From: an uncultured Candidatus Saccharibacteria bacterium
GTDB lineage: Bacteria; Patescibacteriota; UBA1384; GWA2-35-9; CAYZGQ01
Length of the DNA: 64,000 nt
Assembly (NCBI GenBank): GCA_964478135.1
Contig: CAYZGQ010000001.1
Coordinates: 3,365 to 67,364 of the forward strand
Reading direction: 5' to 3'
In this document: piece after piece, positions 1 through 64,000 of the stretch
How the letters are laid out: every line of letters begins with the position of its first letter
How positions within the stretch are numbered: the first letter of the stretch is position 1
The notes under the pieces: generated by a model
Databases searched by the model: none
The model's input: only the letters and a program-made list of their open reading frames with translations
What the model was told of the DNA's origin: nothing
Program-made: the position numbers and the translations under genes

Positions 1-2
1 GA

Positions 3-314
3 AATCTTATCCGGCGCGAGATCGAGCTTGAGCCGGTCGATAAAATCATCCTTATTGGCACGAAAGTCGTTGTCCTGGGACAAGGCAAGGCGACCTGGTT
101 TTCGGCCCCACAATCGAGCGCCGCCCACAACAGTTTGCCTGTTGGGACTAAGGTTAAGGTGGTCAATTTGGCCAACAGCCAAGCGGTGATAGTGACCGTG
201 ATTGGGGCGGGTATTCGCGGTCCGGCTGTGATTGATCTCTCGCCCGACGCCTTTGCGGTCCTGGCGCCTCTTATCACAGGGGTGATTAACGTTAGGCTTG
301 AGAAAGCGTCATGA
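3..314 (+). CDS. RlpA-like (DPBB domain) lytic transglycosylase, C-terminal fragment (5'-partial at window edge)
   Basis: Frame-3 translation: ...HNSLPVGTKVKVVNLANSQAVIVTVIGAGIRGPAVIDLSPDAFAVLA... matches the RlpA double-psi beta-barrel consensus. The stop TGA at 312-314 overlaps the rsmA ATG. Confidence 0.5.
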   Translation, partial: NLIRREIELEPVDKIILIGTKVVVLGQGKATWFSAPQSSAAHNSLPVGTKVKVVNLANSQAVIVTVIGAGIRGPAVIDLSPDAFAVLAPLITGVINVRLEKAS

Positions 315-1165
315 ACGATCTTCAAGACCAGTTAATCTTGGAACTCAAGCGATACGCGGTTAAGCCCAACAAGAGGCTGGGTCAGTTTTTTGTGATTGAT
401 TCTCGAACAATCCAAACTATGGTTGAATTGGGACAGATTAGTCCAGCTGATACTGTTTTAGAAATTGGTCCGGGTTTTGGTGGGCTGACCCAAGCCCTCG
501 GACGCCAGGCGGCCCGAGGGCTTGTTGTGGCTCTGGAAAAAGATTTTAAACTGGTCACTATCTTGAGCGCCAAGTTTAAGAATTGGCACAATATCAAAAT
601 TGTCCATACCGACGCTCTGGCGTTTGAGTACTCGGTTTTGGTTCGACCATTCAAAGTTGTGGCTAATCTGCCTTATCAAATAACCTCACCGATAATCCGT
701 CGATTGATCGACGAATCGGCTCAACTGATGGTTCTCATGGTTCAAAAAGAAGTTGGACAGCGCATCAGCGCCAGGCCGGGCGATTCCAAGCGTGGGGTGT
801 TGACGATTATTATTGAACTCTTTGGTTTAGCCGAGCTGGTCCAGATCGTCCCACGGACCAGTTTTTTTCCGAAACCTGATGTTGAGGGGGCAATCATTCG
901 ACTAACGCCCAAGCGGGATCGGACCAGGAATGAAAGACAAAATAAGATCGTCATGCTCTTGGCTAAGGCGGGTTTTTCGGGCAAAAGGAGACAGATTCAC
1001 AATAGTTTGAGTGCGGGCTTGAGATTATCAAAAAGGACTGTCCTTGAACTCCTTAAGAGTGCTAAGATTAATCCAGGACAACGCGCTCAAGAGTTGTCAC
1101 TTAAGGACTGGCAGAGATTGGCGGTCGAATACTCAAGTTTAATTGCTTCCAAGCGCGCGCTTTAG
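311..1165 (+). CDS. rsmA: 16S rRNA (adenine1518/1519-N6)-dimethyltransferase KsgA/RsmA
   Basis: Motifs GQFFVID (the GQNFL box) and the SAM-binding EIGPGFGGLT. ATG start, length 284 aa. Confidence 0.9.
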   Translation: MNDLQDQLILELKRYAVKPNKRLGQFFVIDSRTIQTMVELGQISPADTVLEIGPGFGGLTQALGRQAARGLVVALEKDFKLVTILSAKFKNWHNIKIVHTDALAFEYSVLVRPFKVVANLPYQITSPIIRRLIDESAQLMVLMVQKEVGQRISARPGDSKRGVLTIIIELFGLAELVQIVPRTSFFPKPDVEGAIIRLTPKRDRTRNERQNKIVMLLAKAGFSGKRRQIHNSLSAGLRLSKRTVLELLKSAKINPGQRAQELSLKDWQRLAVEYSSLIASKRAL

Positions 1166-1178
1166 GGTTGGATATGAC

Positions 1179-1901
1179 ATGCTCTATATTGTCGCCACAC
1201 CCATCGGTAACTTAGAAGATATTACCCTTCGGGCCCTTAGAATACTCCAAGAGGCTGATTTGATTGTGGCGGAAGACACTCGTCGAGTCGCTAAATTGTT
1301 ACAGCGCCACGCTATCGCGACACCAACCCAGTCCTATCATCAGCACTCTGGGCCAGTCAAACTAGACTTTATTCTTAATCAACTCAAGCAGGGCCGTGTC
1401 ATTGCCCTGGTTAGTGATGCTGGGACCCCGGCCATTTCTGATCCTGGCGGCCAGCTTGTTGAGCTGGCCAGCCAAGCTGGAGTTGAAGTTTCTCCAATCC
1501 CTGGACCCTCGGCAGTTACAGCCGCTCTTTCGGTGTCTGGTTTTCCAGCCCAGCAATTTTTGTTTCTTGGTTACCTGCCCAAAAAGAAGGGTCGGGCGAC
1601 GATTCTGGCAAGCCTGAAAGATTACCTTGCCGGGATTAAGACCGTTGTCCTGTATGAATCACCCCAGCGTTTAGGCAGAACCCTTAGTGATCTCAAGCAG
1701 GGGTTGGGAGAGAATCAAGTTTGTATCGGTCGTGAAATGACCAAGCTGTACGAACAGATTTTTCGGGGAACGCTGACCCAGGCGATCGAGCACTTTAGTG
1801 GTGTCGTCAAGGGAGAGCTGACAATCGTGTTACACACTAACTCCAAGGTTCAAAGCTCAAATACCGGTTCAAGCTCAAGGCTTAAACCTTACAACAGTTG
1901 A
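1179..1901 (+). CDS. rsmI: 16S rRNA (cytidine1402-2'-O)-methyltransferase RsmI
   Basis: MLYIVATPIGNLEDITLRALRILQEADLIVAEDTRR is the typical RsmI (tetrapyrrole methylase fold) N-terminus. The ORF track begins at a TTG at 1143, inside rsmA. The ATG at 1179, just after the rsmA stop, is preferred. Confidence 0.85.
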   Translation: MLYIVATPIGNLEDITLRALRILQEADLIVAEDTRRVAKLLQRHAIATPTQSYHQHSGPVKLDFILNQLKQGRVIALVSDAGTPAISDPGGQLVELASQAGVEVSPIPGPSAVTAALSVSGFPAQQFLFLGYLPKKKGRATILASLKDYLAGIKTVVLYESPQRLGRTLSDLKQGLGENQVCIGREMTKLYEQIFRGTLTQAIEHFSGVVKGELTIVLHTNSKVQSSNTGSSSRLKPYNS

Positions 1902-1954
1902 GATTTATTAATTTAGGTTTGATTTGGAGTTTGTTACTTTGCTAAGTTAAGGCT

Positions 1955-2248
1955 ATGACCGACCGAAGTGATAAGTCTCAAGTTACCCTGCGCGTCTTTG
2001 GTCAAGTTACTGGGGTGAGTTTTCGCTACTACATCCTCCAGCAGGCCGAAAAGATTGGTCAGATTACTGGCTTTGTTCGCAACGAGTTCAACGGTTCGGT
2101 TTTGATTGTCGCCCAAGGGCCAAAAGAAAAACTAGAACGTCTTATTAAGTCGGCCAGACAGGGTTCTCGGTTGGCTCGAGTGACAAAGGTGGCGATTGAT
2201 TGGTCTGAACCCATAGATCGATTCGATAACTTCACACTAGGGCTCTAG
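1955..2248 (+). CDS. acyP: acylphosphatase
   Basis: 97 aa. Has the acylphosphatase signature VFGQVTGVSFRYY (V.G.VQGV.FR). Confidence 0.8.
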   Translation: MTDRSDKSQVTLRVFGQVTGVSFRYYILQQAEKIGQITGFVRNEFNGSVLIVAQGPKEKLERLIKSARQGSRLARVTKVAIDWSEPIDRFDNFTLGL

Positions 2249-2287
2249 GTCTTTACCAATTCGCGGTCGTTCAGGTATGATCAAGCT

Positions 2288-3706
2288 ATGACACAGCCCA
2301 CGCGGGTCTACATTACGACCTCGATTGCCTATGTTAACGCGCCGCCTCACATCGGTTACGCTCTAGAATTGATCCAGGCCGATGTTTTGGCCCGCTACTA
2401 CCGTCAAGAGGGAGCTGAAGTCTTTTTTCTCACCGGGACTGACGAGCATGGCCAGAAGAACTATCAAACAGCCAAGGCGGCTGGCCAAGATACTCAAACG
2501 TTTATCAATGCGATTGCCCCAAAATTCAAGGCTTTAACCAAGGCGTTGAACATTTCCAACGACGATTTTATCCGTACTTCGGATAAAAAACGCCATCATC
2601 CAACAGCCCAGAAATTTTGGCAGGCGCTTGATCGGGCAGGCGATTTGTATAAGAAGCGCTATCAGGGCCTGTACTGTGTCGGTCATGAGTCATTCATCCT
2701 CCAAAAGGAGCTGGTGACTGGTTTGTGTCCGGATCACAAGACCAGGCCAGAGTTGATTGACGAAGAAAATTATTTTTTCAGACTTTCCAGATACCAAGAC
2801 GAGCTCAAGCACCTGATCGAGAGCGATCGGATAAAAATTGTACCGGCCAATCGCAAGCACGAAAGCCTTAATTTTATCGATCAAGGTCTAAAAGACATTT
2901 CATTCTCTCGCTCCAAGAAAACTTTGCCTTGGGGTGTCGGAGTGCCCTCTGATCCAGATCAAGTTATGTACGTCTGGGCCGATGCCCTGACTAACTATCT
3001 TTCGGCAATCGGCTATCACGACAACAGGCATATCAAGTGGTGGAATCAAGCCGATCAGCGAGTCCATTTGATTGGCAAAGATATCGTTCGGTTTCACGCC
3101 CTATACTGGCCGGCCATGCTCTTATCAGCCAAACTGCCAGTTCCGACCAAGTTGCTGGTTCATGGTCACATCACAGTTGAGAACCAAAAGATGTCCAAGA
3201 GTCTGGGTAATGTGGTTGATCCATTTGAGTTGATTAAACCCTATGGAGTTGATCCAGCCCGCTACTTTCTGCTGCGCCAAATCCCCACGAGCGACGATGG
3301 CGATTTTTCATGGCAACACTTCCAAGAGCGTTACCGAAGCGATCTGGCCAATGATTTAGGCAACTTGCTTCAGCGCAGTCTAGTTTTGATCAAAAAACAC
3401 AAACTGGTTATTAAACCAAGTGTTAAACCCAGCCCTATCAAGGTCAACGATCTGATCGAGCGGTTTGATCTGGCCGGCGCGCTAGACTCAATTTGGAAAA
3501 TTGTAACCGAGGCCAACAAATACGTTGATCAACAAAAACCCTGGCAGTTTGAGTTAGGCGATTCACGAGCTCGGCAGGTTCTAACCAGTTTGTACCGCCG
3601 CCTTGAAACCGTCGCGGCTGATCTTAAACCACTCCTGCCTGACACGAGCGCCAATATGTTGGGCCAACTCAACTCGAAACAACCCGAGCCACTTTTCCCG
3701 CGCTAG
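2288..3706 (+). CDS. metG: methionyl-tRNA synthetase (short form, no C-terminal tRNA-binding extension)
   Basis: Class I HIGH motif (PHIGY) and KMSKS (KMSKSLGN). 472 aa. Confidence 0.9.
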   Translation: MTQPTRVYITTSIAYVNAPPHIGYALELIQADVLARYYRQEGAEVFFLTGTDEHGQKNYQTAKAAGQDTQTFINAIAPKFKALTKALNISNDDFIRTSDKKRHHPTAQKFWQALDRAGDLYKKRYQGLYCVGHESFILQKELVTGLCPDHKTRPELIDEENYFFRLSRYQDELKHLIESDRIKIVPANRKHESLNFIDQGLKDISFSRSKKTLPWGVGVPSDPDQVMYVWADALTNYLSAIGYHDNRHIKWWNQADQRVHLIGKDIVRFHALYWPAMLLSAKLPVPTKLLVHGHITVENQKMSKSLGNVVDPFELIKPYGVDPARYFLLRQIPTSDDGDFSWQHFQERYRSDLANDLGNLLQRSLVLIKKHKLVIKPSVKPSPIKVNDLIERFDLAGALDSIWKIVTEANKYVDQQKPWQFELGDSRARQVLTSLYRRLETVAADLKPLLPDTSANMLGQLNSKQPEPLFPR

Positions 3707-3707
3707 T

Positions 3708-4553
3708 ATGTTAGTCTTGATTATTGCTGGTCTAGCGGAAAGTTTTGGCACCATTTTGGAGAAGTATTCGCTCTCGAGGGTCAGGTTGAGCGTGTCGGAA
3801 CACTTGGTCGCCCTTCATACTGGTCTGGCCCTTGTCACAGTCTTGGTTTTACCGTGGTTTGGCTCGATTAATCTAGAATTGGCGATTCAGCCGGCTAACT
3901 TATTCAAGCTTGTTTTAGTCTTGGTCATTGCCGCTGGTTGGAATCTTGGTTATGCCAAGGCACTCAAGGCCGAGTCGCTGGACGAGTTTGAAGCGATTAT
4001 TTTAATCGCTCCTTTGGCAACTATTATTTTGTCAGCGCTTTTTTTGAACTCTGAACGTGATGGGCGGATCATTCTAGCCTCAAGTCTGTCGGTGGCTGCC
4101 TTATTCTGGGCCCATATCAAACGCCACCATCTTGTTTTCAAAAGATCGAGTCGTCTTTTATTTGGTGTGGTTGGGCTAATGGCGGTCGAGGTGGTACTTT
4201 TACGCCAGTTGCTTGACGTTTTTTCACCGGCCGTTTTATACGTTTTTAGAACCGGTTTTGTCGCGTTGATTATTTTTTCTTTCTTCCGGCCACGCCTTAA
4301 CCGAGCGATTAAACATTGGCCGGTCATTCTCGGGGCGACGATCCTATTCGTGGTATTTCGACTCATCCAGTACACCGCTTTTGTTAACCAGGGAGTCGTC
4401 TACAGCACTGGCGTGCTGGTTTTGTCACCGTTTTTGGTTCTTGTGGCCGATAATCTTATCTTGAAAGAGAAGATCCAACCCCGACAGTTACTCGCTATTT
4501 TCGTGATCGTTGCCTCGATTGTATACGCCACGGTCTCAAGCGGGCGATCTTGA
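3708..4553 (+). CDS. polytopic membrane protein, DMT/EamA-like permease (about 10 TM)
   Basis: Hydrophobic throughout with a two-fold repeat pattern. The ATG at 3708 (M36 of the track ORF) sits 1 nt after the metG stop. The upstream 105 nt overlaps metG and is probably not coding for this gene. Confidence 0.45.
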   Translation: MLVLIIAGLAESFGTILEKYSLSRVRLSVSEHLVALHTGLALVTVLVLPWFGSINLELAIQPANLFKLVLVLVIAAGWNLGYAKALKAESLDEFEAIILIAPLATIILSALFLNSERDGRIILASSLSVAALFWAHIKRHHLVFKRSSRLLFGVVGLMAVEVVLLRQLLDVFSPAVLYVFRTGFVALIIFSFFRPRLNRAIKHWPVILGATILFVVFRLIQYTAFVNQGVVYSTGVLVLSPFLVLVADNLILKEKIQPRQLLAIFVIVASIVYATVSSGRS

Positions 4554-4647
4554 TTATGACCACCAAACTGTTCTCTTTAGGACTACTTAGCGATATAATT
4601 CAGCCTTGGTCGATTAAGATTCAATTTTGAGTTATGAGTTTTGAATT

Positions 4648-5445
4648 ATGTTGATCGATAGCCATTGTCATTTGAATTTTAAAGCCTTTGAGGCGGATTG
4701 GCCGAGTGTTTTAGAGCGGTCCGTCCAAGCCGGAGTTGGGCTGATAGTTGTTTCGACCGATCTTAAAACCAGTCAAAAAGCGCTTGAAATTGCCCAAAAT
4801 CAAGATCGGGTTTGGGCGGCGGTTGGCTTTCACCCAATCCATGTTGTCGATCGAGACTGGCGGTCTGAAGTCAACCGTATTTTGGAATTGGTGAGACACC
4901 CTAAAGTGGTCGCACTTGGTGAGATTGGTTTTGATCGATTTGATCTTAAGCGCAGAAATATTCCCACAAGTGACTGGCCGAGTCTTATTGCAACCCAGTC
5001 CAGGATTGTTGATCTCTTTCTCGCCGAGTCAAAAGTATCTAAAAAGCCAATTATTTTTCACTCTCGCGAGGCCCAAGACCTAATCAGTCAAACAGTCACT
5101 AGCCACAAAGCCAATCGGAGCCAGAAGGAGTGGTTTGTGCAACACTGTTTTCCCGGACGACTCGAGGATGCCAGCCAGATTATTGCCTCTGGCGGACTGA
5201 TCTCATTTACCGGTTTGATTACCTATAATCATCAGTCGGACGAGGTGGTAAAACAACTGCCGCTTGAGAAAATAATGATCGAGACTGACTCGCCCTACTT
5301 GACGCCAGAGCCTTTCCGAGGCCAGCGCAATGAGCCGGGCTACGTCCGGGCGGTGGCCGATCGAATTGCTCAACTCAAAGGTCTTACATTTCAAGAGGTG
5401 GCTCGGACAACGACCGGCAACGCCGAACGATTCTTTGGGGTTTGA
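4648..5445 (+). CDS. tatD: TatD-family metal-dependent DNase/hydrolase
   Basis: N-terminal IDSHCHL motif and TatD-like length (265 aa). Confidence 0.85.
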   Translation: MLIDSHCHLNFKAFEADWPSVLERSVQAGVGLIVVSTDLKTSQKALEIAQNQDRVWAAVGFHPIHVVDRDWRSEVNRILELVRHPKVVALGEIGFDRFDLKRRNIPTSDWPSLIATQSRIVDLFLAESKVSKKPIIFHSREAQDLISQTVTSHKANRSQKEWFVQHCFPGRLEDASQIIASGGLISFTGLITYNHQSDEVVKQLPLEKIMIETDSPYLTPEPFRGQRNEPGYVRAVADRIAQLKGLTFQEVARTTTGNAERFFGV

Positions 5446-5479
5446 AATGGCATTGAATCGCCATAGTTAGATTTTCACA

Positions 5480-6697
5480 ATGACTACTTTGGGGTTTGAA
5501 ATGATTCGAAGAGAGTTTCCAATTTTTAAGACCAATCCAGACTTGGTTTATTTAGATAGCGCCAGTAGCGCCCAAAAGCCGAGCTTAGTGATTGAGGCGA
5601 TCGAAGAGTTCTACCAAAAGCGTTACGCTAATGTTCATCGAGGATTGTATCGTCTTAGCCAAGAGGCGAGTGAGCAGTTTGAACAGGCGCGAGTAAGGGT
5701 CGCGCGCTTTATTGGGGCCCAACCACAAGAGATTGTTTTTACATCCGGGGCAACCGAGTCAATCAACCTAGTTGCTCAGGGCAGTCTTAATTCTGGCCTT
5801 AAATCTGGACATAATATTGTCATAACTGAACTGGAGCACCACTCAAACATTGTGCCATGGCAGTTGCTGACCCGAACCAGGGGGATAGAGTTAAGATGGA
5901 TTAGCTATGATCATGCTCAAGGAGGGCTGAATCTTAAATTAGCCAAAACTTTGATTGATTCAGAGACTCATCTGGTAGCCATTACCGGAATGTCGAATGT
6001 TTTGGGAGTTAAACCGCCAGTCGCTCACCTGGCGACCTTGGCTCGGAGTAGGGGGGCTCGAGTTTTAGTTGACGCGACTCAATTAGTCGTCCACCAGAAG
6101 ATTGAACTATCAAAACTTGGTGTGGACTATCTTGTCTTCTCAAGTCATAAGCTTTACGGTCCGACCGGAACAGGCGTATTATGGGTTAACCCTAAACACC
6201 ACCAGTCGTTTGAGCCGGTCTTGACTGGTTCGCAGATAGTGAGCGCGGTTTCGAAAAAAGGTCCAACTTGGCGAGACTTTCCAGAGAAATTGGAGCCGGG
6301 CACGCCCAATATATCCGGCGTGGTCGGTTTGGCCAGGGCGATTGATTGGGTAGAAAAAACTCGGTTAAAGCACCAGGCGCTTGATCAAATGGAAGGTTTA
6401 CTGGCCCAAAAGGCGGCCCAAAGCCTGAAACAGATTCCTGGAGTCAGGGTCTTGAGTGATCATTCAAACTGTAATCCGATCTTGTCTTTCGTTTTTGAAC
6501 ATGTTCATCCTCATGATGTGGCTGAATATTTAGGCCAAAACTCGATCGCGATCCGGGCCGGTCATCACTGCGCCGAGCCTCTTCATCAGTCTCTTGGGTT
6601 CTTGGCAACCTGTCGGGTAAGTTTCGGTTACTACTCGAATCTAGATGATGTTAACCGATTGGTAAGATCATTAATTAAGTTGGCCCGATATGGTTAA
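5480..6697 (+). CDS. sufS: cysteine desulfurase (class V aminotransferase), SufS/CsdA-like
   Basis: The PLP-lysine motif FSSHKLYGPTGTG and an RAGHHCA region near the C-terminus. 405 aa. Confidence 0.85.
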   Translation: MTTLGFEMIRREFPIFKTNPDLVYLDSASSAQKPSLVIEAIEEFYQKRYANVHRGLYRLSQEASEQFEQARVRVARFIGAQPQEIVFTSGATESINLVAQGSLNSGLKSGHNIVITELEHHSNIVPWQLLTRTRGIELRWISYDHAQGGLNLKLAKTLIDSETHLVAITGMSNVLGVKPPVAHLATLARSRGARVLVDATQLVVHQKIELSKLGVDYLVFSSHKLYGPTGTGVLWVNPKHHQSFEPVLTGSQIVSAVSKKGPTWRDFPEKLEPGTPNISGVVGLARAIDWVEKTRLKHQALDQMEGLLAQKAAQSLKQIPGVRVLSDHSNCNPILSFVFEHVHPHDVAEYLGQNSIAIRAGHHCAEPLHQSLGFLATCRVSFGYYSNLDDVNRLVRSLIKLARYG

Positions 6698-7058
6698 TGA
6701 TTACTTTCGTATTCTAGAACAGGCGAGAGATCTTAAGTTCGCCCGCCGGCCCAAAGCTTTTGATCACAAGATTAAAGCTGAAAATCACGCCTGCGGCGAT
6801 TATGTCGATTTCTACCTCTCGCTTGATAAAAACAAGATCAAAGAGCTGGTCTTTTCAGCTAACGCCTGTGTTTTGGCAACCCTGGCCGCCAATGAGCTAT
6901 GCCGTATCTTAACCCATAAGCCGATCAGTCACATCAAGAATATCTCAGTCGATCTACTGGAAAAAAGGCTTGGCTCTAAGATTAGCTCATCCCGCAAGCA
7001 GTGCCTTAGACTGGGTTTGACCAGTCTGACCGAGGCTTTATTCAGCCAATCAAAATAG
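6690..7058 (+). CDS. sufU: SufU/IscU-like Fe-S cluster scaffold / sulfur acceptor
   Basis: Three conserved Cys in the SufU arrangement: ENHACGD, SANACVLATLAANELC and RKQCLRL. Overlaps sufS by 8 nt. Confidence 0.7.
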   Translation: MVNDYFRILEQARDLKFARRPKAFDHKIKAENHACGDYVDFYLSLDKNKIKELVFSANACVLATLAANELCRILTHKPISHIKNISVDLLEKRLGSKISSSRKQCLRLGLTSLTEALFSQSK

Positions 7059-7071
7059 TAAAATAAACACT

Positions 7072-8022
7072 ATGGTAACTTTTTTAGATCTAATCTTGTT
7101 TGTCTGGGTGGCGTTTTGGCTTTTTCAGGGCTGGCGTAAAGGCCTGTTCAGAACCGGGGCTGAATTAATTGGCTTAATTTTTACGATTGTCCTAGCCCTT
7201 CAGCTCGCCCGTCCGTTCTCTGTCTTAATAGCCGGCGTGGTTGATTCCGGTCTGGCCTACCCGATCAGCTTCTTATCTTTATGGCTAATTTTTCATTTAA
7301 TATGGCTGTTAATTATTAGGCTGGTTGAAACAAGCCTACCTCAAAAAGTTCTTGGGTCGGAAGTCAATAAAGTAGCCGGCAGTCTATTGGCTGGATTATA
7401 TGGAGTAACCGCAATCGGTCTTAGTCTTGCTATTATTTTAGCTTTGCCGGTTAATAACCGATTTAAATCAGTCATAACAGATAGTGCCGTGGCCTCTCAA
7501 CTGATCGGTCGAACCGCTCGATTAACCCGATTTTTGGAAAGCCAGATCCAACGGTCAGTTGGTCAGACCCTTAGCTACTTTACAGTTCGGCCTCTCTCGC
7601 AAAATAGCTACGAGATTAAACTTAAGCCCGGCCCCTTAACCGTTGATCTGTCAAGTCAAAAAAAGATGCTCGAACTTGTTAATTTGGAACGGCGCAAGGC
7701 CGGGCAAAGGGATCTTGAGCTGGATCAAGATCTGACTAGATTAGCCCAAGGTCAGGCCCAAGACATGTGGCTTAGGCGCTATTTTGGCCACGTCAATCCA
7801 GATGGTCAAGATCCGTTTGCCCGGATGGATAAAGCAAAAATCAGTTATCAAAGCGCGGGCGAAAATCTAGCCCTAGCCCCAAGCGTCGAACTGGCTCACC
7901 TTGGCTTAATGGATTCCTCCGGTCATCGAGCAAACATTCTAAACCCAGGTTTTGGCAGGGTTGGCATAGGAGTGGTTGATGGAGGGTTTGGCAAGATATT
8001 TGTCCAGGAATTCACCAATTAA
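7072..8022 (+). CDS. CvpA-family membrane domain fused to a CAP/SCP (YkwD-like) extracytoplasmic domain
   Basis: The N-terminal 4 TM segments resemble colicin V production protein. The C-terminal GHVNPDG...YQSAGENLA...SGHRANILNPGFGRVGIGVV matches the CAP/PR-1 consensus. Confidence 0.6.
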   Translation: MVTFLDLILFVWVAFWLFQGWRKGLFRTGAELIGLIFTIVLALQLARPFSVLIAGVVDSGLAYPISFLSLWLIFHLIWLLIIRLVETSLPQKVLGSEVNKVAGSLLAGLYGVTAIGLSLAIILALPVNNRFKSVITDSAVASQLIGRTARLTRFLESQIQRSVGQTLSYFTVRPLSQNSYEIKLKPGPLTVDLSSQKKMLELVNLERRKAGQRDLELDQDLTRLAQGQAQDMWLRRYFGHVNPDGQDPFARMDKAKISYQSAGENLALAPSVELAHLGLMDSSGHRANILNPGFGRVGIGVVDGGFGKIFVQEFTN

Positions 8023-8883
8023 ATGCGACTGCTTGAAGGCCAATCGGTTGCCGGGAAAATACTTTTAAATCTAAAAAGGCAGATTGTTCACGATCAGTTA
8101 AGCCCCTGTCTGGCGATCGTGCTGGTTGGGGCCGATCCGGCTAGTTTAAACTACATTAAACAGAAGCAAAAAGCGGCTGATTTTGTTGGTATCGCGACTA
8201 AACTCTATCAGTTAGACAGCCGAGCATCCTACTGGCAAGTGATCGCCTTGATCGATCAACTAAACAGGACGGATCGAGTCAACGGCATCCTGGTCCAGTT
8301 ACCCCTACCAAAAGCTATCAGTCCTGAAATAGTCGGAGTCTCAATTGACCGGATGAAAGATGTGGATGGCTTTCGATTCGAACTGTTCAAACCACCGGCC
8401 GCCTTAGCGATCATAGAGTTATTAAAAGAATACCAAATTGAAGTTAAAGGAAAAAAGATCGTTATCATCGGAAATGGCTTTTTGATCGGCCGGCCGTTTG
8501 CTAAGCTGTCTCGAGCCTTGGGCGCGCGGGTTGAAACAATCAACAGCCAAACCCCGCGGGCACGCCAACTTGCCAGATCGGCCCAGATACTGGTTAGCGC
8601 GACTGGCCAAGCCCGATTGATTGATCGCTCTTGGGTTAAACCGGGTCAGGTGGTTGTTGACGCCGGCGGGGGATATATTGATCAAAATAGGACTCCCAAG
8701 TTTGTCGGTGAGATTAATTTTGATCAGGTCGCTCCGATCGTTAACGCGATCAGTCCCAATCCGGCGGGAGTCGGTCCAATGACGGTCGCCATGCTTATGG
8801 CCAATGTAGTTAAAGCGGCCAAAATTCAGCAAGCTATGGCCAGCCAGTCAGATCGTAAATCAGTTCCTGGGAGACCGATCTAA
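8023..8883 (+). CDS. folD: bifunctional methylenetetrahydrofolate dehydrogenase/cyclohydrolase
   Basis: GILVQLPLP motif with an NAD(P) Rossmann region. 286 aa. Confidence 0.85.
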   Translation: MRLLEGQSVAGKILLNLKRQIVHDQLSPCLAIVLVGADPASLNYIKQKQKAADFVGIATKLYQLDSRASYWQVIALIDQLNRTDRVNGILVQLPLPKAISPEIVGVSIDRMKDVDGFRFELFKPPAALAIIELLKEYQIEVKGKKIVIIGNGFLIGRPFAKLSRALGARVETINSQTPRARQLARSAQILVSATGQARLIDRSWVKPGQVVVDAGGGYIDQNRTPKFVGEINFDQVAPIVNAISPNPAGVGPMTVAMLMANVVKAAKIQQAMASQSDRKSVPGRPI

Positions 8884-8927
8884 ATTTGTCTTCACTTCCA
8901 GTTGATTTAGTGACATACTGATCAATT

Positions 8928-10043
8928 ATGGCTGGAATTATCTCAACTAAAAAAGCTAAAAAGCCGAAAGTCCTGGTTGCTCTTTCTGGGGGGGTTGATA
9001 GCGCCGTAGCCGCGGCTCTTCTGATTAAGCAAGATTATCAAGTCGAGGCCGCTTTTATGAAGAACTATACCCATCCGATTAAGACCCGGGTTGGATTGGC
9101 TTGCCCGTGGCAGGACGATTTGGCCTGCGCCCGCGAGGTGGCAAAACAGCTTGGTATTCGCCTCCATATTTTTAATTTTGAACTGGCGTACTATGAGAAA
9201 GTAGTCAGAAATTTTTTTAATGAGTACGCGGCCGGCAATACTCCTAACCCAGATGCTTTGTGTAACCGAGAAATAAAGTTTGGGCTTTTTTTAAAGCAAG
9301 CCCGCCGATTAGATTTTCAAAAAGTAGCGACCGGTCATTACGCTCAAGTCAAAACAAAAGTTTCTGATCCAACCCAAACGAGATTTTTAAGAGGGGTTGA
9401 TCTGAATAAAGATCAATCTTATTTTATGGCTTTAGTCAGACCGGATCAGCTTGAGCGGGTTATACTGCCAATTGGCGCTATGATTAAGCCGCGAGTCCGT
9501 CAGTTAGCGAGAGAGTTTGGCCTACCCAACGCCAACCGCAAGGACAGTCAGGGCATTTGTTTTATTGGTCCGGTTAAAGTCAATCAATTCCTTCGATCTT
9601 ATTTACCGGTCAAAAAAGGCCAAGTTATGACAACTGATAATCAGGTTGTGGGTCAACACGACGGGGCTTGGTTTTACACGATCGGTCAGCGTCACGGTCT
9701 CGGTCTTGGGGCTGACTTGCCTTACTATGTTGTTGGAAAGTCTGTCAAAAATAACACCCTGACTGTTAGTCTTGGTCCGGAAGATAGCGCCCTGTATTCA
9801 AGAGAGTTTCGGGTCAGATCATTGAACATAATCGCCAGAGCCAGCTTTGATCGAGGTTCGATATCTTGTCAAGTTCAAACCCGGTATCGTCAGCAACCGA
9901 TCGCCGGAACAGTCTTCCCTCAAGGCGCAAAGCAGGCCAAGGTAATTCTTAAAGAGCCGATTCGAGCCGTGACTCCAGGACAAGTAGCGGTATTTTACAC
10001 TGATAACGAGGTTTTGGCCGGAGGGACTATCGTGCTAAAATGA
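8928..10043 (+). CDS. mnmA: tRNA-specific 2-thiouridylase MnmA
   Basis: PP-loop SGGVDSAV and the catalytic Cys region GICFIG. 371 aa. Confidence 0.85.
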   Translation: MAGIISTKKAKKPKVLVALSGGVDSAVAAALLIKQDYQVEAAFMKNYTHPIKTRVGLACPWQDDLACAREVAKQLGIRLHIFNFELAYYEKVVRNFFNEYAAGNTPNPDALCNREIKFGLFLKQARRLDFQKVATGHYAQVKTKVSDPTQTRFLRGVDLNKDQSYFMALVRPDQLERVILPIGAMIKPRVRQLAREFGLPNANRKDSQGICFIGPVKVNQFLRSYLPVKKGQVMTTDNQVVGQHDGAWFYTIGQRHGLGLGADLPYYVVGKSVKNNTLTVSLGPEDSALYSREFRVRSLNIIARASFDRGSISCQVQTRYRQQPIAGTVFPQGAKQAKVILKEPIRAVTPGQVAVFYTDNEVLAGGTIVLK

Positions 10044-11251
10044 AAACATCAAGGTTACTAATACTTATGATTCGTTTTAAAAGTCCTATTCTCGGGATTA
10101 TGATATTGGCTTTAGGTTGGTTGGGCGGATTTTTGCATGGCCACAGAAATCTTGTCTTTGAGCAATCGATTAAACCAACGATTGTTAACACAACTCTTCG
10201 AGAGCCAGATAAAGTTGATTTTTCACTCTTCTGGGACGCCTATAACGAAATTGCCCGAAAAGCGGTTGTTGAGCTGAATCCCAAACAGGCTCTTTATGGT
10301 TCAATTAGTGGTCTAGTCGGCACTTTAAAAGATCCTTTTTCTGTTTTTTTAAACCCCGATCAGTCCCGCCAATTTATAGATGATCTGGCGGGACAGTTCG
10401 ATGGGATCGGGGCCGAACTAGCCCTTAAGGATAATCAATTGATCGTGGTTGCCCCCCTGGAAGGTTCGCCAGCTCAAAAATCGGGCATCAAGGCCAAAGA
10501 TGTCATTGTCAAGATTGACGGGGTTGAGACTTCAACTCTCTCTTTCGGAGAGGCGATCGGCAAAATTAGAGGAGCAAAACGGAGCGTTGTAAAATTAACG
10601 ATTGCCAGGCAAGGCCAAGAGACCTTAATTGAATCGCCAGTCACCCGTGATACAATTCGGGTTAAGAGTGTTACGTCCCAAACCCGGGATCAAATCCTTG
10701 TGATTAAAGTCAGTCAATTTGGTCAAGACACATTAGGACTGGTTAAGTCATTGGCCAGCCAGGCCAAACGAGATCAGCCAAAAGGTATCGTCCTTGATTT
10801 AAGAAACAACCCAGGCGGTTTTCTGGATTCGGCGATTGATATTTCATCCCTTTTTTTAGATGGAGGAACGGTGGTTTTTGAGCAAGACAAGACTGGTCAA
10901 ACTAAGGAGTTTCAAACCACGCTTGAGCCGATGTTCGATCAACTGCCTATGGTGGTTATCATTAATGCCGGTTCTGCTTCAGCCAGCGAGATTGTCGCAG
11001 GAGCGCTTCAAGATAGGGGACGGTCTAAAATTGTGGGCGAACAATCTTTTGGCAAGGGTTCTGTTCAGGATTTGACCAAGCTTAGAGATGGTTCAACTTT
11101 GCGGATTACAACCGCAAGATGGTTAACACCTAACAAACGTCAGATTAACAGTCAAGGTATTCAACCCGACGAAAAGGTCCAAGATGATTCGGCGACCGAG
11201 GCTGACGAACAGCTTAACCGGGCCATAGAACTTTTATCAGTTAATAACTAA
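10040..11251 (+). CDS. ctpA: C-terminal processing peptidase (S41, Ctp/Prc family) with PDZ domain
   Basis: PDZ segment GSPAQKSGIKAKDVIVKIDG and S41 catalytic region LDLRNNPGGF...GSASASEI. N-terminal TM anchor. ATGA overlap with mnmA. Confidence 0.8.
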   Translation: MKTSRLLILMIRFKSPILGIMILALGWLGGFLHGHRNLVFEQSIKPTIVNTTLREPDKVDFSLFWDAYNEIARKAVVELNPKQALYGSISGLVGTLKDPFSVFLNPDQSRQFIDDLAGQFDGIGAELALKDNQLIVVAPLEGSPAQKSGIKAKDVIVKIDGVETSTLSFGEAIGKIRGAKRSVVKLTIARQGQETLIESPVTRDTIRVKSVTSQTRDQILVIKVSQFGQDTLGLVKSLASQAKRDQPKGIVLDLRNNPGGFLDSAIDISSLFLDGGTVVFEQDKTGQTKEFQTTLEPMFDQLPMVVIINAGSASASEIVAGALQDRGRSKIVGEQSFGKGSVQDLTKLRDGSTLRITTARWLTPNKRQINSQGIQPDEKVQDDSATEADEQLNRAIELLSVNN

Positions 11252-11257
11252 ACTGAA

Positions 11258-11581
11258 ATGGTAAAACTCGTCTTAAACCAATCGGTGCCGCGTCTAGGTA
11301 ATAGAGGTGATATCGTGACAGTATCCCCAGGTTTCGCTCGCAACTACTTGATTGCCAGAAATATGGCTGTTATGCTAGAAACATCGACCGCTCGGGCGCT
11401 AGTGGCAGAGATTAGATCCAGGGCCCGTATTAACGTCAAGGCAAAAACTACTCAATCAAAACTTGGCCAAGCACCAGCCGGGTCTAAAAGTTCCAAGAGA
11501 ATTGCTAGAAAGATACTCAAATTAAACAAGCAAGAATCAAGAAAATTAGCTGAAAACGTTACAATTAAGGAATCTTTATAA
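11258..11581 (+). CDS. rplI: ribosomal protein L9-like (N-domain only, basic C-terminal tail)
   Basis: MVKLVLNQSVPRLGNRGDIVTVSPGFARNYLIARNMAV matches the L9 N-terminal domain. The protein is only 107 aa and lacks the L9 C-terminal globular domain. Confidence 0.55.
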   Translation: MVKLVLNQSVPRLGNRGDIVTVSPGFARNYLIARNMAVMLETSTARALVAEIRSRARINVKAKTTQSKLGQAPAGSKSSKRIARKILKLNKQESRKLAENVTIKESL

Positions 11582-11628
11582 TTTCGATTAATTCGTTTAA
11601 TAAGAGTGAATAAAAAAAAGGAGGAATT

Positions 11629-12576
11629 ATGCCCGAGTTTGATCTTTCCCCGCCACCGCCCCAAGGACAAAATAATCCCAACGCGCCAGGCCAAGGATCA
11701 GTTAGTGATCTTAGAAACGCTCCAGTCTCTCCAGTCGCTGGGACAGCGCCTTTTAAACCTGACGCTGGGGCGATCGGTTCAGTGCCCAGCCATGAGCCAA
11801 ACCCCGGCCAAACGGTTGGTCCTAACCCCAATCAACCTGTGGTTTCGTCGGTTTTGGGTCCACCGGCGCCGGTTCAGCCCGATCAAGCTGGATCGGTCGC
11901 ACCTCCGGATAAGCCTTCTCTAGGTCCAGAACTACCAGCCGCTCAATCAGAATTACCCCCGGTAAAATCAGGGCGATCGGGTATGTGGAAGATTTTTATC
12001 GCCCTGGGCTTGGCGGTAGTGCTGACGGCTATTGTCTACGCTTTTGTTAGTCTACCATCACTGCGCGGCTTAATCGGCCTTGATAGCCCAGACAATCTAG
12101 TGCTAGATGATCAAGATCAAGTCAGCGATCTTGATGATCTGGGTTTTTCCGAGTTCGGGGATGATTTTTCAGACACGAGTCTCAATAACGGTGTGGTTGG
12201 AGATTTATCTCAAGGGAGGGTACCGGTTGGTCAACAAAATAACACTTCCTCGAACCTCGATAACCAGAGAAAGAATGATTTGTCATTGATTCAAAGTTAT
12301 CTCGAGGCTTACTTTACAGACAAGGGCGCCTATCCTGTCGCTGGATCATTTATTAAAACGAGCGATCCTTCTTCGGTTTTGCAGGCCGCGCTGTTACCGA
12401 GCTACGCCAGCCAATTACCAGACGATCCTAACTCGGGCCAAGGATGGTGGTATGGCTACCGTTCAGTTGATGGAGCTTCTTATGAACTGACCGCCCGGCT
12501 CGAAAACGAGATTGATCCGCAAGGGGTTAAAGATATTAGCGGTTTAACGCTTTACAAACTGAATAATCCCCGATAA
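11629..12576 (+). CDS. membrane protein: ~117-aa proline-rich N-terminal region, one TM helix, pseudopilin (GspG/type IV pilin)-like C-terminal domain
   Basis: Strong SD AAGGAGG at 11617-11623. Residues 1-117 are P/G/N/Q-rich. The TM is MWKIFIALGLAVVLTAIVYAF, preceded by ...SGRSG. The C-terminus DLSLIQSYLEAYFTDKGAYP...LPDDPNSGQGWWYGYRS resembles the GspG motif (Y..DnGrYP ... DPWG..Y.Y). Confidence 0.5.
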   Translation: MPEFDLSPPPPQGQNNPNAPGQGSVSDLRNAPVSPVAGTAPFKPDAGAIGSVPSHEPNPGQTVGPNPNQPVVSSVLGPPAPVQPDQAGSVAPPDKPSLGPELPAAQSELPPVKSGRSGMWKIFIALGLAVVLTAIVYAFVSLPSLRGLIGLDSPDNLVLDDQDQVSDLDDLGFSEFGDDFSDTSLNNGVVGDLSQGRVPVGQQNNTSSNLDNQRKNDLSLIQSYLEAYFTDKGAYPVAGSFIKTSDPSSVLQAALLPSYASQLPDDPNSGQGWWYGYRSVDGASYELTARLENEIDPQGVKDISGLTLYKLNNPR

Positions 12577-12643
12577 ATCTGGAACGATCGTTCTTCCTGA
12601 ACCAGTGGTTTAGTGAAACTATTCGTACTATAATTAGACTGTT

Positions 12644-13207
12644 ATGCCACGGAGGGGACTTAATTATCTTCTTTTTAGTTTAGTTGTTGTTTCGGCGATT
12701 TTGATGATCCTTTTTTGGCGCAGGAGTCCCAAACAGCCAGTTGACCGGCTGGCCCAGGAGCAGAAAGCGGCCGTTCTCTTTACCAGCGCCAAGGAGGCCC
12801 AAACATCGAGAGACTTTAAAACCGCGGTTGCCCGCTATCAGGAAGCGATCTCGTTCAACCCGAATGAGCCGGTTTATTTTGAGTCGCTCGGAGTCGCCCA
12901 GTATAACATTAAGGATTACCGGGGGGCGATTGCCAGTTTTGAGCAGGCGCTCAAATTGACGCCCGGGAGCGCCTTTTTATGGAACGGTTTGGCCAACGCC
13001 GCTCGCGACAGCGGCGATCGCCAGAGAGCCTTTGAGAGCTACCGCAAGGCGATCGAGCTTGACCCGGGTTTTTTGGTCGGCTACACCAACTTGGCTTACC
13101 TTTACCGAGACCAAGGCGCGGTTGACCGGGCTAAGGAGGTAATCGCCGAAGGTCTGGCCAAAAATCCCGACTCGGTTGAGTTGAAAGACATTTTAAAAAA
13201 CCTATGA
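12644..13207 (+). CDS. TPR-repeat protein with N-terminal TM anchor
   Basis: N-terminal hydrophobic helix followed by about 4 TPR units (YQEAISFNPNEPVYFESLGVAQYNIKDYRGAIASFEQALKLTP ...). Its stop overlaps the next gene as ATGA. Confidence 0.6.
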   Translation: MPRRGLNYLLFSLVVVSAILMILFWRRSPKQPVDRLAQEQKAAVLFTSAKEAQTSRDFKTAVARYQEAISFNPNEPVYFESLGVAQYNIKDYRGAIASFEQALKLTPGSAFLWNGLANAARDSGDRQRAFESYRKAIELDPGFLVGYTNLAYLYRDQGAVDRAKEVIAEGLAKNPDSVELKDILKNL

Positions 13208-16200
13208 AACGTCATTTGATTAAAACTCTCGAACGTTTGCTTCATCTGCGGCGCCGGACGACAGGCAGAGTTCACGCCCATCTGGTTGGTCGATGGGGCT
13301 GGTATCGAATCTGGCACGAATTTCCTTTTCACCGCCAGGTTCATTTAACCTCTCTTATTTTGATAGTTTTTGGCACGCTCGGTTTGGTCTTGACAGCCAC
13401 TCGGCCGGCCTTGGCAACTGACTACACCGTCTCGACCAACTCGACTTGGTGCGACTCGGGCGATCTGCCGGCCTCAATCGGCAATCTGACAATTAATTCC
13501 GGCGTTACCCTGACACTCGGCGGGACATCTGGCAACGCGGTCAACGGCCAGAATACTGGCGGGACCGACGCCTGTTCTTATGAGGCGCCGAGTTCGGGTG
13601 TCAGTTGGACAATGACCGGGACAGGGACCTTGACGGTTAACGGCACAATCAAAGTTCAAAGCGAGATTTCCGGCTCAACTGGCGGCACAGTCAAAATAGA
13701 TTTTGCGACAGTGACAGTTGCTTCAGGAGGTAAAATTCATGCTGACAGCACGGGGTTTCTCTCATGTAACACATCAGGTTGTACTGGAGGCGGAGCAGGT
13801 GGAGGACAGTGGACCTCTGGCTATTACGGTGGCGGTGGGGGGCATGGCGGGAAAGGCGGCACCGGTCATATTACTAATGGAAAAGGAGGTTCGGTAAATG
13901 GTAATTCATTTGCTCCTGTGACACTGGGTTCGGGCGGAGCGGGAGGTTCTCAAGGGGCAGGAGGTGGAGCAGTTTATATTAATTCAAGTGGCACCGTTAC
14001 AGTTACAGGAACGGTATCCGCAAATGGTGAGGTAAGCAATAGCAGTGTTGGCGGAGGGGGATCTGGAGGGAGCATTTACATTACCGCCGCTACTGTTGCC
14101 GGCGCAGGGACTGTTACAACGACTGGGGGGGATGGTGGTAGCGCATCCGCTGGTGCGGGCGGAGGCGGTAGAGTTGATATTCGCTATTCGACAGCCAATA
14201 CCTTTAGCGTTGCCAACGCAACAGCCGCAACTGGTTCTACTGGCGTAGCTGGTGATGCTGGAACAATTATTTTTATTGATTCAACCAACAAGGATGGGTA
14301 TATCTACAAAACTTTTACATTCAGTGCGGCGCAAGGAATAGATACAAACTTAGCGACAACTACTGACGGAATATTTAATTTTCGCGATCTTACTTTAGGC
14401 GACGCTTCCAACACTGCAACTGTGTTAGCAATATCAACCGGAACAAGCCCCAATGGTAAAGGACCAACCCTCAATCTAACTGGAAACTTTACTTTAGCCA
14501 GTGGCTCAACCTTTTCAGCCAATGGCACGGGTTATTCCGGTGGTTCAACAACTGGCGTTGGGCCTGGGGGTGGAACCTGGGCTAGCGGGTTTTACGGTGG
14601 TGGAGGAGGGTATGGCGGAGCTGGCGCCACGGGGAGCTCCAGCTATGGTGTTGGTGGCCCTACTTATGGTTCAGCTTCAGCGCCAATTGATCTTGGTTCT
14701 GAAGGTGGAGGCGATCTAGCATCCTCATCGGGTGATGGCGGCGGCGCTATTAGAATCAATGCTACTTCAGGCACTGTTACTATCAATGGCACGATTTCAG
14801 CCAATGGTTCTGCTGGAGGCAGTAGTGTATCTGCCGGCGGTTCAGGCGGCAGTATCTATATTACAGCAGCGACGACCGCTGGCACTGGTTCAATTACAGC
14901 TAATGGCGGCGCTGGAGGTAGTGGCAGCGCTGGCGGAGGGGGCGGCGGTCGGTTGGGTCTTTATTATGTGACTGCCCAAAATCACACCGGTAGCAGGACG
15001 GCCAGCCTCGGGAGCGGCGGGACTGGCGGCTCGGCCGGCACGGTCACTCTCAAATCAATCCCAGCCGCTCCGACCCTTTCCTCTCCGGCCGACGCCGACG
15101 GGGTTTCAACCACGCCGGCTTTGCAGTTTTCAACCACTAATGCCGGCACGAATGAAAATGTTCAGTACTACATCCAGATTGACGACAATTCTGATTTTTC
15201 CTCGGTCACTCAAACGATTGACCAAACCGCCTCTCAAACCGGTTGGACCGGACAAGATCGGGCTAACGGCACGAGCGCGACCGCCGGATCAAGTTTTTAC
15301 GCCTCCTCGACCAGCGCCACTTTTACGGTCCAGACCGCTCTGACCACCAACACCACCTATTACTGGCGCGTTCGAGCCATTGCCTCGGGTGGATCGAATA
15401 TCTATGGCAGTTACTCGAGTTCTCGTTCGTTCGTGACCAACGACCCGCCCCAAGTCTCGATCACCAACACCCCGAGCCAGGATTCTTCCGGCAACATCGC
15501 GATCAACTACAATATCTGTGATACCAACCACTCGACGCTGACCATGCGGGTCCAGTTTACGACCAACAACTCGATCTACACGACCGTCGCCGCCGGGGCG
15601 CTCTCGGGCACCAACAGCTTTGGGTCGGTCACCGGCGTCTCGAGTAATTGCGCCTCGCCCAGCGCCAAGACAGTCACCTTTGACGTCTCGGCCGATTCTA
15701 ATGTCCCGGCCTCCTACTACTCGGCCGCCTCGGGAAACTGGAAAGTTCGCATCCAAGCCGACGATGGCATCGCCAACGGCCAGATCAACTCGACCGCCTC
15801 GTCCGCCTTTGAGCTGGACAACGTCTCGCCCGCTACCCCGACCCATTCTTCGCCGGCCAACGCCAGCTACACCAACGACACCACCCCGGATTTGACCGGA
15901 TCGGCCTATTCCGACGACACTACTCAAACCAATCTTCGGATTCAGATTGACGATAATTCGGATTTTAGTTCGGTCGCTGTTGACTACACCAAAGGCGCTT
16001 CCGGCGTGACCTTTACGGTCGGTCAGGCGGTCGGTTCGGGGACATACACCGCCGGATCGGCCGGTCAAACTTTAGCCGACGGGACATACTACTTTCGGCT
16101 GCGCTACACCGATTCAAAAGGCAATCTATCGAGTTATTCGACCGGCACCTCGTTTACCGTTGACGCGACTTCGCCGGTCGCGCCTAGCTCGTTCAATATT

Positions 16201-19200
16201 TTTGACACTTCAACCGGCTCTAATAATTCCCATCAGGTTGAATGGAACGCCGCTACCGAGGCAAACTTCAAAAATTATCTTGTCCTGCGTTCAACCGATG
16301 ACGTCAGTTATTCGACGCTCTCAACCATTACCGATTCAACCATCCGCAACTATCGAGACTCCAGCCTTGACTCGGCTACGACTTACTACTATAAGATTCG
16401 GACGACCGACCAGGCTGACACGGCGACCGATACGGCCGCCGTGTCGAACAAACCCGGCGCCCCGACCCTCTCGGCGATTTCTTCCGGCACGCCCGGGACC
16501 AACTCGGCCACCATTACTTGGACTTCAAGCGAAAACGGCAGTTCAGAAGTTCGACTCGGGACCTCAAGCGGCAGTTATGGTCTTGGCGTTCGGGGCAACA
16601 ATGCCGACTCGGCTACCTCCCATTCCCAGTTGGTTTCAAATCTCAATCCCAATACGACCTATTACTACATCGTTAGGTCTCGAGACGGCAGTGGACTGGC
16701 GACCACCTCGGCCGAGAATAGTTTTACCACCGCGGCCAAAGTTTCAGCCAGCTCTCTTGCCTCGAGCGTCAGTCACACGACCGCCACCCTGACTTGGAAC
16801 ACCACTGGCACCAACACCTCGAGTGTTGTTGACTGGGGAACCTCAAGCGGCAGCTACAGCCGATCAGACGGCGACGCCGACGCTTCAGAGACGACCCACT
16901 CGGTTACCTTGAAAGGACTAGCTCCGGGCACGACCTATTACTGGCGGGTCAACTCGACCGATTCAAACCTAAATGCCATTACCTCGACCGAGCAGAACTT
17001 GACCACGACCGCCAGACCGGCGATTTCATCAGTCTCATCCGGCACGCCCGGTCAAACCAGCGCCGCGATCACCTTTTCGACCGACCGGTCGGTCAAGGAT
17101 GTTTTTGTTGATTACATTGCTTCCTCAACAAGCGGCGCCTGCGCCAGTGTCTCGAATGCCAAAACGGTTTCGGGCGGGATCGCCGCCAGCGCCGGCACGT
17201 CCCACAGCGTCTCTTTAACCGGTCTTTCGGCCGGCACGACCCATCGGTTCAGAGTTCGAGTGATCGAGCTTGACGCTTCAGCTGAGAGCGCCAATCAACA
17301 GGTTCAAACGATTGATGACAACTCCGGCGCCTGCTACAGCTTTACCAGCGCGACCGACTCGACCGCTCCGACTATTTCCAATCTCGCTTCCGGCAACATC
17401 ACCAACACCTCGGCGGTTATCACTTGGGAGACCGACGAGCCGGCGACCGGCCTTGTTTCGGTCAGCTCTTCAAGCGGTTTTGGTTTTGCCAGCGGCAGCC
17501 AGACAACCGCCAACCCCTCGGCCAATAATCAGAAACAGACCGCCGTTATTACCGGGTTGACCAGAAACACAACCTACTATTTCTTGGCCCGGTCGGTTGA
17601 CGGTTCAAATAATGCCACGACTGCTCCTGAAGCTTCATTCACGACGACCGGCGACGCGACCGGTCCGGTTATTTCCGGCTTGACCGCAAGCTCGATCACG
17701 ACCGACGGCGCCCTCATAACCTGGACGACCGACGAGCCGGCCACGACTCAAGTCAACTATGGCCAAACGACCAATCTGGGCTCGTCCTCGGCCAAAGATG
17801 AAAAGCTTGATCGCAATCACCGAGTCACGCTATCCGGTCTTTCGGGCGCCACGCTCTATTACTTCCAGGTGGTTTCCCAAGACGCCAACGCTAACGAGAC
17901 CAAGAGCCCTGTTTCCTCGACCACCACCTTGACCACCCAGACCGTGCCGAGTGTCTCGAGCATCTCGCTGGGAGAGATTAGTTCAAAAACAGCGACTGTC
18001 AGCTGGAGCTCCAATCTCGCTGGCGATTCGTTCGTCGATTATGGTCTGACTTCGAGTTATGGTTCGCGTCAAGGTCGAGCTGATGACAGCCAAACCGCAC
18101 ACTCAATCACTCTCTCTGGCTTGAAGTCCTCGACCACTTATTACTTTCGAGTCAGAACAAAAGATTCAAACGGCAACGAAGTCATCTCGTCTGGTTCAAG
18201 CTTTACAACCGAGAGCTCGGAAGACGATGTCTCGTCTGACAAATTGGCCCCGGTCATCAGCGGCAATGAAGCCAGCCTCTCTGGTCTAACCGATACTCGA
18301 GCGACAATCAGCTGGACAACCAACGAGGAGTCAACCTCGAGGGTGGATTATGGTCTTGACCAATCTCTCAATCAGTCCCAAAGCGACGATACTTTTGTGA
18401 CCAAGCATGAATTGAAGTTGACCGGCCTTGAAGCGGGCAAGAAGTATCGTTTTCAAGTCTCGAGTCTCGATCGAAACAAGAACCGCGGCAAAGGGAGCGT
18501 TCAAGAGTTTACGACCGCCAAGTCTTCGGCCATTTCCGACGCTTCGCTCGTCACTCAAGAGCTCGATAAACTGATCCTTTCGGTTCAAACGACCGAGGCG
18601 ACCAAGGTGAGGGCTCTCTTTGGCGCCGGTTTGGACAGACTTGACTCCGAAGTTTCAAGTCTGGGCGCCGAGACCTCGAGCCACGCCTTTGTGATCGAGA
18701 ATCTCACTCCGGGGACGGCCTATTATTTTCAGTTTTCGGTTAAGGACAAGTTTGGTCAGGAAACGACCACACCGAGTTTTTGGAAGTTTGAAACTCGAGC
18801 CTTGCCGAAAATTACGGCCGTTAATGTAACCGACCAACAGGCGACCCAGGCGGTCTTGTTGGTTTCAGTCAACACTAAAGCCCAAGTGATCGCGGCTTAC
18901 ACCGATCTTAATAGCAAAAGCCGGAGCGTTGGCTCTGGAGCGCTGGCCGAAAAGCACGAAATTAGGCTGGACGGTCTGAAACCAGAAGCAACCATTCCAG
19001 TTGCCTTGACCGCGATTGACGCATCTGGCAATCAGGCCGTTTTTCAAACCAATGTTTCGACCACCGGCGATCGGTCCGCGCCCGAATTTCAAAAAATCGA
19101 GACCGAGATTATCGGCGGGAGCGGCAACAAAGGGGCGACGATCATCGTCTCGGCGGTGCTTAGCGAGCTGGCGACACTTAATGGTCAGGCCGGTCTGGCC

Positions 19201-19461
19201 GCCAGCAATCAGACGCCGATAACCACGCCCAAAAACGCCGCCGCTAAGGAACAGACATTGGTTTTTCGGAATCTGCCTTCTGGTCAGTTTGTTAAGTTTA
19301 AGCTGATAGCCGAAGATCCGGCAGGCAATGTCACAGAGTCGCCCGACATCACCACCTTTACCCCGGAGCCGAGTAAAAGCGCTCTGACCCTTATCACGAC
19401 TCAACTTGAAACTATCTTCGGCGGTCTGGGAAAAGGCCTTCAGTCTTTATTTGGCAAGTAA
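13204..19461 (+). CDS. giant secreted/cell-surface protein (2085 aa): two ~230-aa Gly-rich beta-helix-like repeats followed by an array of fibronectin-III-like domains
   Basis: N-terminal hydrophobic segment with an AxA site (RPALA). Tandem Gly-rich repeats (GGGxGG...SGGSIYITAAT x2). At least 10 FN3-like modules with recurring TTYYWRV/YYFRV/YYYKIR/YYFQV signatures. S/T-rich. Confidence 0.8.
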   Translation: MKRHLIKTLERLLHLRRRTTGRVHAHLVGRWGWYRIWHEFPFHRQVHLTSLILIVFGTLGLVLTATRPALATDYTVSTNSTWCDSGDLPASIGNLTINSGVTLTLGGTSGNAVNGQNTGGTDACSYEAPSSGVSWTMTGTGTLTVNGTIKVQSEISGSTGGTVKIDFATVTVASGGKIHADSTGFLSCNTSGCTGGGAGGGQWTSGYYGGGGGHGGKGGTGHITNGKGGSVNGNSFAPVTLGSGGAGGSQGAGGGAVYINSSGTVTVTGTVSANGEVSNSSVGGGGSGGSIYITAATVAGAGTVTTTGGDGGSASAGAGGGGRVDIRYSTANTFSVANATAATGSTGVAGDAGTIIFIDSTNKDGYIYKTFTFSAAQGIDTNLATTTDGIFNFRDLTLGDASNTATVLAISTGTSPNGKGPTLNLTGNFTLASGSTFSANGTGYSGGSTTGVGPGGGTWASGFYGGGGGYGGAGATGSSSYGVGGPTYGSASAPIDLGSEGGGDLASSSGDGGGAIRINATSGTVTINGTISANGSAGGSSVSAGGSGGSIYITAATTAGTGSITANGGAGGSGSAGGGGGGRLGLYYVTAQNHTGSRTASLGSGGTGGSAGTVTLKSIPAAPTLSSPADADGVSTTPALQFSTTNAGTNENVQYYIQIDDNSDFSSVTQTIDQTASQTGWTGQDRANGTSATAGSSFYASSTSATFTVQTALTTNTTYYWRVRAIASGGSNIYGSYSSSRSFVTNDPPQVSITNTPSQDSSGNIAINYNICDTNHSTLTMRVQFTTNNSIYTTVAAGALSGTNSFGSVTGVSSNCASPSAKTVTFDVSADSNVPASYYSAASGNWKVRIQADDGIANGQINSTASSAFELDNVSPATPTHSSPANASYTNDTTPDLTGSAYSDDTTQTNLRIQIDDNSDFSSVAVDYTKGASGVTFTVGQAVGSGTYTAGSAGQTLADGTYYFRLRYTDSKGNLSSYSTGTSFTVDATSPVAPSSFNIFDTSTGSNNSHQVEWNAATEANFKNYLVLRSTDDVSYSTLSTITDSTIRNYRDSSLDSATTYYYKIRTTDQADTATDTAAVSNKPGAPTLSAISSGTPGTNSATITWTSSENGSSEVRLGTSSGSYGLGVRGNNADSATSHSQLVSNLNPNTTYYYIVRSRDGSGLATTSAENSFTTAAKVSASSLASSVSHTTATLTWNTTGTNTSSVVDWGTSSGSYSRSDGDADASETTHSVTLKGLAPGTTYYWRVNSTDSNLNAITSTEQNLTTTARPAISSVSSGTPGQTSAAITFSTDRSVKDVFVDYIASSTSGACASVSNAKTVSGGIAASAGTSHSVSLTGLSAGTTHRFRVRVIELDASAESANQQVQTIDDNSGACYSFTSATDSTAPTISNLASGNITNTSAVITWETDEPATGLVSVSSSSGFGFASGSQTTANPSANNQKQTAVITGLTRNTTYYFLARSVDGSNNATTAPEASFTTTGDATGPVISGLTASSITTDGALITWTTDEPATTQVNYGQTTNLGSSSAKDEKLDRNHRVTLSGLSGATLYYFQVVSQDANANETKSPVSSTTTLTTQTVPSVSSISLGEISSKTATVSWSSNLAGDSFVDYGLTSSYGSRQGRADDSQTAHSITLSGLKSSTTYYFRVRTKDSNGNEVISSGSSFTTESSEDDVSSDKLAPVISGNEASLSGLTDTRATISWTTNEESTSRVDYGLDQSLNQSQSDDTFVTKHELKLTGLEAGKKYRFQVSSLDRNKNRGKGSVQEFTTAKSSAISDASLVTQELDKLILSVQTTEATKVRALFGAGLDRLDSEVSSLGAETSSHAFVIENLTPGTAYYFQFSVKDKFGQETTTPSFWKFETRALPKITAVNVTDQQATQAVLLVSVNTKAQVIAAYTDLNSKSRSVGSGALAEKHEIRLDGLKPEATIPVALTAIDASGNQAVFQTNVSTTGDRSAPEFQKIETEIIGGSGNKGATIIVSAVLSELATLNGQAGLAASNQTPITTPKNAAAKEQTLVFRNLPSGQFVKFKLIAEDPAGNVTESPDITTFTPEPSKSALTLITTQLETIFGGLGKGLQSLFGK

Positions 19462-19483
19462 GTCCTTAAATTAAAGACAAGCG

Positions 19484-20188
19484 ATGCCAGCCAGCAACGT
19501 AATTGAACTTAGATCGGTCACGAAAATCTTTGACAAGGGCAAGCCGAACGAGTTCTATGCCCTCCGAGATGTCAGTCTCGAAGTCAAGGCCGGAGAATAC
19601 TTAATTCTTTTTGGGCCGTCCGGTTCGGGCAAATCAACCCTTTTGAACATTGTGGCCGGTCTTGATCCCTACGAGAAAGGCGAGGTCTTGATCCGAGGCG
19701 AGCGGCTCTCGAAAAAAAGTCAGAACGAGCTGGCTCGCCACCGGCGGGAAAAGGTCGGTATGGTCTTTCAGCAGTTTAACCTTTTGAAAGGGATGTCTGT
19801 TCTTGACAATGTTGCTTTGCCCGATTTGTTTGCCGGTAAATCTTACAAGGTCCGGCGCAATCGGGCCAAAGAACTCTTGAGTCGGTTGGGGTTGAGTAAA
19901 ATGGCTTATCGCAAGCCCAACGAACTCTCGGGCGGACAACAGCAGAAAGTCGCGATCGCCCGGGCCCTGATTCACAACCCTTGGATTTTGCTGGTTGACG
20001 AGCCGACCGGCAATCTGGACTCCAAGTCGGCCGAAGAGGTGATGAATCTACTCAAAGACCTTAACCAGAAGGGCAAGCGGACGATCATGCTGATTACTCA
20101 TAATCCGGATTATCTTGACTATTCCAATCGGGTGGTTTACATGCGCGATGGGAAAATCGAGCGAGAAAAGAGGTCAAGATCACGATGA
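19484..20188 (+). CDS. ABC transporter ATP-binding protein (LolD/MacB/FtsE-like)
   Basis: Walker [13 protein letters not shown] signature [15 protein letters not shown], Walker B ILLVDEPT. Confidence 0.85.
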
Positions 20189-21381
20189 GGCCGGTCGATT
20201 TTTTGAGATTAAGCCTTCAAAATATTTGGGGCAATCGTTTAAGATCAAGCCTGACTGTTTTGGGAGTTAGTATTGGCATTGGCTCAATCGTTTTTTTGGT
20301 CGGCTTAGGCTTTGGCCTGCAACGTCTGACAATTAACCGGATAATCTCTTCGGCCGCCTTGACCACCTTGGATGTCACGACCACCAAGTCGGCCCTTCTT
20401 AAGCTCGATCAAGAAGCGACCAGCCGGTTTGCCAACATCACCGGAGTTGAGGCGGTTTCGCCGATTTTCCGACTGCCTGGTCAGAGTCAGCGGGACGGGA
20501 CGGCGACCGAGACTCTGATTCAGGGGGTCGAGCCCTCGTTTTTTGACCTTGAGGGGATGAAGCTTGTAGCCGGAAGAATCCCGACAGACTTTTTAAAGCC
20601 GGTTTTGGTCGTCAGCGCGAGCACGGTCAAGCTTCTTGGTTTTGAAAGTCCGCAGGCGGCGCTCGATCAAAAACTTGAGATCCGGGCGGCAATTGTCGGC
20701 TCGGAGGACGGTGAGAATAATGGTCTGGTGGCTCAAAAAAATTATAAATTGCCAGTCGCCGGCGTGGTCGAAAACGAATCCTCGGTCGTTTATCTGCCGA
20801 TTGAGCTGGTGCGATCGGAACAGTTGATCAATTACGATCAGGTCAAGGTTAAGGCGCGCTCGATCGTGGAAATAGACCAGATCAAACAGGGAATCAGCGA
20901 CCTTGGGTTTCAGGTGACATCGGTTGCCGATTTGGTTGAGGAGGTCAATCGGATCTTTCGCTATTTCCAGATCATTATGGGCGGTTTTGGTCTAATCGCT
21001 CTCCTTGTCGCTTCGATCGGAATGTTTAATACGATGACAATCGCCCTGCTTGAGAGAACTCGGGACATAGGAGTTATGAAGGCGATCGGGGCGAGAAACT
21101 TCGACATTAAAGTCTTATTTGTCGCCGAGTCAACTATTCTAGCCGTTCTTGGCGGCTCTCTCGGAGTCTTTTTGGCTTGGTTCTTGAGCCTTTTGGTCAA
21201 CGGTTTCGTCAGCCAGATCGCCCGAGCCGGCGGCGTCGGCCCGATTGATCTCTTTTACTTCAACCCGATCTTTGTTTTGTTGGTGGTTTTGTTTTCCCTT
21301 GTTGTCGGTTTGCTAACCGGCATCTATCCGGCGCTTCGGGCCGCCAGACTCAATCCCTTAACCGCGCTAAGATACGAATAG
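20185..21381 (+). CDS. ABC transporter permease, MacB-like periplasmic domain plus FtsX 4-TM domain
   Basis: N-terminal TM, a roughly 200-aa extracytoplasmic domain, and a C-terminal FtsX-like TM bundle. ATGA coupling to the ATPase. Confidence 0.8.
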   Translation: MRPVDFLRLSLQNIWGNRLRSSLTVLGVSIGIGSIVFLVGLGFGLQRLTINRIISSAALTTLDVTTTKSALLKLDQEATSRFANITGVEAVSPIFRLPGQSQRDGTATETLIQGVEPSFFDLEGMKLVAGRIPTDFLKPVLVVSASTVKLLGFESPQAALDQKLEIRAAIVGSEDGENNGLVAQKNYKLPVAGVVENESSVVYLPIELVRSEQLINYDQVKVKARSIVEIDQIKQGISDLGFQVTSVADLVEEVNRIFRYFQIIMGGFGLIALLVASIGMFNTMTIALLERTRDIGVMKAIGARNFDIKVLFVAESTILAVLGGSLGVFLAWFLSLLVNGFVSQIARAGGVGPIDLFYFNPIFVLLVVLFSLVVGLLTGIYPALRAARLNPLTALRYE

Positions 21382-21411
21382 TCGCCTCACTTGCTCCAAG
21401 GTTTTGATTGA

Positions 21412-23517
<2,106 letters not shown>

Positions 23518-23548
23518 AAACAGTCTTTAATCCTAGTACCATACCGTT

Positions 23549-23854
23549 ATGGCTCGATCAACCAGCACTCGTTCAATAAGCCAGCAGACCGTTCGTCACA
23601 TCGCTGGCTTGGCTCGACTTAAACTTTCAGACGAGGCAGTCAAACTTGCCTCAAGTCAGCTGTCAGTGATTTTGGGTCATATGGCAGATCTTGAACAGGT
23701 TGACACGACTGGAGTAGAGCCGATTGGTCAAATAGCTGATTTGTCCAATGTTTTCCAACCAGATGAGCCAGGTTCATGCTTAAGTCAGGAGCAGGTGCTG
23801 GCTCAAGTTAAATCAAAACAAGCCGGTCGGCTAAAGGTGCGGTCGGTATTGTAA
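23549..23854 (+). CDS. gatC: Asp/Glu-tRNA amidotransferase subunit C
   Basis: About 100 aa with a GatC-like core (VRHIAGLARLKLSDEAV...VDTTGVEP). Confidence 0.8.
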   Translation: MARSTSTRSISQQTVRHIAGLARLKLSDEAVKLASSQLSVILGHMADLEQVDTTGVEPIGQIADLSNVFQPDEPGSCLSQEQVLAQVKSKQAGRLKVRSVL

Positions 23855-23956
23855 GCGACTGAAACTGTCAGCCAACAAAATTCTTGTCTGCTTAAGTGAA
23901 CTAAGGTTATCCTGGTTGCAGGATCGCCCGAGCAGACCAACAAAAGATTAAATTAT

Positions 23957-25444
23957 ATGGCAGTACCAAAAACAATCGCCCTGGCTTACCGGGCGCTTCA
24001 AAAAAGAGACATCAGCTCGGTCGAACTGACGCGAGCTGTTCTCGATCAGATTAGGCAGTTTGATCCGCAAATCAAGGCCTTTCTTTATTTTGATCAAGAT
24101 CAGGCTATAACACAGGCTAGGGCGAGTGACAGTCGCAGACGCTCCGGTCAATCAAAAGGCATTTTGGACGGAATTCCGATCGCGCTCAAGGACGTTTTGG
24201 TCACAACTGACATGCCCACGACCGCCGCGTCCAAGATTCTGGAAGGCTTTATGTCAGCCTACGACGCAACAGTGGTTGCGAAACTTAGGTCCCAAGGCGC
24301 GGTACTAATCGGCAAGACGAACATGGACGAGTTTGCCATGGGTTCTTCGACCGAGAATTCGGCCTACGGGCCGACAAAAAATCCATGGGATCTAGGGCGC
24401 GTGCCGGGTGGATCATCCGGAGGCAGTGCGGCCGCGCTGGCCGCTGGAATGTGTCTGGCCGCGCTTGGTTCGGATACAGGAGGTTCAATTCGCCAGCCAG
24501 CCAGTTTTTGCGGCGTGGTCGGCTTTAAGCCGAGCTATGGCGCTGTTTCGCGCTACGGTTTAATCGCTATGTCGTCGAGTCTCGATCAGATCGGACCGAT
24601 GACCCAAACAGTAGCAGATGCTAAGATATTGTTTGAAGCTATCAAGGGTCAGGATCGGTCAGACGCAACGAGCGTTCAAATTAAAAGACCAACTAGGAGC
24701 AACCGTCAGGTTAAGGCAATAGGTCTTGCCAAAGAGTACTTTGGTCAGGGACTAGATTCACAGGTGAAACCATTGGTTGTCAGAGCGATTGAACTGCTTG
24801 CTCGATCAACCGGGGCAGATATTGTTGAGATATCTTTACCGAACGCCCGCTTTAGCGTCTCGGTCTACTACATTTTAATGTCGAGCGAAGTGGCCAGTAA
24901 TCTGGCGCGCTACGATGGAGTTAAGTACGGCTTGCAGATTCAAGGCGACACTTTGCTCGAGAGTTACCTTGAAAGCCGTTCCAAGGGTTTTGGTCAAGAG
25001 GCTAAGCGCCGGATTATGCTGGGTACTTTTTCTTCGTCAGCCGGCTATAGCGATCAGTATTACCAGAAAGCCCAGCTCGCGCGGGCCAAAATTAAGCAGG
25101 ACTTTGATCAGGCGTTCGAAAAGGTTGATTTAATCGCCGCGCCAGTCGCTCCAACTACCGCGTTCAAGCTAGGTGAAAAGGTTGACCAGCCTCTTCAAAT
25201 GTACCTTTCAGATATTTACACTATTCCAACCAATCTAGCTGGTTTGCCCGGTATTTCAATTCCTTGCGGTTTGGTTGAGGGTCTGCCTGTTGGTCTCCAG
25301 TTGATGGCTAATCGATTTGAGGACGAGTTTTTACTCGATATTGGTCAAAAATACGACCAGGCGCGCGGTCAGTTACCCGGTCCACCATATACTAGCGGTA
25401 CTAATGCCAAGGGAAGACAGATCAAAGTGAGATTAAAGTTATGA
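23957..25444 (+). CDS. gatA: Asp/Glu-tRNA amidotransferase subunit A (amidase signature family)
   Basis: Amidase signature GGSSGGSAAALAAG with the Ser-cisSer-Lys catalytic region. 495 aa. Confidence 0.9.
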   Translation: MAVPKTIALAYRALQKRDISSVELTRAVLDQIRQFDPQIKAFLYFDQDQAITQARASDSRRRSGQSKGILDGIPIALKDVLVTTDMPTTAASKILEGFMSAYDATVVAKLRSQGAVLIGKTNMDEFAMGSSTENSAYGPTKNPWDLGRVPGGSSGGSAAALAAGMCLAALGSDTGGSIRQPASFCGVVGFKPSYGAVSRYGLIAMSSSLDQIGPMTQTVADAKILFEAIKGQDRSDATSVQIKRPTRSNRQVKAIGLAKEYFGQGLDSQVKPLVVRAIELLARSTGADIVEISLPNARFSVSVYYILMSSEVASNLARYDGVKYGLQIQGDTLLESYLESRSKGFGQEAKRRIMLGTFSSSAGYSDQYYQKAQLARAKIKQDFDQAFEKVDLIAAPVAPTTAFKLGEKVDQPLQMYLSDIYTIPTNLAGLPGISIPCGLVEGLPVGLQLMANRFEDEFLLDIGQKYDQARGQLPGPPYTSGTNAKGRQIKVRLKL

Positions 25445-25893
25445 AAAAGCGACTGAACAATCAGCCTTCCTATCAAGAGAAAGTCTTTGACGCCTTGATT
25501 GGTGGAGTAGGCAAGATCGTCGGTTTAGTACGAATTAGCCCTAAATCGAGCAGACCGATCAAGTCAATTGATCGTTTGGAGATCACCACTCGCTGGCGTC
25601 AGATCGAGCAGAGTCATCGTTTAGGAGGTTCATCTGGGCTCAAGCAGGCGGTGATTGAAGCCGATAATCTGCTCGATAAGGCATTGAGAATGAAAGTTTC
25701 AGGCCAAACTATGGGGGAACGTTTAATTAACGCTCAAAGCTTAATAAGTTCTCAAGCCTATCAAGCCGCCTGGGAAGGACATAAACTGCGCAACCGTATT
25801 GTTCACCAAGACCAGAGCGAGGTGTTGAGTTTTGAGACAGAACAGGCGCTTAAGGGTTTCAAACAAGCTCTTCTCGAATTGGGAGGATTATGA
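25441..25893 (+). CDS. hypothetical 150-aa protein with HEPN-like RNxxxH motif, embedded in the gatCAB operon
   Basis: ATGA overlaps at both ends (gatA stop and gatB start). All-helical-looking sequence ending ...AWEGHKLRNRIVHQDQSE, which matches the HEPN Rx4-6H motif. Confidence 0.5.
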   Translation: MKKRLNNQPSYQEKVFDALIGGVGKIVGLVRISPKSSRPIKSIDRLEITTRWRQIEQSHRLGGSSGLKQAVIEADNLLDKALRMKVSGQTMGERLINAQSLISSQAYQAAWEGHKLRNRIVHQDQSEVLSFETEQALKGFKQALLELGGL

Positions 25894-27308
25894 ATCATTA
25901 CAGACCGATTATCGGACTTGAGATACACGCAGAACTGTCAACCAAGACTAAAATGTTCTGCCGTTGTCCCAACCCAATCTATCTTAGTAAAAAGGTTGAG
26001 ACTAGGCGGACTGATAAGACAAGTCAAGAAAAAAGGGCAAAATTAACGCCAAACACTCTTGTTTGCCCGGTCTGTCTTGGAATGCCGGGCAGTCTTCCAG
26101 TTATGAATGAGACTGCGGTGAAACTAACTATGCGAACCGGCCAGGCTCTTAACTGCACAATCGCCCAGTTTACCAAGTGGGATCGCAAGAACTATTTTTA
26201 TCCAGATCTACCTAAAAACTATCAAATCTCACAATATGATCTACCTCTGGCTTATGACGGATTTCTTGACTTGGAAGGAGCAAGCGGACAAGGCAAGATC
26301 AGGATCACTAGGATCCATCTGGAGGAAGACACCGGTCAATTGGTTCATTTATCAAATGGTTCCAGTTTGGTTGATTACAACAGAGCGGGCGTGCCTTTGA
26401 TTGAATTAGTGACGCAACCAGACATAGACTCGGCTGAACAGGCTAAGCAATTCGCTAAGGAGTATCAGCAGATTTTAAGAGTTTTGGCTGTTTCAAGCGC
26501 CGATATGGAGCAGGGTGAGATGAGAGTTGAGGTTAACGTGTCCCTAACGCGAATCAGCTCGAATCTCGATTCGAATCCAGCCGGTGTTGGGACTAAGGTG
26601 GAAGTTAAAAATTTAAATAGTTTTAGGTCGGTTGAGCGGGCGATTAACTACGAGATCAACCGACAGACTAAAATACTTGATTCTGGGATTAAGGTCGTTC
26701 AGGAAACAAGAGGTTGGGATGAGTCAAAGCAAAAAACATTCAGTCAGAGGGTCAAGGAAACAGCGGCTGATTACCGCTACTTTCCTGAACCAGATCTGCC
26801 ACCGATAGATACAACTAAAATTTCCCTTGACCCAATACCGGAGTTACCAATTAACCGTCGTCGTCGCTATATCGGTTTGGGGATTACCGATTCTGACGCC
26901 AAGGTGATCGTGGGCGATCGCAAAAGGGAGCAGATACTCGATCAAGTGATAACACAATCACCTAAAAGCGCCAAAAAAATAGCCAATTTTTTGGTCAATA
27001 AACCCCAGGCAGTTAATCTTGGAGTTAAAGAACTGACAAGAATCGCTCGGTTCTCGGCTCATCAGCAAAAGCAATCCTTCAAGGCTGGTCGGGCAATATC
27101 TCAAGTGAACCAAGACCGATTAGCCGGCTCGGGGCAGATCGTCAGTGCGCTTGATCGCGTATTCGATTCAAACCAAGACGCGGTCGATAAATACAAAGCT
27201 GGCAAAAAACAAGTCATCGGTTTTTTAGTTGGTCAGGTTATGTCAGAACTTAAAGGGCAGGCAGACCCTGGTTTGATCAGACAGGCAATTGAGAAAGCTC
27301 TCGAGTAG
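25890..27308 (+). CDS. gatB: Asp/Glu-tRNA amidotransferase subunit B
   Basis: N-terminus IIGLEIHAELSTKTKMFCRCPN is canonical GatB. 472 aa. SD GGGAGG upstream. Confidence 0.9.
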   Translation: MNHYRPIIGLEIHAELSTKTKMFCRCPNPIYLSKKVETRRTDKTSQEKRAKLTPNTLVCPVCLGMPGSLPVMNETAVKLTMRTGQALNCTIAQFTKWDRKNYFYPDLPKNYQISQYDLPLAYDGFLDLEGASGQGKIRITRIHLEEDTGQLVHLSNGSSLVDYNRAGVPLIELVTQPDIDSAEQAKQFAKEYQQILRVLAVSSADMEQGEMRVEVNVSLTRISSNLDSNPAGVGTKVEVKNLNSFRSVERAINYEINRQTKILDSGIKVVQETRGWDESKQKTFSQRVKETAADYRYFPEPDLPPIDTTKISLDPIPELPINRRRRYIGLGITDSDAKVIVGDRKREQILDQVITQSPKSAKKIANFLVNKPQAVNLGVKELTRIARFSAHQQKQSFKAGRAISQVNQDRLAGSGQIVSALDRVFDSNQDAVDKYKAGKKQVIGFLVGQVMSELKGQADPGLIRQAIEKALE

Positions 27309-27324
27309 TCATTCGATTCGGGTC

Positions 27325-27361
27325 TTGACGGATCGGTCAAACTAAGTCACAATTTTTGTGA
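27325..27361 (+). promoter_or_regulatory. inverted repeats upstream of the giant HTH-fibre gene (candidate operator)
   Basis: TTGAC-ggatcg-GTCAA at 27325-27340 and TCACA-attttt-TGTGA at 27347-27361. They lie between the gatB stop (27308) and the SD AGGAGAAAGGAGG at 27391-27403. Confidence 0.35.
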
Positions 27362-27445
27362 TATGTGATCTATGCAGGTGCGCATATTTAAGGAGAAAGG
27401 AGGATAACTACGTCCTCTCAATTAAGTCGCAATCCACTGGCCCAT

Positions 27446-30400
27446 TTGATCCCGCTGGCACAAGCAGGCCAGCTTTTTGGCTATTCAGCCGGTCATATGA
27501 ACTATTTAGCCCGGTCAGGGAAAATAATCGCTTTGAAACTCGGGGGTCAGTGGTACACGACTCGGGCGGCTGTTTCAGCCTACCAGGCCGGTCAACCCCA
27601 ACCGGAAAACCCGACCGGATTTATGTCTTTAGCCCAAGCGGCCAAGCAGTATGGCTATAGCGCCGGACATCTCAACCTTTTAGCCCGAGAAGGTAAGCTT
27701 GAAGCGGTGAAACTTGGGCGAAACTGGTACACGACCGAGCGCGCTATCGACCAGTACCGACAAGGCGTGCGTGAGATAGAATTAGTGCCAGATAGTCCTG
27801 ACCCGGCGCTCCAGATATCCCAGCCAGAAAATATTAATGTTAAAGTCAGGCCAGTAGCCAGTTACCAGGGATTTGGCATAACCGAAACCGATGATGACGC
27901 GCCAGGTCCGACCGGGGGATTTAGGCTCAAGTCAGTTATGGTCAGCCGTGGTTTTAAGCTCGGGTTGATCACACTTATAGTGTCTGGGCTGGCTTTTGGA
28001 CTGGGACGACTGGTTCAAGGCTGGCGCACGGGTGAGTTGAATGGACTGGGGCCATCTGGCATCGCGGCTTATTTGTTTGGTGGAGAGTTGGCCCAAGGAG
28101 ATCGTCTGGGCTCGGGTTTTCTCGGCAGTATCACACGAGAGCGAGCTCAATCCGATACGCCTGGGGTCAGACCCGAGGCGAGCCCTAGTCCGGACACTGT
28201 GGTCAATAACACGACAGTCAACAACTATAACCAGACCGTTAACAACGACAATCGTCAGGTGACAAACATCAGTACAACCAAAACTGCTAAAGATATTGTT
28301 GGAGAGTTATCCGACCCGCAGGTGAGTGATGACATCACGATTAACTCGAGCAAGGCTGGTTCGTTTAGTCCAAGCGGTAACACTACTGCCTTGACGGTCA
28401 AGCAAAGTTCAGCCAGTCCCTCGGAAACCCCGATCGTTAAGATTCAAAACGCGTCTGGGGCTAACCTTGTCACAGTTGATTTTGAAGGCAATTTAGGTCT
28501 GGCTGGTGGATCTAGATTGGAAATAGGCGGTCAGCAAATAGGAATTGCCAATCTAGCGGATGGATCTTCTATCGCGTCTCTTTCCGGTAGTCAAACTCTG
28601 ACTAATAAAACTTTGAGCGCGGGCGTTATCTACCAAGGATCGGCGATTAGCCCGAGCTACGGCGGGACCGGTCTAACATCAGCTCCCAGCAACGGCCAAC
28701 TCTTGATCGGCAATGGCTCGGGTTATACTCTGGCGGCTCTAACGGCTGGGACGGCAATTAATGTGACCAACGGTTCTGGTTCAATTACGATCGCTAATTC
28801 AGGTGTTACCTCGCTATCTGCCGGAACCGGCATCGCTGTTAGCGGTTCGTCGGGCGCGGTTACACTGACCAATTCGGGCGTGACCGCTCTGACCGGCACA
28901 ACCAACCAGGTCAGCCTGTCTGGTTCAACCGGTTCGATCACCATCTCAACGCCCCAAAACATTCATACCGGCGCCAGTCCAACCTTTTCAAGGCTCAATT
29001 TATCCGAGGCGTCCAATCAGTTGGTTCTTCAGTCAAATAGTGTTACAGGCAGTCTGACCTGGACGCCGGTCACATCCAATAAAACGATCACTCTGCCTAA
29101 TCTCACCGGAACCGCTTTTTTGATTGATGGAGGCCAGACGATCAGCTCTGCTGTCTGGAACGCTAGCGCTATCGGCCCGAGCTATGGCGGGACTGGTCAG
29201 ACGACCCTGGCCAAGGGTGATATTTTGTATGGCTCGGCGACTGATATTTGGTCGCGACTGGCTGTTGGCAGTATTGGTTATGTCCTCCAGGTCTCCCTAG
29301 ACGGCGTTCCAGAATGGGCGACTATTTCTTCCTTATCTGTTGGTAATGCTGACACGCTTGATTCGCTTGATTCAGCGGATTTTTTGCGCGCGACCGCCTC
29401 GGACACTTTTGAAGGAGTTAATTCAAGAACCCTGACCATTCAGTCTGATCTTTCCTCAGGCGCGAGGACGGTTGACCTTTTGACGATCAGCCAGGCGAAC
29501 GATCCAACCAATAACTTTACGACTGGCAATCTCCTAACAATTGCCCAACTCGACACCGGTTCGTCGGCCGATGCCTTAGAACTTAATCAGACTGGATCTG
29601 GTAAGGCTATTAACATTGTTTCAGGCGAGCTGGCGACAGCCGGCAACATCGTTCAAACCGGGGCAACCACGCTGTCAACCGGCACGGGCGCGGTCTCGCT
29701 CGGGGGTGACACGACCATCGCTACTGGAAAGAACTTGACTCTCGCGTCCGGGACAGGCACTTTTAGTCAGATTTTTAGTAATACGACCGGTACTGGAGCA
29801 AACTGGAATATCACTAACTCTGGTTCTTCTGGGACTAACACTGTTGGCGGGATAGGATTAGTGTTGGCTGGAACCGCCAACACGACTGGTTCGAATGTGA
29901 TTAATGCTATTAATTTTTCCAATGTCCCTCCGGCGACCAATAATTCTTATTACGCCCTGAATGTCGGAACCGGCTTTACTGATATTGTACGCTACAATGG
30001 CGCCCAGTTGATCTCTGGCTCGGGTGTCATTCAATCGGCCGCGCTTTCTGGTAACTACACTGGTGTTACTGGAGTTGGGATTTTATCCACCGGCACCTGG
30101 AATGCAGACACAATCATCTTTGCCAAGGGCGGCACGGGCTTAACAGCCACGCCCAGCAATGGCCAACTCTTGATCGGCAATGGCTCGGGTTACACTCTGG
30201 CCGGCTTAACCGGCACTACCAATCAGATCAATGTCGCTAGCGGGGCCGGTTCGATCACCCTCTCAACTCCCCAAAACATCCATACCGCCGCCAGTCCAAC
30301 CTTTGCCGGTTTGACTTTGTCCGACTTGACCCCTGGTTCTTTGGTCTTTGCCGGCGCCGGCGGGGTGATCAGCCAGGACAACGCCAAGTTCTTCTGGGAT

Positions 30401-32896
30401 CAGACAAATACTCGATTGGGTCTCGGGACAAGTTCGCCACTTTTTCCGATTCATGTTGTTAGATCGGGCGGTGGCGGGACGTTGAATTTTGACACTTACG
30501 CCGGTTCTGGACTGGGCAACAGCGCCATTCAAGGTCGGCGGGCGGCCGGAACTTTGGCCAGCCCGACAGCCACTCTGTCGGATATGACTCTGTTCGATCT
30601 GCTTGGGTCTGGCTACGACGGTTCAGCTTTCACCGGACAGATCGCTTCGATACGCATGCAAGCCAATCAGAATTTTAGCCCGACCAGTCAGGGCACCAGG
30701 ATTGTCTTTTTGACCACGGCCAATGATTCGACGACCGCGACTGAACGGCTGCGGATCAAACACAATGGCGATGTGGCAATCGGCAACGGCTCGACCGATC
30801 AGATATTATTTGGTTCGACCGGCTCGGCGGTCTTCAACGAACAGGGCAATGATGCCGATTTTCGGGTCGAGGGCGACACCGACGCCAATCTATTGTTCAC
30901 CGACGCTTCGGCCGATGTCTTGGGTGTCGGCACCGCGACCTTCGAAGCCAACACCCGCAAGATGGAGGTGAGATACACCGATACCGCGACCTCCGGAGGC
31001 ACCTTTTCAACGATTAGATTGCTTTCGGACATCAATGCTCCTTCTAACTCCACGGCATCCCATTTTGGTCTAGGAACGACTTTAAGAACCGCGAGCGGCA
31101 ACGCTTCCAACTACACCGACTCCACGACAGGTATTAAGGCGATGAACTTTGTCGTCCAGCACCGAGGCACAGGCACGGTTACTAGAATGACAGGCTTGGG
31201 CGGCAATGTCACCAACAGCTCAAGCGGTACGATTACGACTGCCGAGAGCATCGTGGCTGGGGTTGACCTGACCTCAACCGGTCCGATTACTACTTGGAAC
31301 GCCCTGCGGGTCTTCGCGCCCTCTATCACTGGCTCTGGGGTGCTGACTAACGCTCGCGGGCTTTACATCAGTAACATCACAGGGGCCTCCACGCAGAATC
31401 TAGCTATCCTGACAGAAGGGGGCGGAGTAGTCTTTAATGAAAACGGCACGGACAGCGATTTCCGGGTCGAGGGCGACACCGATGCCAATCTATTGTTCAC
31501 CGACGCTTCGGCTGATCGGGTTGGTATAGGGACAAACACCCCTTCGCTCAAACTTCACGTGGTGGACAACTCTTCAACTTCGGCTATTTTCCAGCGCAAC
31601 AGCACTGCCACCGGTTCGAGTGTTGGCTCAACGGTTTTTTTGGATAATTTGGACACCACGACCAACAATGGAGCTCGTTTGATTTTTAGAACCAACGATA
31701 CTGGCGGCGCAACCAGGCAAGCGGCTGGAATAGGCTCGCTCGTAACCGCCCGGGGTGCTAGCAGTGTGACTGGCGATCTGGTATTCCTGACCAACAACAA
31801 CTCAACCGGCGTTTCCGAGGTTGCTCGGTTAACCGGAGCGGGCGCGCTTGGCATTGGTGAGTCGCCGGCGGCCAATATGAAGCTTGATGTCGCTGGCCGG
31901 GTTCAGATTAATCTGGCCGGAACCCAAACCTCGGTTGCCTTGTGCGGTAGTCACCCGGCTGGCGGCGGGGCCTCGGTTTCCGATGTCGAGATTGTTGACT
32001 GCACCGGCACGCCGGCGGCTGACTATGCCGAGATCTATCCGGTTTCAAACGATGTTGAATACACTGATTTAGTGGCTATCGGACCGGATTCGGTTAAAAC
32101 CACCGATCAAAACTCGATTCAAAGGCTAGTCAAAGCTACGATCGCCAATCAAGCCAACACTTTAGGAGTCGTTGTTGACAACTACGGCGATTTCTCCTCG
32201 GTCGGTCACAACATTAAAGGTTCTGATAATCCCAAACCGGTCGCGCTTTCAGGCCGGGTGAGAGTGAAAGTTTCCGGCCAGTCGGGCGCGATAGCGCCCG
32301 GCGATTATCTGACCGCCTCGTCCAAACCCGGTCGGGCGATGAAGGCGACCTCAAGCGCCAAGATAGTTGGAGTGGCTTTGGGATCATTTAGCGGCGACGA
32401 GGGGACGGTAATGATGTTTGTCAGCAATTTCTGGTATAATCCGTCTTCGGGCGAGAGTATTCAGGGTACCCAAACTGCATCCTACCAGGCGCTCGAAGTT
32501 GCCGGCCTTTTGCGAACGAATCTTTTGGAGGTTGCCGGGCCAGCCGAGTTCAAAGGTAGTTTAGTTGTCTGGGGTGAAACAACCTTTAAGGCACCGGTTG
32601 TGGTTCAAAAGACGCTGACTGCTAAAGAAAAGATCGTGTCCAAAGGTGACCTTGAGCTCAAGGGCAATCTTGTTCTAAACCCCGACATTAAAGGGTCAGC
32701 CTTGCCAGTGACTAAGGGCGCGACCAGCCTTGAGGTCGTGTTTAGCAAGCCCCAAGCTGACACAAGCTACTTGGCTTTCGTCACGCCATCCCAGCCGATC
32801 GGTTTTGGCGTTACCAAACAATCTGACAAAATGATCGTTACCTTTGAGGCCGAGGCGCCGGAAGGATTAATCCTGGATTGGCTGATAGTCAGATGA
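27446..32896 (+). CDS. giant membrane-anchored protein (1816 aa): two N-terminal excisionase-type HTH (HTH_17-like) repeats, one TM helix, tail-fibre-like S/T/G-rich ectodomain
   Basis: Repeats LAQAGQLFGYSAGHMNYLARSGKIIALKLGGQWYTTRAAVSAYQAG and LAQAAKQYGYSAGHLNLLAREGKLEAVKLGRNWYTTERAIDQYRQG fit the excisionase/MerR-type HTH pattern. TM helix at about aa 175-195. The ectodomain has GPSYGGTG and (V/I)GIGT...KLHV tail-fibre-like motifs. The ORF track start is a TTG and the true start is uncertain. Confidence 0.75.
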   Translation: MIPLAQAGQLFGYSAGHMNYLARSGKIIALKLGGQWYTTRAAVSAYQAGQPQPENPTGFMSLAQAAKQYGYSAGHLNLLAREGKLEAVKLGRNWYTTERAIDQYRQGVREIELVPDSPDPALQISQPENINVKVRPVASYQGFGITETDDDAPGPTGGFRLKSVMVSRGFKLGLITLIVSGLAFGLGRLVQGWRTGELNGLGPSGIAAYLFGGELAQGDRLGSGFLGSITRERAQSDTPGVRPEASPSPDTVVNNTTVNNYNQTVNNDNRQVTNISTTKTAKDIVGELSDPQVSDDITINSSKAGSFSPSGNTTALTVKQSSASPSETPIVKIQNASGANLVTVDFEGNLGLAGGSRLEIGGQQIGIANLADGSSIASLSGSQTLTNKTLSAGVIYQGSAISPSYGGTGLTSAPSNGQLLIGNGSGYTLAALTAGTAINVTNGSGSITIANSGVTSLSAGTGIAVSGSSGAVTLTNSGVTALTGTTNQVSLSGSTGSITISTPQNIHTGASPTFSRLNLSEASNQLVLQSNSVTGSLTWTPVTSNKTITLPNLTGTAFLIDGGQTISSAVWNASAIGPSYGGTGQTTLAKGDILYGSATDIWSRLAVGSIGYVLQVSLDGVPEWATISSLSVGNADTLDSLDSADFLRATASDTFEGVNSRTLTIQSDLSSGARTVDLLTISQANDPTNNFTTGNLLTIAQLDTGSSADALELNQTGSGKAINIVSGELATAGNIVQTGATTLSTGTGAVSLGGDTTIATGKNLTLASGTGTFSQIFSNTTGTGANWNITNSGSSGTNTVGGIGLVLAGTANTTGSNVINAINFSNVPPATNNSYYALNVGTGFTDIVRYNGAQLISGSGVIQSAALSGNYTGVTGVGILSTGTWNADTIIFAKGGTGLTATPSNGQLLIGNGSGYTLAGLTGTTNQINVASGAGSITLSTPQNIHTAASPTFAGLTLSDLTPGSLVFAGAGGVISQDNAKFFWDQTNTRLGLGTSSPLFPIHVVRSGGGGTLNFDTYAGSGLGNSAIQGRRAAGTLASPTATLSDMTLFDLLGSGYDGSAFTGQIASIRMQANQNFSPTSQGTRIVFLTTANDSTTATERLRIKHNGDVAIGNGSTDQILFGSTGSAVFNEQGNDADFRVEGDTDANLLFTDASADVLGVGTATFEANTRKMEVRYTDTATSGGTFSTIRLLSDINAPSNSTASHFGLGTTLRTASGNASNYTDSTTGIKAMNFVVQHRGTGTVTRMTGLGGNVTNSSSGTITTAESIVAGVDLTSTGPITTWNALRVFAPSITGSGVLTNARGLYISNITGASTQNLAILTEGGGVVFNENGTDSDFRVEGDTDANLLFTDASADRVGIGTNTPSLKLHVVDNSSTSAIFQRNSTATGSSVGSTVFLDNLDTTTNNGARLIFRTNDTGGATRQAAGIGSLVTARGASSVTGDLVFLTNNNSTGVSEVARLTGAGALGIGESPAANMKLDVAGRVQINLAGTQTSVALCGSHPAGGGASVSDVEIVDCTGTPAADYAEIYPVSNDVEYTDLVAIGPDSVKTTDQNSIQRLVKATIANQANTLGVVVDNYGDFSSVGHNIKGSDNPKPVALSGRVRVKVSGQSGAIAPGDYLTASSKPGRAMKATSSAKIVGVALGSFSGDEGTVMMFVSNFWYNPSSGESIQGTQTASYQALEVAGLLRTNLLEVAGPAEFKGSLVVWGETTFKAPVVVQKTLTAKEKIVSKGDLELKGNLVLNPDIKGSALPVTKGATSLEVVFSKPQADTSYLAFVTPSQPIGFGVTKQSDKMIVTFEAEAPEGLILDWLIVR
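30849..30918 (+). repeat. intragenic repeat copy A (about 70 nt, about 90% identical to copy B exactly 600 nt downstream)
   Basis: ttcgggtcgagggcgacaccgacgccaatctattgttcaccgacgcttcggccgat versus the copy at 31449-31518. Encodes DFRVEGDTDANLLFTDASAD in both. Confidence 0.8.
31449..31518 (+). repeat. intragenic repeat copy B
   Basis: Near-identical to 30849-30918. The flanking sequence is conserved only at the protein level. Confidence 0.8.
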
Positions 32897-32949
32897 ACCG
32901 TCTTTAATAAGTTAATAGACTAACTAAAAAAGGGGAGAAAGGAGATTGT

Positions 32950-33408
32950 ATGAAGTCCAAAACAGTTGTTATCGCGTTGGTGGTGATAGCGATCGTGTCC
33001 ACAGCCGCCTATTACTTTGGCGTGGTTATTCAAACACGAGCCCAAAAGCCGACCGCCCAATCTGTGTCTCGTAGTTACGAGGCGGTCTTTCTAACTAACG
33101 GCCAGGTTTATTTTGGCAAAGTGGCCAAAAGAGACCGGGACGAGATCGTGGTCAGAGACATTTATTACTTGAGAGTTGAGCAACAACTTCAGCCCGCTCC
33201 AGAGAATCAGACGGACCAGCAACCTAAAATAGCTTTAGTTAAGCTGGGTGATGAAATCCACGGCCCTCAAGACATTATGAGGATCAATACCCAACATGTT
33301 CTTTTCACAGAGAAGCTAAAAGAAAACGGTCAGGTAGTCCAGACAATTCTGCGTCACAAGCAAGGCGCGACCAGCCAGTCTTCGGCTCAACAATCTCCGG
33401 TCGAGTGA
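32950..33408 (+). CDS. small membrane-anchored protein (N-terminal TM, 152 aa), function unknown
   Basis: Strong SD (GGGGAGAAAGGAG) 6 nt before the ATG. N-terminal hydrophobic helix VVIALVVIAIVSTAAYYFGVV. Confidence 0.5.
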   Translation: MKSKTVVIALVVIAIVSTAAYYFGVVIQTRAQKPTAQSVSRSYEAVFLTNGQVYFGKVAKRDRDEIVVRDIYYLRVEQQLQPAPENQTDQQPKIALVKLGDEIHGPQDIMRINTQHVLFTEKLKENGQVVQTILRHKQGATSQSSAQQSPVE

Positions 33409-33447
33409 TGGACTGACTTGACCAGATCGTGGTAGTATATAAAAATC

Positions 33448-34581
33448 ATGACTAAACGTCTCATCGTTGCGGGCGCTCTAATTTTGGCACTTTTGATTGG
33501 CGGAGCCGGCGGAGCGGCCTTTGTTTTGATCAGTGGTATTTCGAGTGTTCCGTCAGGCGCTATTGGGTCGGCCAAAAGTGATGCCAGCCGGGTTGAGAAA
33601 GTGGTTGTCGAGCAGTCATCGGGCGTGATAGACAGTGTTAAGAAAGTTTCTTCATCGGTTGTGGCGATCACTGTTAAGGGACAAGTGATTGATTTCTTTT
33701 TTGGACCAGTTTCTACCAGTTCGGCCGGCACTGGTTTTATCGTTACTGCCGATGGGTTAATTATCACTAATAAACATGTTGTTGCGGACGATAAGTCGGA
33801 ATACACGGTTTTCTTGCCAGACGGACGAAATTTTTCGGCCAAGGTGGTTGACCGCGACCCGCTCCAGGATTTGGCCTTTATTAAGATCGAGTCGAACGGT
33901 TTGCCGGTGGTTGAGTTGGGAGATTCTGACCGATTACAGGTAGGCGAGCAGGTGATTGCGATCGGCAACGCCTTGGGCGAGTTTCAAAATACAGTAACAG
34001 TTGGAGTGATTTCAGCCAAGAATCGTCAGATTACGGCATCAAACGGGGGTCAGGCCGAACCACTATCCGGCCTTTTACAAACCGATGCGGCCATCAACTC
34101 GGGCAACTCCGGCGGCCCGCTGGTTAATTTACGCGGTCAAGTGATCGGGATTAACACCGCTACCGCGACCAAGGGCGCCGCCGAAGGAATTGGCTTTGCC
34201 ATACCGACTAACACTGTTAAGCCTTCTTTAACCAGGATTACTAAACTCGGCCGAATTGCTCGGCCAATGCTTGGAGTTAGGTTTGCCAACATCACAAAAG
34301 AGTTGGCTGACCTGGAAAACTTGCCGGTTACTCAAGGCGCTTTGCTCGTGTCAGATGTCCAGGGTCGCCAACAAGCGGTTGTGGCCGGCGGACCGGCTGA
34401 CAAAGCCGGCCTTAAAAACGGTGACATTATTAGCCACATTAATGGTGATAAGATTGATCAGAGTAACTCTTTGCCCCAATTGATTGATCAGTATAACCCG
34501 GGGGACACGGTTGAGCTGACCGTGATCCGAGACCAAAAGACGCTCAAGATCAAAGTTCGACTCGAGGAGCTCAAGGTTTAG
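33448..34581 (+). CDS. htrA: HtrA/DegP-family serine protease with C-terminal PDZ domain
   Basis: Trypsin-like catalytic Ser motif GNSGGPLVNLRGQVIGINTA, His and Asp regions (TNKHVV, DLAFIKI), and a PDZ domain (GLKNGDIISHINGDKI). N-terminal TM. Confidence 0.85.
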   Translation: MTKRLIVAGALILALLIGGAGGAAFVLISGISSVPSGAIGSAKSDASRVEKVVVEQSSGVIDSVKKVSSSVVAITVKGQVIDFFFGPVSTSSAGTGFIVTADGLIITNKHVVADDKSEYTVFLPDGRNFSAKVVDRDPLQDLAFIKIESNGLPVVELGDSDRLQVGEQVIAIGNALGEFQNTVTVGVISAKNRQITASNGGQAEPLSGLLQTDAAINSGNSGGPLVNLRGQVIGINTATATKGAAEGIGFAIPTNTVKPSLTRITKLGRIARPMLGVRFANITKELADLENLPVTQGALLVSDVQGRQQAVVAGGPADKAGLKNGDIISHINGDKIDQSNSLPQLIDQYNPGDTVELTVIRDQKTLKIKVRLEELKV

Positions 34582-34597
34582 GCCGGCCATTTGGGTT

Positions 34598-35275
34598 CTA
34601 GCTGGCTGGCGAGGGGCTTGGGCTAGCGGCTGATTGGCCAGTTTGACGGGCGAACACAATGTAACGTTTGACGAGCGTGCCCGGAGGCCAAGAGGTTTGG
34701 AGAGTTATGGTTTTGTCTTTCGGATCTTTGGGCGTTGGGTCTAGAACCGAGAAGTCGTCAGAGGCGACCACCTTCTTGCCAAAGACCTCGTATTGGTAGG
34801 CGACATTTTTGTAATAGACGATGAACCGATCGCCTTTGTCGAGTTTGTCGATACTTTTGAAGATTTCTTTAAGTTCTGGTTTACCCGGGAAGTTTTTAAA
34901 GTAGCTCGAGTGACCGAAGATGTACATATTTCCCAGTTGGTCCGGTTTCTGGCTACCTTTTAGATGTGCGACACCGAGCTGGGAGGTGATTTTTTGATAG
35001 ACCGGTTCGTTAGCCCCGTCAACATCCGCGATAATTGGAACCCGGATGCTGATTTTTTCGATCTCAAGACCAAATTCTTTGATCTCGACTGGTTCTGGCA
35101 GGGAACTTTGATTAAGCCCTGAAGGAGAGGCAGAGGGTTGAACGATTGATACGTTCAAGCCTGACTTTACCAAAGCAAGCGTTCCGGCAACAACCATAGC
35201 GCTTGCTAGTCCAATACCAAGAATAACTAGCTTTTTTTGAGTAGTCACTTGTGGCAAGACAGATTGTGGGTTCAC
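34598..35275 (-). CDS. sortase-family transpeptidase homolog with Ser in place of the catalytic Cys (the protein has no Cys)
   Basis: N-terminal TM anchor. Conserved sortase His (MYIFGHSSY). The TLxTC motif reads KTITLQTSWPPG (codon tct). Conserved Arg (LVKRYIVFARQ). The GTG start overlaps the upstream LPKTG gene's stop as GTGA. Confidence 0.7.
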   Translation of the reverse strand: MNPQSVLPQVTTQKKLVILGIGLASAMVVAGTLALVKSGLNVSIVQPSASPSGLNQSSLPEPVEIKEFGLEIEKISIRVPIIADVDGANEPVYQKITSQLGVAHLKGSQKPDQLGNMYIFGHSSYFKNFPGKPELKEIFKSIDKLDKGDRFIVYYKNVAYQYEVFGKKVVASDDFSVLDPTPKDPKDKTITLQTSWPPGTLVKRYIVFARQTGQSAASPSPSPAS

Positions 35276-38200
35276 GCGAGCCGGCGTCGAAGGGTTACCG
35301 CGACCGATCCAGCGGCAAGAGCGGCCAGTCCGATCAAGGCCAGTAGGTTGAGCGCGAGCGTGTTGGCCCCGGTTTTCGGCAGCTCAACAACCTGCGCCGA
35401 AACCTGATCGGTGTTAATTGACTCGTTGCCAGTTGTATCGAGGGAGCGCAGGGTGTAGTAGTATGTCCCTTTGGCGGTCAGGCTGTCATTATAACTCGTG
35501 TCTGCCTTGACGGTCGTCTTAATTTTATCGCCTAGCTTTCCAGATTCACTCGAGCGGTAAATGTTAATCTTGTCAAAGTCAGAGTCGGTTGGATTTTTCC
35601 AAGTTAAACTGATCTTACCAGTGCCGGCAGTCGCTTTGACTTCGCTTGGAGCGGCCGGCGGGGCGCTGTCAGCGTTGGCCGCCAGGCCAAAGACGGTTAA
35701 GTGGGAAACCAAACAACTAACTTCGTTTTTAGTGGTGTCAACGGTGCAGTTTTCCTTAGACAGTGAACCATCGGTCTCGTTGAATGAGACGATCTGGATA
35801 TCAGCTTCTTTGACCCCGGCCGGAATATCGGATTCTTTATAGGGGAAGGTGACGGTCAAGGGACTGTTGGGAGAAGTAATGTTAGAACCATTAGAGTCGA
35901 TCGCCGTGATATTATAAGCCTTTCCAAAGACAGAGGCACCTTCTTGGGCAGGCATTTCTGCTGTGGCGCCAACATTAAGCGTGACATTAGCGTCATCATT
36001 GTTTTTATCGAGTGCATCTGCGGGCACTTGGATGTTCATACCATCGCTTAAGGAGATTGCCGTAGCCGAACCCGAATTGCCAGTTCTTGAAGCGTCAGCT
36101 GGCAAAACGTTGCTTTGGGTAGTCAAACTAAAATCTTGGGTGAGATTGGTCGTTTGACCCTTGGTGTTAACCAGTTTTTCACCTGGTAGGATTATGACAT
36201 CTTTTTGGTTATCAGCATCTTTGGCGACATCAAGGTGCCAGACAGTATCTTTGGTGGCATTCATTGAGTATTTGCCATTGGAATCAGTCCGGACTTGGTT
36301 GACAGCGCCGTCGTCGGAATAGGCGCTGACAAGGGCATTGTTGACTGTTTGAGCGCTGGAATCATTAACTGTGCCTTCAAACTTAAAGTCGGCTTTGCGT
36401 AACTTAAAGTCAACCCCAGTTTTAGTTTCTTGATTGCCCACGCTAACGATTTGTTCAGCCGGTGGTAGCCAGCCATTTTTATTCAGCACTTCGGGCGCCA
36501 TAAAAACTCGGATGTTTTGGGTTTCACTGGAAGTGACATCGATTGAGTAGCTACCATTCGTATCAGTTTGGCCACTGAATTCGAAGAAGTCAGGCACAGG
36601 ACCTTTAGTTGCGTTGCGGTTATCGTCGTCTAGGCCGTTGTCCACTTTAACTTTCGCTCCCACGACCGCGTTACCATCGGGATCGGTGACTTTACCTTGG
36701 ATTTTGCTGTCAAGGGCTTTGAGTGTTACTTTAACCTCTGCCGTTTGGCCGGCCGTCAGGCTGACTTTGTCTTTGGGGGGTACCATGGCAAAGCCTGAAC
36801 CTGGTTCGATAAAGACACCGACACGGTAGGGGCTTTGCCCGGCAACAACACTAATGTTGTTAACAGAGGCGGCTCCGCCATGACCGGCGAAATCACCCAT
36901 GACATTGACACCTTTGTCAGAAATAGCAAAGGCGTGGGCAAAGACGCCGGAAATGGCACTGCCGTCAGATTTCACTAACTTAACGGCAATGTTAGCATCG
37001 GTAGGAACCAGCTTGATATCAATTGATTTGACCTCGTTTTTAGCAAGTTTGACCTTGCTAAATCCTTCGGGCATAAAGCCGTTCATTGGCATCATTGGGT
37101 TTAATGTGTACTCATTGTCACCGGGAACTTTGATATTAGCGCTCCCACGCTGGATTGGTTTACCCAGAAAGCCGATCGTATCACTATTAACTTCCATAAA
37201 GCCAAAGCTGTCAGAGACGACAGCTTTGGTGTCAGAACGGGTAATCCTGGCCTTGATGGTGGCATCGGCGTTAAGTGCCTCGAAGGTAGCTGTTCCACCG
37301 GCTTCAACGAACTGTGGCCCGCCTTTGATCACCTTGGAACTGCCAGCCTGTTGCTCTTGATCCTTTTGACCACCTTCAGGTCCAAAGTTCTCTGACATCA
37401 CCATCACGCCGTATTTGCCCGTGCCGACCACAGGGATCGTGCCGGTTGCTTCGGTCCCAGTCAGCTTAAGAATAGTAAAGCCGAATTCACCGCCTCCACC
37501 GACGCCCATCTTAAAGACATTGGCATTCATGTCGGCGGAGCCGTTTTTAACCACGACTTTGATTGCCTTTTCTTTTTTTACCAGAGTCAGGATACCGAGG
37601 TTTTTGGTTTCGCCGGCTTTAACCGCGATTGGCTCAATGACAGGCGCTGCGAACTGGGCGGCGTTGGGATTTTGGAAGTTCGGTGGCGAAAAGATGTCGA
37701 AATTATAGCTTTTTCCTCCGGCTACTTTCACGTTGAAGTTGACCGAGGAGGCACCCGGGGTAATCTGGAGGGGCGCGCCAAAGCCAAAGTCATTACCGGC
37801 CCGGATACCAAGACCGGTGCCTTGAGCTAGGGCGGATCCATCAGGCGTGGTAATTGTACCGGTAACCGCGGCGTCGACTTTTACGAAGTTATTAATGTTA
37901 ACGGTGACTGTTTCCACTGAATCGTCGTCTTTAAAGCTAGCCTGAATTGGCGGACCGCTCATCACGAAACTGCCGGCCCCATCGCTCGGGGCATGGATAT
38001 TCCATCTACCACCCGAGAGTTTGACGCTGTAGTTGCCGCTCCCGTCGGTTTTAGTTTGGGCAAAACCACCCGCTTCTTTAAAGAAGTTTAAGCTAGTAGT
38101 GATTACAGCTTCACCGGTCGCGGTGGTTGCTTTACCGGTTAAAGTTTTGGTCGCAGATTTAAATTTAATGGTTTTGCCAGTCAATTGGCTGCCGGTGTAG

Positions 38201-38577
38201 GTACCAAGATCTGTGAACGGGGGAGAGATTAATCCAGTGGTTGAGCCGTCAAACGGTGGGAAAAGATCGGCCACGAGCTTGTCGCCGCTTTGGGTGTTAT
38301 TAGCGAAGTCTTGGATAGTTGCCAGGCCGTTAGCGTCTGAATTGCTAAATAAGGAATATTTAAAATCAATCGGATGGACGTTAACTCCGGCGTTTTTGAC
38401 CGGCGCGCCATCGGCATCCTGGATGGTAATTACAATAATGGTTTTAGCCGTGGGTGGTGGTTGGGCGAGTGAGGCGCCAGAGTAGGCGAGGACTAGGCCC
38501 GCGATAGTGAAGACGCTTGTAAGGCCGCGCCAGTACAGGCGGAAAGCACCCGCCTGGGTCGTTCCTGATTGTAACAT
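35272..38577 (-). CDS. LPKTG-anchored cell-surface protein (about 1100 aa) with carboxypeptidase-regulatory-like/Ig-like domains and a C-terminal FN3 module
   Basis: Signal peptide. C-terminus ...VVELPKTGANTLALNLLALIGLAALAAGSVAVTLRRRLA is an LPxTG motif plus hydrophobic segment plus basic tail. The track start at 38598 is a TTG. The ATG at 38577 (MLQSG...) follows a strong SD AAAGGAGGG and is preferred. Confidence 0.8.
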   Translation of the reverse strand: MLQSGTTQAGAFRLYWRGLTSVFTIAGLVLAYSGASLAQPPPTAKTIIVITIQDADGAPVKNAGVNVHPIDFKYSLFSNSDANGLATIQDFANNTQSGDKLVADLFPPFDGSTTGLISPPFTDLGTYTGSQLTGKTIKFKSATKTLTGKATTATGEAVITTSLNFFKEAGGFAQTKTDGSGNYSVKLSGGRWNIHAPSDGAGSFVMSGPPIQASFKDDDSVETVTVNINNFVKVDAAVTGTITTPDGSALAQGTGLGIRAGNDFGFGAPLQITPGASSVNFNVKVAGGKSYNFDIFSPPNFQNPNAAQFAAPVIEPIAVKAGETKNLGILTLVKKEKAIKVVVKNGSADMNANVFKMGVGGGGEFGFTILKLTGTEATGTIPVVGTGKYGVMVMSENFGPEGGQKDQEQQAGSSKVIKGGPQFVEAGGTATFEALNADATIKARITRSDTKAVVSDSFGFMEVNSDTIGFLGKPIQRGSANIKVPGDNEYTLNPMMPMNGFMPEGFSKVKLAKNEVKSIDIKLVPTDANIAVKLVKSDGSAISGVFAHAFAISDKGVNVMGDFAGHGGAASVNNISVVAGQSPYRVGVFIEPGSGFAMVPPKDKVSLTAGQTAEVKVTLKALDSKIQGKVTDPDGNAVVGAKVKVDNGLDDDNRNATKGPVPDFFEFSGQTDTNGSYSIDVTSSETQNIRVFMAPEVLNKNGWLPPAEQIVSVGNQETKTGVDFKLRKADFKFEGTVNDSSAQTVNNALVSAYSDDGAVNQVRTDSNGKYSMNATKDTVWHLDVAKDADNQKDVIILPGEKLVNTKGQTTNLTQDFSLTTQSNVLPADASRTGNSGSATAISLSDGMNIQVPADALDKNNDDANVTLNVGATAEMPAQEGASVFGKAYNITAIDSNGSNITSPNSPLTVTFPYKESDIPAGVKEADIQIVSFNETDGSLSKENCTVDTTKNEVSCLVSHLTVFGLAANADSAPPAAPSEVKATAGTGKISLTWKNPTDSDFDKINIYRSSESGKLGDKIKTTVKADTSYNDSLTAKGTYYYTLRSLDTTGNESINTDQVSAQVVELPKTGANTLALNLLALIGLAALAAGSVAVTLRRRLA

Positions 38578-38630
38578 TATCCCTCCTTTTGAGCTCAAGA
38601 TATATTTAATTAATTTGTAATTCTGTTTTT

Positions 38631-38659
38631 AAAATAACAAGATTTGGCAGATGTGTCAA
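38631..38659 (-). promoter_or_regulatory. sigma70-like promoter for the LPKTG-protein/sortase operon
   Basis: On the minus strand: TTGACA, a 17-nt spacer, then TATTTT. About 50 nt upstream of the SD and ATG at 38577. Confidence 0.45.
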
Positions 38660-38678
38660 GTTTCAGACTGTGGAAAGC

Positions 38679-39587
38679 TTAATTCTTTTTGGATTGTTGA
38701 GTTATTGATTCAAAGATCGGTTCAAGTTGACCATCTAAAATAGAGTTTATTCTGGAAAAACTTTTACCCGATCGATGGTCGGTCACCCTGTCCTGGGGGA
38801 AGTTGTAAGTTCTGATTTTTTCCGATCGATCACCCGAACCAACCATTTGTTTGCGAACTTTATCGGTCTTGGCGTGGATGCTGGCATCCTCGATTTTATT
38901 GAGCCGGGCGGCTAAAACCGCCAGTGCGCTTTGTCTGTTGGCCGTTTGAGAACGTTCGTCCTGTGAGGTCGCGACTAGGCCGGTTGGCCGGTGAACGATT
39001 CGGACCGCTGTCTCAACCTTATTAACATTTTGACCGCCGTGACCGCCGGCGCGAAAAAATGATATTTCAAGCTCGCTTGGTTTTAATTTAGCCGAGTCTT
39101 GTTTGACAACCGGCAAAACCGCGACCGTGGCGGCGGATGTGTGAATTCGGCCTCTCTTTTCCGTTACTGGTGTTCGCTGGACCCGGTGAACACCAGCCTC
39201 GGTTTTGAGGGAGTGATAGGGACTTGGGTTAGTTTCAAGTTGAGCCGATCCTTGGTTTTGTTTAACTTCTACTATGGCCGATTTAATCCCGCCTTGACTT
39301 GACGTTTGAATCTCAATCGGCCGCCAAATCCACGATCGGCGATGGCAAAAGTGCCGATACATTCTTAAAAGATCGGCCGCCCAAATTTCAGCCTCACCCC
39401 CGCCCACGCCGGCCCTGATTTCAAGAAAACAGTCATTGACTCGTTCTTCCTTTTGGCCCTTAAACTGACCGGTTTGAGCCTCGAGGCGTTTAATGTCCTC
39501 GCGAGCCATCTGCCCGATCGCAGGATCAGGATTTGAAGCGAGCGCCCGCGCCTGATTGAGCTGTTTGACAATTGTTTGATAGTCCAT
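38679..39587 (-). CDS. prfA: peptide chain release factor 1
   Basis: GGQ motif ([18 protein letters not shown]) and the RF1-specific PxT tripeptide context ([10 protein letters not shown]). 302 aa. Confidence 0.85.
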
Positions 39588-39791
39588 AGTTTTGGGCTGG
39601 TTTGAGTTTGTTTCGCCGGCAATTGGTTTGAAACTGACCCAGTCTTGCCAACCGAGCTAAGATAATGTTACACTCATCAACTGGATTGGTAAAATGTAAT
39701 ACTAAAATATAGACTCTCATACTAGACGAGAGAGATTGATTTTTTCTCTCTTTATCTTTAATTGTAATTTACTTTTGTCTTGCCGATCAAA

Positions 39792-40028
39792 ATGAAAAAA
39801 AAGATCCATCCAACCTATCACCAGGCGAGCGTGAGGTGCGCCTGCGGCGCTAACTACACCGTTGGCTCAACCAAGACTAACATGAGTATTGAGGTTTGTA
39901 GCGCCTGTCATCCACTTTTTACAGGCGATGCTAAGTTTTTGGACACAGCCGGGAGGATTGATCGCTTTAAGGCGAGACTTAAACAGTTGTCCGAGGCCGA
40001 ACCTAAGACTGCAAAAAAGTTAAAGTAA
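39792..40028 (+). CDS. rpmE: ribosomal protein L31 (Zn-ribbon type)
   Basis: MKKKIHPTYHQASVRCACG...CSACHPLFTG matches L31 including the CxC...CxxC pattern. The track ORF starts 12 nt upstream at another ATG. Confidence 0.75.
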   Translation: MKKKIHPTYHQASVRCACGANYTVGSTKTNMSIEVCSACHPLFTGDAKFLDTAGRIDRFKARLKQLSEAEPKTAKKLK

Positions 40029-40068
40029 CTAAAGCCTTTTTGCTAATTTCAACCCAATAACTGGATAT

Positions 40069-40959
40069 ATGGCTACCAAGATTATTAAAGTAAAAGCGGT
40101 CAAGTCAGCCCAAACAACTACCGGTCGCCAGAAGACCGAAAGCCATCTTATGGGTAAGACGAGCAAGGCCAAGGAGCCTTCAAAGATAGCCCTGCCAAGT
40201 GTTGAGAAACTATTTGAACTGGGCGCCCATTTTGGTCATCAGCGCTACCGATCTCATCCTGATTTTCAGGAATACGTCTGGCAAGTGCGCGATGGAGTTA
40301 TGATTTTGGATTTAAGCCAAACGCTTGACCGGCTCAAACTGGCGCTTGATTTTTTGGACAAGCAGAGTCGACTTGGCAAAAAAATACTAATTGTTGGGAC
40401 CAAGAGAATCAGTCGTGATTTGGTCGAGCGCTTGGGTAAAGAAACAAACACAGCTTGGGTCTCAAACCGGTGGTTGTCTGGTACTTTGACTAACTTTGCC
40501 ACTCTGATTGGACAAATCAAAAAACTCAATCGTTTAAGCGAGTTGATCGGCTCGAAAGAGTTTGAGCAGATGACTAAAAAGGAACGTTTAATCTGGGAGC
40601 GAAAACTGGCCAGGCTCCACGACAACTTTGACGGTTTGAGCAGTCTTGAGGCAAGACCGGATATATTAGTGGTGATTGACGGACACGCTCACCGGATTAG
40701 CACAGATGAAGCCAAACGTTTGGGGATCACCACGGTCGTGTTCGCCGACAGCGACACTGATCCTAGCCTGTGCGATTACTTGGTCCCGATTAACGATGAT
40801 TCACGATCAACGATCGAGCTGGTGATTAATTTAATCGGTCAAGCGATCGGCGGTGCCAGAACATCTGATCAGACAACAAAGCCGGACAGTCTAGTAAAAA
40901 GTGACAGAGCCAGAGCGCGCGGTTTAAGTAAAATCAATAATGTCCAAGACGTTAGTTGA
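40069..40959 (+). CDS. rpsB: ribosomal protein S2
   Basis: LFELGAHFGHQRYRSHPDFQEYVWQVRDGVMILDL matches the S2 signature region. The N-terminus is 30-40 aa longer than typical, so an internal start (M28, nt 40150) is possible. Confidence 0.85.
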   Translation: MATKIIKVKAVKSAQTTTGRQKTESHLMGKTSKAKEPSKIALPSVEKLFELGAHFGHQRYRSHPDFQEYVWQVRDGVMILDLSQTLDRLKLALDFLDKQSRLGKKILIVGTKRISRDLVERLGKETNTAWVSNRWLSGTLTNFATLIGQIKKLNRLSELIGSKEFEQMTKKERLIWERKLARLHDNFDGLSSLEARPDILVVIDGHAHRISTDEAKRLGITTVVFADSDTDPSLCDYLVPINDDSRSTIELVINLIGQAIGGARTSDQTTKPDSLVKSDRARARGLSKINNVQDVS

Positions 40960-41404
40960 GACGATCAAAAAGCTCCGGGATGAAACAGGGGCCGGACTAA
41001 TGGATGTTAAAAAGGCGCTCACTCAAGCTGGTTCGGATCTCAACAAGGCGAGAGTGATTCTGCGTCAGACAAGCGCTGTCAAAGCGGTTCAAAAGAGTGA
41101 ACGCTCGACCCAAGCCGGCTTGATCGAATCATACGTCCACGCCGGCAAAATCGGGGTGCTGGTTGAGCTGGGTTGTCAGACCGATTTTGTGGCGCGCACG
41201 AGTGAGTTCAAGGCGCTAGCCCATGAACTAGCCCTGCAAGTGGCCTCAATGGCCCCTAAAAACGTGACCGAGCTGTTTAGCCAAAACTACATCAAAGACG
41301 AGTCAACCACGATCAAGCAGATTGTGAATAACGCGATCGCGAAACTGGGCGAAAATATTCAAATTAAGCGTTTTGTAAGGTTTGAACTTGGTCAGGGCGA
41401 CTGA
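40940..41404 (+). CDS. tsf: elongation factor Ts (short form)
   Basis: N-terminal UBA-like ETIKKLRDETGAGLMDVKKALTQAGSDLNKA. 154 aa. Overlaps rpsB by 20 nt. Confidence 0.8.
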   Translation: MSKTLVETIKKLRDETGAGLMDVKKALTQAGSDLNKARVILRQTSAVKAVQKSERSTQAGLIESYVHAGKIGVLVELGCQTDFVARTSEFKALAHELALQVASMAPKNVTELFSQNYIKDESTTIKQIVNNAIAKLGENIQIKRFVRFELGQGD

Positions 41405-41575
41405 CCATTCTTCAAACTGTAATGTCTCAACCGATTAGTTGCTCTTGACAAGGCTGGTTTATGTCTTGACAATGTAAGTAAGACACAAACCGAAGGAGGG
41501 GAAATTAATTCAAGACAGAATGAGACTTGGGGGTTTAGTCTAGGAGAGTCTCTTGCGAAGCCCTTTATATGGCTA

Positions 41576-44500
41576 GTGCTGGGTGTTTTAGCCCTGCTCG
41601 GTCTGGTTTTAGTCAGTCCTTCGGCCGTCCAGGCCGGTGCAATCACCGGTTTGTCGGTTACAGTCAGTGACACGAGCGTCCAAGGGACGGCTGACTGGAC
41701 AATTGCCCTGACTCCAGAACAGTCAGTCCCAGCCAAGTCAAATGGCGGTCGGATTCACATGTGTGTCTATGGACCAGGCTCGATGAGTTTTCGGGATGGT
41801 TCTGTCGCGCTCGATTCGTCGGCTAGCACGAGCGGTTTGTCAATCTATGAACGGTTGGGAAATTGTATCACCCTTCAGTCAAACAGCGAGATCGCAGGAG
41901 GAACGGTTATCACTGCCAAACTGACAGGGGTTAGAAACCCAGACAAAGCCGGACGGTATGTTGGTCACATCTACAGCTCGACCTACGGCACCGCCCGAGA
42001 CGGCACCTCTCGCTGGGGCGGGCTCTACAATAGTTCTTTTACCATCGGCGATTTGACCAAGAACACTATTTCAGGTACGGTCACAGATGCCAATGGCGCA
42101 CCGGTCCGGTTTGCCTCCGTCTCTGTTTGGGGTAGCGGCGGCGGCGCTTGGGGCTACAGCTACACCGATCAAAATGGCCAGTACGCGATCGGCAGTCTAA
42201 CCACTGGCTCCTACAACTTTAGCGTCTACGGTCCCTACAACGAAGACGGTATCTTTTATTTTGCGCCTGATGTTTCGAGTATTTCAATTTCCGATACTTC
42301 GGCCACGACCAAAAACGCCAGCTTTTTAGCGACTCCCAAAACATTGCAAATTAAGGTTGAGGACGGCTCTGGTACAGCCATAACCGATGCCTATGTCTCG
42401 ATCTGGTCCAGAAACGGGAATGGTTGGGCTCAAACCAAAAACAACACCAACGGAGTCTACAAGATTAATGTTCCGAAAAACCGGACTTTTGGGTTTAGCG
42501 TTTATCCCCAAAATTGGCCTTCAACCTGGCAGTCATGCGGCAGTTATAACGAAGAAGTTACGACCGCCAACACCGATACGGCCGAGACTGTCAGTAAGAC
42601 GTTTAAGGTTTCCTCGCTCAACGCCACGGTCAAAGGTAAGATTGAGCGGTCTGACGATAGCACGCCCAAGCGCTGGTCAGTGAGCGTGAGTTTCCAGTCA
42701 AGCGGAGGTTGCTGGGCTTCAGCCGACTTTCCCGACGACACTGGTAATTTCAGCGCTAAAGTTGTCAGTGGCGAGACTATCACCGCGACTGGTTGGGTTT
42801 CGAGTGATCTCAACGAATCATTCCCAACGGTCAGTAACTTTTCGGTCCAAGCCAACCAAGAGCACAACCTGGGCGTAATCAAACTTAAAAAGCGTGATAA
42901 AAAGCTCGCTGTGACGGTTGTGGACAAAAATGGCGATCCGGTTAACAAGGCCAACGTCTACGCTTGGAAAACTGGCGGTTCGTATGAATATGCCAACGGC
43001 ACAACTGGCTCCGATGGCAATGCGGAACTCTTTTTGAGTCCAGGCAGCTGGAATGTTTCGGCCGGGCCAGAGTACCGCTGGAATGGCTCAAACAACGAAT
43101 ATGACTATGTCTCCAACTGGAAGTCTCAATTGATCAGCTTTTCCGAGTCAGACACGACTAAAACGATCAAGTTTATCTTCCAAAAGGTTACCTCAACGAT
43201 TAATGTCACCGTGACCGATGAGGCTGGGAGCGTCCTTAACCTATCGGGTAGTTTGTCGGCCAACGATGGTTCGCAAGAATGGTCAAATATCTGGTCCCAG
43301 CTCAATAGTGGCAAAGGCAAGCTTAGGGTTCCCCGAGGGACCTGGAGTGTTAACGCCAGTATTTGGGATGAGACCTATAGCTCACCAAATCCGGTTGACA
43401 TCACGATCGGTGATAATGAGACCAAAGAGATCAAGCCCAAGGCCTTGATCAATGATTCGACCATTTCCGGCAAAATCTACACAGAAGATGAAGATGGTAA
43501 CCGGACCCTGCTTAAAAACACTTGGCTTAGCATCTATGCTAACAAAAAAAATTCCTACTCTTCTTGGCGGTCAGCCTCGGTCAACCAAGAAGAAGGAACC
43601 TATTCGATCAAAGTTTCCTCGGGTGACTGGAGGCTCGGTTACTGGTTTTATAACAACAATTATATGTCAGGATACGGGAACGAAGTTGATGTATCGGTTA
43701 AATCAGGTGAAACTAAGACCCAAGATATTATTCTGCGCAAAGCTAACTACACCATCTCGGTCAAGGCGCTCGATCCAGACGGCAAGGCGCTGATGGGGGC
43801 TTGGATCACGGCTGACACGCGCAATCCTAAAGAGCGGACCGAAGCTGGTACTTGGTACTCAACCGGTACCTCAACCAATAATCAGGGAGAGGGGACGATT
43901 CAAGTGTCAGCCAACACTTACTGGATTAGTGGTTCGATGTGGTCAGGTTATATCAGTCCAGAGCGCCAAGAGGTTAAGGTCAATAAAGACAATCCAACTG
44001 CCAGTGTCACTCTCCAGTTCGGTCGGTCTGATGCGACTATATCTGGCACAGTCAAGCTCGATGACAAAGGGACTAAGTCGTTTGTTAATGCGGTCAGCGA
44101 GAAAGGCCGCTATGCCGAGACTAATTCAAGTAACGAAGGCCATTACATCCTCAACGTCTCGAAAGACGACACTTGGGTCGTCAAGGCAGTTAAAAAGGAT
44201 GGCGCAACTTTGTATCGATCAGACAAGAATCGAGTTGATCTCACTGGTAAGACCACGGGCATAGTCAATCTCGATTTGGTAAAAGAAACAATCAAGTTGC
44301 CGGAGGGGACGACCAGCACCTTTAATGCCAGCCAGTCAACTACCGTTAAGATTAAAAATGGCAATGTTGACGAAGTGATCATCACTGTTCCGACTGGCAC
44401 CCTGTCGAGCGATAATGAACAGATAACTGTAACGGCCGATGTGACCGAAGAGGTCACCGACACTTCAACTAGCGAGCCTGTTTTCGACTACGGTTATGAC

Positions 44501-45193
44501 ATCAACGCCAACGGTAGCCAATCCGGCACAATCAGCCAGTTGAAGGATAACGTGACCGTGACCGTAAACTATTCGGCCAACGAGCAGGCGATCCAAGATG
44601 AGGGAACAGAAGAGGACCTAGTGGTAGCCCGTTTCAACAACGAGAAAGGTGAATGGGAGCAACTCCAAGGTTGCGCTACAAACAAGGATGACAACACTAT
44701 TACCTGTCAAAATAATCACTTCACCAAGTTTGCGGTTGTCGCTTCAACCGACATCACCCCACCTTCTGCTCCAGGTAGCCAGAAGGCGATTGCTTCGAAC
44801 GCTAAGATTTCTTTAAGCTGGAGCAAGCCAAGCCAGGCCGACTTTGCCGGGGTTAACATCTATCGGTCAACCGAGAGTGGCAAGCTGGGTGATAAGATTT
44901 ACGGCAAAAATACCTCCACCAGTCACGACGATACGGTTCTGATCAACGACACGGTCTATTACTATACCCTCAAGTCAGTTGACAAAGCCGGTAACGAGTC
45001 AACCGCATCCGATCAGCTCAAAGCCAAGCCTTCAGCAACCTCGCCGGAGTCATCGGACGGTTCAACCACTGCCACGCTCTCAATTCTGCCCAAGACTGGT
45101 CAACCAGCCTCGCCTTTGAATTGGTTGTTGGCGATTCTGACAGTGATCAGCCTGGCCGGGGTCAGGGCATCGAGGATTGTCCGGATTAAGTGA
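41576..45193 (+). CDS. LPKTG-anchored cell-surface protein (1205 aa), paralogous architecture to 35272-38577
   Basis: GTG start immediately after an in-frame stop. Signal peptide LLGLVLVSPSAVQA. Multiple carboxypeptidase-regulatory-like domains (GTVTDANGAPV). C-terminal FN3 module (VNIYRSTESGKLGDKI...YYYTLKSVDKAGNES) and a sorting signal LPKTGQPASPLNWLLAILTVISLAGVRASRIVRIK. Confidence 0.8.
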   Translation: MLGVLALLGLVLVSPSAVQAGAITGLSVTVSDTSVQGTADWTIALTPEQSVPAKSNGGRIHMCVYGPGSMSFRDGSVALDSSASTSGLSIYERLGNCITLQSNSEIAGGTVITAKLTGVRNPDKAGRYVGHIYSSTYGTARDGTSRWGGLYNSSFTIGDLTKNTISGTVTDANGAPVRFASVSVWGSGGGAWGYSYTDQNGQYAIGSLTTGSYNFSVYGPYNEDGIFYFAPDVSSISISDTSATTKNASFLATPKTLQIKVEDGSGTAITDAYVSIWSRNGNGWAQTKNNTNGVYKINVPKNRTFGFSVYPQNWPSTWQSCGSYNEEVTTANTDTAETVSKTFKVSSLNATVKGKIERSDDSTPKRWSVSVSFQSSGGCWASADFPDDTGNFSAKVVSGETITATGWVSSDLNESFPTVSNFSVQANQEHNLGVIKLKKRDKKLAVTVVDKNGDPVNKANVYAWKTGGSYEYANGTTGSDGNAELFLSPGSWNVSAGPEYRWNGSNNEYDYVSNWKSQLISFSESDTTKTIKFIFQKVTSTINVTVTDEAGSVLNLSGSLSANDGSQEWSNIWSQLNSGKGKLRVPRGTWSVNASIWDETYSSPNPVDITIGDNETKEIKPKALINDSTISGKIYTEDEDGNRTLLKNTWLSIYANKKNSYSSWRSASVNQEEGTYSIKVSSGDWRLGYWFYNNNYMSGYGNEVDVSVKSGETKTQDIILRKANYTISVKALDPDGKALMGAWITADTRNPKERTEAGTWYSTGTSTNNQGEGTIQVSANTYWISGSMWSGYISPERQEVKVNKDNPTASVTLQFGRSDATISGTVKLDDKGTKSFVNAVSEKGRYAETNSSNEGHYILNVSKDDTWVVKAVKKDGATLYRSDKNRVDLTGKTTGIVNLDLVKETIKLPEGTTSTFNASQSTTVKIKNGNVDEVIITVPTGTLSSDNEQITVTADVTEEVTDTSTSEPVFDYGYDINANGSQSGTISQLKDNVTVTVNYSANEQAIQDEGTEEDLVVARFNNEKGEWEQLQGCATNKDDNTITCQNNHFTKFAVVASTDITPPSAPGSQKAIASNAKISLSWSKPSQADFAGVNIYRSTESGKLGDKIYGKNTSTSHDDTVLINDTVYYYTLKSVDKAGNESTASDQLKAKPSATSPESSDGSTTATLSILPKTGQPASPLNWLLAILTVISLAGVRASRIVRIK

Positions 45194-45903
45194 AATATGC
45201 TTTAACGGCACATCTTTTATCCCGGGCGGGCAAAATAGATGAGCCTGATTTGATGATACTCATAACGGAAGCGGGATAATGGTGACCGTAAGCGATCGAT
45301 CAATCGCCGACCACTTACAGGCTGGCGTAAAGACATTGATTTAACCGACAAATCTCAAAAAAGCGGTTGGTTTTTTTTGTTTTGCTCGCGCTTTGTGAAT
45401 CTTAGACCAGGCAGGATCGAGGGTGAGGTATGGGCCCGAATAATTTAGGAGTCTGCTGGAAGGATCAGTCAATGTCTGATGAGCCCAGGCTGATCAAGGC
45501 CGGTTTTACCACCTGCTATTGACAATGGGCCTTAAAAAGTGTCTGGCTCCAGGTACCTTGGACTGGGTAGGGCCCGGCAGGCCCGACATTTGTCAAGACA
45601 AACAATCGCCACGATCAGCCTCGGATCTTGCGGATCTAGAATGCCTCGCGTCTAGCAGCCTGATATAAAACACCCCGAGAGACTTGACTAGTCAAGACCG
45701 TCAGATGACACTGGAGACCGTCTGGCCAAAGGCCGACCGGATGAGCGTCCAATAAGCGTGATATCGCAATAACTAAAAAATAGGTCAATTCAGTCTGGTG
45801 GTACCAGGCCGCGGATCAGGCTCTGACTGGTTCAAGATAAAAAATAAACGGGATGGGGCAATAATCAGCCATTGGGGTCGCCCAAAAGGCGATTTTTGAT
45901 CAA
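45194..45903. other. 710-bp region with no ORF of 60 codons or more on either strand; candidate structured non-coding RNA or regulatory region
   Basis: Stops in all six frames. Contains a perfect 14-bp palindrome CTTGACTAGTCAAG (45683-45696), the inverted repeat TTGTCaaGACAA (45590-45601), GGGCCC-containing stem candidates and -35-like TTGACA elements. Confidence 0.4.
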
Positions 45904-45963
45904 ATGATGGACCCAGTGGTAAGGGTGCTTGAAAAGAGTTATTCAGCCAGGCACAATTGTGTT

Positions 45964-46446
45964 ATGATGACTGTCCTGGCGGCCGGGGTGTTTGATGTGA
46001 TACATCCTGGTCACATTTACTTTCTCGAGCAATCCAAGAAGCTGGGTGACCGCTTAGTGGTCGTTGTGACGTCTGACGAGACGGCCGAGACCCAAAAGAG
46101 ACACCCTTTTTTTAATGTTAAGCACCGGTTGTCTATCGTCCAATCACTTCGATCGGTTGATCTGGCGGTTATTGGGCAGGCAGGCGAGACCCTTAAAAGT
46201 GTGATTGATATTAAGCCAGACGTGATCGCGATCGGCCACGATCAATTCATTCAACCAATCGGTAGCAAAAGTTTAACAACTGGCATCGAGCCGGGCCGGA
46301 CAAGCGTTCAGCCCCAAGACCACGGGCTAGCCCAACTGGGCCGCGATTTGGCAAAATTGGGTTGGCGAGGTAAAATTGTCCGTATAGACAAAATGCCTGG
46401 GATTAGAGTTTCATCGAGTCGAATTAAGAAGTTACTTAGACGCTGA
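45964..46446 (+). CDS. cytidylyltransferase-like nucleotidyltransferase (HxGH family; TagD/RibL/RfaE-domain-II-like)
   Basis: The nucleotidyltransferase motif MMTVLAAGVFDVIHPGHIYFL (GxFDxxHxGH) and a later IAIGHDQ. Alternative ATG starts at 45904, 45907 and 45967. Confidence 0.6.
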   Translation: MMTVLAAGVFDVIHPGHIYFLEQSKKLGDRLVVVVTSDETAETQKRHPFFNVKHRLSIVQSLRSVDLAVIGQAGETLKSVIDIKPDVIAIGHDQFIQPIGSKSLTTGIEPGRTSVQPQDHGLAQLGRDLAKLGWRGKIVRIDKMPGIRVSSSRIKKLLRR

Positions 46447-46487
46447 CGTTAACTCGTTTTTTCTATTAGCTAGTTTCCACCAAAACA

Positions 46488-47045
46488 ATGCTTGATCAAA
46501 TCATCAAACAAACTCGAGACAAAATGGAACAGGTCCTAGCCCAGATGAGCCAGGATTTTAGCCAGTTGCGCACCGGCAAGGCCTCGGCCGTCTTAGTCGA
46601 GTCGATTATTGTTGACCAGTACGGGGCCAAACTGCCGATTAAGCAACTGGCCACAATTACCGTTCCAGATGTCAATTTAATCGTGATCACGCCTTGGGAT
46701 AAGGGGTCTTTGGTTCAGATCGAGGCGGCGATTGATCAGTCAAACCTTGGCCTCAACTCGGTTAATGACGGATCTTCTATCCGTTTGAACTTGCCGCCGA
46801 TGTCAGCCGAGCGCCGAGCTCAAATAGCTAGGCTGGTCCTGACAAGAGCCGAAGAGGCCCGAGTGGCCCTTAGAGAACTCCGTCAATCAGCCTGGTCCCA
46901 GGTTCAAAAAAATGAAAAGTTGGGTCAGTTAACCCAAGACGATCGTTACCGAGGCGAAGAGATGCTTAATAAGTTGATTGCCGAGTTTAACGACGAGGTT
47001 AAAAAGAGTGCTCAATCAAAGGAGCAAGAAATTAGTTCGGTCTAA
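46488..47045 (+). CDS. frr: ribosome recycling factor
   Basis: 185 aa. RRF-like throughout (MEQVLAQMSQDFSQLRTGKASAVLVESIIVDQYG...). Confidence 0.9.
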   Translation: MLDQIIKQTRDKMEQVLAQMSQDFSQLRTGKASAVLVESIIVDQYGAKLPIKQLATITVPDVNLIVITPWDKGSLVQIEAAIDQSNLGLNSVNDGSSIRLNLPPMSAERRAQIARLVLTRAEEARVALRELRQSAWSQVQKNEKLGQLTQDDRYRGEEMLNKLIAEFNDEVKKSAQSKEQEISSV

Positions 47046-47095
47046 CAAACAGTTTTGTTTGACTAGAATTACAATTTATTATTTTTAATCAAACT

Positions 47096-48154
47096 ATGGT
47101 TCTAATCACAGTTGTCGCCCTGATTTTAATCCTTGGAGTGATTATTTTCGTCCACGAGTTAGGGCATTTTTTGACCGCCCGCTTATTCGGTTTTAAAGTT
47201 GATGAGTTCGCCTTTGGCTTTGGCCCAAGGATATTTAAAAGACAATCTAAGCAAACTCTTTTCAGCGTTAACGCTTTTCCGCTGGGAGGCTATGTTAAGC
47301 TCCATGGCGAGGGTCAGGCTCTTGATGATTCTGATTCATTTGAGACAAAACCGATCTTACATAGAGCGGCGGTTGTCTTAGCGGGCGTGGCGATGAACTT
47401 GATTTTAGCTTGGTTGGTATTGAGTTTTTGGTACTTATTGGTGATTGTTCAGCCGCCCGACAACTCGGTGATTGTCGGTCGGGTTATTGCCGGTGGTTCA
47501 GCCCAGGCGGCTGGAATTCAAGCCGGTGATTTGCTCGTCCAGGGTGACTCGGTCAGATTTGAGCACGCCCGGGCGGTGGCCGAGTTTACTCGATCTCATA
47601 CCGGACAAACTGTCGAACTGGTGGTGCGGCGATTTGGCAAGGATGTTGTCAAGAGAGTCAAGCTAGGTGATGATCCAACCGCTCCACTTGGACTAGCCCC
47701 GATTGACTTAGTTGATCTTCCGGAAGGCTTAGAGGTTGGTCGTTCATCCCTGTATGCCCTTCAAGAAGTAACTTTAGTTATCAAAGCCAACAGTCAGTTT
47801 ATTGGTCAGCTTGTGACCGGTATTTTTAGCCGGGCTCCGGCCCCTGTAGGCGAGGTGGCTGGTCCGGTCGGGATTTATGGTTACTTGTCTCAAATGGTTT
47901 CGATTGGCCCGATTTTTGTGCTCCGTTTTAGCGCAATCTTGTCGCTAGTGGTGGCTTTTTTCAACATTTTGCCCATTCCAGCCCTTGACGGCGGGCGGCT
48001 ATTTTTTATCTTGATTGAGGGTCTAGCCGGCCGGAAATTAGTCCGCCAGCAGATCGAGCAGGCGGTCCACGCAGTTGGTTTTGTCTTTCTGGTCGGTCTG
48101 ATCCTTTTAGTAACGTATCAAGATATCGCAAAGCTGATTGGCAGTCGGCTCTAA
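47096..48154 (+). CDS. rseP: RIP site-2 metalloprotease RseP (M50 family) with PDZ domain
   Basis: HExxH in a TM helix (FVHELGHFLTARLFG), a PDZ region (GGSAQAAGIQAGDLLVQ), and the C-terminal LDGG motif (ALDGGRLFF). Confidence 0.8.
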   Translation: MVLITVVALILILGVIIFVHELGHFLTARLFGFKVDEFAFGFGPRIFKRQSKQTLFSVNAFPLGGYVKLHGEGQALDDSDSFETKPILHRAAVVLAGVAMNLILAWLVLSFWYLLVIVQPPDNSVIVGRVIAGGSAQAAGIQAGDLLVQGDSVRFEHARAVAEFTRSHTGQTVELVVRRFGKDVVKRVKLGDDPTAPLGLAPIDLVDLPEGLEVGRSSLYALQEVTLVIKANSQFIGQLVTGIFSRAPAPVGEVAGPVGIYGYLSQMVSIGPIFVLRFSAILSLVVAFFNILPIPALDGGRLFFILIEGLAGRKLVRQQIEQAVHAVGFVFLVGLILLVTYQDIAKLIGSRL

Positions 48155-48268
48155 CCGACTTAAGCTAAAAGTCAAGGTCCAAAATGAAAAATAACGCTCA
48201 AAAACGTCAGCCCTTTTTGATTTTTAAGTTGCAGTTTTGCTCTTTTCGCTTTACTCTTTGAACAGAGT

Positions 48269-49528
48269 ATGCGTTTCAGCCAGCTTATAACTAAAACCTT
48301 GCGGGATGAACCCAAGGATGAGCAATCGATCAGCGCGCGATTGCTCATCCGGGCTGGTTTTATTCATAAAAACATGGCTGGGGTTCACTCGTTTTTGCCC
48401 CTTGGTTTGAGGGTTTTGCGCAAGATCGAGCAGATTATTCGCCAGGAAATGGACCGGATCGGAGCTCAAGAGGTTTTGCTCAACGCGCTCCAGTCAAAAG
48501 AGCTCTGGCTTAAAACCGGTCGTTGGCAGAGCGCCAACCAAGTAATGTACCAGTTTAAAGATCACTCGGGCAAAGAGCTTGGATTGGGCTGGACCCACGA
48601 AGAAGTGGTGGTTGACATTATGACTCACCACATTCAGTCCTACCACGATCTACCCAAAGCAATCTATCAGATTCAGACCAAGTTTCGCCACGAACCCCGA
48701 GCCAAGTCAGGCATTTTGCGAGGCCGTGAGTTTGGCATGAAAGATCTTTATTCGTTTCACCTCGATGGTGACGATTTGGATCGCTACTACGACATAGTTA
48801 AGGATGCCTATCTCACGATTTTTAAGAGGGTTCATCTTGATAATGTTTGGTTGACCGAAGCCTCGGGCGGACAGTTTTCTAAACTCTCACACGAGTTTCA
48901 GGTTGTCTCTGGCAGTGGAGAGGATACGATTTATACTTGCGATGAGTGTCGGTTTGCTCGAAACGCCGAATTGATTGATCAGTCTGGTCTGCGCTGTCCA
49001 ATGGGTCATCCCTTGACCAAACAGCCGGCGATTGAGGTTGGCAACATCTTTAAGCTCGGATCTCGTTTTAGCCAGGCGGTCGGTCTTTTTGTGACCGATC
49101 AAAGTGGAGTCCGCCAGCCGGTTATTATGGCGTCATATGGGATAGGTACAGGTCGGCTGATGGGTGCGATTGTTGAGCTGTTTCACGATGATCGAGGAAT
49201 CGTCTGGCCAGCCCAGCTAGCACCCTATCAGATCCATTTGATTGATTTAAAAACCAGCAATCACCAGCAAGCAACACGGACTAAGGCTGAAACAATCTAT
49301 CGCAAGCTGACTGAACATGGTTTTACGGTCCTGTGGGATGACCGCGACCAAGTCTCACCGGGGGAAATGTTTAATGATGCTGACTTGATTGGTTCTCCTG
49401 TCCGCTTGGTTGTGGGCGGTAGAGTGTCAGACGGTCGGGTTGAACTCAAACAGCGAGTCCAAGAAGACGTGATACAGGTTATCGATCAGAATGTGGTTGA
49501 CCAATTGATCAAGATGGGGTATACTTAA
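48269..49528 (+). CDS. proS: prolyl-tRNA synthetase (short form lacking the INS editing domain)
   Basis: The N-terminus MRFSQLITKTLRDEPKDEQSISARLLIRAGFI...GRW matches bacterial ProRS motif 1. 419 aa versus about 570 for the full-length bacterial type. Confidence 0.85.
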   Translation: MRFSQLITKTLRDEPKDEQSISARLLIRAGFIHKNMAGVHSFLPLGLRVLRKIEQIIRQEMDRIGAQEVLLNALQSKELWLKTGRWQSANQVMYQFKDHSGKELGLGWTHEEVVVDIMTHHIQSYHDLPKAIYQIQTKFRHEPRAKSGILRGREFGMKDLYSFHLDGDDLDRYYDIVKDAYLTIFKRVHLDNVWLTEASGGQFSKLSHEFQVVSGSGEDTIYTCDECRFARNAELIDQSGLRCPMGHPLTKQPAIEVGNIFKLGSRFSQAVGLFVTDQSGVRQPVIMASYGIGTGRLMGAIVELFHDDRGIVWPAQLAPYQIHLIDLKTSNHQQATRTKAETIYRKLTEHGFTVLWDDRDQVSPGEMFNDADLIGSPVRLVVGGRVSDGRVELKQRVQEDVIQVIDQNVVDQLIKMGYT

Positions 49529-49557
49529 ACTACTAACTAAATTTCCAAGGAGGTTCG

Positions 49558-49842
49558 ATGGACGATTCAATGAATCCCGTTGGCGGTGGTACGGGTGCCG
49601 GCGATACCGGTTCTACCGACACTGGCGCCGGGGCTGTTCCTAGTACGCCAAGCGGCGACACCAGTACGGGGGATGCAGATCAAACCCCTGCTTCTGGGGG
49701 GGGTAGCTCGGTCCCAACGCCCCCAGCTCCTTCTGGCGGCGATGGTGGTTGGACTCCTGCTGGGGCTGATACAGCTAGCATACCAGATGGTGATTCCGAT
49801 TATTCGGCCGACGCAGTTCCAACTCCACCCGCCGGTCAGTAA
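49558..49842 (+). CDS. small acidic Gly/Thr/Asp/Pro-rich low-complexity protein (94 aa)
   Basis: SD AAGGAGG 4 nt before the ATG. Followed by an intrinsic terminator. No TM or recognisable domain. The overlapping ORFs 49567-49863(-), 49580-49921(+) and 49775-50002(-) are alternative-frame artefacts of the same GC-rich low-complexity stretch. Confidence 0.4.
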   Translation: MDDSMNPVGGGTGAGDTGSTDTGAGAVPSTPSGDTSTGDADQTPASGGGSSVPTPPAPSGGDGGWTPAGADTASIPDGDSDYSADAVPTPPAGQ

Positions 49843-49872
49843 CCCGAATTTGTCGCCAAACATCCAAAAACA

Positions 49873-49893
49873 ACCCCTTAAGGGGTCGTTTTT
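49873..49893 (+). terminator. rho-independent terminator
   Basis: ACCCCttaaGGGGT hairpin followed by a TTTTT tract, 31 nt after the stop at 49842. Confidence 0.5.
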
Positions 49894-50024
49894 GGATGCT
49901 GGTTGTGATAGATTGAGTTAAGCGATCATTGTGCCCCGGTTGCGAACAACTATTGTCTAGTTTTTTCCAGTCCCAGTCCCAGTCTTTATTGCTAGTTGTC
50001 ACTATCTAACTTTTATGTAAAGTA

Positions 50025-50777
50025 ATGATTGGTTACCCGCTGATTATTGGCAACTGGAAGATGATGACGACCTTGTCCGACGCGATGGTAGTGCTCTCGA
50101 TGCTTAAAAAGCGGGCCGAGGGGCTGGGACAGGTTGAAATCGTACCCTGCCCACCCTTTGTTTATTTAGTTCCAGCCAAAGAAGAGCTGGCGCGCGCCCC
50201 CCACAACCTTAAGCTGGGCGCGCAGAGTGTTTTTTGGAAGGAGCAAGGGGCTTACACTGGTCAGATTTCAATTAAAATGCTCAAGGGTTTAGTTGATTAT
50301 GTAATCGTTGGTCACAGCGAGGTCATGCGCTGGGGCTATGAAACGTTAGATCAAGTTAGTCGCAAAGTTAATTTGTGTCTTGATTACGGTCTAACCCCGA
50401 TAATTTGCCTAGGTGAGGAGCACAAAAGCGATCACTCCAGCGCGACACTAGGACGCAATCTCCAATTGATTCTCAAAAACGTCCCAAAGGCTGATTTTGA
50501 CAAGTTGGTTATCTGCTACGAGCCGGTTTGGGCGATTTCCAGGGGCGATCTTAAAACAAGCCAAGCCGCCAGCGGCAGTTATGCCCAAAAAATGGCTTCC
50601 AAAATTCGCCAGGTTATTGGAGGCCAAGGCCGTATTCTCTACGGCGGGTCAGTCACAGCCGAAAACGCGGTCGAGTTTTTGCACCAGGATGATATCCAAG
50701 GTTTATTGGTTGGGGCGGCGTCACTTAAGGCAAGAGAGTTTTTAGCGATCTGCGAGCTAGCGAGCGATCTGGGCTAG
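50025..50777 (+). CDS. tpiA: triosephosphate isomerase
   Basis: IIGNWKMM (the NWKMN motif) and the catalytic-region VICYEPVWAISRGD. 250 aa. Confidence 0.85.
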   Translation: MIGYPLIIGNWKMMTTLSDAMVVLSMLKKRAEGLGQVEIVPCPPFVYLVPAKEELARAPHNLKLGAQSVFWKEQGAYTGQISIKMLKGLVDYVIVGHSEVMRWGYETLDQVSRKVNLCLDYGLTPIICLGEEHKSDHSSATLGRNLQLILKNVPKADFDKLVICYEPVWAISRGDLKTSQAASGSYAQKMASKIRQVIGGQGRILYGGSVTAENAVEFLHQDDIQGLLVGAASLKAREFLAICELASDLG

Positions 50778-50808
50778 TCAGACTTATGGAAATAATTAGC
50801 TGCCAGCT

Positions 50809-51867
50809 GTGAAACTAAGAACCGTCAAGAACGTTAGTTGTTCGGGCCAACGAGTTTTGGTCAGAACCGGTTTCGATGTTCCGATTAAAAGTGGTCGGGT
50901 CCTAGATATTGGCAGGCTCGAAGCCGCTGGCCCAACCTTAAAGTATTTGATTAAGCGCCAAGCTCGTTTGATTATCGCGTCTCATCAGGGCCGTCCTGAT
51001 GGAAAATTTTTAGCCGCCTTGAGTCTTAGGCCGATCATAAAGGTGATTGAACGACTGCTTAATCGGCCGGTTATTTTTGCCAAGAGATGCGTTGGCGTTC
51101 AAACTAGAAAAATGGTCAGTCAGCTTGTGCCAGGCGAGGTAATGTTGCTTGAAAACTTGCGTTTTGAGCCGGGTGAGACGGCCAACGATCCAAGTTTTGC
51201 CCGTCAACTGGCCGGATTGTGCGACATTTATGTCAACGAGGCTTTCCCTAACTGTCATCGAAACCACGCCAGCATGACCGGTCTGGCTAAACTTGTGCCA
51301 GCCTACGCCGGGTTTCAAGTTGAACAAGAGGTTTTTCAGCTTTCCAAGCTCCTGGCGTCTCCGGCTAAACCATTTGTGGTGATTATCGGCGGAGCCAAGG
51401 TTGAGGACAAAGCGTCAGTCATCGATCGGTTAAAGAGCAAGGCCGATTGGGTGCTGGTCGGCGGTAAGACAGCCCTTGAAATTAACCAGCGCGGTTTGTA
51501 TCGAGCTGACAAAAACGTCTTGGTCGCTGATGATTTTGTCCTGGACGAATCAGGTGTCAAGCTTGATATTAGCCGAAAGGTTGTCGATTGGTTTACCCCG
51601 AAGATTTTGAAGGCCCAAACTATTTTTTGGAATGGCAATCTAGGCAAGACCGAGGATGCCCGTTTTAGGGCTGGCAGCGAGACGATTGGGGCGCTTGTGG
51701 CCAATTCGTCAGCCGTGAGCGTGATTGGCGGCGGCGATACAGCCAACCTTGTCCGAGAGTTAGGGATTGCTCGCAAGATGACCTTTATCTCAACCGGCGG
51801 CGGGGCGACGACCCAATTTCTGGCTACCGGCGGACGTTTGCCAGGACTCGAACCGCTCTATCGTTAG
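50809..51867 (+). CDS. pgk: phosphoglycerate kinase
   Basis: GTG start. VLVRTGFDVPIK (the RVDFNVP motif) and a C-terminal VIGGGDTAN. 352 aa. Confidence 0.85.
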   Translation: MKLRTVKNVSCSGQRVLVRTGFDVPIKSGRVLDIGRLEAAGPTLKYLIKRQARLIIASHQGRPDGKFLAALSLRPIIKVIERLLNRPVIFAKRCVGVQTRKMVSQLVPGEVMLLENLRFEPGETANDPSFARQLAGLCDIYVNEAFPNCHRNHASMTGLAKLVPAYAGFQVEQEVFQLSKLLASPAKPFVVIIGGAKVEDKASVIDRLKSKADWVLVGGKTALEINQRGLYRADKNVLVADDFVLDESGVKLDISRKVVDWFTPKILKAQTIFWNGNLGKTEDARFRAGSETIGALVANSSAVSVIGGGDTANLVRELGIARKMTFISTGGGATTQFLATGGRLPGLEPLYR

Positions 51868-52017
51868 TTTTTAGACTTGTCAAGTCTACTGGTAGCCCTA
51901 CATGCTCTGAACAATGTCAGTTAATTATGATTTGAACCTTGTTAGGTTTTTGTAATTATCAGTGTCAGAGGTTTACAATCAAACCTTGATTAGTTATGGT
52001 GAGCGGCTGGAGGAGAT

Positions 52018-52410
52018 ATGGCAAAGCATCTGGCTATTTTTAGCCCTAATCAACTGATCGAAAAAATTTTTCGCTCTATCAAGACGGTTGATGGTCGCTT
52101 GACCCAAGACCGAGTCGCTCCCTATGGGTTGGTTAAAAAAGGCGACACAATCCTGATTAAAATCAGCGGCGGACCGGTTTTAGGTCAGGTTGAAGTGGAT
52201 AACGTTTTGTTTTTTGAGCTGACAGATGGGGAACTATTGGGTAAACTTCGGAAAGAGTATGGGGCTGACATGGCGGTTGACGATCGTTTCTGGGAACTTA
52301 AACGAGAGGCCCGCTTTGCCAGCATCATCTTCTTAACCAAACCCAAACGTTACCTGACGGCGCTCAAGTTCAAAAAGCGCGATCGCCGGGCTTGGGTCGT
52401 AGTGGGATAA
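52018..52410 (+). CDS. small PUA/ASCH-like domain protein (130 aa)
   Basis: The beta-rich pattern IFRSIKTVDGRLTQDR...GDTILIKISGGPVLGQVEV resembles the ASCH (G.KT.E.R) fold. Weak assignment. Confidence 0.35.
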   Translation: MAKHLAIFSPNQLIEKIFRSIKTVDGRLTQDRVAPYGLVKKGDTILIKISGGPVLGQVEVDNVLFFELTDGELLGKLRKEYGADMAVDDRFWELKREARFASIIFLTKPKRYLTALKFKKRDRRAWVVVG

Positions 52411-52540
52411 AAGAAGGAGGTTGTCCTTTGACAATTATTCGTCGGTCGATTTTATCGGTCGGCTCGTGCATTTTAATGGCGGAAAATTTGTCGGATTGTG
52501 GGATTAGTGGATCGATGGCAAAGCTAAAAGGAGGTAGGGA

Positions 52541-53404
52541 ATGAACAATCTTACTCTAGAAAATCTTTCCTTGCCCAAGGAAGATTATTTTAAGATCAAC
52601 TTTCAAGTTACCGATGAGATGTGCCTGGGTCATTTTGATCCCAAACGACACTACGGGGTCTTGCCTGGTGCGTACCTTTTTGGGTTGGTTTGTGATTATT
52701 TCACCCAGAATAATAACCGTTCAATCACTGCAATTACTAAAGCTCAATTTACCCGACTGATACTACCGAGCATGGAGGTGTTAATCGAAGTTTGGATCAA
52801 GGGCAATCAGGTAAGAGTGGTTTGTTTTGCCGAAGGCCGGTCGGCGGCTACCATGGATCTGTTGCTGACCGAGTTGTCCGGGTCACAGGACGATTGCCCA
52901 GGCGCAGTGTCTTTGGCCGGAACTTATCTCCCATCCGATCAACTTAATGACTTATTGCCGTTTAGTTCTGATTTTATATTGATTCGGGATGTCGTAATCG
53001 GAGAGGATTGTTCCTTCTGTCTTGTTAGATCGAAACAAGACCCTCGTTTTTTTGACGATCAAAGGTTAAAATTGTCGGGTCTGATCGAAGCCGGTAATCA
53101 TTTATTAATCACTCACGTCTTATCACTCCATCAGGAGCTCGTCGGACAGGTGCCGTTTCTGGTCAGGCTGACCGATGTCAGCTTCTCGGGCCCTCGACTG
53201 GTTAATCCGAATTGTGTTCTACTGATGGTTGATAATCTTAATATGCGAGGTAATCACGGACGTGCTCGAGTAATCGGCTGTCAGACGGATGTAACAGAAA
53301 TCTACCGGGCTCAAGTTAGCTTCCGTAGTGACTCAAGTGGTGTCGAGCATAAATACCAACCCGGTACGCCAGTACCGAGCAACCCATCCCCAGCTTTGCC
53401 TTGA
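52541..53404 (+). CDS. FabZ/FabA-like hotdog-fold dehydratase, tandem double-hotdog (287 aa)
   Basis: The first hotdog has the FabZ active-site context CLGHFDPKRHYGVLPGAYLFGLV (HF..P..PG.L). The second half is hotdog-like without the His motif. SD AAAGGAGG upstream. Confidence 0.5.
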   Translation: MNNLTLENLSLPKEDYFKINFQVTDEMCLGHFDPKRHYGVLPGAYLFGLVCDYFTQNNNRSITAITKAQFTRLILPSMEVLIEVWIKGNQVRVVCFAEGRSAATMDLLLTELSGSQDDCPGAVSLAGTYLPSDQLNDLLPFSSDFILIRDVVIGEDCSFCLVRSKQDPRFFDDQRLKLSGLIEAGNHLLITHVLSLHQELVGQVPFLVRLTDVSFSGPRLVNPNCVLLMVDNLNMRGNHGRARVIGCQTDVTEIYRAQVSFRSDSSGVEHKYQPGTPVPSNPSPALP

Positions 53405-53417
53405 ACCGGCTAAAACG

Positions 53418-54152
53418 GTGGTAATAACTGGCGGATCGGGGACGATCGGTCGAGCGATGGTCTGGCAATTCGGGGCCAATGGCTGCGACGTAGTGGTCCA
53501 GTATAATAGAGACGAACCGGCGGCTCGATTTACTGCCGAGTCAGCCCAACGGCAGTTTGGGGTCAAGACCTGGCTTGTCCAGCAAGATTTTGCTCAACCA
53601 GGATCTGGCAAGAATTTCTGGCTCAATGTCAAAGCTATAGTCGGCCAAACCCCGGACATTCTGGTCATCAATGCCGGTTTCCTTGGCATCGGATCAAACG
53701 GGCTTTCCCTGACTGAAGAAGAATTATATGACAGTATCCAAGTCAACGCCGTGCAACCGTTTTTCTTAATGCAGGCGATGATGAATGACCCGGACACCCC
53801 CTCTGATTCCCAAATCTTGGTCCATCTTTCTAAGGGTTGGGACAAGTGGCTGCCCGGTTACGCTGGATTAGGCATGGCCAAAGCCCTTCTGATGCGGATG
53901 GTCATTGAACTAGCCCAAGTAGGAGCGCCCCGCCGTATTTGCGTCAACGCCATTACGAGCGACCTAGTTGCCCAGACCGACGTTATGAATTGGTTTCCCC
54001 CTCATGAGGTCGCGCTCCACCTCGATCGGATGCCCTTTGGGAGACTGATATACCCAGAGGATGTGGCAATATTTTTCTGCCACACTGCCTGTAACTTAGG
54101 TGTTACCGGCCAAAACCTTGTGTTCGATGGCGGGGTAGGGAATGTAGCATGA
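53418..54152 (+). CDS. SDR-family oxidoreductase, FabI-like enoyl-reductase type (Y-x6-K)
   Basis: Rossmann motif VVITGGSGTIGRA. Active-site region GYAGLGMAKAL is Tyr-x6-Lys as in FabI (YNVMGLAKA). The start is uncertain. An ATG at 53328 would give a 77-nt overlap with the hotdog gene. A GTG at 53418 lies just after its stop. Confidence 0.55.
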   Translation: MVITGGSGTIGRAMVWQFGANGCDVVVQYNRDEPAARFTAESAQRQFGVKTWLVQQDFAQPGSGKNFWLNVKAIVGQTPDILVINAGFLGIGSNGLSLTEEELYDSIQVNAVQPFFLMQAMMNDPDTPSDSQILVHLSKGWDKWLPGYAGLGMAKALLMRMVIELAQVGAPRRICVNAITSDLVAQTDVMNWFPPHEVALHLDRMPFGRLIYPEDVAIFFCHTACNLGVTGQNLVFDGGVGNVA

Positions 54153-54163
54153 GATTTTCAGTC

Positions 54164-54190
54164 AAAGAAGGCCCAAACAGGCCTTCTTTT
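54164..54190 (+). terminator. rho-independent terminator
   Basis: AAAGAAGGCC-caaaca-GGCCTTCTTT hairpin with T-run, 12 nt after the SDR stop. Confidence 0.55.
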
Positions 54191-54214
54191 GAGAGCCGGG
54201 TCGTGCTAGAGTAA

Positions 54215-55486
54215 TTGGCACAGATGGCGAATCGTCACTCTAGTTCGAGCCGACTTTCAGTCCCCGAGATTAAGGTGAGCCTCAAAAAGTTGCCTCGGTC
54301 ACGGGTTGCGCTGACGATTAGAGTATTCCAACAAATGTTAGGCGCCACGGCCAAACGGGTCTACTCAGCCATTGCTCCCCAAGTGACAGTGGCCGGCTTT
54401 CGGCCGGGCAAGGCGCCGATTGACAAAACGATCGAGGCGTTCGGTCGCGTCCGTTTTAGCAACGAAGTCCTTAACTTAGCCCTAAAAGAAAGCTACCAGC
54501 AGGGGCTTGAGAAAAATCAACTTGTGCCAGTGGCTGGGCCCTCAATCAGCTTGGCGGCTTGGCGGCTCGACGAGCGTGGCCGGCCGCTTGAGAATCTAGT
54601 CTACACGGCTGAAGTTGATGTCATGCCCAAGGTGTCAGTCAGCGGCTACCAGTCGATCCGTCTCAAAGACTATCAACCGTTGTCAAGCGAGGTGACCGAT
54701 CAGGAGGTTGAGGCGGTGTTAGATCATTTGAGCCGTCAGCGGGGTGAGCTCAAACCGCTTGACCGACCGGCGAGACTGGGAGACTGGATCCTTATTAGTT
54801 TTAAGGGCAGTATCGAAGGTGTGGTCAAAGAGCCGCTCACGTCAAAAAATTATCCTCTTGTTCTTGGGTCGAGGCGAATGGTCCATGGTTTTGAAGATAA
54901 TGTGGTTGGTATGAAGGCTGGTCAAAAAAAAACCTTTGAGTTGAGACTGCCCAAGTCAATCAAGGATTTGGGCGGCCGGAGAGCGGGCTTTGAAGTTTTG
55001 CTCCATGAGGTTAAAGAAATTATTAAGCGGCCGATTGACCAGGCCTTTGCCCAGTCTCTTGGTCACGAATCTCTTGAGAGTCTTAAAAAGGCGATCAGGG
55101 CCAATTTAGTTCGGGAAAAGAGTCAACGGGCGCGTCAACACCTGGAACAGACCGCTATACGGGAACTGCTTAAAAAACTGTCAGTCGAGATTCCAGACAG
55201 CTTAATCGAGCGTGAGCTTGGGCGGATGCTCGATTCGATTCGTGAGAGCGTTACCAAACAGGGACTGACCATGGAGGGCTACTTGGCTTCAATTAAAAAG
55301 ACGATCGAGCAACTGGCCCAAGACCTTCGAACCCGAGCCCAAGACTCGGTTCGAGCCGGTTTAGCCTTGACCGCACTTGGCCAGGCCGAAGCAATTGATA
55401 CCAATCAGCCAGGGTCAACTAATAAAGTGATTAACAGATTGATCGAGATTGGACTGCGATCAGATAAGAAATCAGATAAGAATTGA
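54215..55486 (+). CDS. tig: trigger factor
   Basis: The ribosome-binding signature GFRPGKAP (GFRxGxxP), a PPIase-like middle domain, and a tig-clpP gene order. Confidence 0.8.
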
Positions 55487-55610
55487 CAATACGAGACCGA
55501 TTGATGATAGGGCTGACCTAACGAGTTTCGAAACCGAGCCGATCGGGCGATCGGGACAAATTATGGACAAACTGTCCAAAAACACGTTAAAATACAGTCA
55601 ATATAAGGCA

Positions 55611-56222
55611 ATGAATCAAAAAACCGTTGAGACAAACCAAATGCTCGTGCCAATGGTCCTGGAAAAAAGCCAGTTTGGCGAGCGAGCCTACGATATTTTT
55701 TCTCGCTTGCTCAAGGATCGGATTATTTTTCTGGGCACGCCGATCACCGACGAAGTGGCCAATCTTGTAATGGCCCAACTGCTTTTTTTGGAAGCAGACG
55801 ATCCTAAAAAGGACATTCAGATGTATATTAACTCGCCCGGGGGAGTGGTCACGGCTGGTTTGGCGATCTATGACACCTTGTGTTATCTCAAGTCCGATGT
55901 TTCGACTATCTGTATCGGTCAGGCCGCCTCGGCGTCGGCAATTTTACTGGCCGCTGGCACTAAAGGCAAGCGCTACGCCCTGCCTAACGCCCGGGTTATG
56001 ATTCACCAGGTTATGGGCGGAGCCGAGGGTCAGGCCAAGGATGTTGAGATTCAAACCCGGGAAATCATGCGGGTCAAACAAGCGATTAACCAGATTATGG
56101 CGAGACACACCGGCCAGCTGATCGATAAAATTGAGCGCGACACCGACCGAGATTTTTACATGAGCGCCGAGGAAGCCAAAAAGTATGGTATTATTGATCA
56201 GATTATTACCAAAGCGAAGTGA
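55611..56222 (+). CDS. clpP: ATP-dependent Clp protease proteolytic subunit
   Basis: [32 protein letters not shown]...[14 protein letters not shown] matches ClpP, including the catalytic Ser (GQAAS) and His (MIHQ). The track ORF extends upstream to 55449, overlapping tig. An internal ATG at 55611 is preferred. Confidence 0.85.
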
Positions 56223-56251
56223 ATATTTAGGCTAAGCTCATTACGAATAGT

Positions 56252-57007
56252 TTGATCCCTAATCAGATAAAAAAAGTGTCTAAGTCCAAGACAGATACTC
56301 GAGATGGTTATTATGGCCGATCGTATTATTGCCAGGCTGAACGGGGCTATCACGAAAGCCATCTTGATCGGGCGCGAGATCAAAAGGCGCTCCATCCCTT
56401 TTTTTGGTCAGTCTTAACCGAGGGAAAGTTTCAGCCAAAGACACTGCTCGATGCCGGTTGCGGTTTGGGTCTGTACGCCGATTTTGCGGCGAGCCAAGGG
56501 GTGGTTGTCACCGGTCTTGACCGTTCCAGTTTTGCCTGTCAGGAATCAAGTCAGCTACTCGGATCAAACAAGGTGGTCAGGCATGATTTGGAAAAGACAG
56601 CCATACCCTTTAGGGCCAACAGATTTGATGCGGTAGCTTGCCTGGACGTGATCGAGCACGTCAAGAGGGATCAGTATGTCCTTAATCAAATTTACCGGGT
56701 AATTAAACCTGGCGGACGAATTTTAATCACCACACCCAACGCGTCTGGCTGGTGGCATAGAATTTTTGGTCAAAGTGATTTTAGCCATGTTAATGTCCAG
56801 GATCAGCGCTACTGGCGCCAACTTTTAACCAAGACCGGCTTTATCAATATCGAGCTAACCGGCATAGCTTTATTCGATCTCTTGCCCCATAAAAGATTGA
56901 GAAAACTTTTTAAACGCCGACGGGCGCGGCCGATCCGATTATCTTGGCCACCCTTTTTGGTTTGGGCCTTAGTTATCAGAGCCTCAAAGCCGGTAGGCTG
57001 GTCTTAG
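56252..57007 (+). CDS. class I SAM-dependent methyltransferase
   Basis: SAM motif I LLDAGCGLGLY. Motif II/post-II DAVACLDVIEHV...IKPGGRILITTPN. Confidence 0.75.
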   Translation: MIPNQIKKVSKSKTDTRDGYYGRSYYCQAERGYHESHLDRARDQKALHPFFWSVLTEGKFQPKTLLDAGCGLGLYADFAASQGVVVTGLDRSSFACQESSQLLGSNKVVRHDLEKTAIPFRANRFDAVACLDVIEHVKRDQYVLNQIYRVIKPGGRILITTPNASGWWHRIFGQSDFSHVNVQDQRYWRQLLTKTGFINIELTGIALFDLLPHKRLRKLFKRRRARPIRLSWPPFLVWALVIRASKPVGWS

Positions 57008-57044
57008 AGCATCTGATCGTGGTATCGTAGTATTATCACGCTTT

Positions 57045-58163
57045 TTGGGAAAAGGAGGGATCATTAAAACAGGCGGTAAAAGGATCTTAATTTTAAACTG
57101 GTACGATAAGCGTCATCCCAAATCAGGGGGGGCTGAAGTTTACCTTGAAGAGGTGGCTAAAGAGCTTAGTTTACTTGGCCATGAAGTCCATTGGTTTGCT
57201 AGTTCCTTTTCTGGTAATACTCCCCACGAGTTAGTTGAGGGTATCACAATCGAGCGTTTTCATCAGTCGTACTTAATCAATCTAGTCAGCTTGTGGCGTT
57301 TGTTCAAGGAGCGTTCCCGTTTTGATCTGGTGATTGACGCGACCAACAAATTGCCTTACCTAACCTCGATATTTTTTAGATCAAAATCCTTGCCCTTGTT
57401 TTTGCACATCAACGATCAAATTTTTACCAAAGAATTCGGCCAGATTTTTGGTCGGCTGGGCAGGTGGTTTGAACGACAGATGGTCAAAACCTACCGTCGG
57501 CTCAAGGTTGTGGCGATCTCGAAAAGCACGGCCAGCGATCTTGAAAAATTGGGATTGTCACAAGAACAAGTCGTGATCGCGGTTCCAGGTGTTAAGACCG
57601 ATCTGTACCGCCCTGGCAAAAAATCTGACTATCCTTTGATCGTGTCGGTCAACAGACTCCGCCGCTATAAAAACCTCGACATTTTGATCAAGTCTTTTAA
57701 GGCTGTTAACCGGTCAATTCCTAAAGCCCGGCTCGTGATAATGGGCAGGGGTCCAGATTATGCCCGTTTGGTTAGGTTGATTCATAAGTTCAAGCTTGAG
57801 CAATCGGTCAGACTGACTGGATTTGTGTCCGAGAGGGAAAAAATTAACTGGCTTCAAAAAGCTTGGATTCACGTCAATCCTTCAACCAAAGAAGGTTGGG
57901 GTCTTAACGTGATTGACGCGGCGGCCTGCGGCACGCCCTCGGTCGGAAGCGATGTCGCGGGTTTGAGAGATTCGATCCAAGATGGTGCTACAGGTTGGCT
58001 GGTGCCAGTTGGAGCCGAGTCTGCTTTGTCAAGAAAGCTGATTAAAGTTTTAAAAGACCATCAGCTAAGGCGGCAGATTGGTAAACGATGCCTCGGCTGG
58101 GCCAGTCAATTCAGCTGGGCGCAGACCGCTCGAATGTTCGATGAAGTCATTAGCTCTCGCTAG
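57045..58163 (+). CDS. glycosyltransferase family 4 (GT-B, retaining)
   Basis: C-terminal EGWGLNVIDAAACGTPSVGSDVAGLRDSI matches the GT4 E-x7-E region. Confidence 0.75.
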   Translation: MGKGGIIKTGGKRILILNWYDKRHPKSGGAEVYLEEVAKELSLLGHEVHWFASSFSGNTPHELVEGITIERFHQSYLINLVSLWRLFKERSRFDLVIDATNKLPYLTSIFFRSKSLPLFLHINDQIFTKEFGQIFGRLGRWFERQMVKTYRRLKVVAISKSTASDLEKLGLSQEQVVIAVPGVKTDLYRPGKKSDYPLIVSVNRLRRYKNLDILIKSFKAVNRSIPKARLVIMGRGPDYARLVRLIHKFKLEQSVRLTGFVSEREKINWLQKAWIHVNPSTKEGWGLNVIDAAACGTPSVGSDVAGLRDSIQDGATGWLVPVGAESALSRKLIKVLKDHQLRRQIGKRCLGWASQFSWAQTARMFDEVISSR

Positions 58164-60174
58164 GACAGATCAATTTAAGCTGTTTTTGAGTGTCATTGTT
58201 AGTTTAGCCTTTGTGTGGCGACTGACAATCGCCCTAGCCGGGCCCTGGCGGCCGGATGAAATTGTCTATATTGACTGGCTTGGTCAGTGGTTTCGCGGTC
58301 ATTTTTTTGAGTATTTTTTTCAGATTAAACAGACCGTTTTTCCGCCCCAGTCACCGGTTTTTGGCAACCCTCCTTTAGCCATGTGGTTGATGGCGCTCGC
58401 AAGCGCCGTGTCCGAGTTTTTCGGTCAAAGCGCTTTAATCGGAGCGAGACTGGTTAACGTTTTCTTGGGTTCGCTGGCGGTTTACCTGACAGCTAGTTTA
58501 GGCAAGCGCCTGTTTAGCCATAAGGTTGGTCTTGTGGCGGCGGCAACAATGGCCGCGACTCCTTTTGTGGCGGTCAACAACGCCACAGCTTACCTTGACA
58601 CGCTTTTGGTAAGCTTGATTATCGCCAGCTGGCTCGTTCTTGAGAGTTATCGCAGATCCAATACTAGAGCGAACGCTCTAATGATTGGGGTGATTAATGG
58701 TTTAGCCTTGCTGACCAAGGCCAGCGCCTTGCCTTTTGTCCTCCTTAATCTGATTGGAGTGTACGTCTTAACTCGATCGACCGGTCTCTTTCGAGGCAGA
58801 CAGTTGAGAGTGGCTTTTTGGTCCAGCTTGATCGTACCGCTTGTTTTGTGGCCTGGCGCCAGGGATTTTGGCCATATCTACCAGATAATTAGTTACTTCT
58901 CAACAATCGGCAAAGAAGCCCTGTTTGAGAGTCTGGCTCCAACGTCTCTAATTTACTTAAACATGATGGTCAGTATCCTGCCTTTGGCTTCAGTGTTTGG
59001 ATTAGGGTTGTTTATCGTTTGGTTTATTAAGGACGGCCTGGAGAGCCGGCCAGCCTGGTGGCTAGTTCTAAATCTGGCGGCCTACTTCAGTTTTTTGATC
59101 GCCATCACTGGTCCTAGGGATAGCCATCACTTGGTGGTGATATCGCCAGCCCTGTCTATAATATCGGCCCTTGGGCTAGTCTGGATTTTCAAACGATTAA
59201 ATCAATCCGCTGTCTTGACTCTTAAAATCGTGGTCGCGCTTTCGTTTTTGGCTCCCGCCCTGTCGATTAAACCGGCCTTCGCCAGCTTGTATGTTAACAG
59301 CCTGATCACTAAGAATCAGGCAAGAGACAAGTTCGTTCTGGCCAGTGGAGGTGAGGGTCTAGTTGAGTTGGCGGCCTGGCTCAAAGAAAACGTTGGAGGG
59401 CAAGACGTGATCGCCAGCGGCTACGAAAATTTTCAGCTGGCCAAATATATTGATAATCCGATCGTGCCCTTTTTTGGTTTTGATGGACTAGATGGAGTCA
59501 GGGCTCGAGGCGCCAATTGGGTCGTGGTAACAAGCTCTATAGAGAATCGGTCCAATCAGGCGAGCTGGCGCTACTTTAGCCAGCTCGCACCGAACTTTGA
59601 AGTATCCTATCAAGGTTTGACCGTTCAAAGGGTTTATAAAATTAACTATGACGACACATTCTCGGGCGTTAATATTAAGATCGGTCACCCTGGCTTAACA
59701 TCCTGGAGAACGGGCAAGCGTTTACCCCAAGATGAAGTTATTTTTGTTCCAGAAGAAGGGGGGGTAAAGATTGACTACAGCTTCCCTGACGAAGGACCGC
59801 TTAGCTGGTTTTTCCTGGAATCAGAGGCTGTTTTTGATCTAAAGCCATACCGGGGGATCGCCCTTGATGTTTATGGGGATGGTCTTGGAATAGACACTCT
59901 AACAACCCATCGGGGTTTGCCTCGGCAGTCGCTCAAAATTGACCTAATGGGGGAAAACAGGAGAGCCAATGTTTTAAGATACAGCCTCGGTGTCGCGTGG
60001 CCGGGCTGGCGCAGGGTCTATATTCCGTTTGAGCTGTTCCAGCCGCAAGTTCTAGAACCAGATGTTACCATGCCCGGACTAAGTGATAAACTGGTGCTCA
60101 AATTTGCCCTTGATTCAAGGTCACAACAGCGGGCTAAAATCGGTTTGCGCAACATTGTTTTAGTTCCAAAGTAG
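58141..60174 (+). CDS. polytopic GT-C-type glycosyltransferase (PMT/ArnT-like, about 12 TM) with C-terminal extracytoplasmic domain
   Basis: About 400 aa of TM helices with a first-loop region ...DEIVYIDWLGQW... and PPLAMWLMALA, typical of the GT39/GT83 fold families. A roughly 280-aa soluble C-domain. Start set at the internal ATG 58141. The track ORF starts at 58078, inside the previous gene. Confidence 0.55.
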   Translation: MKSLALARTDQFKLFLSVIVSLAFVWRLTIALAGPWRPDEIVYIDWLGQWFRGHFFEYFFQIKQTVFPPQSPVFGNPPLAMWLMALASAVSEFFGQSALIGARLVNVFLGSLAVYLTASLGKRLFSHKVGLVAAATMAATPFVAVNNATAYLDTLLVSLIIASWLVLESYRRSNTRANALMIGVINGLALLTKASALPFVLLNLIGVYVLTRSTGLFRGRQLRVAFWSSLIVPLVLWPGARDFGHIYQIISYFSTIGKEALFESLAPTSLIYLNMMVSILPLASVFGLGLFIVWFIKDGLESRPAWWLVLNLAAYFSFLIAITGPRDSHHLVVISPALSIISALGLVWIFKRLNQSAVLTLKIVVALSFLAPALSIKPAFASLYVNSLITKNQARDKFVLASGGEGLVELAAWLKENVGGQDVIASGYENFQLAKYIDNPIVPFFGFDGLDGVRARGANWVVVTSSIENRSNQASWRYFSQLAPNFEVSYQGLTVQRVYKINYDDTFSGVNIKIGHPGLTSWRTGKRLPQDEVIFVPEEGGVKIDYSFPDEGPLSWFFLESEAVFDLKPYRGIALDVYGDGLGIDTLTTHRGLPRQSLKIDLMGENRRANVLRYSLGVAWPGWRRVYIPFELFQPQVLEPDVTMPGLSDKLVLKFALDSRSQQRAKIGLRNIVLVPK

Positions 60175-60218
60175 GGGATTGTTTGCTCCGGGTTTTGTCA
60201 AGTGACTAGAGCTGGCCC

Positions 60219-61343
60219 ATGAGAATCGTCATAACCGATTTTGATGATCTTACTAACCCTTATGGCGGCGGTCAGGCCATTAGAACTTTTGAAATTGCCA
60301 AAAGACTGGCTCTCAAACACGACCTAACGGTTGTTACTTTTGGTCACTGGGGTAAAAAACCAAAGGTTGTCGAGGCGGTTCGATTTGTTCCGATTGGTTT
60401 TGGTCGTTTTCCGATTAACCACCTAAGTTATTTAGCCCAATTACCCAAAACCGTTTCAAAAATTCCCCACGACATTGTGCTGGAGCAGTGGACTCCGCCA
60501 ATTGGCATGAGTCTGCCGCCTTTGCCCTTAGTCACCAAGGCACCGGTGGTCGCTTCTTTGTCTTGGTTTTTTAGCCAATGGATGAGCCGGAAATATCACC
60601 TGCCTTTTGCCAAGTTAACGTTTGGGCTGGCTAAGTCGTATCGTTTCGCGATTGGGATGACCGAGTTTGACGCGGCTAGATTTCGCAAACTGAATCCTCA
60701 TGCCAAGGTCTGGACGATTCCCTACGCGGCTGACAGTCCCGATGTTGTCAGAGGTAATTTTGGTATGACACAATTGAGTATTGAGCCAGACTTCGAATAC
60801 ATTTTGTTTTTAGGCCGGCTTGATATTCATCAAAAAGGTTTGGACCTATTGATTAAAATTTTTGTTGACAACAGAGAAAAATTACCTGTCCTGATCGTGG
60901 CGGGGGAGGGCCGAGAGCGAAAACGTCTCTTAAGAATGATCGTAAGGAAAGGTTTGTCCGACCGAGTTATTCTGCTCGGTCGTGTTGACGGAGAGCGTAA
61001 ACAACTCCTTATTGCTAAGGCTAGGGCGCTAGCTGTTCCTTCTCGCTATGAAACTTTTGGCCAGGTGGTGATTCAAGCTTTTGCGCAAAGAACGCCGGTC
61101 GTTATGTTTAACTTGCCCCAATTTCGTAAAATAGTCCCTCAAGGATATCCACTGTTTGCCCCTGCCTTTGATTTGGCTCGATTTGGTCAGTTGCTAAGAC
61201 GTGTTTGTCAAGACGTTGATTTTAGGTCAAAAATAGTCACTCAATATCAATTGGCTCGACAATTTATAGATTGGGATACTATTGCCGATTATCACCAAAA
61301 AGTGTTTGATCAAGTCGTTTTGAAAAATCAGCGCCGGGAATAA
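60219..61343 (+). CDS. glycosyltransferase (GT4-like GT-B)
   Basis: C-terminal YETFGQVVIQAFAQRTPVV (E..G....EA.a.G.PVV) motif. 374 aa. Confidence 0.7.
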   Translation: MRIVITDFDDLTNPYGGGQAIRTFEIAKRLALKHDLTVVTFGHWGKKPKVVEAVRFVPIGFGRFPINHLSYLAQLPKTVSKIPHDIVLEQWTPPIGMSLPPLPLVTKAPVVASLSWFFSQWMSRKYHLPFAKLTFGLAKSYRFAIGMTEFDAARFRKLNPHAKVWTIPYAADSPDVVRGNFGMTQLSIEPDFEYILFLGRLDIHQKGLDLLIKIFVDNREKLPVLIVAGEGRERKRLLRMIVRKGLSDRVILLGRVDGERKQLLIAKARALAVPSRYETFGQVVIQAFAQRTPVVMFNLPQFRKIVPQGYPLFAPAFDLARFGQLLRRVCQDVDFRSKIVTQYQLARQFIDWDTIADYHQKVFDQVVLKNQRRE

Positions 61344-61369
61344 GACTAGTTTGTGGTACAATACAAAAA

Positions 61370-62521
61370 ATGAGGCGGGTGACTATTTTTCGGTTCGGCC
61401 CGATGAGAAATTTAGTAGTCTTGGTTTTTGGGCTGGTCATTTTTAGCCTGGCAGGCACGGGGGCGGCTTTGGGTCAAACTCGCGATCTATGCCTAGCCGA
61501 TCCCTACTGCACCGATAAAACTCGAGAAGAGGTTGGCATTTTTCAAAAACTAGATCCCTCCGGACAAACAGCCGAGGCGGTTAGTTTGATTAAGCTAGTG
61601 GTTGAGTCGGCTGTTGGTCCGATCGCGATCACTGCTGCCGCCAGTACCTTTGCCGGTGGTATTGGTTTTGTCTTACAAATACCCTTGATACCAGCTTGGA
61701 CCAGACGTAGGGCCAAACCCTGGGGGAGTGTTCTCGATAGAGTTTCCGGAGCGACCCTGTCGGCTGTTTTGGTCCGCTTGTTTGAAACAGAATTTGGCCG
61801 ACTTGTGGCTAGCGCCCTATCCGACAGCCAAGGGCGATTTAGTTTTCAGTTAACTGAACCGGGACGTTTTTTTGTCTTGGCCAGCGCCAGCGGTTATGAG
61901 CTGACTAGAACTCAAGATTTTATTGTTTCAGACCCTCGCCAGGGCAAGCCTGGTTCAGACTGGAAGATTTATCTTAACCCAATTTCGACCGCCCGAAGCT
62001 TAAAACAAGATCACTTAATTTGGTTAAGACCGGTCAGCGTGTTCCTAACTCTTATCAGGCGACCGTTACTCGTTCTTGGCAGTTTGGTTACTTTAATGGC
62101 TCTGGTGACAAGCTTTGATCTAAAGGTTTTGATGTTTGCCTTTTTTTACTTGATTTTGTGGTTGCTCGAGTACTGGCAATCAAGACCACCCAAGCCCTAT
62201 GGCCAGCTGATTGATCGGGCAAGCGGCCGGCCTGTTACTTTGGCTCTTATTCGGGCCTACCGAGTTCGGTCCAACTCTCGTTCGTATCTTGCCCAAACGA
62301 CTGTTTCAAACAATCAGGGTCAGTATCGCTTACTGGTAGCGCCAGGAAAGTACTACTTTGAGATTGAGCGCCCAGGCTATTTTAAGTTAAGGATCGGTCC
62401 GAAGCGGTTATTCGGTCTAAAAACTCAACCTAATTATCGATTTAAACTCCAACCGGTGACTCAACCGCTTGGTCAAAAATCGTGGTCAGCGACAGTTGAG
62501 CGGACTGGAGTGTCGGTATGA
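61370..62521 (+). CDS. membrane protein with two carboxypeptidase-regulatory-like domains interleaved with TM helices
   Basis: Signal/TM, then SGATLSAVLVRLFE...GRFSFQLTEPGRFFV, then TM helices, then SGRPVTLALIRAYRV...GQYRLLVAPGKYYFE. Function unknown. Confidence 0.5.
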   Translation: MRRVTIFRFGPMRNLVVLVFGLVIFSLAGTGAALGQTRDLCLADPYCTDKTREEVGIFQKLDPSGQTAEAVSLIKLVVESAVGPIAITAAASTFAGGIGFVLQIPLIPAWTRRRAKPWGSVLDRVSGATLSAVLVRLFETEFGRLVASALSDSQGRFSFQLTEPGRFFVLASASGYELTRTQDFIVSDPRQGKPGSDWKIYLNPISTARSLKQDHLIWLRPVSVFLTLIRRPLLVLGSLVTLMALVTSFDLKVLMFAFFYLILWLLEYWQSRPPKPYGQLIDRASGRPVTLALIRAYRVRSNSRSYLAQTTVSNNQGQYRLLVAPGKYYFEIERPGYFKLRIGPKRLFGLKTQPNYRFKLQPVTQPLGQKSWSATVERTGVSV

Positions 62522-62528
62522 GATTGGT

Positions 62529-64000
62529 ATGAAATCGGTCTTGTTGCTCATATTAGATGGTTTTGGCCTGGCTCCTCTACTGGAAGGTAACGCCGTTGCC
62601 CAAGCTAAGACTCCAATCCTTGACGCCTTGTCGCGTCAGGCGAGACTTTTCGCCCTTCACGGCGCGGGCGAGGCGGTTGGTTTACCCTGGGGGGTGATCG
62701 GCAATTCAGAAGTGGGTCACACCACAATGGGTGCGGGCCGAGTCGTTCTTCAGGATTATCCTCAAATCAATCAAGCGATCCAAAACGGAACTTTTTTTAG
62801 AAACCAGAGCCTTTTAGACACAGTCGATCATGTCAAAAAGAACAACTCAACTCTGCATGTTATGGGTATCTGTTCTAACGCTGGCGTCCACGGCTATATT
62901 GATCACATTATTGGTGTGATTGAGTTGGCCAAGCGATCGGGTTTGAATCGGCTTGGAATTCATCTCATAACTGATGGGCGAGACACTCCACCTCAAAGCG
63001 GTCAGGTATTCGTTGGCCGAATCAAGCAGGCGATTAGTCAGCGTGGTGTTGGGACTATCGCGACCTTGGTCGGTCGATACTGGGCCATGGATCGGGATAA
63101 AAATTGGGATCGGATCAAACTGGCCTATGATGCGCTCACACTATCGGGCAAGAGCCCCAGTGTGAGCGATCCAGTGTCAGCTCTCAAAGCGGCCTACCAG
63201 ACTGGTCAGAATGACGAGAACCTTAAACCGATAATTCTGGAGTCCCAACTCCGCCTTAAGTCTTTAGACGGGCTGATCTTTACTAACTTTCGTAGTGACC
63301 GGGCGATTCAGTTGACCAAAGCCCTGGCCGATCCAAAATTCGATAACTTTGCGCTTAAGCCGCTTAACAACTTTAAGATGGTAACGATGACTACTTTCGA
63401 GGATTCAAACCTACCGACACTGACAGCCTTTAGCGCGATTATGTTAGCCAACCCCCAGACTAACCCGACCGACCAGCCCTTGGGGCAGATTGTGGATCAG
63501 GCCGGACTGACTCAAGTCAGGATCGCCGAGACTGAAAAGTCGGCCCACGTGACCCAATTTTTTGATCTGGGTCGAGCCGATCCCTACTCAACCCGAGACC
63601 GAAGAATTATTGTCCCTTCTAAAAAAGTTAGTTCGTTTGCCCAAGCGCCGGAGATGTCGGCGGCAGAGATTGCCTACCAAGCTGAAAAAGTTATGGCTGA
63701 TCGACCCAATCTGATGGTTATTAACTTGGCCAACGCCGATATGGTTGGTCACACCGGTGATTTCAAGGCGACCCTGAAGGCGGTCGAAATCCTGGATCGA
63801 GTAGTTGGTCAATTAGTCAGTCAAGCTCAATCCAAGGATATTGACGTTATGATTACAGCCGATCATGGCAACGCCGAGGCTATGGTTGAGTTAGACGGAT
63901 ACTCGTCCAATAAAGAACACTCAATCAATCCAGTCCCGTTTTTGATTGTCACGGCCGATCGACCGGTCAACTTAACCCGGACCCGCCCGTTGACTCCCAA
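62529..64000 (+). CDS. gpmI: 2,3-bisphosphoglycerate-independent phosphoglycerate mutase (3'-partial at window edge)
   Basis: ILDGFG, the phosphoserine site GNSEVGH, DGRDT and TADHGNAE are the iPGM hallmarks. The frame stays open to the window end. The track ORFs 62974-63165(+) and 63588-63812(-) lie in other frames inside it and are artefacts. Confidence 0.85.
   Translation, partial: MKSVLLLILDGFGLAPLLEGNAVAQAKTPILDALSRQARLFALHGAGEAVGLPWGVIGNSEVGHTTMGAGRVVLQDYPQINQAIQNGTFFRNQSLLDTVDHVKKNNSTLHVMGICSNAGVHGYIDHIIGVIELAKRSGLNRLGIHLITDGRDTPPQSGQVFVGRIKQAISQRGVGTIATLVGRYWAMDRDKNWDRIKLAYDALTLSGKSPSVSDPVSALKAAYQTGQNDENLKPIILESQLRLKSLDGLIFTNFRSDRAIQLTKALADPKFDNFALKPLNNFKMVTMTTFEDSNLPTLTAFSAIMLANPQTNPTDQPLGQIVDQAGLTQVRIAETEKSAHVTQFFDLGRADPYSTRDRRIIVPSKKVSSFAQAPEMSAAEIAYQAEKVMADRPNLMVINLANADMVGHTGDFKATLKAVEILDRVVGQLVSQAQSKDIDVMITADHGNAEAMVELDGYSSNKEHSINPVPFLIVTADRPVNLTRTRPLTP

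What the first reader, a model, noticed from the sequence alone, without database searches (positions are those of the whole stretch)
11629..21381. Candidate surface-appendage module: pseudopilin-like protein with 117-aa Pro-rich leader, TPR protein, 2085-aa adhesin and MacB/FtsX-type ABC pair
Five co-directional genes are tightly coupled. The TPR stop overlaps the adhesin start as ATGA. The ABC ATPase and permease also share an ATGA overlap. The first protein has a GspG/type-IV-pilin-like C-domain (Y..DKGAYP ... DPNSGQGWWYGY). Its hydrophobic segment is preceded by a 117-aa Pro/Gly/Asn-rich region ending in Gly, rather than the short class-III leader. The giant protein has duplicated Gly-rich beta-helix-like repeats plus 10 or more FN3 domains. 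The combination suggests a dedicated export or assembly route for an episymbiont-style adhesin.
Basis: partly seen in the sequence, partly recalled or inferred. Interest (0 to 1): 0.6.

Follow-up and report, generated by a model that had tools for sequence, protein, structure and literature searches.

The report
Giant surface protein with dedicated ABC partner
The five genes are real, but they are two separate things: a membrane-tethered protein with a pilin-type head that cannot build a pilus, and a four-gene cassette, repeated across Patescibacteria, that pairs a giant surface protein carrying a conserved C-terminal tail with its own MacB-type ABC machine and a TPR protein.

Summary
The gene calls, both ATGA overlaps, the Pro-rich stretch before the hydrophobic segment, the pilin-like C-domain, the duplicated Gly-rich module and 13 FN3-like domains were all confirmed.

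The five-gene "appendage module" does not hold.

- **Genes 2-5 (12644-21381).** They form a cassette that moves as a unit. The giants share an N-terminal juxtamembrane motif and a C-terminal tail (..TPxxxxSALxL[VI][IV]xxLxxxFG[FW]..). Of the non-redundant tail-bearing giants, 55 of 63 have an ABC ATPase directly downstream. Ten of 11 MacB orthologs have a giant next to them. The signal-anchored TPR protein stays adjacent in permuted orders.

Best reading, and an inference: a Sec-exported fibril whose tail is held or handled by a type VII (MacB-like) ABC mechanotransducer. I found no description of this cassette in the literature searched.

The parts
11629..12576 (+). Membrane-tethered pilin-head protein (315 aa). 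It is not part of the cassette. Layout: acidic N-terminus MPEFDL plus Pro-rich region (residues 1-118), TM helix (122-140), acidic linker (143-205), T2SSG/GspG-fold head (206-315 = 12244-12573).
   Evidence: Synteny with Ctp-L9 is shown.
12644..13207 (+). Signal-anchored TPR protein (187 aa, TM helix at residues 6-24). It is the recurring fourth member of the cassette. Its stop overlaps the giant's start (ATGA).
13204..19461 (+). Giant surface protein (2085 aa).
13204..13416 (+). Extended signal region of the giant. It holds the juxtamembrane motif GRWGWYRIWHEFPFHRQVHL, a hydrophobic core (residues 48-66) and an ALA|TDYTV cleavage-type site.
   Evidence: The cleavage is inferred from the sequence pattern, not predicted by a tool.
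13714..15045 (+). Two copies of a Gly-rich all-beta module (residues 171-355 and 430-614), 57% identical.
   Evidence: The fold was not established.
15190..19356 (+). Array of 13 FN3-like domains (residues 663-2051).
19360..19458 (+). Conserved C-terminal tail TPEPSKSALTLITTQLETIFGGLGKGLQSLFGK. It is in register with the family motif TPxxxx[SN]ALxL[VI][IV]xxLxxxFG[FW].
   Evidence: The motif was found in 75 of 77 unique tails.
19484..20188 (+). ABC ATPase (234 aa) with intact Walker A, Q-loop, signature, Walker B and H-loop.
20185..21381 (+). MacB-type (type VII ABC) permease (398 aa). Layout: TM1, a 215-aa MacB_PCD ectodomain, then TM2-4.

Best explanation
The interval holds two unrelated units. 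Unit A (11629-12576) is a bitopic membrane protein. It has a cytoplasmic acidic/Pro-rich disordered N-terminus, one TM helix, an acidic extracellular linker and a C-terminal domain homologous to the globular head of GspG-type pilins. The head begins exactly where the alpha-1 helix of a pilin leaves the filament core. Without a class III signal, Glu5 or a contiguous alpha-1N helix, it most likely stays tethered to the membrane and does not polymerise. Its role is unknown; I take it to be a housekeeping envelope factor, given its conserved place after ctp and rplI. Unit B (12644-21381) is a four-gene cassette that is widespread in Patescibacteria. The giant protein is exported through Sec using its own extended signal peptide (inferred). 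Its variable Gly-rich head and 13-domain FN3 stalk project outward. Its conserved C-terminal tail, hydrophobic at roughly helical spacing, stays at the membrane surface. There the dedicated MacB-type ABC complex engages it, helped by the membrane-anchored extracytoplasmic TPR protein. The complex has a 4-TM permease with a 215-aa ectodomain plus an intact ATPase. I commit to the FtsEX-like reading: the ABC complex holds the tail as an anchor and transmits ATP-driven conformational changes to the fibril. It does not transport the fibril across the membrane. What is shown: the gene linkage, the terminal motifs, the domain identities, the absence of LPXTG, and the matching of tail class to permease architecture. 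What is inferred: the physical tail-MacB/TPR contact, the topology, and the anchoring or mechanotransmission role.
For: Unit A. The C-domain search gave 1062 relatives at E<=1e-3. Nearly all of the best 150 have a long N-terminal region, one TM helix and a C-terminal head, and none has a prepilin motif. An N-terminal MDLDF-type motif and a post-TM GKxLIGL motif are conserved. The head aligns end to end with true prepilins from ARDxQRKxDL onward. Of 34 family domains, 32 hit Pfam T2SSG. The fold was confirmed. Synteny MnmA-Ctp-L9-X is seen in L003-L005 (L006 shows only a Ctp fragment and an L9 about 1.8 kb upstream of X), and LemA/M48 then LigA-GatCA follow X in L004 and L005.

Unit B, anchored on MacB. 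Ten of 11 orthologs (39-49% identity) have a giant FN3 protein adjacent, with different flanking genes: TatD, ferredoxin, RecO, ComEA, FtsA/MreB, LigA.

Unit B, anchored on the tail. Of 69 unique tails, 55 of 63 with at least 1 kb downstream have the ATPase directly downstream, and 45 of 52 with at least 2.5 kb have ATPase plus permease. At least 353 relatives were confirmed in JGI metagenomes. The tail motif was found in 75 of 77 unique tails. Tail class tracks transporter architecture..TFGW/..LGW tails go with a ~400-aa permease, and ..AFGFLGGL tails go with a ~700-aa or fused ~950-aa form. The TPR ortholog is adjacent in four different gene orders, and it has a basic N-terminus plus a TM helix. 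The giant lacks LPXTG, while two other large proteins in the same window end in LPKTG+TM+basic tail next to a sortase. So this protein uses a different C-terminal signal. The permease has the MacB/LolC topology, and its nearest solved relatives are YtrF, MacB, Spr0695 and LolF/E/C. The ATPase motifs are intact.
Against: There is no direct evidence of contact between the tail and MacB or TPR. Conserved gene order in streamlined Patescibacteria genomes can persist without any functional link; the L9-gene 1 adjacency is itself an example. The tail/permease matching could simply follow phylogeny. About 13% of tail-bearing giants lack a visible ABC pair (some are tandem giants). One MacB ortholog (L009) has TPR but no ATPase or adjacent giant. 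The window's own tail is a divergent member (FGG rather than FGF/FGW). Signal-peptide cleavage and topologies rest on sequence rules, not on a predictor. The function of Unit A remains a guess.
Confidence: 0.55

Rival explanations
1. Release or maturation model. The MacB-type complex works like LolCDE. It extracts the membrane-embedded C-terminal tail, or the uncleaved N-terminal signal anchor with its conserved juxtamembrane motif, from the outer leaflet. It then hands the giant to the TPR protein or the cell wall, so the ABC is a one-time sorting machine rather than a permanent anchor.
For: The permease has the full MacB_PCD ectodomain typical of LolC/E and MacB rather than the small FtsX loop. 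The ATPase scores nearly as well on the LolD model as on the top-scoring MacB model. The N-terminal juxtamembrane motif is conserved along with the tail. TPR proteins often bind terminal peptides (general knowledge).
Against: No LolA/LolB-like carrier and no lipobox are present. Once released, the giant would have no recognisable anchor (no LPXTG, no cell-wall-binding domain in Pfam), which is awkward for an adhesin. The scores stay below the curated Lol cut-offs.
Confidence: 0.22
2. One reading: all five genes form one surface-appendage module in which the pseudopilin-like protein is a subunit or assembly factor for exporting the adhesin.
For: The five genes are adjacent and co-directional in this window. 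The head of gene 1 is truly pilin-like.
Against: Orthologs of gene 1 keep their place after L9 with LemA/M48 and LigA downstream and no cassette. In L003 the cassette sits 7 kb away, upstream of TatD. No family member was found in 788 kb around 88 cassettes. Gene 1 has no class III signal, no Glu5 and a 63-aa linker between the TM helix and the head. No T4P/T2SS machinery genes are in the window. Forty-five of 48 genes share the strand.
Confidence: 0.05
3. Coincidental neighbours. The ABC/MacB pair is a generic efflux, peptide-resistance or FtsEX/Lol-type housekeeping transporter. The giant gene merely shares a conserved genomic position with it.
For: MacB-family pumps are common and usually export small molecules or peptides (PMC5985334). 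Patescibacteria genomes keep long syntenic blocks of unrelated genes. L009 has the permease without a giant.
Against: The trio or quartet moves as a unit between unrelated flanks, and its internal order is permuted while its membership is kept. About 87% adjacency was found when starting from the tail alone. Tail class matches permease architecture. The FtsX and Lol models score below their cut-offs.
Confidence: 0.12

Closest known systems
FtsEX with its extracytoplasmic partners (EnvC, PcsB, CwlO, RipC)
   Same: An ABC ATPase is paired with a 4-TM FtsX/MacB-fold permease. Its ectodomain binds a helical element of an exported protein and passes on ATP-driven conformational change without transporting it (PMC7668044, PMC6355983, PMC10694151). 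The proposed working principle here is the same.
   Different: The ectodomain here is the full 215-aa MacB_PCD, not the small FtsX loop. FtsX/FtsE NCBIfam models score below their cut-offs. The partner is a 2085-aa FN3 fibril with no hydrolase domain. The partner gene is almost always adjacent.
MacB / LolCDE / YtrF family (type VII ABC transporters)
   Same: These are the closest by sequence. MacB aligns over the whole permease (E 1.6e-25), and YtrF, Spr0695 and LolF/E/C align over the TM region. The domain pair MacB_PCD+FtsX and a separate LolD-like ATPase are shared.
   Different: No MacA-type adaptor, TolC or LolA/B is present in the window or in the neighbouring loci. The candidate substrate is a giant protein with no lipobox. 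All curated equivalog cut-offs are missed.
Sortase / LPXTG surface-protein anchoring
   Same: It shares the design logic: a Sec signal at the N-terminus, a variable head, a repeat stalk, and a short conserved C-terminal sorting element next to the membrane.
   Different: The giant has no LPXTG, no hydrophobic TM segment and no basic tail. The same window carries a sortase with two genuine LPKTG substrates, so the FG[FW] tail is a separate signal with a different, ABC-type partner.
GspG/PulG/EpsG major pseudopilins and type IV pilins (Pfam T2SSG, N_methyl)
   Same: The head of gene 1 is homologous and has the same fold.
   Different: There is no class III signal peptide, no Glu5, a 118-aa cytoplasmic N-terminus, and a 63-aa linker that breaks the alpha-1 helix. 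No T4P/T2SS genes are nearby.
Large FN3-rich putative adhesins of Patescibacteria
   Same: This is the same class of giant, signal-bearing, FN3-rich proteins proposed to mediate host contact (PMC13059738, PMC11809585).
   Different: In the passages I read, those papers do not mention a conserved terminal tail or a linked MacB-type ABC/TPR set.

Membership tests
Type IV pilin / T2SS pseudopilin | Short basic leader ending in Gly(-1), cleaved by prepilin peptidase (class III signal; Pfam N_methyl) | tested here: not met
   There are 118 residues before the hydrophobic segment and no N_methyl hit. No G[FMLIV..]xxxE motif occurs in any of the 150 best relatives. Gly(-1) is not conserved in the family alignment.
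Type IV pilin / T2SS pseudopilin | Glu at position +5 of the mature protein | tested here: not met
   The segment reads MWKIFIAL, with Phe at +5. No conserved Glu appears in the family.
Type IV pilin / T2SS pseudopilin | Continuous alpha-1 helix (hydrophobic alpha-1N running into amphipathic alpha-1C) | tested here: not met
   The TM helix spans residues 122-140 and the head helix starts near residue 206. An acidic low-complexity linker of 63 residues lies between them. In relatives the linker reaches several hundred residues.
Type IV pilin / T2SS pseudopilin | Alpha-beta globular head of pilin fold | tested here: met
Type IV pilin / T2SS pseudopilin | Pfam T2SSG (PF08334) above the gathering score | tested here: inconclusive
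   The window protein scores 13.9 bits against a cut-off of 21. Of 34 relatives, 32 match at E<=1, with the best at 7e-9. Four long relatives score above the cut-off.
Type IV pilin / T2SS pseudopilin | Genomic association with PilB/C/D/M-type machinery | tested here: not met
   No such genes are among the window ORFs of at least 100 aa from 8.9 kb to 62.5 kb that I scanned, in the called genes upstream, or next to the orthologs in L003-L005. The rest of the genome could not be examined.
MacB-type (type VII) ABC transporter | Permease with TM1, large ectodomain (MacB_PCD), then TM2-4 (FtsX domain) | tested here: met
   Pfam MacB_PCD (1.8e-20) and FtsX (5.9e-19), both above cut-off. Hydropathy gives a 4-TM layout with a 215-aa loop. 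It aligns to MacB along its full length.
MacB-type (type VII) ABC transporter | Cognate ATPase with catalytic motifs | tested here: met
   [23 protein letters not shown] and ITHN are all present. ABC_tran scores 1.6e-37.
MacAB-TolC tripartite pump | MacA-type periplasmic adaptor and an outer-membrane duct | tested here: not met
   No HlyD/MacA or TolC family gene is found in the window or in the 11 orthologous contexts.
LolCDE lipoprotein release system | Equivalog-level match and a lipoprotein (lipobox) substrate | tested here: not met
   lolCE scores 79 bits against 362, and LolD scores 211 against 308. The giant's signal has no Cys lipobox.
FtsEX | Equivalog-level match to FtsX/FtsE with a small ectodomain | tested here: not met
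   FtsX models score 34-46 bits against cut-offs of 225-255, and FtsE scores 202 against 265. The ectodomain is MacB_PCD-sized.
Sortase substrate | C-terminal LPXTG plus a hydrophobic segment plus a basic tail | tested here: not met
   The giant ends ...TQLETIFGGLGKGLQSLFGK. Two other window proteins do end in LPKTG+TM+basic tail.
Type 1 secretion substrate | No N-terminal signal, C-terminal secretion signal, HlyB-type ABC plus adaptor | tested here: not met
   An N-terminal signal-type hydrophobic segment with an ALA|T site is present. The ABC is MacB-type and there is no adaptor.
Proposed giant-tail / MacB / TPR cassette (defined here) | C-terminal motif TPxxxx[SN]ALxL[VI][IV]xxLxxxFG[FW] within about 20 residues of the stop, followed by ATPase plus MacB permease, and (in the ~400-aa permease subfamily) an adjacent signal-anchored TPR | tested here: met
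   The window tail is in register with the motif, with FGG at the last position. The ATPase and permease follow after 22 bp. TPR lies upstream with an ATGA overlap.

The most novel reading that the evidence does not exclude
The conserved C-terminal FG[FW] tail, together with the N-terminal juxtamembrane motif, could be a previously undescribed protein-sorting or anchoring signal of Patescibacteria. Its dedicated machine would be a MacB-type ABC complex plus an extracytoplasmic TPR receptor. That would make it a third way, beside sortase/LPXTG and lipoprotein sorting, for a bacterium without an outer membrane to attach giant surface fibrils, with ATP-driven mechanical control of the fibril as a possibility. 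Separately, the membrane-tethered pilin-head family would be a case of a pilin globular domain reused as a non-polymerising ectodomain joined to a cytoplasmic Pro-rich tail.
Probability: 0.4. Interest if true: 0.8.

Novelty: new variant of a known kind. Interest (0 to 1): 0.6.

Why it matters
Patescibacteria make up a large share of bacterial diversity, and most are thought to live attached to host cells. How they display their giant surface proteins is unknown.

A four-gene cassette found in hundreds of metagenome contigs offers a concrete, testable handle on that question. It combines a recognisable terminal signal with a dedicated MacB-type ABC machine.

It would also extend the mechanotransmission principle, known from FtsEX, LolCDE and MacB, to surface fibrils.

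The tail motif is a simple marker for finding these proteins in genomes.

The pilin-head family is a warning for annotation. Hundreds of proteins that match T2SSG are probably not pilus subunits.

Tried and rejected
- **Searches with gene 1.** The word-indexed search with the whole protein found only itself. Pfam, NCBIfam and a PDB phmmer search with the single sequence found nothing. Homology appeared only with the exhaustive search of the C-domain and with profiles.
- **Alternative start at Met119.** Rejected. The upstream ATG has a strong Shine-Dalgarno, and the N-terminal motif plus the Pro-rich region are conserved in the family.
- **Alignments for locus searches.** Two alignments were too diverse for the search for related loci and had to be narrowed.
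- **Fold of the Gly-rich N-terminal module.** The single-sequence model reached pLDDT 45.7 and is unusable, so no fold search was run on it. A PDB profile search returned nothing. The afdb50 library was unavailable.
- **Promoter/terminator scan.** Nothing above shuffle expectation separated the genes. A TATAAT 10 nt before the TPR start was seen by eye only.
- **Pam pilus of CPR bacteria** (bioRxiv 10.64898/2026.03.03.709456). Considered and rejected: those are Ig-fold donor-strand pilins, and the text mentions no ABC, MacB or TPR component.
- **FtsEX, LolCDE, MacAB-TolC, T1SS and sortase memberships.** Each failed at least one defining feature (see the membership table).
- **Literature.** Six searches found no description of the cassette or of the tethered pilin-head family. 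The library lacks most papers from subscription journals, so this is not proof of novelty.
- **Taxonomy.** The lineage within Patescibacteria remains undetermined.


Full report
**What is in the sequence**

The interval contains five + strand ORFs at exactly the stated coordinates: 11629-12576, 12644-13207, 13204-19461, 19484-20188 and 20185-21381. Both ATGA overlaps were read directly. The surrounding genes are housekeeping. Upstream are MnmA, an S41 C-terminal processing protease (Ctp) and ribosomal protein L9. Downstream are LigA and GatCAB.

The window looks like a streamlined Patescibacteria (CPR) genome. The same contig exists in a public assembly, and the relatives found all come from Patescibacteria MAGs. 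Forty-five of 48 genes are on the + strand, so co-directionality says nothing about function. No tRNA or Rfam element is present.

**Gene 1 (11629-12576)**

The start is well supported: AAGGAGG lies 5 nt before the ATG. The protein has these parts:

- an acidic N-terminus, MPEFDL
- a 118-residue region with 28 prolines, ending KSGRSG
- one TM helix (residues 122-140)
- a 63-residue acidic linker
- a C-terminal domain

Pfam, NCBIfam and PDB searches with the single sequence were negative, and a word-indexed search found only the protein itself. An exhaustive HMMER search with residues 196-315 found 1062 cluster representatives at E<=1e-3.

Nearly all of the best 150 share one architecture: a long Pro-rich N-terminal region of about 60-400 residues, a single TM helix, a variable spacer, and the domain at the C-terminus. 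None carries a prepilin cleavage motif. A subfamily of similar length begins with MDLDF and has a GKxLIGL motif just after the TM helix. The "117-aa leader" is therefore a conserved family trait.

**The C-domain of gene 1 is a pilin head**

- A profile of 34 family domains hits GspG/EpsG/PulG chains as the eight best PDB sequences, with E from 4.6e-4.
- The same profile retrieves true prepilins carrying N_methyl and T2SSG.
- In the alignment, the domain matches those prepilins from the ARDxQRKxDL start of alpha-1C to the last strand, while their GFTLxE/alpha-1N part has no counterpart.
- Of the 34 domains, 32 match Pfam T2SSG; the window's own domain scores 13.9 bits, below the cut-off.
- An AF2 model reached pLDDT 90.8.
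- Foldseek ranks EpsG, PulG and GspG first, with probability up to 0.98.

So the head is homologous to pilins. The defining features of a polymerising pilin are absent: the class III signal, Glu5 and a continuous alpha-1 helix.

**Is the five-gene module conserved?**

No. Relatives of gene 1 in GTDB genomes, including two Berkelbacteria MAGs, keep the order MnmA-Ctp-L9-gene 1 (L003-L005). In L004 and L005, gene 1 is then followed by LemA and an M48 peptidase, and then by LigA-GatC-GatA. There is no TPR, giant or ABC pair between gene 1 and LigA.

In L003, an FN3 protein, an ABC ATPase and a MacB permease lie together. They sit 7 kb away, upstream of TatD. In 788 kb around 88 cassette loci, the family profile finds no gene 1 relative; the only hit is one ordinary prepilin in L015.

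**The giant-ABC-MacB-TPR cassette, approached from the permease**

Orthologs of the permease (39-49% identity) were looked up on long contigs. Counting L003, ten of 11 contexts have a giant FN3-rich protein next to the ATPase-permease pair. The flanking genes differ: ferredoxin, RecO, ComEA, FtsA/MreB, glycosyltransferases, LigA.

A signal-anchored TPR ortholog is adjacent in L009, L011, L012, L013/14, L097, L098 and L099. Four gene orders occur:

- TPR-giant-ATPase-permease
- giant-TPR-ATPase-permease
- giant-ATPase-permease-TPR
- ATPase-permease-TPR-giant

Membership is kept while order is shuffled. That is the pattern expected of a functional unit.

**The cassette, approached from the giant**

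The giants share a C-terminal tail directly after the last FN3 domain. A metagenome scan seeded on the last FN3 domain plus tail gave at least 353 confirmed relatives, of which 80 loci were fetched.

| Set of non-redundant tails (69 unique) | Result |
|---|---|
| At least 1 kb of downstream sequence (63) | 55 have an ABC ATPase directly downstream |
| At least 2.5 kb of downstream sequence (52) | 45 have ATPase plus MacB-type permease |

Some exceptions are tandem giants.

The motif is [VT][TI][IL]TP-K-A-T-x-[SN]-A-L-x-L-[VI]-[IV]-x-x-L-x-x-x-F-G-[FW], followed by 2-18 residues. It was found in 75 of 77 unique tails, and the window's tail is in register with it. Hydrophobic positions recur at roughly helical spacing (i, i+3/4, i+7), which fits an amphipathic helix and not a TM segment. 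This is an inference.

Tail class tracks transporter architecture. ..TFGW and ..LGW tails go with ~400-aa permeases, and this subfamily includes the window and all the TPR-bearing cassettes. ..AFGFLGGL tails go with ~700-aa permeases or fused ATPase-permeases of ~950 aa.

The N-termini also share a juxtamembrane motif before the hydrophobic core. It reads (R/K)WxWYxxWHxxPxH in the window's subfamily and (Y/F)LFxPRFHFxRFQFNL in the other. A small-residue site such as ALA|TDYT follows the core.

**Anatomy of the window's giant**

- signal region: residues 1-71
- a Gly-rich (25% Gly) all-beta module present twice: residues 171-355 and 430-614, 57% identity, z about 24 against shuffles
- 13 FN3-like domains between residues 663 and 2051
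- the conserved tail

"Beta-helix" could not be verified.

The giant has no LPXTG. By contrast, the same window encodes a sortase (34598-35275, minus strand) and two large proteins that end in LPKTG, a TM segment and a basic tail. The organism therefore uses classical sorting for some surface proteins and something else for this one.

**The ABC pair**

The ATPase has all the catalytic motifs. The permease has TM1, a 215-aa MacB_PCD ectodomain and TM2-4. Its nearest solved relatives are YtrF, MacB, Spr0695 and LolF/E/C. It misses the curated cut-offs for MacB, LolCDE and FtsEX. No MacA/HlyD adaptor or TolC gene is nearby.

**How it most likely works**

From established knowledge of type VII ABC transporters, these machines act on the outer face of the membrane through mechanotransmission (PMC5985334, PMC7668044, PMC6355983). 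They do not move substrates across the membrane.

Combined with the giant's own Sec-type signal, I infer the following sequence. Sec exports the giant. The variable head and FN3 stalk extend outward. The conserved tail stays at the membrane, where the MacB-type complex engages it, with the extracytoplasmic TPR protein as co-receptor or chaperone.

I favour a hold-and-actuate role like FtsEX over a Lol-like release role, because the protein has no other anchor. Both remain open.

Gene 1 is a separate, probably housekeeping, membrane-tethered pilin-head protein of unknown role.

**Novelty**

Giant FN3-rich putative adhesins of Patescibacteria are known as a class (PMC13059738, PMC11809585). Six literature searches found no description of the tail motif, of the MacB/TPR linkage, or of the tethered pilin-head family. 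The recently reported Pam pili are unrelated. The searchable library lacks most papers from subscription journals, so prior description cannot be excluded.

I rate the finding as a new variant of a known kind: type VII ABC mechanotransmission with a new class of partner. Interest is 0.6.

Noticed in passing
window 34598-35275 (-), 35272-38598 (-), 41576-45193 (+): A sortase gene overlaps the end of a 1108-aa CarboxypepD_reg-repeat protein that ends in LPKTG+TM+basic tail. A 1205-aa protein 3 kb away ends the same way. This is a classical sortase system in the same genome as the FG[FW]-tail giant.
   Followed up: partly
window 27446-32896 (+): An 1816-aa ORF in a second high-GC stretch (0.56) has an HTH_17 DNA-binding-type match near its N-terminus and no other Pfam hit. 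Its true start, and the meaning of an HTH domain on a giant protein, are unclear.
   Followed up: no
window 13330-13416; L021, L015, L099, L038, L043, L064 and others: The giants share a conserved aromatic/His-rich motif just before the signal hydrophobic core: WxWYxxWHxxPxH, or LFxPRFHFxRFQFNL. This resembles the specialised extended signal peptides of Gram-positive adhesins. It could be a second recognition element.
   Followed up: partly
window 12629-12634: A TATAAT lies 10 nt before the TPR start codon, with no Shine-Dalgarno. It may be a promoter giving a leaderless transcript for the four-gene cassette, separate from gene 1. It was seen by eye only and was not called by the scan.
   Followed up: no
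L032, L045, L047, L057, L072, L091; L034, L043, L069 and others: In the ..AFGFLGGL tail subfamily the transporter is either a fused ATPase-permease of ~900-980 aa (like E. coli MacB) or a split form with a ~700-aa permease. The extra ~300 residues were not characterised.
   Followed up: partly
L005 12669-13784: A reverse transcriptase (RVT_1) gene sits between LemA and the M48 peptidase, just downstream of the gene 1 ortholog. It may be a retroelement or DGR insertion.
   Followed up: no
L009 3707-8343: In the closest MacB ortholog context, Fic, MazE, PIN, Kelch and Bro-N genes separate a protein of more than 1591 aa from M48-TPR-MacB-LigA, and the ATPase is missing. This looks like a cassette disrupted by mobile or toxin-antitoxin genes.
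   Followed up: no
P0002-P0005, P0042, P0066 (relatives of gene 1): Some long family members carry two pilin-head domains in tandem at the C-terminus, plus a conserved ~350-residue middle region with no Pfam match.
   Followed up: partly
window 14001-18000: GC rises to 0.55-0.57 and GC skew turns negative inside the giant gene. This fits its Gly/Ala/Ser/Thr-rich composition and does not require foreign origin.
   Followed up: partly

Follow-up and report, generated by a model that had tools for sequence, protein, structure and literature searches.

To our knowledge, bacterial HEPN domains are known almost entirely as weapons: toxins of toxin-antitoxin systems, effectors of abortive infection, and CRISPR ancillary or Cas13 nucleases. 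HEPN RNases are metal-independent, leave a 2',3'-cyclic phosphate, and form a composite active site upon dimerisation. Small amidotransferase subunits are known as well, namely GatC and the fungal mitochondrial GatF/Gta3, and the accessory complement varies by lineage. We analysed a small gene, here called X, that lies between gatA and gatB in a 64,000-nucleotide stretch of DNA (the window), and found that it belongs to a previously undescribed, Patescibacteria-wide family. Here a predicted fold and motif of the weapon type belong to a core gene that is inherited vertically, occurs across the phylum and is translationally coupled to the amidotransferase through which Gln-tRNA and Asn-tRNA are made.

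Two described HEPN groups are linked to MNT partners. The HepT/MNT-HEPN toxins (DUF86; PDB 5yep, 7ae2, 8xdj) differ from X, which has no MNT antitoxin gene and no tyrosine for AMPylation; HepT toxins are dispensable, whereas X is not mobile, is vertically inherited, and is apparently needed for growth. The AF0298/UPF0332-type HEPN-T proteins (PDB 2hsb) share approximately 10–12% identity with X, with no significant sequence match. They come from archaea or bacteria, are soluble and are linked to MNT, whereas X is membrane-anchored by prediction, restricted to CPR bacteria and linked to gatA; X also mostly retains the canonical histidine, unlike the AF0298 type.

Closer in layout are the predicted membrane-associated bacterial HEPN groups, i.e., DUF4145 proteins with a 'WP' transmembrane (TM) helix and Abi2/Swt1 proteins with a TM helix (PMC3710099, section 15). 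Like X, these groups have one N-terminal membrane anchor ahead of a HEPN domain in the cytoplasm, and by sequence X leans weakly toward Swt1-like and related Pfam models. In contrast to the DUF4145/Swt1 groups, however, X has no extra N-terminal globular domain and no significant Pfam match, and none of those groups has been reported beside gatA or as a phylum core gene. We rejected placement of X in the WP-helix DUF4145 group: WP is found in only 13 of 267 N-terminal regions, Pfam DUF4145 (PF13643) matched 1 of 32 members, at E 0.049, and DUF4145 was not among the top Pfam families for 150 X members.

Housekeeping HEPN domains are known from eukaryotes, where Las1, Swt1, the Ire1/RNase L KEN domain and C6orf70 likewise place the domain in core RNA processing or surveillance and not in conflict; Ire1 and C6orf70 each cross the membrane once and keep their HEPN domain in the cytosol (PMC3710099). 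X differs from these eukaryotic, multidomain proteins, which have no link to aminoacyl-tRNA amidation, and our literature search found no bacterial HEPN protein of comparable core or essential function. GatC and GatF/Gta3 resemble X in being small, helical, and encoded or assembled together with GatA/GatB, but they are not homologous to it (Pfam and NCBIfam searches gave no homology of X to GatC, GatF/Gta3 or GatD/E), X has a predicted HEPN fold and membrane anchor, and gatC is still present upstream.

Gene X and its linkage to gatA

The locus consists of the following features.

21427..23517, plus strand: ligA, NAD-dependent DNA ligase, 696 aa, identified by inspection of the open reading frame; leads the conserved ligA-gatC-gatA-X block
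23549..23854, plus strand: gatC (Pfam GatC, E 5.5e-14)
23957..25444, plus strand: gatA, amidase subunit (Pfam Amidase, E 1.2e-152)
25441..25444, plus strand: ATGA overlap of the X start and the gatA stop, read directly from the sequence
25441..25893, plus strand: X, predicted HEPN-domain protein, 150 aa, ATG start, member of a Patescibacteria-specific family
25890..25893, plus strand: ATGA overlap of the X stop and the gatB start, read directly from the sequence
25890..27308, plus strand: gatB (Pfam GatB_N, E 6.5e-110; GatB_Yqey, E 6.9e-16)

The sequence-only reading had proposed a 150-aa open reading frame with 4-nt overlaps to both neighbours, and the coordinates and flanking Pfam matches bear this out. 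Upstream, the X start codon (25441–25443) overlaps the gatA stop TGA (25442–25444); downstream, the X stop TGA (25891–25893) overlaps the gatB start ATG (25890–25892). X is a real gene: its best homologs matched at E 6e-32, far above chance for an open reading frame, the family comprises 1,457 clusters (50% identity, E ≤ 1e-3), and contigs of three independent sequencing runs carry a protein identical to X.

LigA Pfam domains were found upstream of gatC-gatA-X in five other loci (L007, L008, L094, L096, L097), and the window ligA matched ligA by tblastn in L007, L008, L014 and L017. No convincing plus-strand terminator was found in a promoter/terminator scan from gatC to gatB, and an Rfam scan of the window found no RNA element. 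X and gatA are made from one mRNA and translationally coupled by the 4-nt overlaps, together with gatB in the lineage of the window. Elsewhere in the window, a prfB frameshift suspected at 39587 had no sequence support.

Hundreds of Patescibacteria genomes have X immediately behind gatA. We scored gene order in two sets of loci, a Saccharimonadia-dominated genome set and a divergent CPR set. With gatA required directly upstream within 1.2 kb, this order was found in 74/75 loci of the genome set and 60/62 of the divergent set, i.e., a fixed chromosomal position in 134 of the 137 sampled loci. The gatA-X junction was at most 30 nt in 68/73 (genome set) and 62/65 (divergent set) cases and overlapping in 57/73 and 31/65, respectively; 38 of the 73 genome-set junctions showed the −4 overlap. 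By contrast, gatB followed X in 78/79 genome-set loci vs 0/60 divergent-set loci. Where it did follow in the genome set, the X-gatB junction overlapped in 40/78 loci and was at most 30 nt in 61/78. In each of the 80 genome-set loci with sufficient flank, which lie on different species-representative contigs, X occupied the same gat position. The gatA part of the gatA-X-gatB order thus holds across CPR bacteria and the gatB part is lineage-specific; co-occurrence and co-transcription with GatCAB run through gatA.

In most CPR classes, X is the terminal gene and its downstream neighbours vary, and no conserved downstream partner was found in non-Saccharimonadia lineages. The exceptions to gatA linkage are a member located after glyS and a DHH phosphoesterase gene (P0025) and members among VirD4/TraD-like ATPase genes in two metagenome loci (L123, L146), possibly on a mobile element. 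The family is confined to Patescibacteria (CPR) and carries no annotation; in a profile search of a 5.8-billion-protein set, the best 120 matches were all unannotated and offered no bridge to annotated HEPN families. Apparent members in metagenome-assembled genomes labelled Binatia, Verrucomicrobiia, Acidobacteriota and others were set aside as probably mis-binned or mislabelled, since their GC content and gatA/gatB identities equal those of Saccharibacteria loci. X was described earlier as inserted into the gat operon; we find instead that it is an ancestral, vertically inherited operon member across the radiation, and that the partner it keeps throughout is gatA rather than gatB.

We located a counterpart in Southlakia epibionticum. 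SEML1_0535, a 420-nt hypothetical gene, is flanked by gatA and gatB and overlaps them in the same way (PMC10633639, Tables S1/S2), and from its synteny, size, overlaps and fold label we infer that it is the X ortholog. Its automatic label, 'DUF4145 domain-containing protein', is a language-model-type name and not a Pfam hit. The supplementary tables, although not the text of that publication, list SEML1_0535 as a core family (flag = 1) and Patescibacteria-enriched (flag = 1), with Tn-seq calls of GD/GD/ES (growth-defective or essential) and normalized reads falling from 126.6 to 5.9 to 2.8 (PMC10633639). This depletion may have arisen because insertions here have polar consequences for the essential gatB, or because the HMM caller smoothed the signal. 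The Southlakia annotation contains neither GlnRS nor AsnRS (Table S1, PMC10633639). X appears as a core housekeeping gene tied to tRNA amidation, and probably a near-essential one.

Predicted fold, conserved residues and membrane anchor

We then mapped the predicted elements of X onto the window.

25471..25533, plus strand: N-terminal helix, residues 11–31, VFDALIGGVGKIVGLV..., helical in the AlphaFold2 model; site of the TM anchor elsewhere in the family
25573..25878, plus strand: predicted HEPN domain, residues 45–146, with helices 45–61, 63–85, insert helix 91–97, 104–122 and 130–146
25663..25689, plus strand: helix-2 acidic motif, D75 plus D79-x3-R83 (Ex3[KR]-like), from conservation in the family
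25702..25725, plus strand: insert G-x3-G-E-R-L, with G88, E93 and R94 conserved
25771..25809, plus strand: helix-3 catalytic-type stripe W111-x-x-H114-K-L-R117-N118-R-I-V-H122-Q (Rx4H, N after R, upstream invariant His)

The AlphaFold2 model agrees with the earlier expectation of an all-helical protein. LRNRIVHQ is present as that reading had it (residues 116–123, nt 25786–25809) but not at the very end of the protein, being located 27 residues before the C-terminus; the RNxxxH form of the Rx4-6H motif within it, R117-N-R-I-V-H122, was likewise recovered. Foldseek with the X model ranked HEPN-type families first, with weak E-values, and HepT/HEPN toxins are among its closest solved structures.

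The motif follows the published definition of HEPN domains, which places Rx4-6H at the end of helix 3 or the start of the helix 3-4 loop and puts a polar N/D/H directly after the conserved arginine (PMC3710099). In X, R117...H122 ends helix 104–122, and the residue after the arginine is N118. HEPN domains also typically carry a conserved upstream acidic feature, Ex3[KR] (PMC3710099); the candidate counterpart in the family is D79-x3-[K/R]83 on helix 2, near the invariant D75, with Asp in place of Glu. By sequence, no significant match to X was found in Pfam, in NCBIfam, or with phmmer against PDB, and the family profile retrieved no HEPN entry from PDB sequences, only a spurious RanGAP1 at E~0.25. 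No family match attained a Pfam gathering threshold, the top one being HEPN_Swt1 at E 0.0034; among 150 members, however, 26 recurrent sub-threshold matches fell in six HEPN-clan families (Swt1, 9; RiboL-PSP, 7; Cthe_2314, 4; Ymh, 3; pEK499_p136, 2; Apea, 1). Predicted structure and motif together support HEPN membership of X.

Conservation was evaluated over 197 members collected independently of the motif pattern, i.e., an unbiased set. D75 and H114 are invariant (each 197/197), followed by W111 and R117 (each 196/197, 99.5%), N118 (195/197, 99%), H122 (185/197, 94%) and D79 (182/197). In the insert, G88 is found in 192/197 and R94 in 189/197, and position 93 is E in 154 and D in 33; the corresponding insert is poorly conserved across most HEPN families (PMC3710099). 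Counted over 275 members, position 83 is K/R in 235 and position 123 is E/D in 260, and at the variable position 124 tyrosine is not among the top residues. The canonical H122 has been replaced approximately six independent times, revising an initial impression of a single subclade without it, whereas the upstream H114 was never replaced; at least three of the genes that lost H122 remain in gatA-X-gatB order. These replacements indicate that canonical HEPN catalysis is not universally required. The family adds invariants of its own to the HEPN motif, namely D75, H114 and the G-x3-G-E-R-L insert.

A TM helix (KD19 ≥ 1.6) is predicted in 195/267 members (73%). K/R residues number 3.4 after the helix vs 1.1 before it, and by the positive-inside rule the HEPN domain is cytoplasmic in 173 of the 195 TM members. 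The N-terminal helix of the window X is amphipathic or weakly hydrophobic (KD19 1.48 vs a family median of 2.71), and in its non-TM subgroup an amphipathic helix replaces the TM helix. The N-terminal helix ends in [W/L]PF[R/K] in part of the family, and an xPF signature is found in 27/72 non-TM vs 6/195 TM members. The predictions describe a family of small proteins (approximately 115–215 aa) that are anchored to the membrane at the N-terminus and expose their HEPN domain to the cytoplasm.

Candidate roles of X

The reading we favour, at about even confidence, is that X is a domesticated, membrane-tethered HEPN RNase-type factor that works with GatCAB and tRNA in housekeeping, and is not a conflict-system toxin. 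We infer RNase activity, dimerisation, a tRNA substrate, and a physical or functional tie to GatCAB. X would be a dimeric, metal-independent HEPN endoribonuclease or an RNA-phosphate-binding module, located at the inner membrane face and made in a fixed ratio with the amidotransferase, and would act on or hold RNA involved in indirect aminoacylation, the likeliest candidates being tRNA-Gln/tRNA-Asn or the transamidosome. bioRxiv 10.64898/2025.12.03.690598 describes tRNA as a common HEPN substrate, and PrrC and RloC are HEPN proteins that target tRNA (PMC3710099). If X is an active RNase, it would represent a bacterial domestication of HEPN into core translation-related metabolism, comparable to eukaryotic Las1 or Ire1.

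The same coupling and gene order, retained over class-level divergence, are typical of members of one complex, and would suit a non-catalytic, lineage-specific fourth partner of GatCAB whose HEPN fold binds tRNA, nucleotide or GatA and tethers or organises the transamidosome at the membrane. Approximately six lineages do without H122, and selection maintains the anchor, be it a TM or an amphipathic helix, both consistent with such a role. However, bind-only HEPN domains usually lose the motif (PMC3710099), whereas R117, N118, H114 and D75 are kept at 99–100% and therefore look like an active site; adjacency to gatB is missing in most CPR classes (0/60), and a few members occur without gatA. 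We consider this partner role possible but on balance unlikely; if correct, it would alter our view of the transamidosome's subunits for about a quarter of bacterial diversity. Quite unlikely, in our estimate, is a general membrane endonuclease of RNA processing or decay unrelated to GatCAB, co-expressed only, with its place after gatA being a frozen accident of a compact genome. The intact motif and the cytoplasmic, membrane-tethered layout are as predicted for bacterial TM-HEPN proteins (PMC3710099, section 15), X is terminal with variable downstream genes in most CPR classes, and the exceptional members adjoin glyS-DHH or other genes; but gene order is rarely retained this deeply without a functional reason, with gatA upstream in 134/137 loci. 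Southlakia moreover has RNases Y, J, III and P (PMC10633639), leaving no obvious gap for X to fill, and for the same reason we rejected X as a stand-in for a missing membrane RNase Y/E.

A toxin-like role, one option raised by the sequence-only reading, has lost ground. Were X a solo HEPN toxin, or an effector of abortive infection that had settled in a housekeeping operon, this would fit the HepT/HEPN toxins among its nearest solved structures and the two metagenome loci where a paralog lies among VirD4/TraD-like ATPase genes. Against this, none of the annotated X loci showed an MNT antitoxin gene or another conserved small partner, the neighbours being gatA and then gatB or variable genes, and tyrosine is not among the top residues two positions after the histidine (RX4HXY). 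The family gave zero matches among 50,697 phage records, 72,556 plasmids and 2.9 M viral contigs (IMG/VR), and PADLOC returned no significant defence model for X. A patchy distribution of the mobile-element type was not seen, inheritance is vertical with 80/80 genome-set loci at one gat position, and Tn-seq insertions are depleted, not tolerated. We regard a toxin as very improbable.

A more specific form of the domesticated-nuclease reading, which we offer as doubtful, makes X a fourth transamidosome component: a membrane-tethered HEPN nuclease, one-for-one with GatA, that might bind the acceptor end of tRNA-Gln/tRNA-Asn and, through a variant active site of H114/R117/N118, cull tRNAs that amidation has missed, be they mis-acylated (Glu-/Asp-) or damaged, or else pass them on to GatCAB. 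If true, this would be a translation quality control without known counterpart in other bacteria. Southlakia is genetically tractable, with natural transformation in place (PMC10633639), so the idea is directly testable there, and the family provides a predicted fold and a testable hypothesis for one 'Patescibacteria-enriched, essential, unknown' gene from the group's only Tn-seq screen.

The gene between gatA and gatB and its HEPN-type fold

We located the gene for X, a 150-aa protein that also gives its name to its family, by ORF reading and Pfam assignment of its neighbours.

Genes of the gat operon in the window
23549-23854: gatC (Pfam GatC)
23957-25444: gatA (Pfam Amidase, E 1e-152)
25441-25893, + strand: X, 150-aa ORF with an ATG start
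25890-27308: gatB (Pfam GatB_N, E 6e-110)
Farther upstream of gatC-gatA-X: ligA, NAD-dependent DNA ligase (ORF inspection with tblastn support)

One ATGA tetranucleotide is common to the upstream gatA stop and the X start codon, and another to the X stop TGA and the downstream gatB start. ORF, overlaps, neighbours and motif were each located, so all elements described in the sequence-only reading are present; only its placement of LRNRIVHQ at the very end of the protein needed correction, as this stretch occupies residues 116-123, 27 residues before the C-terminus. The all-helical character proposed there was borne out by AlphaFold2 with a 32-sequence alignment, which gave six helices (11-31, 45-61, 63-85, 91-97, 104-122 and 130-146) at a mean pLDDT of 91 (93-98 over residues 41-150). 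R117-N118-R-I-V-H122 closes helix 104-122, in agreement with the proposed RNxxxH form of the HEPN motif; in this superfamily N, D or H is usual directly after the motif Arg, many families carry an upstream acidic Ex3[KR] element, and a helix 2-3 insert is frequent but poorly conserved (Anantharaman et al., PMC3710099). The X protein has D79-x3-R83 on helix 2, and its insert is the short helix 91-97.

Conservation was counted in the 197 phmmer-derived sequences only, the genome loci being left out because they had been retrieved with a pattern spanning the same motif. D75 and H114 were conserved in 100%, W111 and R117 in 99.5%, N118 in 99%, G88 in 97%, R94 in 96% and H122 in 94%; the predicted RNase-type residue constellation is nearly invariant. 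Specific to the X family are H114, which is invariant (lost in 0/275 sequences) and precedes R117 by one helical turn, and the strong conservation of the insert, G88-x-T-M-G-E-R-L. An NJ tree implies about six independent losses of H122 (one clade of nine plus singletons), and three genes lacking it were verified to lie still between gatA and gatB. Nearest to X in structure is the AF0298/2hsb family, where the motif His is typically absent and a second conserved His, N-terminal to the motif, could form an alternative active site (PMC3710099).

X had no match among Pfam, NCBIfam or PDB sequences. Across 150 family members no Pfam model reached threshold, yet 26 sub-threshold matches were to six models of the HEPN clan (Swt1, RiboL-PSP, Cthe_2314, Ymh, pEK499_p136 and Apea). 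Homologues were found with a best E of 6e-32; exhaustive HMMER of 1.84 billion cluster representatives gave 1,457 clusters at E<=1e-3 and 219 at E<=1e-10. A profile search matched 2,044 proteins, the best 120 of which carried no Pfam domain and were unnamed or 'hypothetical protein', bar one stray 'transposase' label. Named hosts were Saccharimonadales/Saccharibacteria, Portnoybacteria, Berkelbacteria, Nomurabacteria and 'Patescibacteria group', and one narrow peptide pattern alone located relatives in species-representative genomes, on at least 582 contigs. The few X-bearing bins labelled non-CPR are probably mis-binned, since their GC and gatA/gatB identities are the same as those of the remaining loci. 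An identical X protein occurred on contigs of three separate sequencing runs. Taken with its N-terminal helix (below), the analysis shows X to be a genuine and conserved protein of CPR only, associated with the membrane and with a predicted HEPN fold.

Linkage of X to gatA and gatB

Two sets of loci, a Saccharimonadia-dominated genome set and a metagenome set of divergent CPR loci with long-N-terminus members, were scored with identical criteria. On the same strand and within 1.2 kb upstream of X, gatA was found in 74/75 loci of the genome set (farther upstream in one) and 60/62 of the metagenome set, whereas gatB lay within 1.2 kb downstream in 78/79 and 0/60, respectively. Conservation of gatA-X-gatB in relatives therefore held in nearly all loci of both sets for its gatA half, and for gatB in the genome set only; gatA then X is the invariant pairing, the window's double overlap being a Saccharimonadia-type elaboration. 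With the in-frame start codon closest to the gatA stop used as the X start, a choice that biases towards small distances, the gatA-to-X junction was overlapping in 57/73 genome-set loci (38 of the 4-nt type) and 31/65 metagenome-set loci, and at most 30 nt in 68/73 and 62/65. Translational coupling between gatA and X extends over the whole radiation.

Annotated examples from Portnoybacteria and other lineages have the order ligA-gatC-gatA-X, and the lineage nearest the window has gatC-gatA-PPIase(Pro_isomerase)-X-542-aa unknown-gatB (locus L001, 812-3634; also L002 and L003). The 542-aa protein gave a weak caspase (Peptidase_C14) match (E 1e-4, just above gathering score). Gaps between gatA and X of ~0.6-0.7 kb (L014, L017, L019) and ~2.9 kb (L015) are consistent with inserted gene(s). 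Downstream of X, the divergent set had no conserved gene (largest cluster 8/67, strands 34/33). By eye from translations, the gene convergent with X in five divergent-group loci (L127, L134, L135, L136 and L142) resembles that of a CCA-adding tRNA nucleotidyltransferase, and the gene after X in four others (L140, L171, L174 and L176) resembles that of RNase HII; the association is probably coincidental, although the former is tRNA-related.

Exceptions were observed. The gene for family member P0025 (L095, 1500-4555) is not beside gatA and overlaps the end of a DHH/DHHA1 phosphoesterase gene following glyS (glycyl-tRNA synthetase), surroundings that differ from the gat locus yet are still tRNA- or nucleotide-related. 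In L123 (1524-7772) and L146, an X paralog lies among VirD4/TraD-like ATPase genes, which may represent a conjugative or T4SS element; the L123 paralog (219 aa, intact AHKLRNQIAHE motif) is flanked by a sigma-70-like regulator and a 424-aa unknown on one side and two such ATPase genes on the other. No other locus hinted that the family has a mobile context. Searches with X gave no match in 50,697 phage records or 72,556 plasmids (tblastn) or in 2.9 million viral contigs, and no meaningful match in PADLOC; neither an MNT gene nor that of any other conserved small partner was found near X, and the family has no conserved Tyr at the AMPylation position. X is chromosomal, without an antitoxin partner, and is unlikely to be a toxin.

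Membrane association and candidate function

An N-terminal segment with a 19-residue Kyte-Doolittle value of at least 1.6 (median 2.71) was present in 195/267 members (73%). K/R were commoner after than before this helix (mean 3.4 vs 1.1 in the ten flanking residues; 173/195 members), from which we predict an N-out/C-in orientation that leaves the HEPN domain in the cytoplasm. In the 72 members of the window's subgroup the helix is instead amphipathic (VFDALIGGVGKIVGLV in the window protein, KD19 1.48); membrane association thus seems to be kept by selection, via either type of helix. A [W/L]PF[R/K] signature ends the helix in 27/72 non-TM members; the window protein has RISPKS at this position, and the PF dipeptide is ~2-fold over shuffles in the N-terminal regions of the subgroup. 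In the alignment of 275 sequences (window residues 11-36), several members have F-D-x-[IL]-x-G-G-[IVL]-G-[KR], a pattern that suggests a specific contact and not a generic anchor. Strict 'WP' occurs in only 13/267 members, which sets X apart from the WP-helix DUF4145 group described in 2013, and membership was rejected.

In Southlakia epibionticum, SEML1_0537 is GatC, 0536 GatA (510896-512299), 0535 a 'hypothetical protein' (510480-510899, 420 nt) and 0534 GatB (508969-510480) (Wang et al. 2023, Table S1, PMC10633639). SEML1_0535 has the X-type geometry (4-nt overlap with gatA, 1-nt with gatB), and its ECOD name parallels the HEPN-containing Pfam clan. We infer that it is the X orthologue on the grounds of synteny, size, overlaps and its fold label rather than of sequence. 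1wty is a HEPN protein. SEML1_0535 carries the flags 'core family' and 'Patescibacteria enriched', is called GD, GD, ES by an HMM caller that smooths over adjacent sites, and falls in normalized reads from 126.6 to 5.9 to 2.8, while non-essential neighbours keep hundreds to thousands (PMC10633639). This depletion may be a polar effect on essential gatB. The main text of that paper never mentions HEPN or gatA, and our literature search found no paper linking HEPN with GatB, Saccharibacteria or, relevantly, CPR; the only earlier trace of X is one line in two supplementary tables.

X would be an active endoribonuclease, or at least an RNA/phosphate binder, working as a dimer on a target tied to GatCAB, most plausibly tRNA. 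Neither GlnRS nor AsnRS is listed in Southlakia Table S1 (PMC10633639), so both pathways are served by GatCAB. tRNA is a frequent HEPN substrate, as for PrrC/RloC (PMC3710099) and, in a preprint, Cas13 (bioRxiv 10.64898/2025.12.03.690598). In the main rival reading, X is an accessory or tether subunit of GatCAB without catalytic activity; the repeated loss of H122 favours this, but the invariance of H114, R117, N118 and D75 speaks against it. The second rival reading makes X a general housekeeping RNase and gives no functional weight to its place in the operon. Substitution for a missing membrane RNase was rejected, as RNases Y, J, III and P are listed for Southlakia (Table S1, PMC10633639). 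As the fold and motif are those of a well-known superfamily, they are not categorically new; what we did not find described is the combination seen here, a new and unannotated family that is inherited vertically throughout the phylum, almost universally coupled to gatA, anchored in the membrane and apparently required for growth, and that has a variant catalytic stripe whose upstream His is invariant.

Other genes in the window

An Rfam scan of the whole 64-kb window (1-64000) gave no family at gathering score, and hence no tRNA, rRNA or riboswitch. The peptide-chain release factor at 38679-39587 (-) has only 302 aa, and its PCRF match starts at profile position 43, so its N-terminal part is missing or very short; no prfB-type frameshift site was obvious in the sequence upstream. 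A sortase gene (34598-35275) is overlapped by that of a 1,108-aa CarboxypepD_reg-domain protein (35272-38598), and the two (34598-38598, -) look like a sortase-substrate pair. At 13204-19461 (+), preceded by a small TPR protein gene (12644-13207), lies a probable giant cell-surface protein of 2,085 aa with at least seven Pur_ac_phosph_N/fn3-type repeats (Pfam E 9e-62). The 1,816-aa ORF at 27446-32896 (+, TTG start) begins with an HTH_17 (excisionase-type) domain in an apparent tandem ~50-aa duplication (…GYSAGH[ML]N[YL]LAR.GK…WYTT…), followed by ~1,700 G/S/T/N-repeat-rich residues without a Pfam match; a DNA-binding-type HTH fronting this apparent giant surface protein is odd.

Follow-up and report, generated by a model that had tools for sequence, protein, structure and literature searches.

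Serine at the catalytic cysteine position in a conserved group of CPR sortases often encoded beside LPXTG proteins: candidates for a serine-nucleophile sortase family

Introduction

The definition and classification of sortases (MEROPS C60), and the work on inhibiting and engineering them, treat these proteins as cysteine transpeptidases, and to our knowledge every characterised sortase uses Cys as its catalytic nucleophile. In the window (the 64-kb stretch of DNA analysed here), a sortase homolog encoded next to an LPKTG surface protein has Ser at this position, which raises the question of whether it is a pseudo-enzyme or a new serine transpeptidase. These were the two outcomes set out in the initial annotation of the sequence. 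The catalytic Cys of the TLxTC motif, which was described there as universally conserved, proved to have more than 100 natural Ser variants, and the comparative data obtained from them favour the active enzyme without proving it.

Results

The sortase homolog and its LPKTG neighbors

The locus contains the following features.

34598..35275, minus strand: Ser-sortase gene, 225 aa from a GTG start (open reading frame, Pfam/TIGR profiles, AlphaFold, Foldseek); predicted extracytoplasmic sortase domain at approximately residues 66-212
35168..35230, minus strand: membrane anchor, residues 16-36 (LVILGIGLASAMVVAGTLALV), with QKK before it (hydrophobic stretch)
35272..35275, minus strand: GTGA, in which the sortase GTG (35273-35275) overlaps the substrate TGA (35272-35274) (sequence)
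35272..38598, minus strand: LPKTG surface protein, longest open reading frame 1,108 aa, with CarboxypepD_reg-like repeats (open reading frame, profile search)
35368..35382, minus strand: LPKTG motif, then 26 residues that are hydrophobic or small, then RRRLA, the sorting signal of the upstream protein
38631..38659, minus strand: promoter-like site just upstream of the substrate gene, TTGACA-17-TATTTT with TG (consensus match only)
41576..45193, plus strand: second LPKTG protein, 1,205 aa, LPKTG at 45086-45100 (open reading frame, motif)

The 225-aa protein matches Pfam Sortase PF04203 with 76.7 bits across profile positions 1-124 of 125 (cut-off 26.6) and TIGR01076 sortase_fam with 42.5 bits, above the cut-off of 39.35. 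Its AlphaFold model (core pLDDT >90) has a sortase-like fold, and the top 50 of 50 Foldseek matches in the PDB are sortases, with TM-scores up to 0.78. Among the NCBIfam sortase classes (NF033745-NF033748 and related), class E scores best, with 51.2 bits where 160 is required; because every class score (25-75 bits) falls below its cut-off (140-166), the protein lies outside classes A-F, and the clade-B and Cys-type CPR sortases considered below likewise fall far under all of these cut-offs. The model places a helix at residues 15-37, matching the hydrophobic stretch at 16-36, and by the positive-inside rule we infer that the catalytic domain faces the outside of the cell. Public gene calls give either 199 aa or 225 aa, the shorter version beginning at an internal ATG, a start that would truncate the membrane helix; the GTG at 35273-35275, used here as the start codon, is not proven.

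The likely start of the upstream protein is the ATG at 38577, preceded by an AAGGAGG ribosome-binding site and yielding 1,101 aa, which agrees with the initial annotation both in this end point and in its description of a protein of about 1100 aa with an LPKTG sorting signal. The overlap of the sortase GTG with the stop codon of this gene was also correctly described. Translational coupling, which had been proposed along with the overlap, is plausible because the genes share 4 nt, no Shine-Dalgarno sequence precedes any candidate start of the sortase, and the gene overlap is conserved in relatives. The second LPKTG protein is paralogous to the first (25% identity, E ~1e-60) and a probable further substrate of the window sortase. 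A second sortase was not found in the 64-kb window, and an Rfam search of the window gave no match.

Active-site residues

The catalytic register was set by alignment to the solved sortase 8gr6 (TLVTC) and by family HMM to S. aureus SrtA (SaSrtA), and places the following residues, all by alignment.

34691..34693, minus strand: Ser195, codon TCT, in TLQTS, on the catalytic Cys position (SaSrtA C184)
34910..34912, minus strand: His122 (FGHSS), SaSrtA H120
34664..34666, minus strand: Arg204 (KR), SaSrtA R197; invariant
34922..34924, minus strand: Tyr118, SaSrtA S116
34697..34699, minus strand: Gln193, the x of TLxTC, SaSrtA I182
34994..34996, minus strand: Gln94, SaSrtA P94

Ser195 aligns with the Cys of 8gr6 as well as with SaSrtA C184, His122 is found in every compared sequence that aligns at its column, and the window sortase contains no Cys (count of 0). 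Thus the description first given to this minus-strand protein holds throughout: a full sortase layout with an N-terminal TM anchor, the conserved His and Arg, Ser (tct) in place of the catalytic Cys, and no Cys elsewhere. Two outcomes named in advance as refuting it, another residue aligned at the catalytic position and a fold unlike that of sortases, were not observed. An acidic third residue that would orient His was not identified, which counts against an active serine enzyme.

A large group of CPR sortases has Ser at the catalytic position

A search of relatives for the Ser variant, as the initial annotation had suggested, yielded Cys relatives along with at least 119 distinct sortases of CPR/Patescibacteria that have Ser at the catalytic Cys position. 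Early sampling with the window protein as query had found Ser in 5 of the 42 first matches, in none of the best 80 GTDB loci and in 8 of 185 proteins. The idea that the Ser state is very rare was rejected when a profile of Ser variants retrieved 112 new proteins, 111 of them with Ser, bringing the total to 119; the apparent rarity was a sampling effect of the query. Ser was present at all 80 metagenomic loci (80/80), and Ser forms have so far been seen only in CPR/Patescibacteria MAGs.

These counts bear directly on the possibility that tgt was read as tct through a sequencing or assembly error, or that the gene is a decaying pseudogene of this one genome. TCT is one base from TGT, and the three public assemblies that contain the exact window protein may share the same reads. 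Against this, the open reading frame is intact and full length, the model is confident, and Ser occurs together with the same co-varying residues in P0002, P0004 and P0237 (48-61% identity, from other samples) and in >100 clade-B proteins. The recurrence of this Ser in 119 distinct proteins from many samples led us to reject a read error or lone pseudogene as an explanation of the phenomenon, and we regard the probability of such an artefact as negligible.

A more serious alternative is a pseudo-sortase that retains the fold and binds LPXTG signals, for instance to retain, chaperone or regulate the adhesin, but does not cleave them, anchoring being carried out by another enzyme or absent. The C184S mutant of SaSrtA is nearly inactive, its activity being described as dramatically reduced in PMC4827206 with reference to earlier work, which indicates that Ser alone is insufficient in the classical scaffold. 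Cys-to-Ser pseudo-enzymes also exist in other cysteine-hydrolase families, an example being the loss of activity in OTU deubiquitinases, the subject of PMC4654579. The constraint on the natural Ser sortases argues against this reading. Ser is fixed in 119/119 sequences while all six Ser codons are in use (in clade B, TCT 29, TCA 17, TCC 15, TCG 13, AGT 2 and AGC 2; TCT in the window and AGC in P0041), dN/dS is 0.02-0.04 in close pairs (dS 0.5-0.8), and the catalytic His and Arg are invariant, so that the loss or drift expected of a dead sortase is not seen. Why mere binding would need all three catalytic positions is not obvious.

An alternative nucleophile was also considered and rejected: no Cys is conserved anywhere in the Ser sortases, in which single Cys residues are scattered at variable positions (e.g. 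GNCY or TSCP), and Thr194 is replaced by Ala in some members. The six codons, the dN/dS values, the invariant His and Arg and the absence of another conserved Cys show that the Ser hydroxyl is under selection.

Neighboring active-site positions co-vary with the Ser state

Tyr118 and Gln193 occur together in 119/119 Ser sequences and in only 4/177 Cys relatives; the usual residues of the Cys relatives are Phe or Val at position 118 and mostly Met at position 193. Position 94 is Gln or His in 118/119 Ser variants, most Cys relatives having Leu, Phe or Asn there, and Ala/Leu201, at a position corresponding to SaSrtA W194 in the family HMM alignment, also co-varies with the Ser state. The window sortase, with the signature Q94-Y118-Q193-S195, belongs to the CPR Ser-sortase group, which we define by Ser, Tyr118 and Gln193 in the presence of the catalytic His and Arg. 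Judged from these alignments, the active site of the Ser sortases is remodelled around its nucleophile; the changes are coordinated, convergent and roughly isosteric (Phe to Tyr, Met to Gln), which again argues against a pseudo-sortase.

Origins of the Ser state

The Ser sortases fall into two groups, a small clade that includes the window protein (clade A), and a separate and much larger Ser clade of Kerfeldbacteria, Parcubacteria and other Patescibacteria (clade B). In neighbor-joining trees of approximately 130 columns, the deep nodes of which are weak, support without the co-varying columns was 84% for clade B and 60% for clade A (100% when the window protein was left out), and the two clades were exclusive sisters in 0/100 bootstraps. 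These trees suggest that the Ser state arose at least twice, independently.

In clade A, the Cys sortases are positional orthologs of the Ser sortases. The order EF-Ts / S2 / RF / LPXTG protein / sortase / HtrA / GatB is common to the Cys loci L003 and L170 and to the Ser loci of the window, L006 and L171, and the substrates at both kinds of locus keep LPKTG or LPTTG. On this shared gene order, the replacement between Cys and Ser in clade A is orthologous, and homologous substrates with intact sorting signals are served by both forms, which counts against a pseudo-sortase. The states at positions 94/118/193/195 are QFMC in P0074, QYQC in P0003 and P0267, HYQS in P0002, P0004 and P0237, and QYQS in the window protein, and the forms that combine Tyr and Gln with Cys are apparent evolutionary intermediates. 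By the "two serines" codon argument, reportedly made by Brenner, an invariant Ser that is encoded by TCN in some sequences and by AGY in others fits a history that passed through Cys (TGY).

Linkage to substrate genes

In 40 of 62 testable metagenomic loci, an LPxTG open reading frame (LPRTG in 38) ends beside the Ser sortase on the same strand, the sortase lying directly downstream of this adhesin or pilin-like gene; only 9 of 75 Cys CPR sortases have an adjoining LPxTG open reading frame. Adjacent substrates of the clade-B type contain SpaA, SdrD_B and DUF11 domains, which are typical sortase cargo, and BLAST found no homology between them and the window substrates. No second sortase was found in the 752 kb flanking the 80 Ser loci (<=20 kb per locus), a further point against a pseudo-sortase, which we consider unlikely overall.

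Clustering of neighbors within 4 kb gave the LPxTG substrate family as the only conserved operon partner. A 33-locus neighbor cluster was discarded as a spurious antisense open reading frame over the sortase gene itself, and LPFA(S/T) matches were rejected as sorting signals, being the GMN motif of CorA-like proteins.

Discussion

Conservation, co-variation, orthologous replacement between Cys and Ser, and substrate linkage together favour, without proving, an active enzyme. We propose that the window protein is an active, membrane-anchored sortase that works through Ser/His/Arg and an ester acyl-enzyme, and assign this reading a probability of roughly 0.6. With slightly less confidence, though still as the better bet, we propose that a family of true Ser-nucleophile sortases, with Ser/His/Arg and a Tyr/Gln pair, is widespread in CPR bacteria, and that it evolved from Cys sortases at least twice, Tyr/Gln-plus-Cys intermediates being extant among positional orthologs.

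In the proposed mechanism, the window sortase would bind the LPKTG signal of the adjacent 1,101-aa protein, and probably also that of the paralog at 41576-45193. His122 would act as general base for Ser195, which would attack the Thr-Gly bond, while Arg204, with the polar pair Tyr118/Gln193 (Phe/Met in Cys relatives), would position the substrate and stabilise the oxyanion; the roles assigned to this pair are drawn from strand geometry and structure-function work on SrtA. The acyl-enzyme would be an oxy-ester instead of a thio-ester, to be resolved by the amine of a cell-wall precursor or another protein.

If this last step were hydrolysis, the protein would be an active serine enzyme but no transpeptidase, i.e. 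a dedicated sheddase or maturation protease that cuts the sorting signal and leaves the adhesin released or non-covalently attached. Oxy-esters are, by general chemistry, less prone to aminolysis than thio-esters, a conserved operon with a single substrate would suit a dedicated processing protease, and the structure of the CPR envelope is unclear (PMC5220378). Nevertheless, all three parts of the sorting signal that is typical of anchored proteins are retained in the substrates, and at this locus the Cys orthologs are sortases of the ordinary kind. Serine acyl-enzymes can indeed transpeptidate, as penicillin-binding DD-transpeptidases do when an amine resolves their Ser acyl-enzyme in support of cell-wall transpeptidation. 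We consider a hydrolytic enzyme less probable even than a pseudo-sortase.

Full-text searches of the literature, outside which many subscription papers lie, turned up no account of a naturally occurring Ser sortase. The existence of a large and strongly conserved Ser group in CPR bacteria means that sortases may not be strictly cysteine enzymes. If the proposed transpeptidase is genuine, a large natural serine family would change the definition of sortases and would be the first report of a natural change of nucleophile in the sortase fold, a rare Cys-to-Ser switch caught among orthologs with its permissive steps still in view (Phe to Tyr, followed by Met to Gln and lastly Cys to Ser). What a scaffold must have before it can swap nucleophiles is a long-standing question that would become directly testable by a few point mutants, and thiol-free, oxidation-insensitive enzymes for LPXTG ligation could serve sortase-mediated protein ligation. 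The system is also relevant to the display of adhesins, probably used for host attachment, by CPR cells, the envelopes of which are poorly understood. If the proteins are inactive, they would form a remarkably conserved pseudo-sortase family, which would also be new.

The closest known systems are sortases of classes C, D and E from Firmicutes and Actinobacteria (for example C. perfringens SrtD 4D70 and SrtC 7D6P/6IXZ; S. coelicolor SrtE1 5CUW; MEROPS C60, PF04203), which share with the Ser sortases the eight-stranded barrel, the N-terminal anchor, the His of beta4, the TLxT(C) strand, the Arg of beta8 and LPXTG substrates. An operon with the cargo gene, as is often seen for the Ser sortases, is also common to the pilus-specific class C enzymes, whereas the Ser nucleophile and the signature Gln/His94-Tyr118-Gln193-Ser195 set the Ser sortases apart. 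The Cys-type CPR sortases (FGHSSY...TLMTCWPPGT...KR; P0003, P0267, P0008 of Berkelbacteria) belong to the same subfamily at 40-66% identity, and those of clade A occupy the same chromosomal position as the Ser forms, beside a homologous LPXTG protein; they differ in their Cys nucleophile, in usually having Phe118/Met193 and in lying less often beside a substrate gene. These Cys-type enzymes represent the sortase family that over half of CPR genomes are reported to contain (PMC6744442). The engineered SaSrtA C184S, which has been used as a Cys-less scaffold (PMC5578623), carries the same single-atom change of S to O, but it is a laboratory mutant without the Tyr/Gln/Gln/Ala changes that accompany the natural Ser.

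Rhombosortase and the rhomboid proteases, in which a Ser-His dyad can cut sorting signals, and the penicillin-binding proteins have folds unrelated to that of the Ser sortases, and the likeness is one of analogy, not homology. Natural interchange of Cys and Ser nucleophiles within one fold is known from the PA protease clan (chymotrypsin versus picornain 3C). That switch is ancient and separates whole families, whereas the sortase replacement is found among positional orthologs, together with apparent intermediates that combine Tyr and Gln with Cys.

A sortase homolog with serine at the catalytic position and its overlapping LPKTG gene

The minus-strand gene taken by the initial annotation for a cysteine-free sortase encodes a sortase homolog. 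Its product matches PF04203 (Pfam Sortase) at 76.7 bits over nearly the entire profile and lies slightly over the cut-off of the generic NCBIfam model TIGR01076. In an AlphaFold2 model built with 43 homologs as input, the beta-barrel core has pLDDT >90 and the proposed N-terminal membrane anchor appears as a helix at residues 15-37; when the model is compared with the PDB by Foldseek, sortases fill all of the top 50 places. In the HMMER alignment, TLQTS-WPPG falls on TLVTC-TPYG of a solved sortase, and mapping through the family HMM equates H122, S195 and R204 with H120, C184 and R197 of Staphylococcus aureus SrtA (SaSrtA). The SaSrtA sequence used for this mapping reproduces these three residues in its numbering. 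The conserved His and Arg are thus in place, Ser stands at the catalytic Cys position, and the protein contains 0 cysteines, all as first described.

Features of the sortase locus
34598-35275, minus strand: Ser-sortase ORF, 225 aa from GTG
34691-34693, minus strand: Ser195 codon TCT, catalytic Cys position
35272-35275, minus strand: GTGA, sortase GTG start overlapping the TGA of the upstream gene
41576-45193: second LPKTG protein, paralog of the first

The reported overlap with the LPKTG protein gene was also borne out. The upstream protein ends in ...VELPKTG, followed by 26 hydrophobic or small residues and RRRLA, and its gene probably starts at the ATG at 38577, behind a strong AAGGAGG. Upstream of the candidate sortase starts there is no comparable AAGGAGG-like ribosome-binding site, which fits re-initiation at the GTGA overlap; overlapping gene calls at the substrate/sortase pair are found in relatives too. 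This is the window's only sortase ORF, alongside genes for two LPKTG proteins. Public gene calls for 34598-35275 (minus strand) conflict, one giving 225 aa from the overlapping GTG and another starting at an internal ATG (Met27) for 199 aa; the shorter form would lose half of the membrane helix.

The body of the adhesin (35396-38445, minus strand) matches positions 634-3689 of locus L171 with 83% DNA identity across 3,059 nt; L171 comes from a distantly related genome whose housekeeping proteins are just 38-53% identical to those of the window. Synonymous difference (pS) is 0.50 in the adhesin body, 0.87 in the adjacent sortase and 0.77 in HtrA, and adhesin identity falls off towards the termini, across the signal peptide at one end and the sorting signal (LPKTG vs LPTTG) at the other. 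This pattern suggests a recent horizontal exchange or recombination confined to the surface-exposed "passenger" part.

Distribution of the serine state

Five distinct proteins among the first 42 homologs carry Ser at the catalytic column and no Cys at all, the rest being all Cys; the Ser codons are TCT in the window, TCC in P0002, P0004 and P0039, and AGC in P0041, and the nearest Cys relative uses TGC. Searching 1.84 billion cluster representatives with a profile brought in a further two Ser forms and a single Asn form within the best 150 matches, and Cys was present in every one of the best 80 loci among GTDB species representatives. The apparent rarity of the Ser state was a sampling effect of querying with the window protein, since a profile built from seven Ser variants raised 111 more: it matched 724 proteins at E<=1e-10, and 111 of the 112 new proteins among the matches listed have Ser. 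These matches come from Candidatus Kerfeldbacteria, the Parcubacteria group and the Patescibacteria group and are annotated solely as 'sortase', 'class E sortase' or 'hypothetical'. JGI metagenome contigs supplied 80 further loci, with Ser in 80/80. The search of relatives proposed at the outset yielded at least 119 Ser sequences and 80 metagenomic loci, together with Cys relatives. An artefact at the Ser codon is practically discounted by this recurrence in further distinct relatives, metagenomic loci included. The window protein thus exemplifies a Cys-to-Ser switch that recurs and is conserved in sortases of the Candidate Phyla Radiation (CPR), accompanied by a co-evolving active-site signature and by conserved linkage to the substrate gene, a larger finding than first noted.

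The single Asn form, P0173, has Asn at the nucleophile column (TLMTNWPPGS) and carries a Cys in the position next to its catalytic His (FGHCEYD); either loss of activity or a relocated nucleophile could explain this.

Constraint and co-varying residues

Ser, His and Arg are invariant in 119/119 Ser sequences, across which there is no other conserved Cys. The metagenomic genes encode the Ser by TCT (29), TCA (17), TCC (15), TCG (13), AGT (2) and AGC (2); both codon families are in use, and the codon has changed on many occasions without loss of the residue. Nei-Gojobori dN/dS is 0.02-0.04 in closely related pairs (dS 0.5-0.8), a sign of purifying selection, to which the reading is limited because distant pairs are saturated. 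Four further positions separate the Ser sequences from their Cys relatives.

Residues co-varying with the catalytic Ser (window numbering)
118: Tyr in 119/119 Ser sequences; usually Phe or Val in Cys relatives
193 (x of TLxTC): Gln in 119/119 Ser sequences; mostly Met in Cys relatives
94: Gln or His in 118/119 Ser sequences; usually Leu, Phe or Asn in Cys relatives
201: Ala in Ser sequences (Leu in the window); usually Thr, Ile, Asp or Asn in Cys relatives

Tyr118 and Gln193 occur together in just 4 of 177 Cys sequences (P0003, P0267, P0180 and P0182). By family HMM mapping, residues 118, 193, 94 and 201 correspond to SaSrtA S116, I182, P94 and W194. The last three border the sorting-signal groove or belong to the beta7-beta8 loop, and mutations there alter activity or specificity; S116 lies on the same beta4 face as H120. 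Replacing Phe by Tyr and Met by Gln is in each case a nearly isosteric change, and would add hydrogen-bonding groups beside the nucleophile.

Origins of the serine state

A neighbour-joining tree of 41 representatives (catalytic domain, five co-varying columns removed, 100 bootstraps) recovered a large Ser clade, B, with 84% support and the window's own clade, A, with 60% support, or 100% without the window; an exclusive A + B group appeared in 0/100 bootstraps. An earlier tree with all columns kept gave the same picture. Because the clades lie apart, the Ser state appears to have arisen at least twice, once each in A and B, as judged by a simple method with weak deep nodes. Cys and Ser forms are interleaved inside clade A, with residues 94, 118, 193 and 195 being, in tree order, Q,Y,Q,S in the window; then Q,F,M,C in P0074; then Q,Y,Q,C in P0003 and P0267; and then H,Y,Q,S in P0002, P0004 and P0237. 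The states seen today suggest that the Tyr/Gln pair was acquired before Ser.

Gene order and substrate linkage

Two Cys loci (L003, L170) and two Ser loci (window/L006, L171) share the gene order EF-Ts, S2, release factor, large LPXTG protein, sortase, HtrA-like protease, GatB; the sortases at these loci, Cys and Ser, are therefore positional orthologs. Locus L002, a short contig, has the LPXTG-protein/sortase pair alone. Every adjacent substrate retains a canonical sorting signal: LPKTG in the window, L003 and L170, LPTTG in L002, L004 and L171, and LPRTG in L005. In clade B, an LPxTG ORF ends directly beside the sortase on the same strand in 40 of the 62 loci with sufficient upstream sequence, 38 of them with LPRTG; the identical test gave 9/75 among Cys-type CPR sortases. 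The clade B cargo carries SpaA_2, SpaA_4, SdrD_B and DUF11 domains, whose prealbumin-like folds are characteristic of pilins and adhesins in Gram-positive bacteria. In a subgroup near P0039 the sortase stands alone, like a housekeeping sortase.

An HMM search of the window and of 752 kb around the 80 Ser loci found no further sortase, whatever the family. The same HMM detected a divergent Cys sortase in L029 and so is able to find other sortase families. That gene (L029 8822-9466, minus strand; AGHYG...LVTCEG...KR), in the complete genome of Berkelbacteria GW2011_GWE1_39_12, lies about 2.4 kb from a CPR-type Cys sortase, so that two sortase families are neighbours in some CPR genomes.

Other genes nearby deserve mention. 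In locus L087, from a CPR MAG, an RVT_1 reverse transcriptase (1900-3297) adjoins a bAvd gene 7 kb from the Ser-sortase P0184, a pair that looks like a diversity-generating retroelement; the N-terminus of P0184 itself seems over-extended, with five Cys inside a probably untranslated leader. In the window, a plus-strand gene at 27446-32896 (1,816 aa; a pair of HTH_17-like repeats at the N-terminus, a membrane segment and a long repetitive body rich in Gly, Ser and Thr) separates GatB from HtrA; as those two genes are neighbours in L170, it looks inserted in comparison with relatives. A second plus-strand gene, 13204-19461 (2,085 aa), encodes seven Pur_ac_phosph_N/fn3-type repeats with no LPXTG signal and lies where the window has its highest GC content (0.55-0.57 vs ~0.49; negative GC skew). 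No Rfam family, tRNA included, matched at gathering threshold within positions 1-64000.

Proposed mechanism and comparison with known sortases

The initial annotation offered a pseudo-enzyme or a novel serine transpeptidase; the Cys-to-Ser reading is supported, and we favour the active branch, assigning a probability of roughly 0.6 to a Ser nucleophile acting on LPXTG. In this scheme Ser195, activated by His122, would form an ester acyl-enzyme, with Arg204 and the Tyr118/Gln193 pair helping to position the substrate and to support the oxyanion. By analogy such chemistry is feasible: rhomboids, including rhombosortase, work with Ser-His dyads, and penicillin-binding proteins carry out transpeptidation through a serine acyl-enzyme. 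Counting against an active Ser, engineered SaSrtA C184S has dramatically reduced activity and is nearly inactive (PMC4827206), although that mutant lacks the changes that accompany Ser in the natural sortases. A conserved, non-catalytic pseudo-sortase is a less likely reading, and a protease that processes its substrate by hydrolysis is less likely still.

CPR sortases are a known family, reported from over half of the CPR genomes (PMC6744442). The full-text literature searched, whose coverage is incomplete so that an earlier description is possible, held no description of a natural serine variant, and there is no natural Ser form among solved sortase structures. The nearest of these structures, with 17-28% identity, belong to classes D, C, E and A, and the curated class A-F cut-offs are reached neither by the window sortase nor by its Cys-type CPR relatives. 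By fold and profile the window protein is a sortase; by the catalytic Cys that defines the canonical enzymes, it is not one of them.
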